Positions 1 through 64,000 of a stretch of DNA of 64,000 nucleotides are shown piece by piece. Within the stretch, counting starts at the first letter, position 1; the number at the start of each line of letters is the position of its first letter. Source of the stretch: Chrysemys picta bellii (lineage: Eukaryota); NCBI RefSeq assembly GCF_011386835.1, contig NC_088800.1, positions 86,552,001 through 86,616,000 on the forward strand, read 5' to 3'. The notes under the pieces were generated by a model. The model had not been told where the DNA came from and did no database searches. It saw only the letters and a list, made by a program, of their open reading frames with translations. The position numbers were made by a program, and so were the translations under genes.

Positions 1-21
1 TCCAGCACCACGCTGCCTCTC
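1..21 (-). CDS. Uncharacterised CUB-mucin-SEA protein, exon 6 (partial; SEA GSVV motif), continues beyond the window
   Basis: Acceptor ctcctgccccAG at 23-22; phase 2 gives (R)RGSVVL(E/D), the hallmark SEA motif, in frame with exon 5. Confidence 0.75.
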
Positions 22-329
22 CTGGGGCAGGAGCCAGAGAGACGGGTCAGAGCCAAGCCTCGGGAGCAGCCGGTCCCTAGCCGAGCAAGGGGGGGGCTGC
101 ACTGCCTCCCAGCTACCCCTGCTCCTCCACCAGCTGCAGGATCAGAGTCTGACCGGGGGGGGGGGGTGCAGGGGACGCCACGGGCTCTGACCCAAAGTCA
201 CAACAGTGTGACGGCAACACAGGACAAGCCGAAGCCCGAGCTGTGCACTTCCCTCTCCCCACCCTTGCGGGGGTTGCTGCCCGGACCCCTGCTCACGGAC
301 AGGAGCTGGGCTGCCGGGCACGCTCCTAC

Positions 330-388
330 CTGATCCGCGTCACTTCCAGGCGCTGGAATCCCGGCACAGCCGCGAAGAGGGGCGCCAC
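330..388 (-). CDS. Uncharacterised CUB-mucin-SEA protein, exon 5 (SEA domain, middle)
   Basis: Acceptor tttccgtgcacAG, donor AG|GTAGGA; 59 nt, phase 0-2; VAPLFAAVPGFQRLEVTRIR. Confidence 0.8.
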
Positions 389-589
389 CTGTGCACGGAA
401 ACAGGGAGGAGGTGCTTTGTGACGAGATAATTGGCCCCAGCTGCAGGGGACCCCGGTGTCTGAGCCCACAGCCTCCTATGGCGATGGTCACTGGGCAGCG
501 TGCTCCCTGCCCTGCCGCACTACCGCCATTAACCGCCAGGTCAGCGCCCATGCGACAGCCCCGCCCGCCCCAGCGCCCCCCGGACTCAC

Positions 590-702
590 CGTCTCATTGA
601 AACGCTGCACCAGCCTGCGATGCGCATGCGACGCGGGAATCTGGAAGGCGCTAACGAATTCCATCTCCAGCGCGAGTTCACAGGGCACGCGGAGAAGGGT
701 CG
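590..702 (-). CDS. Uncharacterised CUB-mucin-SEA protein, exon 4 (SEA domain, first part)
   Basis: Acceptor gtctcacAG, donor ACG|GTGAGT; 113 nt, phase 1-0; ATLLRVPCELALEMEFVSAFQIPASHAHRRLVQRFNET resembles SEA beta1/helix 1 (F...L.dP.S..y..L). Confidence 0.8.
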
Positions 703-1401
703 CTGTGAGACGAGACACCATCGGGGAAACGGTTACTGCTCCGTGCTCAGCCCACGCCCCGGCCAGCCCTGCATAGGAGCAGCGCCCCGGTTCAGGCTGG
801 CACCAAACACCGAGCTTGGGACAACGGGGAGGGAAGACGTGGGGAAGCGATGGAGAGCGCGGCGCAGGCGCCCGGGCATGGAGCCAGGACGCACAGCGAG
901 TCAGCAGAGCTGTGCCAGGGCTGCACTCACCCCAAAGGCCTCGTGAGCTCCAGACCCCTATTTGCTGCAAGAGGGGCTGTCCCAGCTGGACCCTGAGGGA
1001 TCCCCGTGGACAGCCGGAGTGTGCCCTCGGCATGGCTCAGCACCACTGGGAGCAAACACCCGTGCCCTGCTCTGGGGTCGCCTCACACGGCAGAACCACA
1101 TCCCCGAGTGGGCACCATGGCACGATTGCAGCGGGGGCCTGAGCAGCATGGCACGGGGGGAGCTCCCAGCAGAGGGCTGACATGGTGTCAGGGGCACTGG
1201 CCTGACTGGCCCAGGGCCCCACACTGGCTGTGCCTGGGCCAGAGAACCCGCTACCCCATTCATCCAGCTTTCCCAGTATGCTGCATTTGGACTGCACCAG
1301 CTGCACCCCTGACTGCACGCGACACCCCGTCCCTCTCCCCCGCGGGACGTCCCTGCCCAGACAGCAGCGCAGAAATCCAGGGGAGGCTCTGCCCGACTGA
1401 C

Positions 1402-4032
1402 CTTTGAGAAGAGGGGGCTGGTCTTCCACAACGAACACGCTCTGTGCCCTGCCACGGGCACCCTTGGTGGTGACAGGCGGCGGCTGCCCATCGGTCATCG
1501 CTGCCCTGAGCCGCGTGCTGGCGAAGGAGACATTCATCCTGGCACTGCTCACGGGATCCGTAACCTCTGCACCCCATGCCCTTGGGGTGGCTGCCAGCGG
1601 GGGCCAGGGACTCCTGCTGCCAGCTGGGGACCCAGCGCTCTCAGAGGTTAGTAGCAGCTCTGGGATGGGGGGCGTGGGGCTGAACAGGGCCCCGGTGCTG
1701 CTGCTCGGAAAGCTCCCCCCAGCCCCGCTCGGGGGTGTTGCATCAGTGGCTTGGCTGGAATTCCCCGGTTCAGACCCAGCCTGCGCAGCCCAGGCTGGGG
1801 GGGCCGTTGCCCGCTGGCCCAGCCTCTCGGTCCCTCCCCTCCAGCTTGCAGATGCCCACGAGGACGTTGCCACTGTGGCATTAGTGGTCGCCGTGTCCCA
1901 CGATGGAGACGGGGTGGTGGCCAAGCTGAGCTCTGCGAGTCCCAGGGCAGCAGACCCCGAAACATCCTTCTCTAAGGGGAATGGGGAACTCAGCCCAGCC
2001 CTGGGGGGGTCAAGGGGCGCTGTCGGGCTGAGCGCTGTGGAACCTCTCTGCAGAGTGGCTGCCGGTGTCTCCACTCCAGCAGGCTGGCTGGCTGGCGGAG
2101 GCTGAAAGCCCAGAGGAGTGATGGCTCGCATGGTGCCAGAGCCATAGGGCACGGCTTCCCCACTGGAGGCTCCCGGGAACACTCCCTCCTGAGACGTCAC
2201 TGCCCCGACTGGGGCAGGAGCCAGGGAGAGCTGCTTGGCCCCGGGAGTGTGGGCGACAGGAGGCTGGGAGGATGTGCCCACAGACACAGCCGTACCGGGC
2301 ACGGCTGGGACCGTGCTGCGGGGCTCCCCTGTGCCAGGCACTCGAGACCTCTCAGCAGGAGTTTCGGGGAGCCAGGCGAGAGTCCGGAAGTCACTCGATA
2401 GCCGCTCCAGGGCTGGGGCTGCTGTTGACGAGCTGGGCTCTGGGGCGCGCTCACTGAGACCTCCGTTCTCCTGGCCAGGAGCTGTGGGGTGAGAGACATC
2501 GGCCCCCGTGCTGAGCTGCTCAGCTGGCGCTGGGGGCTGGGCCGAGCCAGGGGATGGGGCAGGTGCTGTGAGGTGGCCCAATGGCCTTGGGGTCCCAGCA
2601 TAGGCACTTGGCGTCCTGTCTGGGGAAGCCCCGGGGAGTGACTCGGCCCAGGACGCTGCCCGAAGGTCCCCCTCTGTGCGCGCCTCACTGGAGAGAGACA
2701 AGTCCATGTTTTCTGGGACTCCATCGACACCTCTGCGCCCTGGGGACTCCTCAGAGCCAGCCTCCACCAGCGTATGGCCCAGGCCCTCCCCAGGCCTGGG
2801 GCTTCCCAGGGGCACCATGCGATGGGTGCTGGAATGGAGTCCTGGAGCAGAGCCAGCTGTTGTGGCGAGCGGCTCTGTCAGGCCGCTGTCTGGGGTGCGC
2901 ACTGGGGTCCCGCTGGTCTCTGGGGCTGGCTTAGCTTTGCCCCCCGGCCGCCAGGTCAGACTCTCCCGGCCGTCTGGCCGCAGAGCAGGTGTCTGGCTGG
3001 TTTCCAGAGAGTCGCCCGGTGTGGAGGCTGCAGCGTGCATGGTGAGCTCCGTCTGTCCTTGCAGCAGGGTGCCAGAGCCCTCCGTGGGGCTCCGCAGCCT
3101 GGCTCCTAGGCCCAGGTCAGTGAAGTCCAACTCCGCAGTAACGGCAGCTTCCCTGTGTGCCGTCCCCAGCCCCCGCATCCCTCCTCCAAAGTGGGCCCCA
3201 TTGTCCCCTGTGCTTGCCCCAGGAGCAGGGCTGGCCACGGGCGCGGAGGTCACTGGCGTCTGTGAGCCCGCAGCACTGCCCCGGCTGGTCTCCGCCCTGG
3301 CTTTACTCAGGGCGAGAGCAACATCCGGCGTTTCCATGCTCCACGGCTCCGGGTCCGAGGGCCCTGTCGTGAGCGCGCTCTCTCCACTGGGGTACACTGG
3401 CTCCGTTACTGCGGAGGTGCTGGAAGGTGCCTGGTCCCATGAAGCCGTCTCGCGGGCGGCAGAGCCAGGAAACACCGTGGGTGACACTATATCGGAGCTG
3501 CTGCCCCCCAGGGAAGTGAGATCTTTTGCCCTCAGGTTTCCCAGAGGGACTGTCCCAGGGAGAGGCACCGACGTGGGATTTGCTGCCTTGAACTGTGACG
3601 CTGCAGAGAACCAGGGGCTGCCGGTGCTTCCAGCCGGCGTCCCCTTTCCTGCAGCAGACGGGCGCATACGCACTCCCGGGTCGCGGGCTTTGTCCCCGTG
3701 CTCAGCAGCTGCTGTAGTGGCCGGTGGCTCCACACGCTCAGCGGTGGCTCCCTCCTGAGCCAGGGGCCCGTTCCTCCGCCTGCCCAGCCACGCCCCTCGG
3801 GGCACGGGGGCAGCGTTACTCAGCGCCTCTCCGGGGCTCTCTGCAGTGCCGGCAGGCCAGGCCGCAGGGCTCTGGTGGGGAGCAAGGCTAGGGCGAGTGC
3901 CCGGGGCCGCGGTGCTGGGGCTGCGGAGACGCTCGGCAGCTCCAGATAACACAGCCCCCCTCAGCTTCACCGTGGCCTCTCGTGACGCCACCTGCCCAAC
4001 ACCTTCCCGCAGAGACTCCAGGGCATCCACAC
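1402..4032 (-). CDS. Uncharacterised CUB-mucin-SEA protein, exon 3 (877-codon Ser/Thr/Pro/Ala-rich mucin-like stalk)
   Basis: Acceptor ctctccactcAG at 4034-4033, donor AAAG|GTCAGT at 1401; 2631 nt open, phase 1-1; lies within ORF 1037..4030; low complexity, non-repetitive, ends VFVVEDQPPLLK. Confidence 0.8.
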
Positions 4033-7000
4033 CTGAGTGGAGAGAGGCAACGACGGGGAGACAGTTGAGGCAGAGCTATGAGCCCAAGGGGGACTGAAAT
4101 GCTTTTACTAGCCCCAGGCTTGGAGTCAGGACTCCTGGGTTCTCAGCCTGCCCCCGGCCTGAGAGTGACTCGCTGCGACACCTGGGGCAAGGCAATTCCC
4201 CTCTCTGTAAGGTGGGGACTCAGGCCTGGCCCCACCTCCCGGGGCACACGGGATGAGTCGCTGGGGAAGGTCTGCAGAGCGCAGCTTCCACGGGCTGGAA
4301 ATGTTCCATACTCCGCTCGGCCACACGGCCCCTGAGTGCAGCGAGGGGCACAGAGCAGGGCAGGCCGGGGAGCCGGGAAGGTCTGAGCTGCGAACGCTGA
4401 GTCAGGCTATGCCAGTGCTGCGTTCCCCATCTCCCAGCGGGGCTGAGTCCAGAGAGAGCAGAACCCAGCGATGCCCCATATACCCAGGAGGGAGCTGGAT
4501 CTCACCATGGCCATACAGCCCTACAGCTCTCTGGGCCTCAGCTCCGGGATAGGGGCGAGGAACAGGAGAAAACCCAGCCCCAGCCCAGGGGCCTCTGCAC
4601 ACTCTGCCTGGGCCCCGGTCAGGAGACGAACCCGGCCGAGAGGTGGGAAATGCACATGGAAAGGCCGGACCAGCCTTTCGGGCTGGCTGACTGACACGAC
4701 TAGCATGAGGTAGGGTGGGGTGACTGGAGGGAGCATCCAACCCCCTCCCAGGGAGAGCGGGACCATCTCCCCCAGCTCCAGGGGTGAGAATAAGGTTCCC
4801 TAGAATCAGAACCCGCCTGGCTCCCTGCGACTTCCCCCCCGTCCCATCACCTAGCGCCTAGGCAGAGCCTTTACCTGTCCGGCAGCGTTCCCCCGTTGAG
4901 TTCCCAGGGCAGAGACAGGTCTGTGCCGATCCCACCACGGAGCAGCAAAGGGCCAGCCGAGCACACCAATCCACAACCACTGGGAGGAGAGAGAGAGCGG
5001 GCACAGCTCATACCCTGGGTCCCCTCCCGCGAGACAGCGCAGAGAGCTCTGCACCCAGCTGCATGTGTAACAGCCCAGGATGCGCCGGAGGCAGGCCAGG
5101 TAACACACACCAGCCCGTCAGAGGCAGTGCTGGCCGACGTGCCCCACATGATGGCTCCCCAGCGCGGTGTCTCGGCCTGCCAGGCTCTGAGGGGCACTCC
5201 CCCAAGCAGGGCTGGCCAGGATGTGGGCCATGCAAGCGCTCAAGTGCCTTCCTTTTAATAACCAAACAAGCAGGCCACGATGGGGCCTGGGACACCAGAG
5301 TGACAAGGGGGACTCACACACTCACCTCCCCGACCGAGACCCGACAAGCTCCCGATGTCGAAACGCTGACGGGCATGGGACGCGGGACGGGCGCTGCCTC
5401 TCTGGCTGAGACAGACAAAACCCAACCCGCGTGTATTGTTCACACGCCGCAGAGCGCGCTGCGGTATTTGCCACATGGAGAGCGCTGCATAAAGGCCTCG
5501 TCTCCCAAGCCTCAAAAAGTACTCGCATTGGCCAATTATTAACAAGCCCTCCCCTGCCAAAGCCCAAATCTCCAAGAGAACAAAGCCAAGCCAAGCTGGG
5601 TGTCCCCACCTACCCCCAGCCCAGAGCAGCCGCATTGCTATGGCGATGGGTCTGGGGTGCGGTCTGGAGGATGATATAAGCACTAGTGGTCCTGGCAAGG
5701 AGACACGTTCGCTGTGGCCGGGAGCAGACTCTGGCCAAGCGCCTCTCAGCACCGGAAGGAACAAGGGGCATGACCGAGGAAAGGCCCGAGTGCACCCTGC
5801 CTCGTGACCCAGCTGGGGGGGCGGGGGGGCAGCTTTGACTAGGGACTGCAACAGGAATCCAGAGCCAGGCAGCGCTAGTGGGGAGGGCGATGCAGCTCCC
5901 CACACTGAAATCATGCTGCAGCAGGAGAGACCTGGGTGGCAACATGCTCTGGATGCAATAATGCTCAGTGCAGCCGTTCCCAAGCTGGGGGTCGCACCCC
6001 AAAACGAGGCTGCTGGGCCATTCAAATGTTTCCATTTTCCTCTCAAGCAATCCAAGCGCTTTCAAGTGCCGCCCCCTCATCCTGGCCAATGGGAAGCAAT
6101 TCCCGAATTCGCACCGCCCCAGCGCCAGCTCATTAGCCTTTGCCAGTATCTTGGGTCACCTGTCTTCTGTTGGGCACAAGCAACACGAGTGTTGGTCTGG
6201 CTTCACTGGCGCACTCCCGTCACCCCACGGGGGTAAAACCAGACACCGGCACTGGTGCTGGCAGGACTGGGGCGCTGGTTTGTTCTACCTGCAAGGCTTT
6301 CCTAATTCAAGTTCTGCCCGGGGCTGTGACAGATTCCAGCTCAAAGGAGGTGACGATTGTGCAGTCTGAGCCAAGCATTGGCAGTGAGCACACTATCAGC
6401 ATTAGATAAATACAGAAGAATATCGTTGTACAATGGCCAGAATAGCCCCCTGGTCTCTCTCTGTTTTCCTAACTACTTCATTTCTGCAAACCCAAGACCC
6501 CTCCCCCGGCTCTCACCACCCCAGCAGCTCAGGGCGTTTCTTTGCCCAAAAACCAATCGAGCCCTTTTTCAATGTGCAAAAAGTCCTTTTTCTGTCGCTC
6601 CTTTGCTTTATGCAACCAGTCACTTGGGAATTTAACTCTTTGCAGCATCTGGTTTCATAGAAAGCCATTTCCTGTGAAAGGAAAACCTGAGGCTTGGTTC
6701 AAAATCCAGCTGGAACTCACCAAAACTACCATGAATAAATAACAGAAACCTCTGAACCCAAACTCCTGCGTTACCTGAATGTAGGTCACATGGTGGGGAT
6801 AGCCTCACTGACACAGAACACTCCCATTTATCCAAATAAACTCCATGTCCCCCATTTCATTCAGATAACGAGCTAACGCGCCCATGTAACACACACACAA
6901 ATGATACAATCGCACCATACAAAAGATGGGGCCTAGATCACCTGATGAGTGCAGGCTATACGCCTATTCGCTCACAGGGCATCACGGGAAGCATGTCTGT

Positions 7001-7978
7001 GACAGCATTTTGCACAGCCCATGTGCATAGCTCAAGCCAAAGCAGACACACTGATTGACATTTACTGCAATGAAAGTCAGCGTCCGTATTTCCCAAACAC
7101 ACCAAATAAAAGCAGGGACTTTCGGCACGAGTCTGCAACAATTTTTCTCAGAAACAACAGGAATCAGACACTCTCCCTGGGGACAGATTACAGGAAATTT
7201 TCTCTCAGGGCAAATAATCTCTCCCTGGGCATATAAGTGCCTTTTGCAGCATTTCTTGCCATTTCCTCTGAAGCATGTGGTACTGGCCACTGCCAGAAGC
7301 AAGATACCAGGATAGGTGGAGTGCGGGTCTATGCTATTATTATTTAGCCTGTGAAAGGACAGAGCTGAAATCTAACATGAAACCCCCAGGCTACAATTTA
7401 AAAACAGCAGAGAATGTTCTTTTTAAGTCAATTCCTTCTCCCCATGCACACAGTCTAGCAGACTGCATGCAGCACAGGCTTCACTATAGGTCAGGCTTTG
7501 TCTACACAAAGAAAGTTGCACCAGTTTAAGTCACACTGGTTTGTAAATGGTTTTAGTTAAACCAGTCCATATCCCTCTGGGCGTTCCCTTATTGCTGTTT
7601 AAGGGTGACTTGTGCTGGTTAGTTTAAACCGAAGCCTAAACAGAGAGAAACCTGATTTAAACCGGAATAAGTGTCCACATGGCCTTTGGCACTGGTTTAC
7701 CTAAGTCAGCTTTAAAATCACACCCAGCTAAACCAGTGCAGCGTTCTGCATTCACCTCCCTCTTGTCCATAATCACAAAGCACCTGCCTCCCCACTAGCA
7801 CCACACCCCCACAGTGACATTCACTCTTGCCACTAACCCCGTTTTACACCCTTGCTGTAGCCGGTTTGCTCCTCAGGGCAGGGACTGGCATTGCGGTGCC
7901 TTGCACATGCTCGGCCTGGGTGCAGTAGAAAGGTCGGGCCAAGTGGAAACGGCTCCAGAGTCTCTGAATGGTTCTTAC

Positions 7979-8314
7979 CCCAGTAAGTGAAAGTGAGACT
8001 GGAATCCAGGCTCCCTCTGATCACGGTTCTGCCCTGTCCCTTCAGAAGAAAGCTGTGGGCAATGTCCACGGGCCCCTCCCTGCCGGCCCCTTCCCCTTCA
8101 AAGCGCACACTGAGGTTGGGATGAGCAGCCGCCTCCGGGGCTTTGATTTCCAGGCGTACTTCCTCGGAGGGCAGCGCTGCTATCACCCAGGTGCAGGTTC
8201 TGGTGGGTGCCGGAGGGCCCTTGGCTGCTGGTAAGTGGATGGTCCCATTAGCTGCTCTGGTCACGTCTATGACGCCTCCACAGCTCTCACGGTCCTCCAA
8301 AGAGCCGGCACCCC
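7979..8314 (-). CDS. Uncharacterised CUB-mucin-SEA protein, exon 2 (CUB-like domain)
   Basis: Acceptor ttttcgcttctAG, donor G|GTAAGA; 336 nt, symmetric phase 1-1; translation SCGGVIDV..NGTIHL..RTCTWVIAA...VRLEI fits the CUB pattern CGG..G.I...C.W.I....V.L (only the first Cys pair is present). Confidence 0.75.
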
Positions 8315-8350
8315 CTAGAAGCGAAAATCAAGTCTTGGTCAAAGGCTTCT

Positions 8351-8749
8351 GGCTCCCGGGGGGCACCACCCATGGGTGCCAGCCGCCCCCTCGCTGCGGG
8401 AGCATCCCCCGGACCAGGCTCCCGGGGGGGCACCACCCATGGGTGCCAGCCGCCCCCTCGCTGCAGGAGCATCCCCCGGACCAGGCTCCCGGGGGGGCAC
8501 CACCCATGGGTGCCAGCCGCCCCCTCGCTGCAGGAGCATCCCCCGGACCAGGCTCCCGGGGGGCACCACCCATGGGTGCCAGCCGCCCCCTCGCTGCGGG
8601 AGCATCCCCCGGACCAGGCTCCCGGGGGGGCACCACCCATGGGTGCCAGCCACCCCCTCGCTGCAGGAGCATCCCCCGGACCAGGCTCCCAGAGGGCACC
8701 ACCCATGGGTGCCAGCCACCCCCTCGCTGCGGGAGCATCCCCCGGACCA
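8351..8749. repeat. Minisatellite, 6 copies of a 66-67 bp unit in intron 1 of the CUB-mucin-SEA gene
   Basis: Units start at 8351, 8417, 8484, 8551, 8617 and 8684; unit GGCTCCCG(n)CACCACCCATGGGTGCCAGCCGCCCCCTCGCTGCRGGAGCATCCCCCGGACCA. Confidence 0.95.
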
Positions 8750-9080
8750 AGCCGCCCTGCAGAGGCGGGGCCGGGCCGGGCCCCGAGCTGAGCCCCCCGC
8801 AGCCCTGCGAGCCCCACGCCCCGGGCCGAGCAGCAGCCCGGCCGGGGGGGCGAGCGACGGTCCCCGGAGCCGGCCCGGCTCTCACCCGCCGCGCCCAGCA
8901 GCGCCAGGAGCGGGAGGAGGCTGCCCATGCTGCCCGCGGGCGGAGCGCTCGGCGCCGGCTGCCGGGAGCGCGGAGGCGGCCGCTGCCTGGAGCCGGCGGC
9001 AGGAAACCCCCCGCCCTGGCCCTGGCCCTGGCCCCCCGCCGCGGCGGCACCGGGCACGGAACCGCGGACACAGCGCAGCC
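8750..9080 (-). promoter_or_regulatory. CpG island / probable promoter and exon 1 of the CUB-mucin-SEA gene
   Basis: Very high GC and CpG density around ATG 8928. Confidence 0.6.
8886..8928 (-). CDS. Uncharacterised CUB-mucin-SEA protein, coding exon 1 (signal peptide MGSLLPLLALLGAA-G)
   Basis: ATG at 8928 inside a CpG island; Leu-rich hydrophobic N-terminus; donor G|GTGAG at 8885; 43 nt, ending in phase 1, which matches the next exon. Confidence 0.8.
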
Positions 9081-9470
9081 CCCCCGGTGCACCCCAAACC
9101 CCGCCCCCAGGCCCCACAAACCCCGCACTGCCCCGCCCCCAAGCCCCGCCCCGGGGCACCCCAAACCCCGCCCCCAGGCCCCCAGACCCTCACTGCCCCG
9201 CCCCCCAGACCCGCCCCGGGGCACCCCAAACCCAGACCCCAGACCCCAGACCCGCACTGCCCCGCCCCCCAGACCCGCCCCGGGGCACCCCAAACCCAGA
9301 CCCCAGACCCGCACTGCCCCGCCCCGGGGCACCCCAAACCCCGCCCCCAGACCCGCACTGCCCCGCCCCCCAGACCCGCCCCGGGGCACCCCAAACCCCG
9401 CCCCCCAGACCCGCCCCGGTGCACCCCAAACCTCGCCCCCAGGCCCCACAAACCCCGCACTGTCCCGCCC
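9081..9470. repeat. C-rich composite minisatellite upstream of the CUB-mucin-SEA gene
   Basis: 7 copies of the core GCACCCCAAACC with variable CCCCAGACCC/CGCACTGCCCCG modules; near-identical ~58 bp units at both ends. Confidence 0.9.
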
Positions 9471-10890
9471 CTCCCCAACCCCCCCACAGCCCCTCCGAAC
9501 TCCCTTCCATAAACAGCCCCACCCCAATGCACCCCTAAGCCCCCCATCCACAATCCCCTCAAATGCACCCCCCACTGCCCCAGAATGAATCTCACCACAC
9601 ACACCACAACACACACATTCTACAGAACACGTACGGTGCCATCCTCAACCAGGCAGAGCCACACAACACACTAGGCAAAGAGACCACTGCCCATTAGACA
9701 GACACTCCACAACCCAAACAAATACCATGCGAGGGAACCACACCCCTAGCCCATAAAAACCAGGCTTTTGCACTGTGCAAAAACACACAAACACAGGCAA
9801 GCCGCATACACGTTGTGCAAACGTCCCCCCACAGAAATCACACGGTGTGGGTCAAGGTCTCTGCCACTCTGTAGAAACGCCTAGATACAAAACCCCGTTA
9901 GATGGCCCCAATACAGGCAAAGAGCAGACTCCAAAGGCAGGTTCAGATGCACAGAAATGGCAAATGCAGCCATTTGAAAATCATAAATCAGGCTCCCAAC
10001 ATCATGATTTGAAATGTAAGTGTGGAGATTTTTATTTGCCTTCTAGTGTGCGGCATTAGGGTGTGTTCAGGTCACAGGTCACATTTTTCAAGATGTTATT
10101 TACAATCCAAAGGACTAGAAACTTACCTGTTCAAAAAGGAGATAGTCACTTGATTCTGGGAGCTACACACACTGTCCACAGCAGAAAACCCTCTTCAATG
10201 CAACACGAGACACACACTAGCAATCTAGTATCTTGGTGGGGAGCTTAGCATTTACCTCACATTCTGCTACAGCAAAGGCCTCTCCCTAAAGAACTAATGC
10301 CAACAGGAACAGACATTAGGTTTTGCAAACGGAAGCTTCAACTAACATGGAACAACTCAGGGGTTTGACAGCGGGCTGTGAACTCTTCCACCTACAGGTG
10401 TTGCCAATCCAAAAGTGGACCAGGGTCCAGGAGACTGAAAATTGCTATTGTCTGATGGCTGTTCGGTGGGGATCTCAGTGCAGCACCAAGCGTGCACATC
10501 ACAATTAGCACCCAGAGCCTGCTGGCAGTCTCAGCTGTGACGGTGGTAGACGTTTCATGCCACTGGTAGGGTAGGCTTTGGCTCTGTTCAGAATTGCACT
10601 AGTTCAACTCCAAATCTGTTTAAAATCCAATTGTATGAAACTGGTGCAAAACCCTGTGTGGGCACTGAGTTGAGTTAAATTGCTATACACCAACGTTTAA
10701 ATCAAATTTAAAGTGTCCACACAAGGTTTTGTTTCAGTTTAATTCAATCACTTTAAAAATCACCCCTTTAGTTAAGGTGGTGAAACCAACTACAGACAAG
10801 GTTGTCTGCTCTCCCCTGGAATGTAGGCATCACTCTACCAAGTCGCCCCTGGGTCGAGCTTCCAGTGCCCAACACTGGCTAGCACTAGAT

Positions 10891-11085
10891 CAGGGGTTCT
10901 CAAACTGGGGGTCAGGACCCCTCAGGGGGTCGCAAGGTTATCTGGGGGGTTGCGAGCTGTCAGCCTGCACCCCAAAGCCCACTTTGCCGCCAGCATTTAT
11001 AATGGTGTTAAATATATAAAGAAGCGTTTTTAATTTATTAGGGGGGTCGCACTCAGAGGCTTGCTATATGAAAGGGGTCACCAGT
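10891..11085 (+). mobile_element. hAT-type non-autonomous DNA transposon (MITE), right end missing
   Basis: Left TIR CAGGGGTTCTCAAAC; body similar to the copies at 13168 and 55329. Confidence 0.75.
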
Positions 11086-11089
11086 CCAT

Positions 11090-11430
11090 AGATGCTTCCA
11101 AGGAAGGTGCAAGAAACCCCCTAGCGGACAGCTACAGAATAACCTGCCCAGGGGGAAGTTTATTTCCAAACTTCGGGTTAATTTATCCCACAAAGTGTGA
11201 GGCGTTGAAGTCCTGAAGTGTATCGTGTCTAACGGAACGGTGGTTGAGATTAGCTATCCATGTACACACCCACTCATTCTTTAAAATCCCCTTGCATTAT
11301 TCACCTCCTCTAGCTTGTGGAAATGGATTCCACAGGTTAATTTTGTGGTGTGTCAAAAGTATTTATTTCTATCCATTTGAGATTGGTTGCCTTTCAATCT
11401 GAAATCCCCTCACTCTTGTATTATGAGAGA
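11090..11430 (-). mobile_element. Old CR1 LINE 3' fragment (degenerate)
   Basis: Resembles the ORF2 3' end / 3' UTR of the other CR1 copies (ggaaatggattccacaggttaatt...gtcaaaagtattt). Confidence 0.45.
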
Positions 11431-13167
11431 ACATACACAGACCAGTACATACAAAATACATAATGTCCACTCTCAACCATTACCAGAGCCATCCAGACCC
11501 TCAAATGTGTCTGTAATACAGATTCACACAACATGCTGGTGTTGAAAATACATTTTCTGGTCATATTAGAACTAAATTGAAGGCTGCCATCAGCTCGATA
11601 GCATCCTGAGGCCAAGGGCAGAGAGGTGAGGGGGCTGTTGGGAGTATATTGAGGTGGAGCGCAGGGGGGTGTTGGACTAGGATAGTGGAGCAGGGAGCAG
11701 CAGGCCTGGGGGGATGGTATCAGATAGCTTCCTCCTTGCAGACCCTGACAGAGCCAAACCTAAAACACTCCTAGAACCTGATTACCCCTTCACTGAAGTC
11801 AATGGCAGTTACACAATGAGTTGATCAAACCCCCGTATTTCCCTCGGATGTAATCTCAGATGCTAAGCGGAGGCAGTAGCTGGACAGGAAACTTCCAAGG
11901 AAAACACCAAATCTAAAGGAAGCAAGAGTGGTGAGGCAGTGGCATCATGTTGGAGCCACCGCAAACAGTGGTTGTACCAATGCACGGTGGGACCCTTGAA
12001 GTAACTATGCCATATACCCAGCACTGGTCCTGATAACAGGGGCTTTTAAGCAGGCACTGACTTACGAGGACCATTTTAGGTGCAGCACGCAGAACAGGCT
12101 CTAGGCACCAGCAAACCAAGCACGTGTTTGGGGTGGCACAATTCCAGGGGCGCATTCCAGGAGGCACTTCGGCAGTTGCACTCTCAGAGGTTTATTTATT
12201 TATTTGTTGCTTGGGGCGGCAAAAAACCTAGAGCCAGCCCTGACAGCACGTGCAGCTTCCCTGCTACTAGGGAACAGTTGTTATAGATTGTGCTGATCCA
12301 GCTATGCATGAGCTAAAGATTTAATCCCACGTGCAGCAAGGCAGACTGCTACAAACAAAACGTGTCAGAGTAGGACAGCTGCTGCCAATCTTTTTAGTTT
12401 CAGGCCTTGGGGTAGGAATGCTGGCATACATGCCTTAGGTAACATCCCTTAGGGCTCACGCTATTCCACTTCTCTACATTCCCCCGGAAGTTGCAGGAAG
12501 CCTGCTTCCTTCACCTCGTCCTAAACCCCATGCATAGGACGGTTTGTTAAACAGCTGCTGCCCTCCAAGTGGCTGCATTTCAGTAAAGCCAGGTCTTTGC
12601 CTGCACAGTCTAGTGAGGGAAGCGCTTGGAATGAAAGGCCCTCGGTAACTAAAATCACGTCGTCTCTTTAACAACCCTTTGAGAGGACAGATGCCATTTG
12701 AGCCATAACCAGCTTCAGGCAGAGCGACTCCCAGCGGGCTGAGTTCAGTCCGACGCAGAATTGTGAAGCTGAAATACAGTTTGAGATAGCAAGCTGTGAA
12801 AACAAACACCTACCCCGTTAAGGAACCCTTGTGGGGCAGGCGTAGGCTCCAGTTTATTTCCCAGCCGCCTACCATCCTGAATGTCAGAGGAAAATAAATA
12901 ATCAGGTGACACTTTCTTGGCTCTCAGCCGCGTGGTGCCCCTGGGACAGATGAAAGTGGTTCTTGGCTCAGAGGAAAAAGCTGTGTAGTATCCGGCAACA
13001 ACTTTCAGCTCTGTCTTGGGAGAGATTTCAAACAAGCCCCTCAGGCTGAGATGAGTCTGTTTACAATAGCACTGATCCGATTCTGCATGTCAGCAGCAAG
13101 AAAATCATTCCCTTTATTTTCTATCAGGTAAGTACAATCAGTTTGAAACTAACATTTACTTTTAACA

Positions 13168-13390
13168 CAGGGGTTCTCAAACTGGGAGTCAGGAGCCCTC
13201 AGGGGATCACAAGATTACATAGGGAGGGGGGGTCACAAGCTGTCAATCTCCACCCCAAACCCCGCTTTGCCTCCAGCATTTATAATGGTGTTAAATATAT
13301 AAAAATGTGTTTTTAATTTATAAGGAGGGGTTGCACCCAGAGGCTTGCTATGGGAAAGGGGTCACCAGTACAAAAGTTTGAGAACCACTG
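13168..13390 (+). mobile_element. hAT-type MITE, complete
   Basis: TIRs CAGGGGTTCTCAAAC / GTTTGAGAACCACTG; 8-bp TSD ttttaaca / tttcaaca (1 mismatch). Confidence 0.85.
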
Positions 13391-14389
13391 TTTCAACACA
13401 AGTTTATTTAATAAACACATTAAACAGTGGGAAAGAATCAAGTTTATTGGAAAGAAAGCAGACACTGAGCTTACCGAGCCATGAAAAGGGAAAGTGATCA
13501 CTCAGGCAGTAGAGAGTACAAGTTCTTTTAATAAGCCAATTTTAATACAAGTTGTACAAAGATATAAGACCCATCTCTGGGCATTCTGAAACTGCAAGGA
13601 ATGGTGGGCTCATTACACGGTTACCTACAGTGGTCTTAGTGCCAACCGCAGCCCCCATTCATTGAGCCATTGTATTCTTTATAGTCTATGTGGCCAGACT
13701 TAGGAGATGCTTTTGTCACATAGAGGCAGGCAGCAGGCTTAGATTTGGACGAGACCCTGTACAAAGTTGTTACAAGCACACGTTGAAGCCCTCTAGGACG
13801 GGTTAGAAATAATGAAGTGTTTATACATATAGTTCTACAAAACAAGGGGATATGATTTGAATTTCACTGCCAGGCACAGGATGTTGACCGTAAACTACTG
13901 CATCCTAACTGTGCTTAGTAAAGCATCTTATTTAACACTGCACGGGGGCCCTGTGAAGATGGGCGCTTTCTGTGCAAGACCAACTACTTTAAACACCTTG
14001 TCTAGTACCGTGGCTGTTTTAATATCAGCTAAGATCACTCAGTCACAGAGGCTCGGGACAGGGATCCACAGGCAATCCCAAGCAGCAGAATAAACCCAGA
14101 GCCATGGGACTAGCAGTCAAATGCATGGTGTCACTACACTTGTACACTTTCTGAAGATATGCCCCAAGAGCTTTTCCAAGACTTCGGAGGAGCTACCTTG
14201 AACCGAGATGCTGAAGGCCTAGAACAGTTGGAGCCTGGCCTACCACTCACCATTGAGGAGCCAGAACATTGTCCCAAAGGGGCAGATTTAGCACTTTAAA
14301 AATGGCCAAAGCCAGTGCTGGAGACTTTTATACATTAAACAAATTATTCTGGACCACTGACAAAGGGATTGTAGAACAAAATCACCAAG

Positions 14390-14551
14390 ACAACAATGGT
14401 CTTCTATATTTATTGTTTTAAAGGCCAATACATATTTAGACGACGTTAAATACAATGTCCAACAGAACTACTGCAGCACTGGTACCGTAATGTGCGCTTA
14501 CAGTCACCGACCGCTGAGATCATCCCAGTCTGCACGGTAGAAGAGAATTTC
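14390..14551 (-). other. NDUFAB1: NDUFAB1 non-coding terminal exon (3' UTR) with poly(A) signal
   Basis: Donor GTAAGT 20 nt after the stop codon (15118); acceptor ttttttaacAG at 14553-14552; AATAAA on minus at 14414-14409; left boundary approximate. Confidence 0.65.
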
Positions 14552-15138
14552 CTGTTAAAAAAGCCACACAGATTTGGTGTTTCAGAGCTCAAAAGTTACC
14601 TTGTATAATAAAACGTGCAAGAAAAGGGACCTGACAAGGACACATGACCAGCATGGAACAGCACTGCCAAAGGAATCTGGAGAGTCCGTGGCAAGGCTTA
14701 GCTCTGGGGAGATTGCCATTCTCCAATCACGGCACAGTTCAAGCAGCAGGAGCAGCTGTGCATGCTTCCTCCACGCTGCCCTGCCGTGCTCCTCAGCCCT
14801 GCCGTGGGGAGAGAGGGGGGCTTAGGCAGCATTCAGTCCTTGGCACTCTGGTGGGACTGCAGTTTGTGCTGGTATTTTCCCCTGATGTATACAGCTGGGA
14901 ACTGGGCTGAGGCAACAAGCTCATTTCACCATGACAGCAGACTTGCCGTCTGCCACCAAAATCTGGGCTAGATCCCATCTCAATGCCTTGCCTATGTCAT
15001 AGCGCTGACTACATTATACAGTATAGGAAGAAGGTATTTCTCATCTCCGCTGACTCCAGGGTGATTTTACACTGCCTGGCCATTACGGCTACTTACATAA
15101 ACGTAAGTTTCTACTTACTCCACTTCAAAGAAATGTCT

Positions 15139-15303
<165 letters not shown>

Positions 15304-15502
15304 TCAGACGCCTGTGCCTTGGCTCTGTGGGCAACCCACGGGCAGGGGTCGCTGTTCAGCAGTGCAGGCAGATTTGGCACCTCTTATTACTAAAGCTGTG
15401 TTTCCAAGCCTGCTGTGCCGTCCCCAGCAGCAGAACATTAGGCAGAACTAGCAGTTCCTGCAGATTGCGAAGCCTCACTAACAGAGTCAGCACCCTTCCA
15501 AG

Positions 15503-15727
15503 AAGCAACAGAGAGTCCTGTGGCACCTTTAAGGCTAACGGATGTATTGGAGCATAAGCTTTCGTGGGTGAATGTCCACTTCAGACGCAAGACCTCCGTC
15601 TGATGAAGTGGGCATTCACCCACGAAAGCTTATGCTCCAATACATCCGTTAGTCTTAAAGGTGCCACAGGACTCTCTGTTGCTTTTTACAGATCCAGACT
15701 AACACAGCTACCCCTCTGATACTTGAT
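15503..15727. mobile_element. Penelope-like retroelement end with inverted duplication and hammerhead core, in NDUFAB1 intron 3
   Basis: ~85-bp inverted arms (15503-15587 / 15597-15684); 11-bp TSD ACCCTTCCAAG at 15492-15502 and 15728-15738; same family as 19938-20108. The Penelope assignment is inferred from the hammerhead type. Confidence 0.75.
15597..15634 (+). ncRNA. Minimal type I hammerhead ribozyme motif (3-bp stem I)
   Basis: CGU-CUGAUGA-A-GUGGG/CAUUCA/CCCAC-GAA-AGCU-U^AUG. Confidence 0.6.
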
Positions 15728-16789
15728 ACCCTTCCAAGCACAGTTCAAGCTTCTATTGGACTCCCAGAGCTCTGAAACCAACTCTGATGTGCAACAGCTG
15801 TGAGCTGGCAAGGCAGTGGGCTAGTTACATGCAAGGGAGAACCCAAAGCATCACAGTTTGTTTCACAGTCTTCTATCAAGTGTCATTATAGCAAGTAGCC
15901 ATAAAGTTCACCAGGTTAGGGCCCGCTGGGGCTTGAAGCAGTAGAACTGGGCGCTACAACATTTTCTAGAAAATTCTGGCATTTCTATTTCTAAGTCCTG
16001 CTAGCTGCAAGTTAATCCCACCCCCAAATGTAAACAAGTGCAGTGATTAAATATATCTGGGCAATGTGCAAGGCAGAATGCCTCCAATTAAAGTGTAGAT
16101 GTTCTACTACCCTTTATTTTTTACACTATTGGGATTTATATGCAGTGAATATAAATGCCATATTTGGCCTCATATGGCACAATTTTTTGTTAAATTATGT
16201 CTATATTTCAGCATTTTGCTTTTTATCTGAAGCAATGAAAAGGACTCCGAGATATGAAGTACAAAGGAGTCTGGAATACAATAAAATGAAGGAAACAAAA
16301 GGTGGTTTTAGCAGGGCCAGATGAAGAGATTAAAGAATTGTTAGAAGCTAAGGTTGGAGAAGTCTAATACAATTCTCACCTCCAGAGCACACAAGAGAAT
16401 GTGGATGTATTGGACAGCAGTCTTGTGTCTAGTGTGCTCATTTGCATTTCATTACCCTGAATGCTCTGTTGGCTCCTAGCCATGCTACACTACAGCTAAT
16501 TCCCTAGGAAGGTTTTGAGGCAGGGACTTGAAGATGCACCAAACTGAAGCTATGGAAACCTTAATTTCCACTTCAGACAGGAGGTGCAGAAGCCACAAGA
16601 ATAAAATAAATCCCTGAGAGTTAGAGATACTTACATTGCTCAGAGAGCAAAACAGCTTTCTTTAGGTTGTGGAAGTTAAGTCAACGTTCAATATTCATAT
16701 TGAGCTTATGGAAATAAAAGAACTAAGATTTTGTTTGCAGTAAGCACATTTCGGGGGTCAATCAAGACAACAGCAGATCTCTCTCTCTT

Positions 16790-17025
16790 AAGTACCTACA
16801 TGGCCCCATTACCAAAGCAGCTGAGCATCTCACAGTCCTTAGTATATTTATCCTCACACCACCACCAGGAGATACGGAAATATTAGCCACACTGTACAGA
16901 TTAGAACTGAGGCAGAGCTAAGCGACTTGCCAAGGTTACACAGAAGCTGGTGGTACAGCAGGTCTTGAAGCTAGTTCTCCCACGTCCTAGGCTAGCCCTC
17001 TAACCACTGGACAATCCTTCCTCTC
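16790..17025 (-). mobile_element. tRNA-derived CORE-type SINE
   Basis: Reverse complement begins ggagaggaaggattgtccagtggttag (A box), then a CORE-like gtaaccttggcaagtcgcttag...ctgcctcag segment; same family as 45636. Confidence 0.6.
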
Positions 17026-17066
17026 CATAGGGAAGGATAGGGAGAACAGACATCACATAAACTTCA

Positions 17067-17210
<144 letters not shown>

Positions 17211-17774
17211 CTAGGGTAGGAAAAGTTAGAATATCAGGATGTGCCCCCACTTGGAGTTTACAGCCTACCCAGTGGTTTTGGCCTTTACCGTCCCTCTGCC
17301 AAACATGTTTTTAACTGAAAAGATATGAGTTTCTCCACTATCTAGTCAATACATATCATTATCCACATAACTAAGCCTTCTCGAGACTTAAAAATAACAA
17401 ATGTCTGTAGTAAAAAAAAGTTAACATATGAAGGGGCAATTTGACTACTGAGCAGTCTCTTAACATCTTTCCTGAGATGAAAAACTGCTCCATTAACAGT
17501 AACTGTTCAGAGAAACAGAATTTCCTGTTTCCTGACTGCCCCTGGATGCTGACTTGGTTTATTAATCCAAAGGCCTTAACTTCCTGGACCTTGTCACCAC
17601 TCATCTGTTATAGCATATCAGTTTGTGTGTGTACATGCTATAGAATTACCCCCCATGCTGCAGAATTACAGACTGTATCCTTCTGCAAGGCACACACTGA
17701 CAGGTTTGGGTCTCCCTTCTTTTATGGTGGCCTGGAGGAGCAACTCCATTTGTTACCATAACTGTTTTCTTTCA

Positions 17775-17942
<168 letters not shown>

Positions 17943-18479
17943 CTACAAGAAAAGCACAGGAATTCCTTACAAAACCACCAGGACAATCTGCACATAAATA
18001 CATGTATGAACCGATCCTTCACAGAGTCACTCCGAATGAAGGGGCCTGCACAGCACTTACCCCAGTCTGACTCTGAGACAGGATTCTCTCTTTTACACCT
18101 TCCCTTTTGTATAGTGGACAAAACCCTCTCCAGGCAATCCCTGAAGGTGGCAGACAATGCATTCTCTGTGATAAGAGAACTCCATAATCAGCCAAGCCAC
18201 GCATAGGCAGCAGGCTCAATCCCACATAAGAGAAAGGGAAATAGCAGCATGTGCTAGCAAGCTCCTCTTCGACAGAGCCGCTGCTCCTGTCAGCCACAAA
18301 AGATGACAACCATGACATGGTGGCCTGCACATGGGAGGTAGGGATGGAGAAGCCATACCGCCCACCGCTGGAGAGTGGAGCAGGCTCGGCTCTCCCTCAG
18401 CGCAGCGGCCCAGGCCTGAGACCCAGCTGCAGAAATATCCTGTCTCCCAGGGTGGGCAGCCTCAGAGAACTGGGCTAGA

Positions 18480-19245
18480 AACGCGGCAGCTGGGAACGGG
18501 GGGATAATCCACCTTCACGCCAGCCATGGCGGGTACTGGCGGGTACTGGCGAGCCTGGCTTAGCCCCGAAGGGTTCGGGTTCAGGTCCCTGCTCTGACGG
18601 GCCAGCTCGACCCGTGGGAACTCCGGCGAGCCCCGCTCGAACCCCGCGCGGACACACCATGTTTATTCACGGGATCGGCAAACAAGGCCCGCAGATGTGC
18701 GGGGCTCTCCCGGCTGTACCGGCCTCTGGCTGGCAACCGCCTCGCCCGGGCCCGGGCCACACCGACCTGACCGGGCCGCGGAGCCCGGGGCCGGGCCCAG
18801 GGTCACCTCTGGCCGGGACAGGGCGGGGAGCTCCCCGCTTCCCCAGCCCCGCCCGCCGCTGGGCGGGTCCCTGGGGGAGGAGCGCGGCGGCGGGGCCCGG
18901 CCTCGGGGGGGCTCCCCCGGGCTCCCCCCGCCAGCCCCGAGCGCGGGCCGAGCCTCACCTGGGGGCCCGGCGCTGCGCGGGCGGGCGGCCGGCGGCTGCA
19001 GAGGGCGCTGAGCCCGGCGGGGCTGGGGCCGGCGCTACGGGCCGCGAGCGGGGTCAGCCGGGGCAGGAGGCGGCGGACACAGGCGGACAGGACACGGGCC
19101 GCCATGGCGTCCTGCTACCCAGCGTGCGCCGCGCGGGGCCGCACATATCCCGGCAAGCCCCGCGCGCGGAGGGAAGGGGAGGGCGTCGCAGCGAGCGGCC
19201 GGCAGCGCCCCCTGGCGGGCGGGCGGGGAAACTGCGCCGCGCACA
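18480..19245 (-). promoter_or_regulatory. CpG island over the NDUFAB1 promoter and exon 1
   Basis: High GC/CpG density around ATG 19105. Confidence 0.7.
18959..19105 (-). CDS. NDUFAB1: NDUFAB1 coding exon 1 (mitochondrial targeting peptide); full protein is the 148-aa mitochondrial acyl carrier protein
   Basis: MAARVLSACVRRLLPRL..., Arg-rich and acid-free presequence; strong Kozak GCCATGG; donor CAG|GTGAGG; 147+120+88+92 = 447 nt. Confidence 0.93.
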
Positions 19246-19650
19246 CCCTGCAGGGACCCTCCTCCCCTGGGGCCACCCCCCCCCCCCGCAGGGATCCTGC
19301 TCCCCCAGGCCAGGGACTGCCCTACACCCCACCCCCCCGCAGGGACCCTCCTCCCCTGGGGCCACCCCCCCGCAGGGACCCTCCTCCCCCAGGCCAGGGG
19401 CTGCCCTACACACCCCCACCCGCAGGGACCCTCCTCCCCTGGGGCCACGCCCCCTCCGCAGGGATCCTGCTCCCCTGGGGCCACTCCCCCCCGCAGGGAC
19501 CCTCCTCCCCTGGGGCCACCCCCCCCCCCCCGCAGGGATCCTGCTCCCCTGGGGCCACCCCCACCCCCCGCAGGGATCCTGCTCCCCAAGGCCAGGGACT
19601 GCCCTACACACACACCCTGCAGGGACCCTCCACCCCTGGGGCCAGGCCCT
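19244..19650. repeat. C-rich minisatellite upstream of NDUFAB1 (10 units of ~33-50 bp)
   Basis: 10 copies of CAGGGA(C/T)CCT..CCCC followed by TGGGGCCACCCC or CAGGCCAGGGRCTGCCCTACAC; ACACCCTGCAGGGACCCTCC brackets both ends. Confidence 0.9.
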
Positions 19651-19937
19651 GCCTCAGGAACCTAGAGCCTGTGGGGGGAGACCAAGGGTGAGAGGAGCAC
19701 AGGTTACATACACTGCATCCTGCCCACACTGGGGAGTTTCACACCGGCCCCCCTAGCACTGCCCAGCTACTGCAGGGGTTTGCGTTGGTGCGACAAGCCC
19801 CAGCCCAGATAAGTGTTTCTAAGAGCACCCGTAGCCTCTGCCCCATGCACCTCTGGAGTGAGGAGTGGGGCACAGTTTGGCCACCAGTTAAAAGCATCAT
19901 CAGAATCAGCTACAGTGTTAGATCCACAAAGAGATTA

Positions 19938-20108
19938 GGTTTCAGAGTGGTAGCTGTGTTAGTCTGTATCTGCAAAAACAACAAAGAGTCCTTGTGGCAC
20001 CTTAGAGACTAACATTTATTTGGGCATAAGCTTTCGTGGGCTACAGCCCACTTCATCAGATGCATGGAGTGAAAAATAGAGTAAGAAGAATATATATTAT
20101 AGCACATG
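19938..20108 (-). mobile_element. Penelope-like retroelement terminal fragment
   Basis: gtttcagagtggtagctgtgttagtctgtatc...gtggcaccttagagactaac...gcataagctttcgtgggctacagcccacttcatcagatgc; related copies at 15503 and 52780. Confidence 0.7.
20024..20063 (-). ncRNA. Minimal type I hammerhead ribozyme motif (intact core)
   Basis: GCAU-CUGAUGA-A-GUGGGC/UGUA/GCCCAC-GAA-AGCU-U^AUGC: 4-bp stem I, 6-bp stem II, palindromic AGCU in place of stem III. Confidence 0.75.
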
Positions 20109-20164
20109 ACCCAGCCAAGAACATCTCTTATCTCCCCCCCACACACACCTTTTCATTTTTTTTC

Positions 20165-20954
20165 TTCATCCTCCTCCTATATTATAAATAATGGGAAGTA
20201 AATGAAAATAAAGTGAGGTACCTTGATTGGGGCAGGGGGTTGGGGTGCAGGAGGGGATGCGGGGGCCAGGATCTGGGAGGAAATTAGGGTGCTGGGTGTG
20301 GACTCTGGGCTGGGGCAGTGGATTGGGAGGGGTGAGAGCTCTGGGAGGAAGTTCGGGTGCGGGGTGCAGGCTCTGGGTCGGGGGTTGGAGTGCAGGATGG
20401 GGACAGTGAGTGGCACTTATCTCAAGCAGCGCGGCTCCCAAAGCGACCAGCACACACACACCTCCGGCAGTGGCTCCTAGGCGGGCAGGGGAGGGGGGGC
20501 AATGGGAGCTGCAGTCAGCGCTCGGGGCAGGGGCAGTGTAGAGACACACCCTCCCCACACACACCCCAGGGGCCGCAGGGACATGCTGGCCGCTTCCAGG
20601 AGTGAGGCAGAGCGGGCAGGGATCTGTTTTAGCCCTGCTGCTGACACATCTCTGCATGCCCCTTGGGGTGAGGGGGACAGCGGGTCTCCATGCGCTGCCC
20701 GGGGTGGGGCAGCACACGGAGTCGCCTCCCCATCCCTCCCCCCCCCCCCCCCCACCAGGGGCACAGAGACGTGCCAGCAGCCATCCACTTCTGGGAGCGG
20801 TGTGGGGCTACTGACCACGGCATGCAGGTAGCCTGTCTAGCTGAGCCCTGCTGCACCACCAGCCAGGACTCAGGGGCAGGTTGTCAGATATTTGTCCTGC
20901 ATTTTGGGGGCCCCCGTGCCACCGCATGGTTTGTTTCATGGTAAATCCACTCCT
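20165..20954. mobile_element. Probable non-autonomous DNA transposon remnant (GC-rich interior)
   Basis: GC-rich block ending in the TIR-like GTAAATCCACTCCTG; no left TIR found; boundaries approximate. Confidence 0.4.
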
Positions 20955-20958
20955 GGGG

Positions 20959-21341
20959 CAGTGGTTCTCAAACAGGAATACATGTACCCCTGGGGGTACG
21001 CAGAAGTCAGCCAGGGGGTACATCAACTCATCTAGATCTTTGCCTAGTTTTACAACAGGCTTCATAAAAAGCCTAGCAAAGTCAGTACAAACTAAAATTT
21101 CATACAACTTAACTGCTCTTTATACGATACACTGAAATGTAAGTAAAATATTTATATTCCAATTGATTTATTTTGTAATTATAAAGTAAAAATGAGAAAG
21201 TAATCAATTTTTCAGTAATAGTGTGTAGTGACACTTTTATATGTTAAAATGTCTGATTTTGTAAGCACGTAGTTTTTAAGTGAGGTGAAACTTGCGGATA
21301 CGCAACACAAATCAGTCGTCTGGAAAGTTTGAGCGCCACTG
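20959..21341 (+). mobile_element. hAT-type MITE
   Basis: TIRs CAGTGGTTCTCAAAC / GTTTGAGCGCCACTG; TSD not preserved. Confidence 0.7.
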
Positions 21342-21759
21342 ACTTAGGTCAGTTGAGCTACGTCATCCAGGGCTGTAAAAAATTTCATGCCCTGTTGTGC
21401 ACCATAGTCAGGTCACCCTAACCCCCACTGTAGATGTGGCTAGGTCAATGGAAGAATTCTTCTAACCTACTGCCTCTCAGAGATGTGGATTAGCTACACT
21501 GATGGAAAAACCCCATTTTTTGATAAGAGGAAGTGTCTATACTACAGTGGCATAACTGCAGCATACCCCTAATGCCACTAAATCCTTGACACAGGCGCCT
21601 CAAACTAGGCAATCCTCCACTTATCTCACCTGCAGGGTCCAATCCGTGGGCAGCCTCTGAGAACACCTGCTGGATTGGGTCTGCACAAAACAGCCAGGGC
21701 CCTGCTACTACTCAGAGCTTGCCCAGAGAGGCAAGAGCCTGGTGGAATCATTCACTACT

Positions 21760-22500
21760 CAAAGACTACTGATTGTATTAACTTTATGAATGTTCTATAT
21801 CTATTTATGGGCTTGTTAGTGATTGTATTCCTGGCTTAATGGGTGAACTAAAGATTGTTTCCTTCAAGAACTAAAGACACTGAGGGAGGGGAGTAATCAG
21901 TGCAAATCCCCAATACCAAACCAATGCAGGTAGCAAGCTTTGCCCCCCGGGGAAATAGCATAGGCAGGTTTGACCTAGTTCAAGAGGTTTCAAAAGACAA
22001 AGGACTTAAAACTGCATAAAATATCAGCCTTGACCTGAGGAGGGCTCCAGGGGCACTGCATCCGAGGACTGACAGACATGAGATGGTGACCAGAAACAGG
22101 CCCTGTTGGAGGACCTGAAGTTCTTTCAAACCTGCCAGGGTCTCTCAGTGGAAGATGGTTACCTGTTACACCAGTGGTGTGTATACATAGTTTATTGCTT
22201 TTAAGATATGGTTCCTCTGAAACACTTTTGTTCTGGATAAATATAGTACTTTGCTTTATGAGACCTGGCTGGTCACTGAATAACCTTGTCATTAACTGCA
22301 AGAGCTGAGCTGAAGTCAGACCTGCTGAGAGGATCAGTGAATCACAGAAGTCTGCAGTCTAAGATGCCAGGGTCTGGAGGGAGTGAATCACAAAATTCCA
22401 CCCTGAGAATGGTGATAGTTATAGGCCTGAGACCTAAGTGAGGTGCCCAGAAGGAGGCCACGAGGGGGTCAGAGAAGCAGTTAATTCAGGAATTGTGACA
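21760..22500. mobile_element. Possible degenerate solo LTR
   Basis: LTR-like composition, ends ...TTGTGACA; no 5' TG end or TSD identified. Confidence 0.3.
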
Positions 22501-23244
22501 CCGGGGGGGGGGGGGGGGGAGGTGTCTCTAAATTACCACAAGAGGGCCGATTAGTTGTGACGTGGACACCTGCCCAATGGAGACTGCACTTGGGCACCAA
22601 CCAATGTCCTACAGCCACCAAACAGTTGCTAGAGATAGCGAGAAAGCCATCACCAAAATCTGAGCTGCAGCTGAACCCAATGCACGAGAAGCAAAAGACT
22701 ATTCCTACACCTGAAGGCAGCAGGATGGAGGTGTTCTTTCACAGTGGCTTGACTGGGCAGGATTGGACTATGGCTGGATGGCAGAGGTTCTCTCCTGCTG
22801 TTCTCATCAATGCAGAATGACCTAGCGCTAGCTATGTTGAGATCACGGAATATATCACTGTCCACAATTGCTGAAATAAAATTTTTTACTAAGGAAATTA
22901 GCGACACAAAAATCACTTCAGCTAGAAGCACGGCAGAGTTTACAAAAATAAAGTTTAATAGCATCTTACATCTAGATAATCCACTGAAAGTGCTTTTCAC
23001 AATGAAATATACAAACCCTGAATGCAAACGGGTAGATCTAGCTAATCACTGTTAAACAGTGCCATTGGCTTCACAGATCTAGTGAGCAAGACAAGACACA
23101 TTCAAAGTCAGCCAGGTTGACCAGCATCATCTCACAGACCTTGTGAACCTGACTTAAAGTGGGAAAAAAACAGTTTACTTGTGGGAAAGTGAACAGATGA
23201 ACCTGAGGAATCTTTCTTCAACACAAGATCCTATCCAGCTCAAT

Positions 23245-23536
23245 TTACTTTAGATTATCAGTGCAAATTCTCCTGTTCGTTTCAGAATCCATCGTATTAC
23301 CCATTGACTTCCCTACTGCCTTGGCTTGTGAATAATGGTACACATACACGCTTCCGTCTTTCTGTCCAGCCAGGAGACAGGAATCTGTGACTGACCACCT
23401 GACCAAAGACCAATTCCCATCCGTGTTTGGTGGAAGTAGAGCAGTACATTGGCCTGAAAATAAGTCCCACACTGCAATTGCTCCAGATGTTAGCACAGCT
23501 GCTGCAGAGACACCCTTCACTTCGCCTTCCAGGTAC
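23245..23536 (-). CDS. PALB2: PALB2 exon 13 (end of WD40 plus C-terminal extension)
   Basis: (R)YLEGEVK...[16 protein letters not shown]...[16 protein letters not shown] plus 27 aa to TAA; acceptor ggttttAG. Confidence 0.93.
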
Positions 23537-23768
23537 CTAAAACCATGCACCGAACAGTTAGTACTCTGCAGAGTTTCTTCATATAAAAAGTCATTACACA
23601 AGATTTTAAAGGTTTTATTTCAGATTTGTTGAGTGTAAAAGAAATAAAAGTCCTCCACATGGAGGAGCCTCTTAAGGAGAAAGAAACCTATTAGAGCGTA
23701 AGCCAATTGTAGGAAACTAAAATATACTGAAGTTATAAGTTGCTTTCATTGCATTTGACCAGGAGAGG

Positions 23769-24467
23769 TAGATTCATAGATTCTAGGACTGGAAGGGACC
23801 TCGAATCCCTGGCAGGACTGGCAGGACCAAATACTGTCTAGACCATCCCTGATAGACATTTATCTAACCTACTCTTAAATATCTCCAGACATGGAGATTC
23901 CACAACCTCCCTAGGCAATTTATTCCAGTGTTTAACCACCCTGACAGTTAGGAACTTTTTCCTAATGTCCAACCTAGACCTCCCTTGCTGCAGTTTAAGC
24001 CCGTTGCTTCTTGTTCTATCCTTAGAGGCTAAGGTGAACAAGTTTTCTCCCTCCTCCTTATGACACCCTTTTAGATACCTGAAAACTGCTATCATGTCCC
24101 CTCTCAGTCTTCTCTTTTCCAAACTAAACAAACCCAATTCCTTCAGCCTTCCTTCATAGGTCATGTTCTCAAGACCTTTAATCATTCTTGTTGCTCTTCT
24201 CTGGATCCTTTCCAATTTCTCCAAATCTTTCTTGAAATGCGGTGCCCAGAACTGGACACAATACTTCAACTGAGGCCTAACCAGAGCAGAGTAGAGCGGA
24301 AGAATGACTTCTCGTGTCTTGCTCACAACACACTTGTTAATACATCCCAGAATCATGTTTGCTTTTTTTGCAACAGCATCACACTGTTGACTCATATTTA
24401 GCTTGTGGTCCACTATAACCCCTAGATCCCTTTCTGCCGTACTCCTTCCTAGACAGTCTCTTCCCAT
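23769..24467 (-). mobile_element. CR1 LINE, 5'-truncated, young (PALB2 intron 12)
   Basis: Uninterrupted ORF2 C-terminus (ORF 23838..24494: [18 protein letters not shown]...[12 protein letters not shown]), 3' tail ..ATCTATGAATC; possible AGGAGA TSD. Confidence 0.9.
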
Positions 24468-25133
24468 TAGGAGACAATTGTTAAGTGTTACCACGTTCTA
24501 AAGCCTCAATCTGCAAACACACAACTGTGTAACTTTTCTTATGCATATAACTGTTTGGAGGATTGGAGACAATGTCTTATTCTCCAGATTTAAGATCTTG
24601 GAAAGATCACCTAGCTCCATATGGCAATCTAATACTAAGTAAATGTACTTACATCTAGAGATAAGACTCTCAAACCATTTTAAGCATTTACAGTGTTAAT
24701 TTGCCTAAATTTTCCCAGAGGTTTTGCCTTTGGATTCAGAAATTACAGCTTCAGTTACAGAATCTCTCCTCCCACAAACATTTTGTGAAAGTAAATAGAG
24801 TGTGAAGTCTGCAAGGGAGCAATTCCCTGGCTTGAACACAGGGCTTTCTTACACAGAGCTCCCTGGTGCACCAGGACACAGGGAGCTCAGAGGTTAGCTC
24901 ACAGACATGTGCGGGAAGCAGACAGGAAATGGACAACACCCTCACTGTGATCTGTATATACAAAAGTTGAAGTGACTTATCACAACCTCACTATCATCAG
25001 CTAGCAAATGGCCCCTCACAGCTTGCCAGCTTTTTGGCTCTCCCACGGACTCCTTTTATCATTTAACGATTCCAGGTCTCTGCTTAAAAAAATAGTCTAA
25101 GAAATACATGTGCATTATTCCTGGGGTACTTGC

Positions 25134-25282
25134 CTTCCGCTGTGTCCAGGGGGGAGGGAGAAGAACATTACCCCAGTACTTCTGGCTGTTTTGGGATTGA
25201 ACACTCTCATCCGGAATGCAGGGTTTCCACAGGACTCATTCTCTTTGGCATGTGGGTGACTTAAAACAACAAACAGGAGGCC
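25134..25282 (-). CDS. PALB2: PALB2 exon 12 (GC donor)
   Basis: GLLFVVLSHPHAKENE...FNPKTARSTGVMFFSLPPGHSG(R); 149 nt; donor AG|GCAAGT. Confidence 0.92.
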
Positions 25283-26355
25283 CTGATTTACAAAGGAAAA
25301 ATAGGTCACTAGAGTGAATGTTAAGAGAAAAACAATAACAAGCTGTTTTTTTCCAATCAATCATTGGTAAATTCTCTCCTGTAATCAGAACCCCATGTCA
25401 GCTGATGCTGTAAGCAGTAAGAATTTACCACTCCTGGTATTTATCAAATTAAATACAAACAAATGCAGGAGCTGCTGGGAGGCTGGTTGATTAGGATTTA
25501 TTTGGTGCAGTGGAATGACAGGTCAGTGACACAATGAATTTATGCACTTCTTTTTCAGCTCAGAATAGCTAACATCAAATCAGGATTAACTCACACAGAA
25601 AATAAGTTTGTTGGTCTCAATCTAGTCATTTATTCACATAACAAAACTACTGCACAATTAGACATGACTGGGAGCTTCTGCTTAAGGCAAGGCCAGGCTG
25701 AGAGTCAGATCTTGAAGAATCCCCCACTGGTCTGGCTCAAGCCAGTACTATTAATCCACACATTCATAAGCACTAAATTTACACACCCACAGGATTAAAG
25801 GTTCACTGAGATGAACCCCAGTCAAGAATCCTAAGAATGCAAGTGGGCAAAGGAATCATGGCAGAGGTGCTAATGAATGGGAAAATCCATCAGAATTAGA
25901 ACTAAGACTTTGTACACAAATTTGTGTGTTTAGATCAAGTTCTGAGTGTTTGGGGTATGTGTAATTATTAAATAATTGTAGTGTTACAAGGATGAGGCTG
26001 TGCCATCAGCGTGGCTGGAGCTAGCCATTAGTAAATTGGGAAAGATTAACTGTGCAATCACATCAATCAATGATAGTTCTAAAACACACACACAAAATGT
26101 TTTGGCAGCTGTTTTTGAACCTACTGTGGTGTGTTACTCTTTTGCTTACCAATATATCTGTGAAAAGAACAAGAAATTCAGAAAAGTGATTCAACCTCTT
26201 CCTCACAATCTAACTCCGTTTTCCTTTAATTTTCTTAGTGGACCTGAACACAACAGGTCCTTAAATCCAGGAGCCTCTTTTAGACAACTGCACCTTTGAA
26301 CCCCAGTCACAGGCACTCCTGGCACAAATAGAATGACACCATCTCACATACATAC

Positions 26356-26443
26356 AGAGTCAGAATAGACGCGATGGCAGATTGAAGCAGGATAGGAATA
26401 ACCAAAGTGCATCTTTTTCAGAATCTGGCCAGTTTTCAAGTTC
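26356..26443 (-). CDS. PALB2: PALB2 exon 11
   Basis: (W)[29 protein letters not shown]; 88 nt; AG/GTATGT. Confidence 0.95.
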
Positions 26444-26901
26444 CTGCAGAAAATGGAAACAGATAATTTGACTGTTTTATAATCCTCTTATTTGTATTTA
26501 TTCTTTAGACTGCAGTAGCACCAGTGAGCAAGGCACTGTCCAAACAAATGACTACTCCAAAAAGGTGGTAGACAACGGGTGAGGGAAAGGGATGCAACAT
26601 ACAAGTGCCGTGAGCAGCGCTGGGATAGCAGCACGGCCCGTTAGCTATATGTTTATCTAGATTTATAAAAATAAATCAGAAAAAAAGTTCTGTTCCAGGC
26701 TCTAGGGCCCCTTGACAATGGATTTAAAATAATTAACAACTTAAGGACAAACCAGCAGCAAACTCCACCACATAGGATCTGTAACTAGCTAATACAGCCA
26801 AAATCACTATACATCCTCTCTTCCCTCTGTATCATCCCACAAGCAACAGTCCCTCCCCAAAAACCCTAGTGATATAGTGTAATCTCAGAGGAAGCACTTA
26901 C

Positions 26902-27018
26902 CAAACAACAAGGCTGTTCACTGCAGTTGTGCCAACCAAAGCGTCTCTAATCCCTTCTACCTCAGCAAAAGCCAGAATGGTTTCTTCTGGGGGCATCAAA
27001 GTCTGCCTCTCATTGCTT
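26902..27018 (-). CDS. PALB2: PALB2 exon 10
   Basis: [38 protein letters not shown](W); 117 nt. Confidence 0.95.
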
Positions 27019-27224
27019 CTGGGGAGAACATGAACATAAACAGTAGATGGGAAAAAACTCTCAGAATTCAATACACAAGAGAATCGTTCACACGCAGCAA
27101 TATTCCAGAAAGGACAGCATACGATCCCCTTGGCACCACAGATACCACTGCCCAGCCTTTGTGACATCTCCTGAGGGCTCTCCCATCCCCATACTGAAAA
27201 CACCACAAATATCAGACTGCTTAC

Positions 27225-27386
27225 CTTCCTGCCTCCGAAACTGAGATTATCTCGATTTGCTGGTCTTGAAGTGTCCCACTACTACTGACCAGCCTCCTGT
27301 TTGTCAGACCAAGAACAGCTTTTATGTTCCCGGTTTTCACTAGGGACTGCTTTAAGGAGCCGTCTTCAGAAGAACAAAGCAAGAGC
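27225..27386 (-). CDS. PALB2: PALB2 exon 9
   Basis: [47 protein letters not shown]; 162 nt. Confidence 0.95.
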
Positions 27387-27748
27387 CTAAACCAAATCAG
27401 AACAGAAAGCTACATCATAATGAAGGCGAAGGAAATGGAACCCAAATCTGGCCTTCTGTAGCACATAGAAACGACTGTGTTTCGAAGTGGTCATACCTGC
27501 ACCAATGTGAGGAAATAAGGAGTAAGAGAATTCTTGTAGATAGTTGATTTTTTGCCTTTACTCAGATATTTTCAAAAATGCTTTAATATTTGCAAGACCA
27601 CTTAAAACTGACATATCAGCAAAAGACTACTTCAGCCTCTGGGCAAGAGAAGAGGTCAAGTAACACAAAATTATCTGCAGTCAAGCTGGAGAAATCAGGT
27701 TGGAAATGTTCAGTATGCAATAAAAAGCACACACCCAGAAACATTCAC

Positions 27749-27834
27749 CTTATTTCTCCAATCTCCAGATCTCCCAAGGCAACACACACAAGATTACAGA
27801 CATCTGGCAAGGGAACAATTTGTATTACTGGAAT
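27749..27834 (-). CDS. PALB2: PALB2 exon 8
   Basis: [28 protein letters not shown](R); 86 nt. Confidence 0.95.
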
Positions 27835-28408
27835 CTGTGAAGGCAAAGGACAGGGATTTAGTTAGGGACACCCATAAGCTCCTTCTCAGTTTGACTTTCT
27901 CCCCATTATCAAGAAAAGACTGCATTGTTTGCAGGACCATGACTTATTTTCTCAGTCTTCAAAAGAAATAGTTAGATGCAGCAGAGAATCAACAATCATC
28001 AAATCTGTCCTTAATCTAAACAAAGAGCCAATGATCTTTGGGGAGATAAGAGGAGACGTCAAAAGAAGTTGAGGAGTTTAAGGACATAAAGAGGACACCA
28101 AGAAGTCATGCTGCTGTACAATCAACATCCAGTATGTGGAGATCTATACAATCGTAAAGAACTAAAATTTAATATGAAATTGAATTGTTCAAAATATTTG
28201 TGCCAAATTCTTAGCTGGTGCAAATCCAGTTGCTTAGCTGACTTCAGTGGAGCTACACCAACATGTGCCAACTAAGGATCTGGCCCACTATGTGTAAGAA
28301 AATGTACATTCCCCCTTGTGAGTCTACAGGGTGTGTGTGTCTTCAGAAGTGGCCCAATACTGCTAGAAAACTGCCTCGAAGTGAAGAAGAAACTTCTGTG
28401 TACTCTAC

Positions 28409-28570
28409 CTCTGTAAGGTGCCAGGTGTACACCTTGCTCCACTGGTTGGAAGCCAGAGGTTTCCACAGGGAAATGGAAGTCTCACAAGCAGTTACGATAC
28501 ACAGCTCTGTGCAGCCAGCTGATTCCCACCAGACAGTGCTCACGTCCACAGCACAAGAACTTGAGGGGTT
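28409..28570 (-). CDS. PALB2: PALB2 exon 7
   Basis: NPSSSCAVDVSTVWWESAGC...LWKPLASNQWSKVYTWHLTE; 162 nt. Confidence 0.95.
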
Positions 28571-29892
28571 CTGCTCAAAACAAAACAGTGTTGAAGTTAT
28601 TCCAACAACTACGGATATTCAGCCTGGAGATTCAGGTTAACTCTTGCATGAAATCACTTCCAGAGTGCCAGTGTGATAGAGATTTGGAGTTGGGGGTTAG
28701 TGCCTTAGATTTTGACTTCGGAGTCCTGGCTCCCAATGCCAGTTAGGCCATAAGGAAAAAGAGTTTGGTGGTTTCGTCCTAGAAGTAATGGATATCTATC
28801 CATCCACCCACAGCACAAAACCACCTGCCATTTGTACACAACAGAGAGCCTGCAAAGGTGGATCCAAGACCTGAAACACAAGGGGCATCAGGGCTGAGGT
28901 ACAGTAGCCAAGCTGTATGATGAAGCTTGCACACCACCTGCTTGTACCCAGTACTGCTATTTGCCTCATGGTCACAGGCAGCAGGGGAGAGGCTGCAGAT
29001 AACACAGATCTCGTAGGATCACTGTAGACAAGGTTTAATTTTAAACAGGCGGCAGCATTTTTCTTCATCCTTGTAATGAAACATTTGGATCCAAACTGTA
29101 TTATTTTTGGTTGGCGGTGCAGGGTTTGGTTCCAAGGCCTAGAGATGACCCAACTTCTGCAAGTTCCATTGCAGCTTTAGAGTTCAGTGGACTTCTCCAC
29201 AGCTGTCACTGCCCTGCCCCCCAACTGTTCTCTACCCCCTACAAGACATAAAAGGCACGGGGACAGTGAGGAGAGACCATGTGAGAGGGAGATCGGATAG
29301 CTCAGCTGTGCAAACAACCTCACTTGTGGCACACAAATGCATCAAACGCCAAATTCAGCTCCAAGCAGGCGTGAATGTCAGCATGCTCTAGACCTAACAT
29401 CATTGACTCAGTAAGGAGCAACCTCAAATAACCTTCAGAGATGGAGGGAGGAGACAGGAGAACAATGAAGCACTGCCGCCACACAGTCTGCAACGCTTGG
29501 GGAAGCAGTAGAGAAGCAAGAATCAGGCAACCATTTTCCCTGAGGCTGAACAGCAGTGTCTGTGTTCTGTCTGTTGATACATTTGCAGTTGTTGAGACAC
29601 TTCCGTGTTTGGGATTTTTGTGTGCGTTTGCTCTTCAGTTATACACAGATGCACTGGAGTTTGACTCAAGCTCTTTAGTTGCTTTTTGTGAAAGACCACG
29701 TGGGGATTGAGTGATTATGGGCAGGGTCTATTATTTTTACTAGTCTATTTTGTTTTACATCATTTATATTCGTTTAATTGTGCTTTTATTTAGACTTCAG
29801 ATAAACACATTTTAAAAGTCTCAGTAAATAAAGAAATACTTTGTATTTAAAAACTCCATTTGTGGATGTAACTCAAAATATTATTCCCCAAC

Positions 29893-29976
29893 CTTTAGCT
29901 TTGAGGCCAGTTGCAAGCTCCTGTCTCTCAGGTTGTCACTCAGTGCCACGGCCAACTGCTCTGCTGTCAGTTTGTT
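29893..29976 (-). CDS. PALB2: PALB2 exon 6
   Basis: NKLTAEQLAVALSDNLRDRSLQLASKLK (start of WD40); 84 nt, phase 0-0; acceptor tttgtccAG, donor AAG|GTTGGG. Confidence 0.85.
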
Positions 29977-30675
29977 CTGGACAAACAAAAAGCATGGACT
30001 GATTAAATACAATTTCAACAAATTATGCTCCGCATGTACCAGTGCATGTGCAAAAGAGTGCGCTCACTCGACGTCAGATTGCTGGACAGCAGCTTTAAAA
30101 ACATCACTTTTGTACTAGTACATTTTGGAAAACAAAATTCTCTTTATTCTTTATTCTCTGAATTTTCTTTATACCCACTTCAAACCTCCAACCTCCTGGT
30201 TGTTGGAGGTGGGTATAAAGAGTAACCGTGTTTTGTTGACCACCACTCTGGGTACAGTTACTCCTTCCTTTCCCCACTCCCATCTATTACTTTGACTGTT
30301 TTGTTCTCTATTGCTGTCCTTACAGAGTTCCGGCCGAGAGCCTTTCCTAAGGCAGGTCGGCTTTGACCAGGGGCCCAAGAAACATTCAGCTCACTGGCAT
30401 GGTTAGAATTTACCTCCCATAACTAGTAGCAAAGTCCACAGTTCAAGTTTAAGCAAGGGGGATTTTGAAGGATTTGCTCTGCTGCAAGGCTGGGATGGCC
30501 TGGACAAACTCAAACATTTACAAACAGGCAGCTAAGGGAAACCACTGCCTCTGGCTGCACACAGAGCTAGCATGCAGGAAGGCCTTGTCCCTGAACCTGA
30601 ACAGATTTTGGGAAAGATGGCTCACAGATAGAACCACTGCCCTGGTGCTTCCTGGCAGGAAGTCTCTGCTTTTAC

Positions 30676-31448
30676 CTCTGCACTGCAGCACTCCTTGGAA
30701 CCGTTCCCTGGTTGCTGATACTCTTTGAGGGTGACAACTTCATCAGACCTACAGTCAAATCCTGGTCTGCAGCTATCTGAGTGCAATGCACCTGTGGAGT
30801 TATTACACTCCCTCCCATCCACGACATGACTGGCTGGTTCTTTGAAGAGATTCGTTTTCACTTGCAAAGGAAGTACAGAAAGTGTGTCAGGTAAGGTCTC
30901 ATTGTGTACCAGTGACAGGATAGCTGGGGTTGCACCCAGGACAGGGAAAGCAGGTGTGTGAATCTGTGATTCAAGCTGGTTGATTGCACCAGCTGAGACA
31001 GTACTTGCCGGAGTTAGCAGCAATTCTCTTGGAGAAAGCCCCTTCTTGTGCAACTGCCCTTCTAAGTGAGGCTGTTTAGGTGACATCGTCTTTGAAGGAG
31101 AAATAAAGCTATTTTCTAGACTCTTCCCTTCTGTATTCACTTGTTTAAGTCTCGTGTCCCCTAAAGTCACAGTGTCTCCAGCACTCTGGAGCCAGTGTTC
31201 AGACCCTGAAGAAACAAAGGGCTCCAGCTGTTTCACTGTGCCGGATTGTAGTTTCTCAAATTTAAGGAGACCAAACTCCTCATCAGGTAACTGAAAGTCT
31301 TTGATGTCCAGCTTCGAGGGCAGCCACTTGACACTGAGCATCTCATTCTGGAAGTGAAAGGGAGGATCGAAGGCCATAGGATCCAGACCAAGATGGCCTA
31401 GAGGAGTTGGACCTTCCAAGTCCATCTGTTGACTGCGCCCTCTTTTAC
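30676..31448 (-). CDS. PALB2: PALB2 exon 5 (MRG15-binding FQLP motif)
   Basis: Contains IKDFQLPDEEFGLLKFEKL; 773 nt, phase 1-0; donor GAG|GTAAAA chosen on phase. Confidence 0.88.
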
Positions 31449-32299
31449 CTAGAAATAGGAAAGCATGAGAATACAGAACTGAGAACTTAGAAGAGAGACG
31501 GTCACATTGTTGCACAAATACCCAGAAAACATGCAATTCTCTTCTCTCATTTAATGTATTAGAACAAAACCTCTGTCTATTTCACAATAGAAGTAAGATT
31601 TTCCCAGAAAATGCTCCCTCCCCCCAATGATTTTTGTTTCCAGACTTTTGATTGTAAGCTCCCAGGGCAAGGGCTATCTTTATCTGTGCCTTGGACAGTG
31701 CCAAGCACTTTGTAAGCACTTTAAGCACTGCTGATGCCTGGATACTATGGTGACTGATGTCCTAAAAAACTAAGAGAGGGGCACGTCTGTGCAAATCCCA
31801 TCCTTGCACGCATGCACTGAGTACCGTAAGCACGTGACTCGTGCACACCTTGCTCCTGGCCCAAGTATTTTCCACACAGTTCCCCAGCCATTTCTTCTTA
31901 TCTGTTTCACAACAGTGAGCAACCAAGGCCAAGCATGGGAGGAGAAGCTTAAGGATCATAGAAGGCCCAGAAAATGAGCTTTTGAGGTGTTTATTTGCCG
32001 GAAACGCTCTCCTCAATTTTTCTGACTCTAAAATATGGAAAACAAGAGAGGCCATATCTGCAGGAGGATCAACCACAAAAAGGTACTTTAGAAAAAGGTA
32101 CTTCAGCCAGCAAGATAACAGGACATCTAGGTAGCAAAAAAAGCAGGAAGGTAAGTTTAAGGAAAAAAAGAACCAAGGCTAGGCTAAGGACATACAGGAG
32201 CAAGGTACTAGCCCTGTATGGTCTTTCCCTCTCCCCAGTACTTAAGTTCTAGCTTTAGGGAACTCTCTGATTTTTCCAAGCAACAATTCAGTCAGGTAC

Positions 32300-34183
32300 C
32301 TTTAGATCCTTGCCTCACTTTACGTTTCACAGAAGAAGTTGGGAGATCGTGCTGAGGTAGAGATTCTTTAACTGTTGGCAGCTGCTCAGCCCTGCAGACT
32401 TTCTGCACACACTGATTCCTAATGTGTCCCACTGGCTGTTTATCAGCCTGACTCACGTTTACATTGGCTTCCAGATCTCGTGTGGGGCTGGGGAAAGCTT
32501 CATCCCATGGATTTAAGAAACTATTTCCTTGGAGTGGATTTTGAATATGTTCTAATGGAGGCTGATGGCATTTGCTGAATGTTTGGCTTCCATCAGGAAG
32601 ATCAGCCTCAGTTGGCCACATAACGTCTATCATTTCCGCTTCTGGAGCCTCACCAGCTGCAGGGACAATCACCCTTGTTTTGCATATAGGTGACCTCTCA
32701 GGGTCACCCTCACAGTTTTCCTTTTCACATTGAGAATCATTTGACAAGAGATGACTGTTTTCCTTTAGCACTTTGAGATCTGAAGTCTCAGGACGTGCTT
32801 GTGACCCATTCAGTGCAGGTCTGCAGGTAGAACCCCATCTGCCCCTTCCTCTCCTCCAGGATTTTCCCTTAGCTTGTTTCGTACTAATAACAGTCTTCTG
32901 AGAAAGAGAACCATTGGAGGTGCTGCTCTCATCTGATGGAGGGAGAGATTTCTGAGAACTACTTGAACTCACTGGGTCACTCTCTGCACCTAGAAAAGGG
33001 AAGGGAGTGCCTCTTGCCTGCACATCACTTCTGGTGGTTTCTTGGTAGAGCTGATCTGAATTTATCTGCTTTTGTTTACTTCGCAGCCCTTTCCTGCTCC
33101 TGCCCAACTGGCTGAGAATGACAGCCTCCAGGTCTACTTTCCTCTGGCAATTAGACATACGCCGAGTTGTCCTAACATAATATTCTACAGGAAAGAGAAG
33201 TCCTTCAATCATTGTGCAAGAGCTCAGTGCGCTTTCTGCTGCAGGAGGAGTCTTCTCTAGGACAGGAGACCCTGCTTCAGTCTGAGCCTCTTGATTCCCC
33301 AAAGCTTCTTCAACATTATCCAGAAGAGACTCAGTGTTCAGAGGACTTGAGCTATTGGCCTCATTGTGGTTTCTTTCGTTATGGGGTCTGCTTTCACTAA
33401 TGCTAGGGTTGCTTCTGCCTGCCGGGGATGATTGATTATCTGCGGTTAAATCCAAGGCCCTACACAACTCTTCCCGATCCATCTGGTTTTCTATACAGGC
33501 AAGTTCTTTTCCTGTATTCTCAATGTTTTCCAGTGAAACAGGGATATCACTCACTAAACACTGGGGCAGTGGCTCATAGCTATCACAGATGTCCTCAGCA
33601 CATGGAGAGACAGGCTGCTGAACGTTATTGCCATCCATCGACATGTATGAAAGTGGTTTGGGGACACTCAGAAATACATTCTCTTCAGGCATTTCCTGCA
33701 AATCTCCTACCTGTGGCTCTTGAGGCGTTAAACCTTTTTCTTCCCTCACAATGACCGGCCTGGGGGGCTTCTGAATTTTATTCTTGGTGTTTGAGATGGT
33801 GTTCCTCCCCTTGAATACTGGTGACCCAGGCTCCTCTGTACTGGCCATTTGATTTTCCAACGTTTCCCCAGCACTGATTGGTGGCACTTCACAAGCTGAT
33901 TCTCTCCCCTCTGAGACCAAAGTCATTCTACTCCTTGGCAGTTGGTTTTGGTTCTCCTCAATAACAGATCTCATGAGGTCAGAGGGGATATTTTCTGGGT
34001 CACTATTTGTGCTTTCTGCCAATGAATTTTCCTGCAAGTTAACTTCATTGTTGAAGAATTCAGGCTCAAGTTTAAACGTGACAGACATTTTTTTCTCAGT
34101 GCCTGAGTCAGAACAGGTATTGGTCTGTAACCGACATGTTCCAGGTTTATTGCCACCATTGGGAGACTGTTTATCCATCAGTT
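32300..34183 (-). CDS. PALB2: PALB2 exon 4 (contains ChAM)
   Basis: Contains LFPVEYYVRTTRRMSNCQRKV (chromatin-association motif); 1884 nt, phase 1-1. Confidence 0.93.
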
Positions 34184-35006
34184 CTGTGGAGACAAATGCG
34201 ATTTGTGAAGAGCATTCCCGCAGAAAAATCCCACTAAGACAGGAGGCAACAAAGCAAAACCAGAGACAATTTTAGCAAAAATGGCAAACTAAGGGTTCTG
34301 CAAAAATAATTCCACGACATTTTATATTTCAGCCAAGAAAATAAAGCAGACACACCATATGATGCTCAGTTTACTAAGCATACACCAAATGAATACATGC
34401 TTAATAAGAAATGATGCTTCTAGAAACTAGGTGGTACAATGTGTTAATCTACTGGTCTTTCATCTCTGAAGACCTTTCTTGAGCCTGAAAAGGAACTGAG
34501 ATGGATAGTTTCATCCTTATCACTATCAGGCAAGCACAAACATATCAGCACAAATGGAAGACTCTGCCCAACACTAGAACAGAGGTGGTAACACCAGGCT
34601 CAAGAAGCACTGGCAAATGGGGGTAGGACTGTAATTAGGGATGATAGTGTGGGTCATGATTTAGGGGTATTGTCAGAGCCACATATTGTGTGCCTAGGGG
34701 TAAGGCAACAATTGAATAAAGGGACAATTCAAGTCAGAATTTTCATGAGTGTCAGCAGAGCTGGGAAGCACCCTAGGACTGTGGTATCACATTGTGCCAT
34801 AGGTCAGGACTGAGGTGCATAGGGAGAAGTAGGCGGTAAATCAGAGTTGGCACCTAAGTCTTGACATGCAACACATACTAGACTATATTATACTACTTCT
34901 ATACTATACTGAACTGCAGTGTGGGATCACACAGCTCTATTCATAAGGCCAAAAAGTTAAAGAAAGAAAGAATCACGTCTCATCAGGTTATATTTTGAAC
35001 TGTTAC

Positions 35007-35106
35007 CTGTGGTATTATTCTCCGTTTCCTCTTGCCTAAGCAATCGATTTTGTTCTGCAACCGTTTTCTTAACATGATTTTTAACCCTCTCAGCTCTTTG
35101 TGCACG
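35007..35106 (-). CDS. PALB2: PALB2 exon 3
   Basis: RAQRAERVKNHVKKTVAEQNRLLRQEETENNTT; 100 nt, phase 0-1. Confidence 0.93.
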
Positions 35107-35280
35107 CTGTTAAAACAACAAATCAATGACTCAGCATTTCATTGTCTGCACTATTTTTTTTTTTTTTAAGAATAAACGTCATCTCCCAAAATCTCAGCAC
35201 CTTTCACCAAATTTATCATTCAGAAACACAAGAGTCAGGCAAACCTAATAATTCAGGATTAAACAATGGTGCTTACCTAC

Positions 35281-35340
35281 CTGTAACCTGTTGAATGTTT
35301 TGCTGTATTCTCTTTTCAGGAAGGCTAACTTTTCTTTCAG
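35281..35340 (-). CDS. PALB2: PALB2 exon 2 (BRCA1-binding coiled coil)
   Basis: LKEKLAFLKREYSKTFNRLQ; 60 nt. Confidence 0.96.
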
Positions 35341-35539
35341 CTAGAAAACAAAGATGACACATCACAGACATTACACGATGCCAACAGTAAGTAAAAACTG
35401 AACCAGGGCCTAGAATTGTGCAGTGACATTTTAAACCTAGAAAATTCATACACCCAGACACTCAAGCATCCTGAGAAATATTAAAGCTTCATTGCCCAAG
35501 ACCAGTGCTTAGTTCTCAGGCCTCTGTCCCAATCTTCTT

Positions 35540-35820
35540 ATTCACTACTCTGACCACGTCAGACCATCTTCAAATCCCTCTACTAGCCTCCCATACCAAG
35601 CCATATCTTTTTATCCTCACCTACAAGGCCCTGTACAATGCCATTTCTGCGTGTACACCTTCTTCCTCAACACCCCAACTCATCTGTGACCTTTGCCTCT
35701 TCTTGCCTTCAGGTCTTTCTCCATCCCACACCTTCTACTTGGAACTCTCTCCCATTCTGAGTGCCAAAGGGCATCCTTCTCTATTAAAATTCCCCTTTAC
35801 AAGCAACTGCTTCTGGGAGG
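35540..35820 (+). mobile_element. Possible old L2 LINE 3' fragment
   Basis: Pyrimidine-rich, L2-like ctacaaggccctgtacaat segment; recognised by eye only. Confidence 0.35.
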
Positions 35821-36439
35821 TATTTCAGCAATAAGCCATTGTGTACTGTAGAGAAACTGTAGTAACTCACAATTGAGATCTGAATTGTTCCATTATAAGG
35901 CTGATTTTTACACATCCAATTGCTCAACTTTACCAGAATTAACAAATCCATCTGAAAATTGCCCTGCAAGATCCAATGGAATGGTAGAAGCTTCCTGGGA
36001 AGCTTGAGGAGGACTGACTGAGGTATTCACAAGATAACGGAGATCCGAAAATGAGGTGGGCCAACTTTCTGAAATATTTCCTAATACTGTTTTGCCCCTT
36101 CACAGCTCAAAACCAGCTTGAGCTAGAAGTGCCAAATTTGATTTGTTGAGCTGGTCTCTTTGAGAAGGACAGAAGGTTTCTTCATGATTAAAGGGGAGGA
36201 CCTGCTTAGTCCCACTGCCCACACAATACAAAGGCTTGGGCTCCAGAGTTTTCAAACTCTGAACCAGCCAGAATGGCAGCCTCTGAAACTGTCACATGTA
36301 GTTCCAAACACCCGAAGGCTCATGTTAGAACTGCCACATCATGTGCATCTTAGGATGTCCTTAGCCCAGGCTGCAAGCAAATTTCACATAAATATTTTCC
36401 CATGTTAAGCCATAATGGGCTTAAATTGCCAATGGGCTT

Positions 36440-36980
36440 AAACTGCAGCAAGGGCAGTTTAGGTTGGACATTAGGAACAACTTCCTATCAGGGGGGTTAA
36501 GCACTGGAATAAATTGCCCAGGGAGGTTGTGGAATCTCCATCACTGGAGATTTTTAAGAGCAGGTTAGACAAACACCTGTCAGGGATGGTCTAGATAATA
36601 CTTAGGGCTGGTCTACACTGGGGGGTGTGTGTGTGTGATCGATCCAAGATACGCAACTTCAGCTACGTGAATAGCGTAGCTGAAGTCGAAGTATCTTGGA
36701 TCGAATTACCTGGGGTCCAGACGGCGCGGGATCGACGGCCGCGGCTCCCCTGTCAACTGCGCTACCGCCACTCGCTCTGGTGGAGTTCCGGAGTCGACGG
36801 TGAGTGCGTTTGGGGATCGATATATCGCGTCTTAACAAGACGCGATATATCGATCCCGGATAAATCGATTGCTACCCGCCGATACGGCAGGTAGTGAAGA
36901 CATACCCTTAGTCCTGCCATGAGTGCCAGGGGCTGGACTAGATGACCTCTCAAGGTCCCTTCCAGTCCTACAATTCTATC
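36440..36980 (+). mobile_element. CR1 LINE 3' end interrupted by a MITE
   Basis: aaactgcagcaagggcagtttaggttggacattagg...gatggtctag [MITE] gtcctgcc...ggtcccttccagtcctacaattctat. Confidence 0.85.
36605..36907 (+). mobile_element. PIF/Harbinger-type MITE nested in CR1
   Basis: TIRs GGGCTGGTCTACACT / AGTGAAGACATACCC; 3-bp TTA TSD (36602-36604, 36908-36910); CpGs retained. Confidence 0.85.
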
Positions 36981-38607
36981 ATAATTCTGCTGTGCTTTGC
37001 TTCAATCAGTCATTGAAAACTACCACATTAGTAGTTCACAGATGTCCAGAATAATCCACATACCCTTTAGAAATCGTAATGGGTATCAAAGCATCTCATG
37101 GTTACATGCAGTGTTGTAGCCTTGTCAGTCCCAGTATACGAGACACAAGGTGGATGAGGTAATCTCTCAAGGTGGATGAGCTCTGACCAACAGAAGTTGG
37201 TCCAATAAAAGATATTACTTTCCTCACCTTGTCTCTCTATGAAAGCATCTCTGGCATTTTGATACATTTTAAAATTAAGGAAATCATACAGAAAAAAAAA
37301 TTGTAACCAGCAGTTAAGGTAGGAAATAGTGAGTATGAATTACTTGGGGGGGGGGGGGGCTTAATAGTGTAGTTTTCTCACAATAACACAAGTGGGAGAA
37401 AGTCTGGGGAGTCAGAGTTACAGTTACACTTGATCAATCATTCAAATATACAATGATGCACAAATTAGGTCAACTAAATAACCTTAATACAGCCCACAGT
37501 AAAACCAAGAGGCAATCCTCTCCTCCCATAACACATGGACCAGAGCTCAAAGAGCCAGGATCTACATTGACTCTAAAAACTGAGAAGTGATCTGACTAAA
37601 TTAGCTTATTTGTGTTGATGGGCTAATTGGACTCCAACAATACAGTGGGAGCCAAACGTGTGTTGTCATATTATGACACTTATCACAGACACCTGCCTAA
37701 CATATCTGGGGCTATGGACCTCAAGGTCTAGAACCAAAGTTAAGTAGTTTACAGGGAAGTAAGAGGACATGGAATCATATCTATCTATCTGCCATATATG
37801 TACAAATCTGAAGCCACGCACTCCAGTTCCTTGACTCCACAGGCAAATATACATAAAGCATATTTAAGATTTACTAAAGAGCTCATCAAAATGTCTCTCT
37901 TACAAGTAACATGTATAGTTAGTACAGTACTAAGAACACAGAAAATATATTTTTTTACAGTGTATTAGTTTTATTCATACATTTCTCTAAAGCTGAATGA
38001 TCCTTTACCTCATTACCCTCATCTGTTAATTGAGCATTTAGCCAGTAAACATCTGTAAATATGGTACAGTATTCTTACAGTTACAGGCACGTGTACCTTT
38101 GAGGAACAGTGTGGGGCAATTTCCCCCATTTTCAACCATGTCAAATACCAGTTTTAGAATGATACAGTATTTCCTGGATAATTGTATGAGCACTTTTTTG
38201 AGCACCAAATGATGTCTTTTTAGATGTTCTTTGGGCAGAAGATTTTTGTAGGCCCTTAAATGAAGTTTCCTGCTTTCTAATAATTGGATATTTTATTCCT
38301 CTTTCAGCGTAAAAATATCCTGGAATCATCAGCCTTTCCTGTACATGTGTTTTCTGAAAAATTAGCAAGACTCTCTTACTTAATTACTGATCATTATTAA
38401 CAACAACTTCAGCTTAGAGGAATTTTTATATTTGCTTGAGAATCGAAGATCAATTTACAGGAAGTACAGTTTTAACAGTCAGGGCCATCAACCTGGATAC
38501 CATCCATATCTATACCATGCGGTCTGTGATTCAGGGCCAAACCATGCTCCCCTTTAAGTCAATGGGTCTGCCCAGGTGAGTGAGGCAAGTGGGATTGGTC
38601 CATACAC

Positions 38608-38855
38608 CATAAGGTTATAAGAACAGCCAGGCTGGGTCGGACCAATGATCCATCTAGCCCAGTATCCTGTCTTCTGACAGTGGCCAGTGCCAGGTGCCCC
38701 AGAGGGAATGAACAGAACAGGGCATCATCAAGTGATCCATCCCATCGCCCATTCCCAGCTTCTAGCAAACAGAGTCTAGGGGGGACACCATCCCTGCCCA
38801 GCCTGGCTAACAGCCATTGATGGACCTATCCTCCATGAACTTATCTAGTTCTCCT
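38608..38855 (-). mobile_element. CR1 (second family) 3' UTR fragment
   Basis: catctagcccagtatcctgtcttctgacagtggcc...gccattgatggacctatcctccatgaacttatctagttc; matches the 3' UTR of the 51.8-53.8 kb element. Confidence 0.75.
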
Positions 38856-38974
38856 GGGGATGGGGGGCAGCATCCGCCCCTATGGGCACACAACCGGATC
38901 AGAAAGCCTGGACGGGGCGTTATCGCTCATGGGCCCCGCCACAGAAACCACCGCAGCCAGAGCAGCGCCGGCAC

Positions 38975-39025
38975 CTTTTCCTTCTCTTGCCAGGTAAGCG
39001 CCTTTCCCACGGGGGGGTCGTCCAT
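38975..39025 (-). CDS. PALB2: PALB2 exon 1; full CDS 4008 nt, 1335 aa
   Basis: MDDPPVGKALTWQEKEK; Kozak GCCATGG; donor AAG|GTGCCG. Confidence 0.9.
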
Positions 39026-39625
39026 GGCGCGCATCTCCGGCCCCTCCCGGACCCGGCTGCAGGCAAGGGCGGGGGGGGGGGCGCCAAGCGCCCCAGGCCG
39101 GGCGCGCTGTTCTGGGCAGGAGCCGGGGCTGCCCAGGGACGTTCACGGGCCGGGTGCTCGCTGCGCTGGCGGGAGCGAAGGGCTCCTCGTAGCGACCGCG
39201 GCCAGCGGGCCCCCTCCGCCCGCCCGCTTCCCTGCCCGGGCACGTCCCGAGGGGCCCCGAGTGCGGGGAGCAAACGGGCCTCAGACGCCGGACCGGGCCT
39301 GGCTCCGCTCGCTCCCGGCCCCCGCCAAGCGCCTCAGCCCCCCATCCCCGGCTGCGCTACGACAGGCCGGGGCCGGAGCGCGCGCCAGTGGGGAGTGACG
39401 ACAGCAGGCGGCCGAGCTCGGGTTGGTCGGCGTGGAAGGCGCGGCGCCGATTCTGAGGAGAGATTGGCCAGTCCGTTGTGGGCGGATGTGACGCCGCGGC
39501 AAGCTGGGCGAAGATTGGCTGTGTTTGCGAGGAGGCCGGAAGCGGCGGTACGGAGGCCGAGCGGGGATTGGCTGGGAGGAGGCGGAAGCGGAAGCGGCGG
39601 CGGGGAGGCCGGAAGCGGCGGCGCG
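39026..39625. promoter_or_regulatory. PALB2/DCTN5 bidirectional CpG-island promoter
   Basis: Divergent ATGs 600 bp apart; ATTGG (reverse CCAAT) at 39463, 39514, 39567; CCGGAAG/CGGAAG ETS-type sites at 39536, 39583-39594, 39609. Confidence 0.88.
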
Positions 39626-39673
39626 ATGGAGCTGAGCGAGATGCTGTATAACAAGTCCGAGTACATCGAGACG
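39626..39673 (+). CDS. DCTN5: DCTN5 exon 1; full protein is dynactin subunit 5 (p25), 182 aa
   Basis: MELSEMLYNKSEYIET; donor ACG|GTGCGG; six exons total 549 nt. Confidence 0.96.
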
Positions 39674-40029
39674 GTGCGGGGCTTAGCGCTGCCCGGGCGG
39701 GGGGAGCCGGGGGAGCGCCGGGACCCTGCCGGGCGGGGGGTAGGGAGGGGCCGGCTCTGCCCCTGCGCCCCAGCCGGGGGCGGGTGTCATCCAGCGGCGC
39801 GCTCAGGGCGGCGCGGCCGGGGCAGCCCCTGGCCGTTTGGCAGCAGGTGCTGGGGGCTACACCGTACGGTGACAGCGCCCGGGGGGGTCCGGCCTGTGGT
39901 CCCCGTAGCCCGGCTCTGACAGCGGCAGATAATGAACAGGCCAGTTATCAAGTGCCCCGTCCCTTGTCCTACACCCCAGCTTCCGGCAGCCAGAGGGTTA
40001 GGGACACCCAGGGCACGGGGTTGCGTCCC

Positions 40030-40960
40030 TGACCATCTTGGCTAATAGCCATTGATGGACCTATTTTTTTAACCTACTTATACTTTTGGCCTCCACAACA
40101 TCCCCTGGTAACAAGTCCACAGGTTGACTGTGCGTTGTGTGAAGAAGTACTTCTTTTGGTTTGCCTTTTAATTTCAGCTAGCAACCCCTTATGGGAAGGG
40201 GTAAATAACACTTGCCTAGTCACTTTCTCAACAGCTCTAGCATAGCCTTCCTTAGTTCTCTCTTTTGAAGCTGAACAGTCCTACTCATTTTAATCTCTCC
40301 TTGTATGGAACCTGTATCCCCTCGTAATTTCTGTTGTCCTTTTCTGTACCTTTTCCAATTTTTATATACACACTTTCTTTCTCTATCTGCGATGGGGCGA
40401 CCAGGACTGCATGCAGTACTCAAGGTGTGAGCATACCATTGATTAATATAGGGGCATTATGATATTTTCTGTTTTATTAGTTGTCCCTTTTCTAATGATT
40501 CCTAACATTGTGTTCACTTTTTTGACTGCCGCTACACGTTGAACGAATGTTTACAGAGAACTATCCATGATGACTCCCAAGATCTCTTTCTTGAGTGGTA
40601 ACAGCTAATTTAGAACCCATTCTTTTTTCCAATGTGCATTACTTGGCACTTATCAACATGAATTTCATCTGCCATTTGGTTGCCAAGTCACTCTTTTTTT
40701 TTTTTTTTTAAGATTCCTTTGTAACTCTTTGCAGTCAACTTTGGATTTACCTATCTTGAGTAACTTAATATCATTTCCAAATTTTGCCACCTCACTGTTC
40801 ACCCCCCTTTCCGCATCACTTATGAATATGTTGACAGCACAGGGCTCAGTATAGTTCCTTGGGCGATCCTGCTATTTGCCTATTTCCATTGTGAAAACTG
40901 ATCATTTATTCCTACCCCTTTTTCCTATCGTTTAACCAGTTACTGATCCATGAGAGAACT
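40030..40960 (-). mobile_element. CR1 (second family) degenerate ORF2 3' fragment in DCTN5 intron 1
   Basis: Antisense similarity to the 51.8-53.8 kb CR1 (gtatgctccacaccttgagtactgcatgcagtcc...; gatgaaattcatgttgataagtgccaagtaatgcacattgg). Confidence 0.75.
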
Positions 40961-41685
40961 TTCCCTCGTATTCCATGAATGCTTAGTTTGCTTCATTTCC
41001 CACAACTCCCACAGGAGACATGGCCCTGTCTTAAGGAGCATCCAGTCCAAGGTCTGGTCTTGACAGATAGGTAAGGGATGATTGCAGAGTGGACAGGAGA
41101 ATGTGGGTCCTGGTCTCTGCATCTGAACTAGGTGCACACAGGTTTTGGTGTACAAGGCATCCAGGCAACCCTTGCCTGTGAGAGCTCCCACTCCAGAAGA
41201 GCAGGCTGCACTGGGAGGCCCAAAGGAAGGAGTTATCTGAGATTTTAAAAGTCTCTTTTTCGTCTTAGTTGCATTGTTGTTTTTCCTACTTTCAGGCCTC
41301 CAAATTAGGGGGCCTTAGGAGAGAGGAGAATGACGAGGGTGATGGCCTAGCACATCTGTCACGTCTTCCTTGTATTCGTTACATTACAATATTACAGTCT
41401 TCGAGCAGAGTCCCAATGGAAGATTTACTGCCAGAAGAAGAGAGTCAATGGAGGACAGTGGACTATTCCGCTGATACGACGTTGGATCTTGCCTAAGGAC
41501 TAACGTCCAGGACTCCTGGAGGCAGCGTTAAAGCATTCTGTTTGCAAACTCTGTGTTATAAAATTCTATAATGAAGGTTCATTATAATAAAGGACCCCAC
41601 ACAATCCACAGATATAAGAAGACTTTTGTATCACAAGGATGTATTTCTGTCACTGATAGTCTCTCTGTCTCTTGGTTTCCCTCAG

Positions 41686-41754
41686 GCATCTGGCAACAAA
41701 GTCAGCAGACAGTCTGTGCTCTGCGGAAGCCAGAACATAGTTCTGAATGGAAAG
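41686..41754 (+). CDS. DCTN5: DCTN5 exon 2
   Basis: [23 protein letters not shown]; 69 nt. Confidence 0.97.
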
Positions 41755-42084
41755 GTGGGTAATACTAAGTCACGGGTGTACTTCTTGTAAAATTGACCAT
41801 TTCTGTGGTTTATAGTCAAACTCTCGTGTGATAAATTGTATAATCAACTGCTTGACCACACTTCGGTTTGTTATGAAATATACTGAAGGCCAAATAACCA
41901 ATGTCAGTCGGATTAATATGGTACAGGAATAAGGTTCTATACAATATAGTCTCTGAGAAGCCATGCCATGGTGATGTTACATTCATCTTATGCAACTGGT
42001 GTGCTCCCCAAATGATACATTGTAGCTGGTATTATTTATATGATGATTTTACAAGTTATATATATCTTTACATGTCACTAAAGT

Positions 42085-42190
42085 CTAACCCATCAGATCC
42101 ATCTCCTGGTTTTCCATCCCTGCCCATCCTGGATAATAGCTGTTGATGGGCCTATATTCCATGAACTTATCTAGTTCTTTTTTGTCCCAG
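42085..42190 (-). mobile_element. CR1 (second family) short 3' UTR fragment
   Basis: ccatccctgcccatcctggataatagctgttgatgggcctatattccatgaacttatctagttc, similar to 38790-38851. Confidence 0.6.
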
Positions 42191-42592
42191 TTCCCTAGTT
42201 TGTTGTCCTGTTCCTTCCTTATCTTTGCTTTGGATACTAGCATTCAAGGTACTGGTCCGTGAAGGTACTTCCCTAACTAGTACTAAGACATACAACAAAT
42301 GTATCTATAGATGTGTGTGGATAATAGATATTATTAATATGAAATATATTTGTTAGCCAGCATATATTAGTCAACACATGGCACATGTAGCTTCCTTGCA
42401 AATGAGCTTTATATTTCTAACCCTTTGCCTTTCACATTATTTTTCGCTCCCAGATTTAGTTCCTAGTACTGTGTTCTTCTAGTGCAGTTCTCCTGATTCA
42501 TCTCTCTCACTTATTTTATTGATCACAATTGTCATCCTCTAATATTTTTTTCTGTCAGCTGGGAGGAAGTGTTAACTAATGCTTAGAACAGG

Positions 42593-42845
42593 ATTCATAG
42601 ATTCCAAGACCAGAAGGGACCACTGTGATCATCTAGTCTGACCTCCTGCATGGCACAGGCCAGAGAACTTCCCCAAAATAATCCCTAGAGCAAAGATTTT
42701 AGAATAATATTCAATCATGATTTGAAAAATGTGGCTGATGGAGAATCCACCACGACCCTGGGTAAATTGTTCCAATAGTTCTCACCGTTAAAAATGTACA
42801 CCTTATTTCAGTCTGAATTTATCTAGCTTCAACTTCTAGCTGTTG
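42593..42845 (-). mobile_element. CR1 3' end
   Basis: attcatagattccaagaccagaagggacc...gatggagaatccaccacgaccctgggtaaattgttccaatag. Confidence 0.7.
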
Positions 42846-43266
42846 GATCAATTGCAGTATTGGGATCCAAAATCTCTGCACCGCTGTGTAGCCTTTGGGC
42901 AAGCTGCCTAACCTTTCTGTGCCTCAACCTGACTACTGGGGGAGTGGAGATAAGAACTGACCCCTTTGTATGGTGTCTTGAGGCGTCACTAATTTGGCTT
43001 GGGATGCTCTCATGAAAGGGACTTTAGCAGTGAATCTGCATTTTCTGTTCTCGTTCATGTGGTTTGCTCTGTAGGGCCACAATTCATATACTAATATGTG
43101 CTAGTGACAAAAGTTGGTGATCCTTGGGCCCAACTGAGCCCTGCTGTAAATATAATTTCATTGAAGTTACGCTAGTGATCCGTGTGGCCCTACATAGTAT
43201 AATAAAGCTTATTGAAAACATTGGCAGAACTTGAACTCGTTTGGCTCTCTTTCTCTTGTTACCTAG

Positions 43267-43386
<120 letters not shown>

Positions 43387-45635
43387 TAGGAGTTTCTATT
43401 TCTTCTGTGCTATGCTGTGAGGCTTGTTAAACTGAAAGGTGAACTTAGAAGCTTTGGATTTGCTAAGAGTTGAACTCAGGGGACTGTTTCTGTTGCTACA
43501 GTTTTGCATAAATCCTCCTAAATCCAGCATTTTCTCCTATTCCCTGCTCTGCTTTGTGGGTCAGTATCCTATCAAATTGCAGCATGGAAGTCACTAGACT
43601 GAACTCAGAGACGTAAGTGAAGGAGAGGCTGACCTATTTATTTTAAATGTACATATTTGCAATCTTTAAGTCTAAATATATTTTGCTAGTGGTTAGGATT
43701 CTTAAACAATTCTGTTTAAACTCTTCAGTTCACCTTTTAAAAATACTTGCGCAATGGGAAATACTTACTCCTTTTCTAAGTCCTGAATGCAGCCTGGGAC
43801 TAGCACATACTCTTCCAATGCACCTCAGCCAGATCTAACTATATTACTACCATATTTTAATAATGTCTATAAAGGGAGAGTCTTGCATTGTACAATAGAT
43901 GTCTCTGGTACTGGAGATAACTGGGCTGGAATATTATTATTTGTAGGGTCTGTTTATTTGTCCCTTGGTGTCTGTGGTTATTTAACATGCATGGAAAAAC
44001 ATCCCCAAACTAATCCATCAGGCTACTATACTTCCTTCTTTCAAGACCAGCCTCTGCCCTGGATGCAGTCTGTAAGAAATATCTGTAAGATGCCTATAGG
44101 AAATCAGCCAGTTAACGGTGGCTAGGTTGTAGAGCAGTTGAGGATACCAAGTGGTTGCTTATTTGTAACAGAAGACGTGTATGTTCGTATGTTACTTGTC
44201 ATGTGTGGCCCAATCCTGCACTGAGAGGTGGACCAGGGATCCCTGCACTCACCTGAAGCCCCACTGGAGTCAGCTGGGCCCATCTGACTGCAGTATTGCT
44301 CGGTCCAGGGCTTTAGATACTATATTCCAGCCATAGTCTCCAAGGGTTGAGGAATTTCTAATATAAACTACATGCCTGAAATTAATTTAACTTTAAAATA
44401 CCCTGTCAGACTTACTTTCTGCATCAAAAGAAGCAAAATGGCACAACCCTTTTTTTCCCCTTTGCAGTTTACCTCTGATGACCCACTAGTATCTAATATC
44501 TTGGCTGAAGCATTGGCACAAGAAATCCCTTATAGATTCCCATGTCTAAATGCACACTCAACCCACTGGCCTTTATTTAAATCTGATCTGAACCTCGAGC
44601 TGTCCTTTGGGACCATGTATCGGCTATAGATATTTTGCATTAACCTTCATACCCAGTCGTGGGCTATTATGGCCTTATCAATGTTTATCAGTAGATGGCC
44701 CTAAAAGGATTAAAATCACTTAATCGTTCTGAGCTTTCAGACTTCACTGCTTTATTCTTCTCATTCCTGCTTCCCATTGGGGACCCTAATTCAAAATGCT
44801 TTAACAGGCAGCTGGCCTAAAGCTCCTAAACAGCATGTTAAGCCCAGAAAATGTCAGACTTCGTGTGTTCAGTGTCCTAGCTGACTGCTTGGAATTGAAG
44901 AGTTAAAATTCAGTATTCCAAAGAGAACAGATTTAATGTTTTTCTCTCCGGTGGAGTTTTAAATACAGACAGTTGCTTCATTATTTGAGCCCATTTGTGA
45001 CAGCCGGAGAGGTACCTCTGCCCTGAAAAGCTTATGGTCTGTTGGGGCAGAATCACAAACCAGTTAATGTTAATGCTTTATTCGGCCATAGCCAGCTGTC
45101 AACCTCTCCCTGTCCCTCAGGCACAAGAGACACGCAGGAAACAAAGCTGGAGTGAACCAGGTGGTGACAATCTCTGGCCAGCAGCTCAGATGGCATAATT
45201 TAGAGCAGCTCTTGGGCTGCTGTTTCAGGCCCCATCCAGTCCCAGGAGCAAAACGGAGGTTTATAGACACTTTTTTCCACCTTCCTTCCTCTAAGTGGAG
45301 CTTGGACAAACCCAGGGATTCAGACCTTAAATTGTTTTTAAAAACACCATCTTGGTGATATTTTCATATGACCACAGAATCTTCTACTGTGACTGTTACA
45401 AGGTGCCTGGTTTGCGAACAGTTGCAGGAGACAATTTAATTCATGAGCAAATGAATGAATACAGTCCCTGGCTGTGCCCCTAGGGATGTCCTGCTCGAAT
45501 ATCCTCTAATACTCCAATTCTAGGGCACTTCCTGAGCAGTAAAGTGTCTGGTGCACTAGTAACACAGACCCATTAAAGAGCTGCTAGAGTTAGAAGGCAG
45601 CAATACTTGAACTTCTCCAAGTTTGTAACAAGCGA

Positions 45636-45776
45636 GCTGGAAGGATGGTCCAGTGGTTAGGGCCCTAGCCTAGTACTTGACACCCAGGTTCAATTCCTTG
45701 ATACGCCATAGGCTTCCTGTGTGACCTCCGGCAAGCCACACAGGCTCTCTGTGCCTCAGTTCCCCATCTGTGCAAT
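45636..45776 (+). mobile_element. tRNA-derived CORE-type SINE
   Basis: A box TGGTCCAGTGG, B box GGTTCAATTCC (45687-45697), CORE-like gtgacctccggcaag...ctctgtgcctcagttccccatctg. Confidence 0.7.
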
Positions 45777-46121
45777 TAGATACTGTGGAGACGAGGGCCA
45801 GATGAGCACCTCAGGCAGAATGTCCATGAAGTCTTGGCTGGCAGGACCTACTTATATCCCTGCAGGCTGGTTTGGCTTCTCCTTGTGTCCCCTTCCCCCT
45901 CTCTCCCTGCACTAACTCCTATTGCAAAAAGTTATTGGCTATCAGCTGGCCTGGTTTGAAAAGTTGCTTGATCATCCTGAGGAATTAATATGAAATGCAC
46001 CATTACTGGCCACATCTGTCTTGGCTCCAGGCCCTGCCTTTGGCAAGCTGGTGAGGGTGGGGACACTTACATGATTTTGGGTTTAATGCTATTGTGGATT
46101 CACCAGTGCTGCAGAGCCTGA

Positions 46122-46307
<186 letters not shown>

Positions 46308-48287
46308 TAAGAACTTGCACGTCCTTTTGCTGGCTCAGAGCGTCAGGGAAATTCCCATCCTTGGGTTAAGAGAGATGGACTAACTTTGGATTGGACCAGA
46401 GGTTCCCATACCCTGGAACAGATGCTAGCCAGGGGTGGTCTGTATTGCCTTGGATGGTTCCCACTTTGATTGCTCTCCTCATGTCACACCCCCTCCCTCA
46501 GCTTGGAGCGTGAAAACTCTTTGGGGGCAGAGACTGTGCTCTTTTGTATTGAGACTGCTTCTAAAGTGAAGGTGCTGCCAAATCCGTAACTGGTCCCGGT
46601 CCCTCAGGCTTCTGGGCCAAATATAAAGGTGGAGTCTGCTGGATCCCACTCAGGTGTGTATGCGCTCTGCTCTGTGATGGAGCTGGAGATTGGGCTTTGG
46701 CGAAGGGCAGAACACACCCAGCCGACTGGGAAACAGCAGGTGCTAGCGGGGTTCTGAAACTGGCCCAGTTAGGTCTGGGAGGCCTTGAATAACAGGCCTA
46801 AGGCAAGTGTGGGGTTTGCCTGACCACGCCCAAGGGGGTCACTGGTGTAATGGATTATGCGGTTAGGGACACTGCCTTGTTTTAGTTGAGAACAACCTCT
46901 GAATTCTACATTTATACCCACTGATAATGCTAGGTCCTGCAGCCTCCTCAGCCGCTTCAGAGGAAGAAAGGCAGCCAGCTGCTAGGAGTTCCGATTAACA
47001 CGAGGTCTTTCTCATCACAGACATCAAACGCCGCAAAGCCACATTGCCTTCTGCTCCATACGAAATGTGGGGCTGGGGGAGGTGCCAGCATGTACTGCCT
47101 GGAAGTGATCAAAGCTAGCTGGGAAGGCAGGAATGAGCCAGTGGCACAAAGAGGGAAGAATGCAATAATGGCTTGATGTTGACAGCCGGCAAAAATGGGG
47201 GTGGGTGTAATTAAATGAGGTGAAAGGCCCTTTCTGAGGCCTGTAACCTTATTACCTGAGACACCTTCAGTTTCTTCTCTCCAAGAGTAGCTGGTGGAGG
47301 CAGGAGAGGCCCCAAGGGCTCCTTTTTCAGAGCCCGTGTCCAGGGGTATCTCTCTCCCTCCCACAAGGCAAACCAGGCTGGAAGACATTAGAAAAGCCTC
47401 ATGAAGGAACTTACATACAATGGCATTGTGAGGCCTCTATAGCTCCTATCTGCCTATAATGAATGGCCAACAAATGACTCCCATTAGAAATGGCTTTCTG
47501 TATCAGTTGGCAGTTTATCATCAAGATTAATGTGTAGTTTGCTGTATCATCATTCAGCTAAATGAACGTATGGAGCATTAATTGCTAATGGTTTCAGACA
47601 GGCTGCCAAGCGTCTTTGAACAGGGTGACTCTTTCAAAAAGGTTAATGTCCTGAGTTGCATTAAATATTGCAGCAATTTCAGTCTAATCGCTGTTACCTG
47701 TTTCAAAGACACGCTTGTTCTTTTCAAGCATTGTGTTTACACAAAGCTAGACAAGTGGACGGTCCTATTAATTGCTATTTGTTTCTGGGCTTTGTCTGCC
47801 TCTTTAAGCCAAATAAAAGCAGTTGGGTTATTGGCATGCGTTAGGAATTGCTGATGTCAGGGTATCCAGAGGAGAGAGTGCTTTTCAGAGGTACAAGTGG
47901 AGCTCAGCACAGGTATAGATAATGCCATACAGTCAAGGTTATTGACTACTGCAATGGGGAATATTTTACCCGGTTACTACATGGTTAGGACTACCAATTC
48001 CGACTTGAATATCTACTTACCAGAAGTGACTTGTTTTAATATGCAAATCCCTACTGTGCATTTATGAGGAACACACAGATTTTTCCACACAGAAGACAAT
48101 CTCTGCTAGTATGTGTTGATCTGTAAAACATTAAAGTTTGCAATGTATGTTAATGCACAAAAAGTTATTGTTGGCCAAAGTTACATAAAACATTTTTATA
48201 CCTGCTCGGAGTGTATGGAAGCAAAGAGAGAGACTAGTAACTGTAGTGAGTGCACTAATGATTTCTAGACAGCCAGCATGGCACTAA

Positions 48288-48558
48288 GGGCTTATCTATA
48301 CTAGAACATTTTTGCTGCTTTAATTATGCTGATATAATTTAAAGGGCATTTGCTGTTTTGTGTGGATGGAGTATAAGGGCAACATATCAGGATAGCTGAT
48401 TTTGCTTCCCAAAGCAGAAATAAGCTATACCAGTATAAGGTAGCTTTATCCAGTATAACTGCATCCATACTAGGGCTATACCAGGACAACTACTGGTAAA
48501 AAATCACACCCCTAACCAACATAGTTATGCTGGTGTAACTTCTAGTATAGACCAGGCC
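48288..48558 (+). mobile_element. PIF/Harbinger-type MITE
   Basis: TIRs GGGCTTATCTATACTAG / CTAGTATAGACCAGGCC; TAA TSD at 48285-48287 and 48559-48561. Confidence 0.75.
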
Positions 48559-48767
48559 TAATAGTGAAATCAGCAATCCGAGCTGAGAGGAGGAGAACCC
48601 TGGGCTGCAGGCAGACATCTTGCTTCTTACAAACAGCCCTTGCAACGGCTTTGACTAATCAAGAGCAGTCAGACTCACTTCTGAATATTCGAGACATGAG
48701 TAGGAATAAGACAAAGTGTGTTGTTCTTGTTGTTATACAATCAAACGGAATCCGGTCTTTGTTTTAG

Positions 48768-48899
<132 letters not shown>

Positions 48900-49762
48900 T
48901 AAATTCAGCTAACTTATATCCTGATATTTAAAATAAATACAACACATTGATGTGGAGAAGGCCAGGTAGGCTCCTTGATTGCACTGTCTTATAGTAAGAG
49001 AGGGGAGGGAAGTGCTCAGCTAAATGAAAAGTAACAATTCTAACCAGTGGAACTCACTGTCTCAGGATATTATTGGGACAGGAGCTTAGTGTGAGTAAGC
49101 ATAGCATCTGCACATTCAGTAGCAAGGCTAATACAGCTAGGGCCTGTCAGTCTGATTGCCAGCTTGGACCATTCTTAGTTACAGAATCACTATCCATCAG
49201 AGCTCAGAATCAGCAAGGTGGCCTATCAAGCATCCAGCATTCCACAGGCAGGTCTGCTTTGGCATCAAGAAAGAGTCTCCTCTTCTCTCCCATATGCTCT
49301 GGATTTGTAGCTGCCTCCATAAACACAGCTGGAGAGAATTCTGTTAGACCACTGTGCATGTACTACATACATGGGCAGATGCTCCAAACTAAAGCCGGTG
49401 AATGCTCCTGTTAGACTACTCCTCTGTGCGGTTACAGAGCCCACCCCAACAGCACTGCTGACCAGACCGGAGGTGTAAATGTTCCAGTCATTTGGAAACA
49501 GCCGTGGTGGAAAGGTCAATGTAACCTTTGTTCCCTTGGTTACTAGCCTTTCTTTAGGAAAGAGCTTTCATGACCCTTGTTTATCGAGGGTGGGTGTAAG
49601 CCATGAAGGGATCTAGCTGGAGACAGACTGCCTTACTACATCTCATGGGGAAGCCACACTATTGTGTTGATCTACATGAGAGCAGTGTCCCTACACAAGC
49701 CCATCGGTTGCTGTTTAACCTGCAGTATATAGAGCATAAATACTAGAGGAGAAGCTGAATAA

Positions 49763-49924
<162 letters not shown>

Positions 49925-51282
49925 TAGCCTATTTACTGTGTTTCAGAGAAGTAAAGGCACTACAGGGAGCTTTGGGGAGGGGAGGGATGTTTAGTGAGCT
50001 CTGCTGTTTGGAGTGGCATGTCCTCGCTCTGTGCTATTAACACTACAGCTCCAGCAAGCAGAACCTTGTGAAAAGTTGCTGTGTCTTGTTTAAACTTTGT
50101 ATATTTACTCAGATGTATTTCGTTCCATACTGTCTGTGAGGTGCGCCAGTAAATGTTTTGGGGTTGGAGTGCAGTTACAATTCCCGCTAGACTAATGCAT
50201 CCTGCTGCTGTTGAGAAATGAGGCAGGACCCCACTGTAAATACTTCCTAGCCAAAGTGAATTGCACACATCTGTTCTGTTCAGCCTGACAGGGCGTCTGA
50301 CTGTTAGAAATAACCTTCGCTCTTGAACAGAGAGGCTGTGTGGCCAACATCCTCATTAAGAGTGACTACCGTAAATCCTTACTAAGAGCCAGGATTGTCC
50401 TTCATCTCCCCTCTAGCCCATGGACCAAGCTTCTCTCCCACACTAAGAACAGAACATCTTCTGCCTCCCTTAGCTCGCTTCAAAGCTTTCAGTAGCCTAC
50501 CTACCCCACAGGCCTATGGGCAGAGTCTGGGCTTTCTCTGCCCTGTCTGAAGGGAAACGTGTCACCATCTGGTTACTTCTAGCAGTAGAGACATTTACCT
50601 CCACTAATCCCAAATGCCTTGCAGGGTTAGTTTTCATGGCTGATGCCCGTTTTTCTTCTGAGCATCATGCAGCTCAGAGTTAGCTGGGATTATGGAAAGA
50701 GGATGCCCTCTGCGGCACTGAATTATCTGGAACCAAAAGTGGGGGAGTGTGGCATTTGTCCAGGGTTGCAGTGCTGCATGGGGCACAGCCTGTTGGCAGC
50801 TCTTACTTGCGGTGTAAAACTGTAACATGACAAAATCAAAAATCCCTAGAAAAAGTAGGGAGTGGCATTTTGGGCACTGTTCAGATGCTGGGCATAGTTC
50901 TTATGGAGGTAGCCTGTGTGCCTAACTCACATGAGGCTACAAACTCCACACACCTGACTCCTGTAGGGTGGGCCCTGCCAAGGATGAACAGAGTTTCCTT
51001 TTGTTAGATTGTATTCAAACTTAACATTACCCCTTCCCTGCTGACCGTGGGGGCCTCTGTGCGGTCTCCTGCACTGACTGGGGAGCCAGGGTGTATGGCA
51101 ATAATGTTGTAGGCATGTGGTGGTGAGAATAGCAGCAAATGGCCTTTAGCTGTTTTGTATCACGTAGGGCTCTGATACACATTAACTAACTAGCAGCTAT
51201 ATAAATACTGCCTGTGTTGTAACTACGGTTAATCAAATGTAACACCACTGTCTGGGATGTTTGTGTTTTTTACTGTACATAA

Positions 51283-51288
51283 ATTAAA
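51283..51288 (+). terminator. Candidate DCTN5 poly(A) signal (ATTAAA)
   Basis: Preceded by a T-rich tract with TGTA motifs, ~1.36 kb after the stop codon; not validated. Confidence 0.35.
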
Positions 51289-51769
51289 AGCCTCTTATAT
51301 GGGTCAAGTGACTTGAAAGTTGTAACTTTCCAAATCAAATTGCTCTGAAAGCAGAGTAAGCGTTCTGCCAAGGGCACCGAGTTCCTGCGGTGTTGATGGA
51401 CTCATGCCACATTCTATTGTTCAGAGAGAGGCACCGGAGCTATTACCAGGCATTAAAGAGCCTCTTGCATCACCAGAAACAGAGTAACTTGTGCTGTTGC
51501 TGTCTGTTTCACCTGTATACCTAGAAACAGAAAAATAAAATTCTAGGGCCATTGATGGGGAAACTGTCCTGAAAAACTCTAATAAACACTTACCGACCTT
51601 GCACAAAACTGTCCGCTCAGCTTTAATAACTGTGATAACAGGCCCCAGCCAAAAAATACTACTAGCTCCAGCCAGGTAGAGAACGGAAGGTGGGTATAAA
51701 CAGTTGCATGAAGGTAAGAACTCTCCAATTTTGCCAAGTACAATTAAGAGGCAGATAGAGGCAAAGGCA

Positions 51770-53840
51770 TCCTCTAAAAACTGGAATTCCAGCCCTAATG
51801 AGGAAACTAAAAAGGAACATAAACTCTGGCAAATCAAGTATAATTAGGCAGGTCAAAAAAGAATTTGAAAAGCAACTAGCAAAAGACTAACAGCAAATTT
51901 TTTTAACTATATCAGAAGCAGGAGGCCTGTCAAACAATCAGTGGGGCCACTGGAAGATTGAAGTGCTAAAGGAGCACTCGGGGAAGACAAGGCCAGTGCG
52001 GAGAAGCTAAATGAATTCTTTGAATCGGTCTTCACTGCAGAGGATGTGAGGGAGATTCCCACACTTGAGCCATTCCTTTTTAGGTGACAAATCTGAGAAA
52101 TTTTCCCTGATTGAGGTGACAGTAGCTGGGTTTTTGGAACAAATTGATTAAACAGTAATAGGTCACCAGTATCAGATGGTTTTCACCCACGAGTTCTGAA
52201 GGAACTCGTATGTGAAATTGCAAAACTACTAACTGTGGCATGTAACCTATTGCTTCAATCAGCCTCTGTACCAGGTGACTAGAGGAGAACTAATGTGACT
52301 CTGATTTTTAAAAAAGGCTTCCGAGATAATCCTGACAATTGCAGGCTGGGAAACCTGACTTCAGTACCAGGCAAATTGGTTGAAACTCTGGTAAAGAACA
52401 GAATTATCAAACACATGGATAGACATGATGTGTTGAGGGGAAAGTCAACACAGCTTTTGTAAAGAGAAATCACACCTCACCAATCTACTAGAATTCTTTG
52501 AGGTTGTCAACACACATGTGAATAAGAGTGATACAGTGTACATGGATTGTCAGAAAGCCTTTGACAAGGTCCTTCACCAAAAGCTCTTAAGCAAAATGAG
52601 CAGTCATGGGATAAGAGGGGAAAGTCGTCTCATGGATCAGTAACTGGTTACAAAATAGGAAACAAAGGGTAGAATAAATGGAGTTTTCAGAATGGAGAGA
52701 GGTAAATAGCAGGGTCCCCTAAGGATCTGTACTGGGACCTGTGCTGTTCAACATATTCATAAATAATCTGGCAGAAGGGTTTCAGAGTGGTAGTTGTGTT
52801 AGTCTGTATCAGCAGAAGGGGAACACAGCGAGGTGGCAAAGTTTGTAGATGATACAAAATTACTCAAGATAATTAAATCCAAAGCTGTTAAGAGTTACAA
52901 AGGGATCTCTGAAAATTGGGTTATTGGGCAACAAAATGGCAGGTGAAATTCAGTTTTCAGTGCAAAGTAATGCACATTGGAAAAAAATAATGCCAGCTAG
53001 ACATACAAAATGATGGGGACTAAATTATCTGTTACCACTCAAGAAAAATTGTGGAGTCCTCAGGGTTAGTTCTCTGTAAACATTTGCAGCAGCAGTCAAA
53101 AAAAACTAACAGAATGCTAGGAACCATTAGGAAAGAGATAAAACAGAAATTATATAATCCCACTACATAAATCCATAGTATGTCCACACCTTGAGTACTG
53201 TATGCAGTTCTAGTCAACCCATTTCAAAAATGATGTATTAAAATTAGAAAAATGTACAGAAAGGGTCAACAAAAATGATTAGGGGTATGGACCAACTTCC
53301 ATGGGCGGAGAGATTAAAGAAGACAAGACTTCATCTTAAAGAAAATAAGATGACTGAGGGAGGGATATCATAGAGGTCTATAAATCCTAAATGGTGTGGA
53401 GAAAGTGAATAGGGAAGTGTTATTTACCCCTTCACACAACACAAGAACAAGGGGTCACCCACTAAAATTAATAGCAGCAGGTTTAAAACAAACATAAGGA
53501 AGTACTACTTCACAGAACACACAGTCAACCTGTGGAACTCATTGCCAGGGGATGTTGAGAAGGCCAAAAGTATAACTGGGTTCAAAAAAGAATTAGAGAA
53601 GTCCATGGAGGTTAGGTCCATCAACGGCTGTAGCCAAGATGGTCAGGGATGCAACCCTGTGCTCTAGGTGTCCATAAACCTCCAAACTGGGACTGGATGA
53701 CAGGGTATGGATCAGTTGATAAATTGCCCTGTTCTGTTCATGCCCTCTAAAGCCCCTGGCACTGGCCACTGTCAGCAGACAGGATACTGGGCTAGATGGA
53801 CCCATTGGTCTGATGCAATATGGCTGTTTTTATATTCTTA
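51770..53840 (+). mobile_element. CR1 LINE (second family), ~2 kb degenerate ORF2 (RT) plus 3' UTR
   Basis: Frameshifted RT segments (cagaaagcctttgacaaggtcc; gtagatgatacaaaa = RT 'A/VDD'; cacaccttgagtactgtatgcagttc); 3' UTR gggctagatggacc. Confidence 0.88.
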
Positions 53841-54159
53841 ATCCCTTGGAGTTAATTGAAAAGTCACACTCTTAAGAAAACCAAGTGCAGTGGGAAGCCT
53901 TGCCACAAAATGAGTCCCACTGACCTCAGTGAGTTTCAAGTCTGAAGAGGTGATGCAAATTGCCCACTTTAGCTTTAATTCCTCCCACCCTTAAAGAGTA
54001 GGGAAATAAAGAAGAGCCCTGCTCATAGAAGGGGAGTGGAGAGATTGTTTCTGAAACAGGCAGCCAGCCAGCCACAACTGTAGCCCCCAGTTATCCTTAA
54101 TAGGGAGGTGTAGGTTATGGAGACTCCATCTCCCAGCTTGCCGTATTCCAGCCGGAACT

Positions 54160-54400
54160 GTGGTAGTCCCGTCTCTTAAGAGCTGGGGTGTCTATCCTCA
54201 TGTGTTATCCTAATTCCAATTTGGTAATTGCATTCTGCCTACATCAATTATCCCTGTAATGTTAGTTGGATACAGCATCCTTTGGTTCCTGTCATACTGA
54301 GGTGCACTGTTAAACGGCCATGTTCCACCTGCCCCCACCCTGAGCTGATGGTATTCAGCGACAGGTGAAACGATATCTACAGCTATCTGCAATGGCCCTG
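54160..54400 (-). mobile_element. Possible ancient SINE remnant (AmnSINE-like tail)
   Basis: Reverse complement gaatgcaattacc...ggataacac...acaccccagctctt resembles my recollection of the AmnSINE 3' tail; unverified. Confidence 0.25.
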
Positions 54401-54714
54401 CAGCACGAGACTTTCTTACCCTGATTATCATTACTAGAAATGAGAGTCCTGAGGGCACCCAGCCCATTTTAAAATCCAGCCAGTTCCTCTCTCCAGCCCT
54501 GAAGTGTAAGCATCCCCAACGCTCTGCAATAGTTCTATTGTTGCTGCCTCAAGCACTTGGAAATGCCCCTGTTTTCTTCTGACACTATAATTTTCTAGGA
54601 GGGTGGGATTCCTTTTCCATCAGCTCCTCAGCCCAACCAACGCTGGCAGGCCCCCTGAGATCTGATTTTACATGAGAGCTAAAATAACACAGGGTTGGTG
54701 TAGTGGCTGTTGGG

Positions 54715-55167
54715 TCATAGAATCATAGAATATCAGGGTTGGAAGGGACCTCAGGAGGTCATCTAGTCCAACCCCCTGCTCAAAGCAGGACCAATCCCCA
54801 ACCAAATCATCCCAGCCAGGGCTTTGTCAAGCCTGACCTTAAAAACCTCTAAGGAAGGAGATTCCACCACCTCCCTAGGTAACCCATTCCAGTGCTTCAC
54901 CACCCTCCTAGTGAAAAAGTTTTTCCTAATATCCAACCTAAACCTTCCCCACTGCAACTTGAGACCATTACTCCTTGTTCTGTCATCTGGTATCACTGAG
55001 AACAGTCTAGATCCATCCTCTTTGGAACCCCCTTTCAGGTAGTTGAAAGCAGCTATTAAATCCCACCTCATTCTTCTCTTCTGCAGACTAAACAATCCCA
55101 GTTCCCTCAGCCTCTCCTCATAAGTCATGTGCCCCAGCCCCCTAATCATTTTTGTTGCCCTCCGCTG
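54715..55167 (-). mobile_element. CR1 LINE 3' end, young
   Basis: ORF 54763..55149 ([23 protein letters not shown]), (ATTCTATG)2 tail. Confidence 0.92.
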
Positions 55168-55328
55168 ATCCTCCAGTGCTGTGGTCCTATTAAGCCCTGT
55201 CTACACTGGGCTTCAAAAAGAGAATGCTTTTGGTTTAAACTCATTCCAGGGGTATCTTAATACTTGGTTCTGTATTGGCAAACCAGATCCATTCAGTGGG
55301 TGCAACTGTATTTAAGTAGAGTTTAAGA

Positions 55329-55547
55329 CAGGGGTTCTCAAACTGGGGGTCGGGACCCATCAGGGGGGTCGCAAGGTTATTACATGGGGGGTCGCGAGCT
55401 GTCAACCTCCACTTCAAACCCCGCTTGCCTCCAGCATTTATAATGGTGTTAAATCTATTTAAAAGGGTGTTTAATTTATTAGGGGGGCCGCACTCAGAGG
55501 CTTGCAATGTGAAAGGGGTCACCAGTAAAAAAGTGTGAGACCCACTG
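55329..55547 (+). mobile_element. hAT-type MITE, complete
   Basis: TIR CAGGGGTTCTCAAAC / GTGTGAGACCCACTG; perfect 8-bp TSD GTTTAAGA. Confidence 0.88.
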
Positions 55548-58500
55548 GTTTAAGAAACCCTGTGAAACTGGGCCTGGAGCCAGATGTCGCTGGAGGCTTA
55601 AAGAGCTTTACTGTACATTTCTCCTTTGAGTCACCTTGCCTGGGTTTAGTGTGATGAAAAGGTGACAGTGGGCTAGGGCCTGCTGCCTTTTCACCTGAGC
55701 AGAGCAAGTATTAAGTCAGATGTTCTTTGCATGGGAGGACATTGTGTCCTGTTGCTAAGTGAGCTTAACCGCTGAAAGGATTTGATCCTCCAGTCTATTC
55801 CCCTCATGGCCTCTCCATCGAGAAGCAAGAGCTATGTACTCTGCAGCTGCCATGATACAGGCACATAGATTGACGCCTGGAAGATCACATGCCCAGACAC
55901 ACTTAAACTACTGAGCTTCTTGCATGATCACCTGGAGGTTAGACATTGAGTAGTTGCAGTAACATGTTAAGTCACATTGCAGAGTGGCACCCAGGCTACC
56001 AACCATCGCTTTGCGGACTGACCAAGGCAGCTCTGTGCTTGGCAAGAAGGGTCCAGCTCTATGCGTGTTACCATGATGTCCACTTCAGAGTTTCAACACC
56101 ACACAGGGCATTTCACAAGGATTTCTTGATTGGTGACCACCCCTGGGCATCGTGAAGTTAGGGAAGGAAGACTAAATAAAGGGGAAAACCCCTTTGGAAG
56201 ATGGGAGCTACTTTTGGGGGGTGGAATTAAGGGGGTGTAGTCAAAAGCCATTTGGATGAGCTATGGACCTGCCATGCTTCCCCACACACCTGAATGGAGC
56301 TGCCTGGTGCTGTGGTGTGTGAGCACAGCTGTCCAGCTTGGGGCCTGCAGTTCCAGGCACGTGTCCGCGTAGAATCCCTTTTACCACACTGAGCTGCCAC
56401 ACTGCTGCTTCAATGACCATCTGTTTTGTTGTCTTTGTTAAGGTGGCCTCTGCCAGGGCCTAAAGACCAAGTCACCAGCGAAGACCTCACAAACGCAGCC
56501 CTGTTAAAATCCCCTAGATCTGGCCCTTTTAACCTCCGTCCTCTGGAGCATCGCTCTGTCCGGGCTCGTCTCTGAACCTCTGCCTGCTGGCTAGCTGCAC
56601 TGGCTGGAATGATGAAGTGTCCCTAGGTTGGTGCCTGCCACCACTGCCTCCTGGGAGTTGTCGTTTCCTGATGTCTACCATTAGCCTGATACAGGAGAAC
56701 GAACCACAACTTCCAAGAGGAGGCTTTGCTGCACCGAGCTGGAGCAAACGGCCACAGTGGAGCTAGTTGGCTTTGGGGGCAATGGAGACTCTGCTACTGG
56801 ATTCCTCTGATCAGGAACCTTTTAAAAACATTCTCACTTGCTGAAACAATAAACCAACCCTGCATTCTGCCACCATCCTGCTTTGTGAGCCATGAATGCC
56901 CTGCCCTTGACGGGACCGGGCTGCTGGCAGCATTACCCCATGCTCGCGTGCTTTGTTTGAAATATAAACAGTGCTCAGAAACGTAACAAAATCAGAGCTC
57001 TAGGAAGCTGCCTTCTCCCAGCCTGTGCTTCCAGGATAGCTGGGGTCAGCCACAAAAGAGATTTCACTATCAGGCCAAGCCTCACGAGCACTGTGTAACT
57101 GCTGGTTATCATGGGGCCCTGCCACGAGACGGAATGGGCCCCAGGAGCATTGCTGGAGGTCAGACCAGCTCTACAAAGACAGGAGCCCAGCCCAGGCTGG
57201 GGATTTCTTGGAACTAGGTGAGCCATTGGCTGCAATGTTAGTGACCCTGCAGGGCTTAGTGTTGGCTCCTAACATGTGTCCAGCACTCCAGTTTCGGCTG
57301 AGCCATGAACTCTCAAGTCCCTTCTAGAAAAGATCGTAATGCCTCTAGCTTGAGGTACCAATTAGCCAGTATTTATTTAAACTTGGCAGCAGCGTCTCCT
57401 GGGAGGGGCTGGCTAACTGCTTACAAAGGTGCCTTGTACCAGCTGGGGCTGTATTTTGAGTCATCCTCACACTCCTGGGGTTAAATGAAGCTGGTTCGGT
57501 TAATGGGGAGGGGAAGCCAGGGCAGGGATATTTGTAAATTAACATATAAAACCCTGACCTGAGCCCTGTTTACAGTTCATGCGAGCTGTTAGCAGTGAGC
57601 GGAGCCAAAGGACAGAGTGCCATCCGGCTCCCACACTAATTCAAATGCAAAGGAAGGTTGGTTTGTTTGCACATGTTGTTTTTAAAAAAGCTCCGCGGCA
57701 CGCCTGTTCGGGCCTGGCAGCACCCGGCTGGGAAACACTGCCCTGTGAAACACAAACCCTTCTTCTGAAGGGCTGGCTGGGGTGCCAAATCAGAACCCCC
57801 CCCCAGTGCCCTTGTTACTAACGATATCAGTGTAAATCTGCTACGCTCAGGCCGATAAGAGCCATTATCAAACAGGGCAAAATAAACTATTGCAAAACCC
57901 CCAAAACCAAATGAAAGTTATACTGCGTTGTGTACGTCACTTAGGCAATGGAAAGCCTCCATCTCCCGCCCGATAGCAGGTGCCCTGAGCCTTTCTGACT
58001 CAGCAGAAGTGGGTCCTTCATAGTCTGCGGGAGGGGAAAATAGCAGCATCTCCCTGAGAGGGAAATTGAGAGCGTGTTATTTCTCTAGAACCCCTTTTAA
58101 TGTCACTGGCTTCTGGACCCTCCCCAAATCGGGCCCAATGCCACTAGTCTGTTCCTGAGGCCAGCGAGCACGTTTCGATGGGTTGCTGCCCTGTATGCCA
58201 CTGAGCAGGAGCACCAGATGTTCCCCAGCTGCACTGCACACACAAAGCAGGAATCAGGCAGAGGCAGCACAATCCACATGTGAGAGAACACCGCAATGGC
58301 CTTATCATGATAGTTCTACCCAACACCAGGTGGCTTCCAGGGCTGGCTGCGAGTTGGCAAACTGAGCAATTCTGGTCTCGTCTGGAGGTTTCTGCATGCG
58401 GAGAACTGGGTTCTCCACCTGAAAACAGGAGCATTTTGAGTCCTGGGGAGAGGGGCGAGAGCAGAAAGAATCACTTGCCTGTCCCAACAAGTGACCCCTT

Positions 58501-59529
58501 TAGAACACTGTTCTCTGTGGAAATGCCACAGGGCTCCACCCCAAGCTTAGTCCTGGATCTGCACCCCCCACCACTGCAGGGAGAGCGATTAGACATCCAG
58601 GGCACTGTCTGTGGGCAGGACTGCTGGCCCAGATGAATCATCAGGGCTCCGATAATAATGCCTTTGACCCTGTACTGGGATCCTTCTTTCCTTTGGTTTT
58701 ATGCAACCTTCCCTTTGTTTTTTGTCCTGCAGCAGCCAGTCAGTGCCCAAGCGCTGCCGCTGCACCTGGTGCAGATTATGTATTAATATTGGTATCGCTT
58801 TAATCTAGAACACAGATACGGTGGCGCAAAGACTATAGTGCTGTGCACCCAGATAACACACCCTTCCGCCCTGAGTAGCCCGGCAGCTAAATGAGACCAG
58901 ACCAGCTGGCAGGCAGACAGGAATTCCAGCCTGGTTATCTCCAGGCCCAGGGTGAGCCAAGGTCTCCTTCACCCATCTCATTAGCTACAAGTGCGCCGCA
59001 GCTTTCTGTCTGAGCCTCTGTCCATCATATCGCACCGGTCCGAGCTGAATTGTTAGCCCTTCAGTGCTGGGATCTGTCTCTATCCCACACGAACATCTTG
59101 GTTAACTTGCACGCAAGGCTCCTCACATGCATTTCCTACCAGTGCAGTCATTGAAAGCCCAGGAAATTGACAGCTAAGCCACAATTCCCTTGCCTTGGCT
59201 CCTATCCACCCTAATACCCAGCCACTTCTCCAGCTCCTGACCAACCAACAGAGGGATCCCAGTGCGACTCTCAGCAGCCTGAGCTGTGGGGTCATAGCTG
59301 ACGTTTCCGTGATACTGGGGAGGGAGGGAGCACAATGCGGGCATAAGGGGAAGGAGAAGCAGTAGGATCAAAGCTCAGAGCAGTGGAAGCTGCATGTTTC
59401 TATTGGATTAAAATTCAAGGAAGAGGAGAGCTACTAAGAGACGTCCCCCAAGGCCCCAACTCCATTGCTGTGTCCTGAGAAGGGCTGGGAGCTCCACATT
59501 AGGCCAGAGTCGTTTTGTTCTTTGCCAGT

Positions 59530-60210
59530 AGCAACGGAGGAATTCAACTATCCCCATATTGACTGGGACATGTCACCTCAGGCCGGGCTTCTAGACACCA
59601 TTAATGGCTGCTTCTTGGAGCAGCCAGTCCTGGAACCCACAAGGGAAGAAGCAATTCTTGATTTAGTCCTAAGTGGTGCACAGGATCTGGTCCAAGAGGT
59701 GAATATAGCTCAACCGCTTGGTAATAGTGACCGTAATGTAATTAAACTTAACAGCCGGGGGGGGGGGGGGGGAGGAATATCAAAGAAACCCACTGCAGTA
59801 GCATTTAACTTCAAAAAAGGGAACAACACAAAAATGAGGTGTCTAGTTTAAATGGAAATTAGAAGGAACAGTCATGAGTGAAAAGCCTGCAGGCTGCTCG
59901 GAAACTATTTAAAAACACCATAATAGAGGCGCAGACTAAACGTGTACCACAAATTAAAGAAAACAGCAAGAGGACCAATAAAATGCCACCACGGCTAAAG
60001 AGCAAAGTGACAGAGGTGACAAGTTTTAGGTAAGTTCACGGAGAAAACGTCTATCAATGGCTATTAGGCAGGATGGTCAGGGATGCAACCCTACACTTCG
60101 GGCGACGGGATGGATCACTGGATGATTCCCTGTTCTGTTCATTCCCTGTGAGGCATTGGCCACGGTGAGAAGACAGGACACTGGGCTAGATGGACCATCG
60201 GTCTGACCCC
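59530..60210 (+). mobile_element. CR1 fragment: endonuclease region joined to 3' UTR after an internal deletion
   Basis: FNYPHIDW...FLEQPVLEPTREEAILDLVL (APE domain) in ORF 59465..59851; 3' UTR ...gggctagatggacc at ~60180. Confidence 0.8.
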
Positions 60211-63200
60211 TCCTTAGGAGGTGGCATCTCCCGCCCGGCTTTTTCTCTTCTGTTTCTCCTATGTCTGCCGTGGGGATGGCAGGGATTTCAAACTAGACCG
60301 TGCCAGGTTGGACACATTGCTCTGATGCAGCCCAAGGCAAAGGCTCCCCTAACCCCTGACTAGGAATTACTGTGGCAGGAGCTTTCTCTGTCCGCTCCTC
60401 AGGCCCTGCTCCTGGACTCCCAATCCCCTCTGCTTCTGCATGCCAGGGGAGCCCCGACTCAGTACAGATCAAAGCAAACAATGGCTACCCAACCTGAGCA
60501 GCCCTCTGTGCTTCACACAGAGAGAAATTGGTTTGAATTGTAAGGGCTCCATCTGCCCAGCTGAACTGTCCCCTGCCTCCCCTGCCTCCCGGTCAGCTCT
60601 GGCAGTGGGGAGGGTCAGCGTCCCCAGGGCCTGGGCTCAAAAATGCTGCACAGGGCACAGGGCCCTGGCTGAAACAAAGGCAGGGATCAGTGTTAGTGTC
60701 AGGAACCTGGGTCCAGCGCCCTTTGCCTCCAGCCCCCTGGCTGCTTTGGGAGCCACCACCCTTGCATCATAATCACCCCCTTCACAGGGGCCTGATCCTG
60801 GGGTCACTCTGGCAGTGCAAAGGCTGTAACTTGCTAGCATAAAGCCAGCTGATCTCGCTCCTGCACCAGCAGCCTCCCGGTGAGCAGGCCTGCCTGGGAA
60901 GTGGGCTCCCTTAGGGGCCATGCACTAGTGCAGTAAGTTAGAGCACCCCCATGGCTGCTGTGACTCACCCCAGAACTGGGCTAGTCCAGAATCAGGGAGC
61001 TGTAAGTGCCCCCCCCCCCGCCCCCGAGTGGAGCACAGCAGCAGGTGGAATGAGCTCTCAGCCTGAGAGCGAATGCTGCCGAGAGCCTTGCAGTTAAATG
61101 TAACAACCCCGCCAGTATTCGGGTCCACGGCAATCTGTAGCCTAGCGCCCCCCACCTCGCCCCGCCCCGCCCCGGGGCTGGCAGCAGCACCAGGAAACAG
61201 TTTGCCAAGAAAATAACTGTAGAGACCAAGCAACAGGCTTATGTGGCCAGGGGCATTTGGCTTTTTTGCAAGACATCCCGGGAGGGTGTTGTCCTTGTCA
61301 AGTTGCCTCCACAGAGCTTCTCCCCAGCCCCTGCAATATTATTCTGGGCAGAAAACAGGTCTGTTCTTCCTTCCCCAAGAACACAGTGTCCTGTAATCTG
61401 AGCCGAGGCAGCTGTGCAGTAAAAGCCTCACAGCCCTTCACAGGGAGGTGTGAGCCCAGCTCCCCAGGGCGCACACCCCGATGGGAGCAGCACCAGATGG
61501 GCACAGCACAGCTGCCCAGGGGCCAAGACCTGCCGTCCTCACGGGCACAGCCCCAGTGAAGTCAGGGAAATCTGCCTGAGTCCAGACCACAGGACTTGGC
61601 CTTTGGTCAAGTATCTTCCCTTTGGTGCTGCCACGCTCTGTGTTTCAGGTGACAGGGCTCCCAGAGTCCAGGGCTCGGCTTTATACCTTCGTTTCACTAT
61701 CCCTGATATGAGCAGAGTGTCTGATTTACATTTGAGCGAGAGGAGGCTGGGGCTGGATTTCCCTGTCGGGGTTAATGCGCTCTGCAGCCCTGGGAACCCT
61801 CTGCTAAAGCACAACCCCTCGAGGGGGAAAGCGGTGAGAACCAGCGTGGGCCAAGCTGGGGGAAACGCGGAGAGTAAAACAGAGTAAACGGCAAAACCCA
61901 AATCAGAACTTTCCCATTCTCAGGGGGTCTCAGCAACAAAGGGAGGGAGGTAGAAACCAAAGCGCCTGGTTTTAACCTGCCTGTGCCCTTTGGGAGGATG
62001 CCTGCCCCTGCCCCTGCCACTCGCACAGGGTCCTTTGGGGGTGAGAATGTACCGGGTTACGTTTGCCTGGGACAGACCTTGGCTTGCGCTGCCCCGCCCC
62101 TCCACCATGCCCGCCGTGGCATTGGCTGCATCCCCTGCGCTTGGCTCCTGGCTGATGCCCTTTGTTCTCTGTAAAGGAATTAGAGCCACTTTCCACCTCT
62201 TCACGTGAGCTATTAAATCAGCACCTCGGCTTGCACTACAAGCTGCGGGTTTGAATCCCTGCCTGACTCAAACCTAGCTCAGGGCGACCCATGTGCCTCA
62301 CGGCTAGCCCGAGAGCTGGCAGGCCCTAGGCACCAGGAGGGGAGAAGCTCTGAGGTTGTTGCGAGTCCCTCACTGACCCGTCCCAGCCCCGCTGCCATCT
62401 CCCCCAAAGTGCAGCGTCTCAGCCCAGGTCACTGGCAGTGCGGAGCCGTCGCCTGTAGGACTGTCAGCCTAGGGCGGGCGTCTCTGTGCTGCGTCTTTGT
62501 GTAGCGCCAGCACATCAGGGCACCGACGCCTGCCGGGGCCTCCAGGAGCTACCACAGTACAAACAAATAAGAACATGAGCTGCCAGGTGTGGCCCATAGG
62601 AAGCCCCTTGCAGCTCTCCTGGTTCAGGCTGATGTATGGTCCCTCCGTCTCAGTATGGGCCCCCAGTGCCCAGCAGGGGAATGCTGCCACGCTCGCAGGG
62701 AAACAGTCCACAAGAGCAAGGGAACAGCTGAACCAGACCTGGCCATGGCCCCGCCCATCCCTGCGACGGTCAGTGCCGCATGCTCGCCTCGGAGAGGCAC
62801 CCGGCACACCTGACTGCAAAGAGCTCGGCCCACGGGCGGAGGCCAGAGGCTGGAGGAGTCCCGGCAGAGCAGGAAGGGAAGCCAGGGCCCCAGGCAGGTC
62901 TCCAGGGAGCTCCGTGCCGGATGGCCCCAGGGCTCCGTCATGGCTGGTCACGCCGGCCTGAGGCACAGGACGAAGGATGCTGCGGAGCAGCTCGGGGCGC
63001 AGCGGCTGTGTGACTGGCTGGGCCTGCTGCCCCGTACACCCCGTTACGAGGGGTGGGGCCTGGACAGGCCCCAAACTCGCCCTTCCTGGGGCTGGACTTT
63101 GTTAAACACATGAACAATATGACGACAGAGGCCAGCCTGAGCCGGGCCCACCCAGGCACGGCTGCTCCTACGGTTCCCTGCCCTGCCCCAGACCCAGGTC

Positions 63201-64000
63201 TGTTTCTTCTTCCTTACTCCCTCCAGGCTTAACACTGCTGGCAGGTCCCGGGGAATGGGGCCAGCGTCAGCCCACCTCCGGGATGGACCATTAACCCCTT
63301 CCTGTCCTGGTCTGACCCGTCACAGATGCAGCATTACAGAGGTCACGTCAAGGGCCAGTGAGCTCTGGTGATAAGGGCTAGTACCAGGGAGGGGGGTGAG
63401 GTGGGACGAACTATCTCGGTATGCGAGAGTCCCTGTTCAAAGGGCTGAACACTGCTGGGAGCGGGGCAGAATGACAAACTCACAACACCCACACACTAAC
63501 ATTAAAGCAAAGTAGCTCTCACCGGGATCACACCTGAGTGGTCTGTGAATGTCCCCAGTGACACCACTGGAGCAGTGCTGCCGGTCCCGGAGACACCCAG
63601 GTTCTGGCCTGCAGCAGAGCCCCGTCCCTCCCCTCTGCTGTCCCCCTGGGCCCAGCAGCATTTCTACTCTGCTACCTCTGGAAACTGAGTCACAACCACC
63701 AAGGATGCCAGGCGGACGGTTCCTACCCTGACACTCGTCTAACACACTCCTCCGTTTCCTTGGCCACAGAGGGAGGAGGCAGGTGAGGTCGCAGTCAGAT
63801 CTGGAGGCGGGGAGCCCAGATCGCTCTTCCTGGAAGAGCAGAAATAACTGACTGAACGCGAGACATTTCTGCTGAGAACAATGCTTTGGCCAGATGCACA
63901 GGTCAGTCTGCCCCAGAGACACTCCAGCGCCTGCTGTGTCCGGCAGTGGAGCCGGCTGGCCACCTTATCTCTATGTACACAGGCTCCACTGGTGCAGAAA

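What the first reader, a model, noticed from the sequence alone, without database searches (positions are those of the whole stretch)
1..8928. Unrecognised secreted or membrane mucin with a CUB - mucin stalk - SEA architecture
Seen: six exons join in frame (43, 336, 2631, 113, 59, >=21 nt; at least 1067 aa). They encode a signal peptide, a symmetric phase 1-1 CUB-like exon, an 877-aa non-repetitive S/T/P/A stalk and a SEA domain. Known: CUB and SEA co-occur in type II serine proteases and ADGRG6, but not, to my knowledge, in this order around a giant mucin stalk. I recall no such gene next to human NDUFAB1. Inference: a lineage-restricted (possibly lost in mammals) tethered mucin or receptor whose distal CUB acts as a ligand-binding tip on a glycosylated rod.
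Basis: partly seen in the sequence, partly recalled or inferred. Interest (0 to 1): 0.78.

Follow-up and report, generated by a model that had tools for sequence, protein, structure and literature searches.

The report
Turtle Vap gene: CUB-EGF-stalk-SEA protein
This is a real, expressed turtle gene for a single-pass membrane glycoprotein with a CUB-EGF head on a long disordered stalk and a SEA domain. It is not unrecognised, because it is the ortholog of the little-studied zebrafish gene vap, which is found across jawed vertebrates and appears to be missing only from marsupials and placentals.

Summary
The exons are real. The window therefore holds 7 exons and at least 1102 codons.

Structure prediction supports the domain calls:
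- **CUB:** Z about 9 to spermadhesin, MASP and neuropilin CUB domains.
- **SEA:** Z 10-11 to MUC16 and TMPRSS SEA domains, modelled on a bird ortholog, with G-S-V-V in the beta2-beta3 hairpin.

Full-length turtle models (about 1420 aa) continue beyond the window with an EGF, one transmembrane helix and a 180-aa cytoplasmic tail that is conserved from sharks to birds.

"Lineage-restricted and unrecognised" is not supported. Orthologs occur in sharks, ray-finned fish (named vap or si:ch211-14k19.8), coelacanth, lungfish, amphibians, squamates, birds and monotremes. The gene tree mirrors the species tree, and PALB2-NDUFAB1-gene synteny is shared with a cyprinid. No therian ortholog was found. The closest named paralog is IMPG2.

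The stalk is non-repetitive, only 22% Ser+Thr, and evolves almost neutrally, so "mucin" is a loose label. The CUB/EGF head has been lost repeatedly.

Verdict: a new member of a known, barely studied family.

The parts
8886..8928 (-). Exon 1, coding part: ATG at 8928..8926 and a hydrophobic signal peptide. Ends in phase 1 with a GT donor at 8885..8884.
   Evidence: Sequence read. The loose end at 8315 in RNA contigs of X1 (205 nt) and X11 is the reverse complement of this exon. Same N-terminus as turtle models P0001 and P0004.
7979..8314 (-). Exon 2, 336 nt, phase 1-1: CUB domain with only the first disulfide pair retained.
   Evidence: AG/GT borders. RNA joint 4979|7979 in 4 runs. AlphaFold model pLDDT 73.6. 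Foldseek top hits are spermadhesin, neuropilin and MASP CUB domains, E 2e-5. VIA Z 9.0-7.2, with nearly all of the top 50 entries CUB domains. Pfam CUB only E=0.3. dN/dS 0.43 against Natator.
4875..4979 (-). Exon 3, 105 nt, phase 1-1: N-terminal EGF-like module with six Cys and a shortened C2-C3 loop in turtles.
   Evidence: Found by translating the intron. Borders read. Joints 4979|7979 and 4875|4032 appear in all four RNA runs. Present in turtle models. The homologous module in paddlefish and lungfish passes Pfam EGF at 28-30 bits. dN/dS 0.18.
1402..4032 (-). Exon 4, 2631 nt, phase 1-1: 877-codon Cys-free, non-repetitive Ala/Pro/Ser/Gly/Thr-rich disordered stalk.
   Evidence: Open frame, borders. 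Covered end to end by RNA contigs over the part laid, 2340-4030. 77-96% identical to other hard-shelled turtles' models and 51% to Pelodiscus. Composition and absence of repeats. dN/dS 0.82. The orthologous stalk is predicted disordered.
590..702 (-). Exon 5, 113 nt: start of the SEA domain (strand beta1 and helix alpha1).
   Evidence: AG/GT borders. Colinear with P0001 and P0004. Corresponds to residues about 393-430 of the confidently folded SEA model of P0016.
330..388 (-). Exon 6, 59 nt: SEA helix alpha1 end and strand beta2.
   Evidence: AG/GT borders. Colinear with the turtle models.
1..21 (-). Start of exon 7: encodes R-G-S-V-V-L, the SEA autoproteolysis-type motif. The exon and five more coding exons lie beyond the left edge of the window.
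   Evidence: Sequence. The motif sits in the beta2-beta3 hairpin of the ortholog model. It is conserved in tetrapods, coelacanth, sturgeons and sharks. The Natator gene has 12 coding exons. The X1 mRNA contig extends about 2 kb past the window edge.

Best explanation
Window 1-8928 (minus strand) holds the promoter-proximal seven exons of the turtle ortholog of Vap ('vascular associated protein'; teleost vap / si:ch211-14k19.8).

Shown:
- The gene is transcribed and spliced.
- The predicted product is a type I single-pass membrane glycoprotein of about 1420 aa.
- The domain order is signal peptide, CUB, EGF-like, an 877-aa disordered A/P/S/G/T-rich stalk, SEA with a G-S-V-V motif, a Cys-rich/EGF module, a TM helix, and a roughly 180-aa cytoplasmic tail. 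The tail's motifs (SSYRRF, SLDNPAF, DSGKASD..SWP.EP.QWTPFP, SYCEGMELV..SWTA) are almost invariant from sharks to birds.

Inferred mechanism:
- The stalk, probably O-glycosylated, holds the CUB-EGF head far from the membrane as a binding module.
- The SEA domain self-cleaves at G|SVV in the ER. This would give two non-covalently held chains that can separate under force or be shed, as in MUC1.
- The invariant tail passes the signal inward, through NPxF-type adaptor binding and a DSGxxS phosphodegron-like site.
- Because the head has been lost in several lineages while SEA-EGF-TM-tail never is, the conserved core function lies in the membrane-proximal module and tail.
- The zebrafish paper's title links the family to erythropoiesis and angiogenesis.
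For: Gene structure and expression: exon borders. Spliced RNA contigs in four studies, one of them 5478 nt long.

Full-length models: turtle models of 1286-1435 aa, the closest 96% identical, show the rest of the protein.

Folds: CUB. SEA, EGF and TM at pLDDT 85-97, with the SEA matching MUC16, TMPRSS6 and 2e7v SEA domains at Z 10.1-11.4. Pfam SEA passes threshold in the paddlefish ortholog (32.1 bits).

Orthology: C-terminal hits at E 1e-97 to 1e-189 across gnathostomes, including proteins that sources name vap or Vascular associated protein. The maximum-likelihood tree of the C-terminal 400 aa mirrors the species tree with one teleost clade.

Synteny: PALB2, NDUFAB1, then this gene in the window, Natator, alligator, lizard, goose and a cyprinid, with a convergent TNRC6 gene downstream in Natator and a similarly placed ~1,930-1,960-residue convergent gene in alligator, lizard and goose that I did not identify.

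Other: tail invariance. GSV[VIL] conservation. si:ch211-14k19.8 is listed in a blood-vasculature gene set (PMC11968557).
Against: - No cleavage, glycosylation, localisation or binding was tested.
- The Kawahara 2012 paper is not held, so only its title is known. The equation with 'vap' rests on database names.
- The G-S motif is lost in teleosts, gar, two soft-shelled-type turtles, quail and Pogona, so cleavage is not essential to the family.
- The tail is predicted disordered, and its motifs are read from consensus knowledge only.
- The stalk has just 22% Ser+Thr, so dense mucin-type glycosylation is uncertain.
- The tissue of the RNA runs is unknown (coded runs).
- The TM and tail lie outside the window and are taken from orthologs.
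Confidence: 0.85

Rival explanations
1. A classical barrier-type transmembrane mucin of the MUC3/12/13/17 kind. Its main role would be a dense O-glycan coat on epithelia, with the CUB domain and tail secondary.
For: Same SEA-EGF-TM order. The ESM Atlas places the C-terminal part nearest 'Mucin-12 family' clusters (score 0.94). Many automatic names say mucin-like.
Against: No tandem repeats, only 22% Ser+Thr and a single non-repetitive exon. No sequence-level match to solved MUC SEA chains. The cytoplasmic tail is far more conserved than the ectodomain. The only literature links are vascular or blood.
Confidence: 0.15
2. A membrane proteoglycan like its paralog IMPG2 (or CSPG5). The stalk would carry glycosaminoglycan chains and bind matrix, rather than acting as a mucin rod.
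For: IMPG2 of a turtle and of a caecilian are the best named paralogs in the exhaustive profile search (E 4e-24 and 4e-26). Annotation pipelines often label the orthologs IMPG2 or CSPG5. The stalk has 9 Ser-Gly pairs, 4 of them near acidic residues.
Against: There are few Ser-Gly sites for 877 residues. There is no second SEA domain as I recall for IMPG2 (from memory, not tested). GAG attachment cannot be read from sequence.
Confidence: 0.2
3. The N-terminal fragment of an adhesion GPCR (ADGRG6-like CUB...SEA...GAIN-7TM) whose 7TM exons lie off the window.
For: The zebrafish Gpr126 ectodomain matches both the CUB model (Z 8.6) and the SEA model (Z 7.7).
Against: Full-length orthologs, including the 96%-identical turtle model, end in one TM helix and a short tail, with no GAIN or 7TM. 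The 5.5-kb mRNA contig is the right size for about 1420 aa.
Confidence: 0.01
4. A decaying or mis-predicted gene: open frames in GC-rich DNA that happen to join in frame.
For: The stalk evolves nearly neutrally (dN/dS 0.82). The region is about 67% GC with many spurious ORFs.
Against: Spliced transcripts in four studies. The frame is kept open over about 880 codons in nine turtle genera. The CUB and EGF exons are under purifying selection. Deep conservation of the remainder.
Confidence: 0.01

Closest known systems
Zebrafish Vap (vascular associated protein; vap / si:ch211-14k19.8), Kawahara, Endo & Dawid 2012
   Same: Same orthogroup: 44-52% identity over the C-terminal 380 aa. A single teleost clade in a tree that follows the species tree. 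PALB2-NDUFAB1-gene synteny in a cyprinid. CUB domain at the N-terminus in cyprinids. Same SEA-EGF-TM-tail order.
   Different: Teleosts have lost the G-S cleavage motif (SGPVLQ or SGHAVQ) and, where checked, the N-terminal EGF exon. The turtle keeps the fuller ancestral layout also seen in coelacanth, lungfish and sturgeons. I could not read the paper, so what it says about domains or function beyond its title is unknown to me.
IMPG2 (interphotoreceptor matrix proteoglycan 2)
   Same: Closest named vertebrate paralog in the exhaustive profile search. It shares the SEA-EGF-TM module. Many bird orthologs are auto-named IMPG2.
   Different: Only E about 1e-24 to 1e-26, against 1e-100 or better for orthologs. 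The match does not extend into the conserved tail (profile positions up to about 761 of 927). A separate IMPG2 gene exists in turtles.
SEA-module membrane mucins (MUC1, MUC3/12/17, MUC13, MUC16)
   Same: SEA fold with G-S-V-V in the beta2-beta3 hairpin. EGF next to the membrane, a single TM helix and a Ser/Thr/Pro-rich ectodomain.
   Different: No tandem-repeat PTS array and lower Ser/Thr content. A CUB-EGF head at the tip. A long, highly conserved cytoplasmic tail with no Pfam match and no usable named-cluster hit in the ESM Atlas; I did not compare it directly with mucin tails.
Proteins combining CUB and SEA: matriptase/TMPRSS6-type type II proteases and ADGRG6
   Same: Both domain folds match these structures: 9nrc_A at CUB Z 9.0 and SEA Z 10.8, 6v55_A at CUB Z 8.6 and SEA Z 7.7.
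   Different: Opposite membrane topology or a 7TM anchor. A protease or GAIN domain is present there and absent here. There is no long stalk between CUB and SEA in those proteins.

Membership tests
Vap orthogroup (teleost vap / si:ch211-14k19.8) | Strong full-module similarity of SEA-EGF-TM-tail to proteins that sources name vap | tested here: met
   Astyanax 'Vascular associated protein' at E 3e-99, cyprinid si:ch211-14k19.8 at about 1e-97, Mustelus 'vap' at 6e-114. Gasterosteus 'vap' and Triplophysa 'Vascular associated protein'.
Vap orthogroup (teleost vap / si:ch211-14k19.8) | Gene tree congruent with the species tree (one-to-one orthology, not a paralog) | tested here: met
   43 sequences, 29 of 39 inner branches strongly supported. 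Sharks, ray-finned fish and lobe-finned lineages are placed as in the species tree.
Vap orthogroup (teleost vap / si:ch211-14k19.8) | Conserved genomic position | tested here: met
   PALB2, then NDUFAB1 (PP-binding), then this gene, in the window, Natator (45), alligator (69), Lacerta (70), goose (71) and the cyprinid Chanodichthys (59). Stickleback differs (58).
Vap orthogroup (teleost vap / si:ch211-14k19.8) | Identity with the protein actually studied by Kawahara et al. 2012, and vascular or erythroid expression | not testable with these tools
   The paper is not held. The link rests on database gene names. The tissue origin of the RNA runs is coded.
CUB domain | Pfam PF00431 above the gathering score | tested here: not met
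   11.8 bits against a cut-off of 21.4 for the window exon. 16.0 bits for coelacanth.
CUB domain | Ten-strand beta-sandwich CUB fold | tested here: met
   Model pLDDT 73.6 with 10 strands. Foldseek 1spp/1sfp at E 2e-5. VIA Z 9.0-7.2, rmsd about 3 A over 88-100 of 111 residues, and nearly all of the top 50 entries are CUB domains.
CUB domain | Two conserved disulfides (C1-C2, C3-C4) | tested here: inconclusive
   The first pair is invariant in all 38 sequences. The second pair is present in coelacanth, lungfish, sturgeons and a shark, but absent in turtles and teleosts.
SEA domain | Pfam PF01390 above the gathering score | tested here: inconclusive
   Turtle full-length models score 17-18 bits, below the 26.4 cut-off. 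The paddlefish ortholog scores 32.1 bits, above it. Precomputed PF01390 is on record for at least 12 orthologs. The window holds only the first roughly 60% of the domain, split over three exons.
SEA domain | beta-alpha-beta-beta-alpha-beta SEA fold | tested here: met
   Tested on bird ortholog P0016, not on the window sequence itself. pLDDT 85-97. The top six VIA hits are all SEA domains at Z 10.1-11.4, followed by a clear drop.
SEA domain | Autoproteolysis motif G|S-V-V-V at the beta2-beta3 turn, and actual cleavage | tested here: inconclusive
   The G-S-V-V-L motif is present at window 21..1 and lies in the hairpin of the model. It is conserved in most non-teleost lineages. Cleavage itself is not testable here.
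Membrane mucins (MUC1/3/12/13/16/17) | Tandem-repeat, densely Ser/Thr/Pro-rich PTS domain | tested here: not met
   No repeated 6-mers and no tandem repeats in the exon. Ser+Thr 22%, Pro 13%.
Adhesion GPCR (ADGRG6-like) | GAIN domain and seven transmembrane helices | tested here: not met
   Full-length orthologs have one TM helix and no GAIN or 7TM hit.

The most novel reading that the evidence does not exclude
Vap would be an ancient vertebrate surface receptor: a sister of IMPG2 with likely lamprey and hagfish relatives. Its ancestral form is CUB-EGF head, disordered stalk, self-cleaving SEA, EGF, TM and an ultra-conserved signalling tail. Turtles, coelacanth, lungfish and sturgeons would keep this full form. 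Other lineages shed the head exon by exon (both exons are phase 1-1), teleosts lost SEA cleavage, and therian mammals lost the whole gene after relaxation that is already visible in monotremes. If the SEA break acts as a force-sensitive release in blood-vessel or blood cells, this would be an unstudied mechanosensing or shedding receptor that mouse and human biology cannot reveal.
Probability: 0.25. Interest if true: 0.55.

Novelty: new member of a known kind. Interest (0 to 1): 0.3.

Why it matters
For this window the result is mainly a correction.

The family is still poorly served:
- Annotation pipelines call its members mucin-19-like, collagen alpha-1(I)-like, NACA-like, SAP18 or IMPG2.
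- I found one functional paper, from 2012.
- I found no description of the domain layout, of the shark-to-bird invariant cytoplasmic motifs, of the stepwise loss of the CUB/EGF head, or of the apparent loss in therians.

A consistent name and a domain map would improve vertebrate annotation. They would also flag a conserved surface receptor that cannot be studied in mouse or human.

Tried and rejected
- Exon-wise Pfam scans gave nothing above threshold.
- A profile of 38 orthologs against PDB sequences gave no real hit.
- An ESM Atlas search of the tail alone gave nothing usable.
- Rfam on 1-10000 gave nothing.
- DNA for the closest model, P0001, was withheld. P0013 is not on record.
- The Kawahara 2012 paper is not held under its PMC id or PubMed id. 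Further literature searches for vap added nothing.
- Adhesion-GPCR and pseudogene readings were considered and rejected (see rivals).
- Alligator could not settle CUB loss in crocodilians, because a 1.6-kb assembly gap lies just upstream of its EGF exon.
- Six unnamed short fragments from the exhaustive search were checked as possible therian remnants. All are closest to birds, a teleost or a squamate.
- I laid reads only on 2340-8339. This kept within the 6000-letter limit and avoided the intron-1 minisatellite, so the three SEA-exon junctions have no direct RNA evidence here.
- The joined spliced protein was deliberately not built or searched.
Full report
**1. What is in the sequence**

The gene lies on the minus strand.

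|---|---|---|---|
| 1 | 8928..8886 | 43 nt | ATG and signal peptide |
| 2 | 8314..7979 | 336 nt, phase 1-1 | CUB-like |
| 3 | 4032..1402 | 2631 nt, phase 1-1 | stalk |
| 4 | 702..590 | 113 nt | SEA |
| 5 | 388..330 | 59 nt | SEA |
| 6 | 21..<1 | at least 21 nt | SEA, reads R-G-S-V-V-L |

Exons were searched one by one by reference, and full-length database orthologs stood in for the whole protein.

**2. A missed exon, and RNA evidence**

Full-length models from other turtles carry about 35 residues with six cysteines between the CUB exon and the stalk. The matching exon is in the window at 4979..4875. It is 105 nt, has AG/GT borders and is phase 1-1.

Contigs of four runs from four studies, all of one organism, were laid on 2340-8339:
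- All four contain the joints 7979|4979 and 4875|4032, which are GT..AG on the minus strand.
- None joins the CUB exon straight to the stalk.
- Intron depth is near zero, so the runs are RNA.
- A loose end at 8315 is the reverse complement of exon 1.
- One contig is 5478 nt long and runs about 2 kb past the left edge of the window.

The window therefore holds seven exons (3308 nt, at least 1102 codons). The three 3' junctions were not covered by the reads call. They rest on colinearity with the turtle models.

**3. Identity of the protein**

A word search with the stalk exon found only turtle proteins of 860-1435 aa:
- The best is Malaclemys 'mucin-19-like' at 96%.
- The other hard-shelled turtles are at 77-83%, and the soft-shelled Pelodiscus is at 51%.
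- The flatback sea turtle Natator is at 82%.

These models show the rest of the protein. After the SEA domain come a Cys-rich/EGF module, one TM helix and a tail of about 180 aa ending in SWTA.

The C-terminal 380 aa then retrieved 256 proteins:
- birds, alligator and squamates
- platypus and echidna
- salamanders and caecilians; a frog turned up in the platypus-query search
- coelacanth and lungfish
- sturgeons, paddlefish and gar
- teleosts, sharks and a skate

Sources name some of them vap, 'Vascular associated protein' or si:ch211-14k19.8.

Three further lines support one orthogroup:
- A maximum-likelihood tree of the C-terminal 400 aa reproduces the vertebrate species tree, with a single teleost clade holding both names.
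- Synteny is PALB2, then NDUFAB1, then this gene. This order holds in the window, Natator (45), alligator (69), Lacerta (70), goose (71) and a cyprinid (59).
- A convergent TNRC6 gene lies downstream in Natator (PF16608 at E 8e-27); alligator, Lacerta and goose have a convergent gene of ~1,930-1,960 residues in the same place, which I did not identify.

[quoted passage not shown] I saw this only as a citation, because the paper itself is not held. si:ch211-14k19.8 appears in a blood-vasculature gene set (PMC11968557) and as iridophore-enriched (PMC3706446).

**4. Domains**

*CUB.* Pfam is sub-threshold (E 0.3). An AlphaFold model of exon 2 with 38 aligned orthologs (pLDDT 73.6, ten strands) gives these matches:

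| Method | Matches | Scores |
|---|---|---|
| Foldseek | spermadhesins, neuropilin, MASP, PCPE-1 | E 2e-5, TM about 0.6 |
| VIA-align | nearly all of the top 50 entries are CUB domains | Z 9.0-7.2, rmsd about 3 A over 88-100 of 111 residues |

The first disulfide, the Trp after it and two Gly are invariant. The second disulfide survives only in coelacanth, lungfish, sturgeons and a shark.

*N-terminal EGF.* This module passes Pfam in paddlefish and lungfish. Turtles have a four-residue deletion between C2 and C3.

*Stalk.*
- It has 876 full codons with no Cys and no repeated 6-mers.
- Composition is A 15%, P 13%, S 13%, G 11%, T 9.5%, with Ser+Thr at 22%.
- dN/dS against Natator is 0.82, compared with 0.43 for the CUB exon and 0.18 for the EGF exon.
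- Its length and open frame are nevertheless kept in all turtles.
- The orthologous stalk is predicted disordered.

*SEA.* Turtle models reach only 17-18 bits in Pfam, while paddlefish reaches 32 bits, above the cut-off. A model of bird ortholog P0016 shows a beta-alpha-beta-beta-alpha-beta domain at pLDDT 85-97, with G-S-V-V in the beta2-beta3 hairpin. Its top six VIA matches are SEA domains of MUC16, TMPRSS6 and a mouse transmembrane protease. They score Z 10.1-11.4 and are followed by a clear drop (Foldseek).

The G-S-[VIL]-[VIL] motif is kept in tetrapods, coelacanth, sturgeons and sharks. It is lost in teleosts, gar, Pelodiscus, Carettochelys, quail and Pogona.

*Tail.* It is predicted disordered. 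Even so, SSYRRF, SLDNPAF, DSGKASD..SWP.EP.QWTPFP and SYCEGMELV..SWTA are invariant or nearly so from sharks to birds.

**5. Evolution of the head and of the gene**

Presence of the N-terminal head:

| Lineage | CUB exon | N-terminal EGF exon |
|---|---|---|
| Turtles, coelacanth, lungfish, sturgeons/paddlefish | present | present |
| Cyprinid (Chanodichthys locus) | present | not found |
| Characins, eels | present in protein models | not checked at DNA level |
| Goose | absent (no assembly gap) | degenerate |
| Lacerta, stickleback | absent | absent |
| Platypus | absent | absent, within the 10 kb upstream that I had |
| Alligator | undecided (1.6-kb gap upstream) | present |

Both head exons are phase 1-1, so their loss keeps the reading frame.

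Evidence on therian mammals:
- With the platypus C-terminus as query, the hits after echidna (88%) drop straight to turtles and birds (53%). There is no therian among 121 hits.
- An exhaustive HMMER profile search of 1.84 billion representatives gave 566 hits.
- All 150 listed hits are one of three things: sequences already named, sequences whose nearest named relative is non-therian, or more distant relatives that I then identified.
- The platypus tail is itself degraded. NPAF has become NLAY, QWT is deleted and the CEGMELV block is changed. The monotreme stem is long in the tree (0.69).

Loss in therians is therefore well supported but not proven. Only the best 150 of 566 hits are listed, and no mammalian genomes could be searched.

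The more distant relatives identified in that search were:
- IMPG2 of a turtle and of a caecilian, at E about 1e-24 to 1e-26
- homologs in lamprey (7e-72) and hagfish (3e-51)
- homologs in amphioxus, a starfish and a snail

**6. How it most likely works**

Shown:
- It is an expressed type I membrane protein with the domain order above.

Inferred from what is established for MUC1-type SEA modules and for CUB domains:
- The stalk projects a CUB-EGF binding head.
- The SEA domain self-cleaves to give a non-covalent, force-separable heterodimer.
- The invariant tail carries the signal, through an NPxF-type adaptor motif and a DSGxxS degron-like motif.

The repeated loss of the head, set against the strict retention of SEA-EGF-TM-tail, places the core function near the membrane. 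Whether the stalk is mucin-like, proteoglycan-like (as in the paralog IMPG2) or a bare spacer cannot be told from sequence.

**7. Verdict**

- The architecture reading is right.
- 'Unrecognised' and 'lineage-restricted' are wrong.
- 'Lost in mammals' is right for therians only.

This is a new member of a known, very little-studied family, of modest interest.

Noticed in passing
window 8351-8749: A 67-nt x 6 GC-rich minisatellite (96% matches) fills much of intron 1 of the gene. A multi-copy counterpart sits at the same place in Natator (L001 about 10400-11014).
   Followed up: partly
window 9082-9458: A block of overlapping GC-rich 44-65-nt tandem repeats lies immediately upstream of exon 1 and the likely transcription start. 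On the plus strand it reads as long Pro-rich ORFs that are almost certainly not genes.
   Followed up: no
window 8094: A 9-nt in-frame indel polymorphism adds Ser-Pro-Gly to a loop of the CUB domain. It is present in RNA contigs of runs X9 and X11 and in other turtles' models, and absent from X1, X2 and the window assembly.
   Followed up: partly
window 7263-7293: A 31-nt stretch inside the CUB-EGF intron is shared with an 877-nt, well-covered RNA contig in three runs that otherwise does not match here. It is probably a fragment of a repeat or of another transcript.
   Followed up: no
window 4979 / 5326: A minor alternative joint, 4979|5326 (skips 346 nt, CT..AC), is seen in one low-depth contig of run X11 only. 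It may be a rare alternative 5' exon or splicing noise.
   Followed up: no
window 15000-19100 and about 24800-27400: NDUFAB1 exons (minus strand, about 15.1-19.1 kb) and PALB2 WD40 exons (about 24.8-27.4 kb) map by tblastx to the cyprinid and Natator loci. This confirms the tandem PALB2-NDUFAB1-vap order.
   Followed up: partly
whole window (species identity): The stalk exon is 96% identical to the emydid terrapin Malaclemys but only 82% identical to the flatback sea turtle Natator, and DNA identity to Natator is about 88% throughout.
   Followed up: partly
L002 23019-27639 (platypus): The platypus copy has a degraded cytoplasmic tail: NPAF has become NLAY, the QWT of QWTPFP is deleted and the CEGMELV block is changed. 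The monotreme branch in the tree is long, which fits relaxed constraint before loss in therians.
   Followed up: partly
P0145: A tilapia (Oreochromis niloticus) ortholog sequence is also filed in nr under a ferret (Mustela putorius furo) label. This is probably a contaminated or mislabelled record, not a mammalian ortholog.
   Followed up: no
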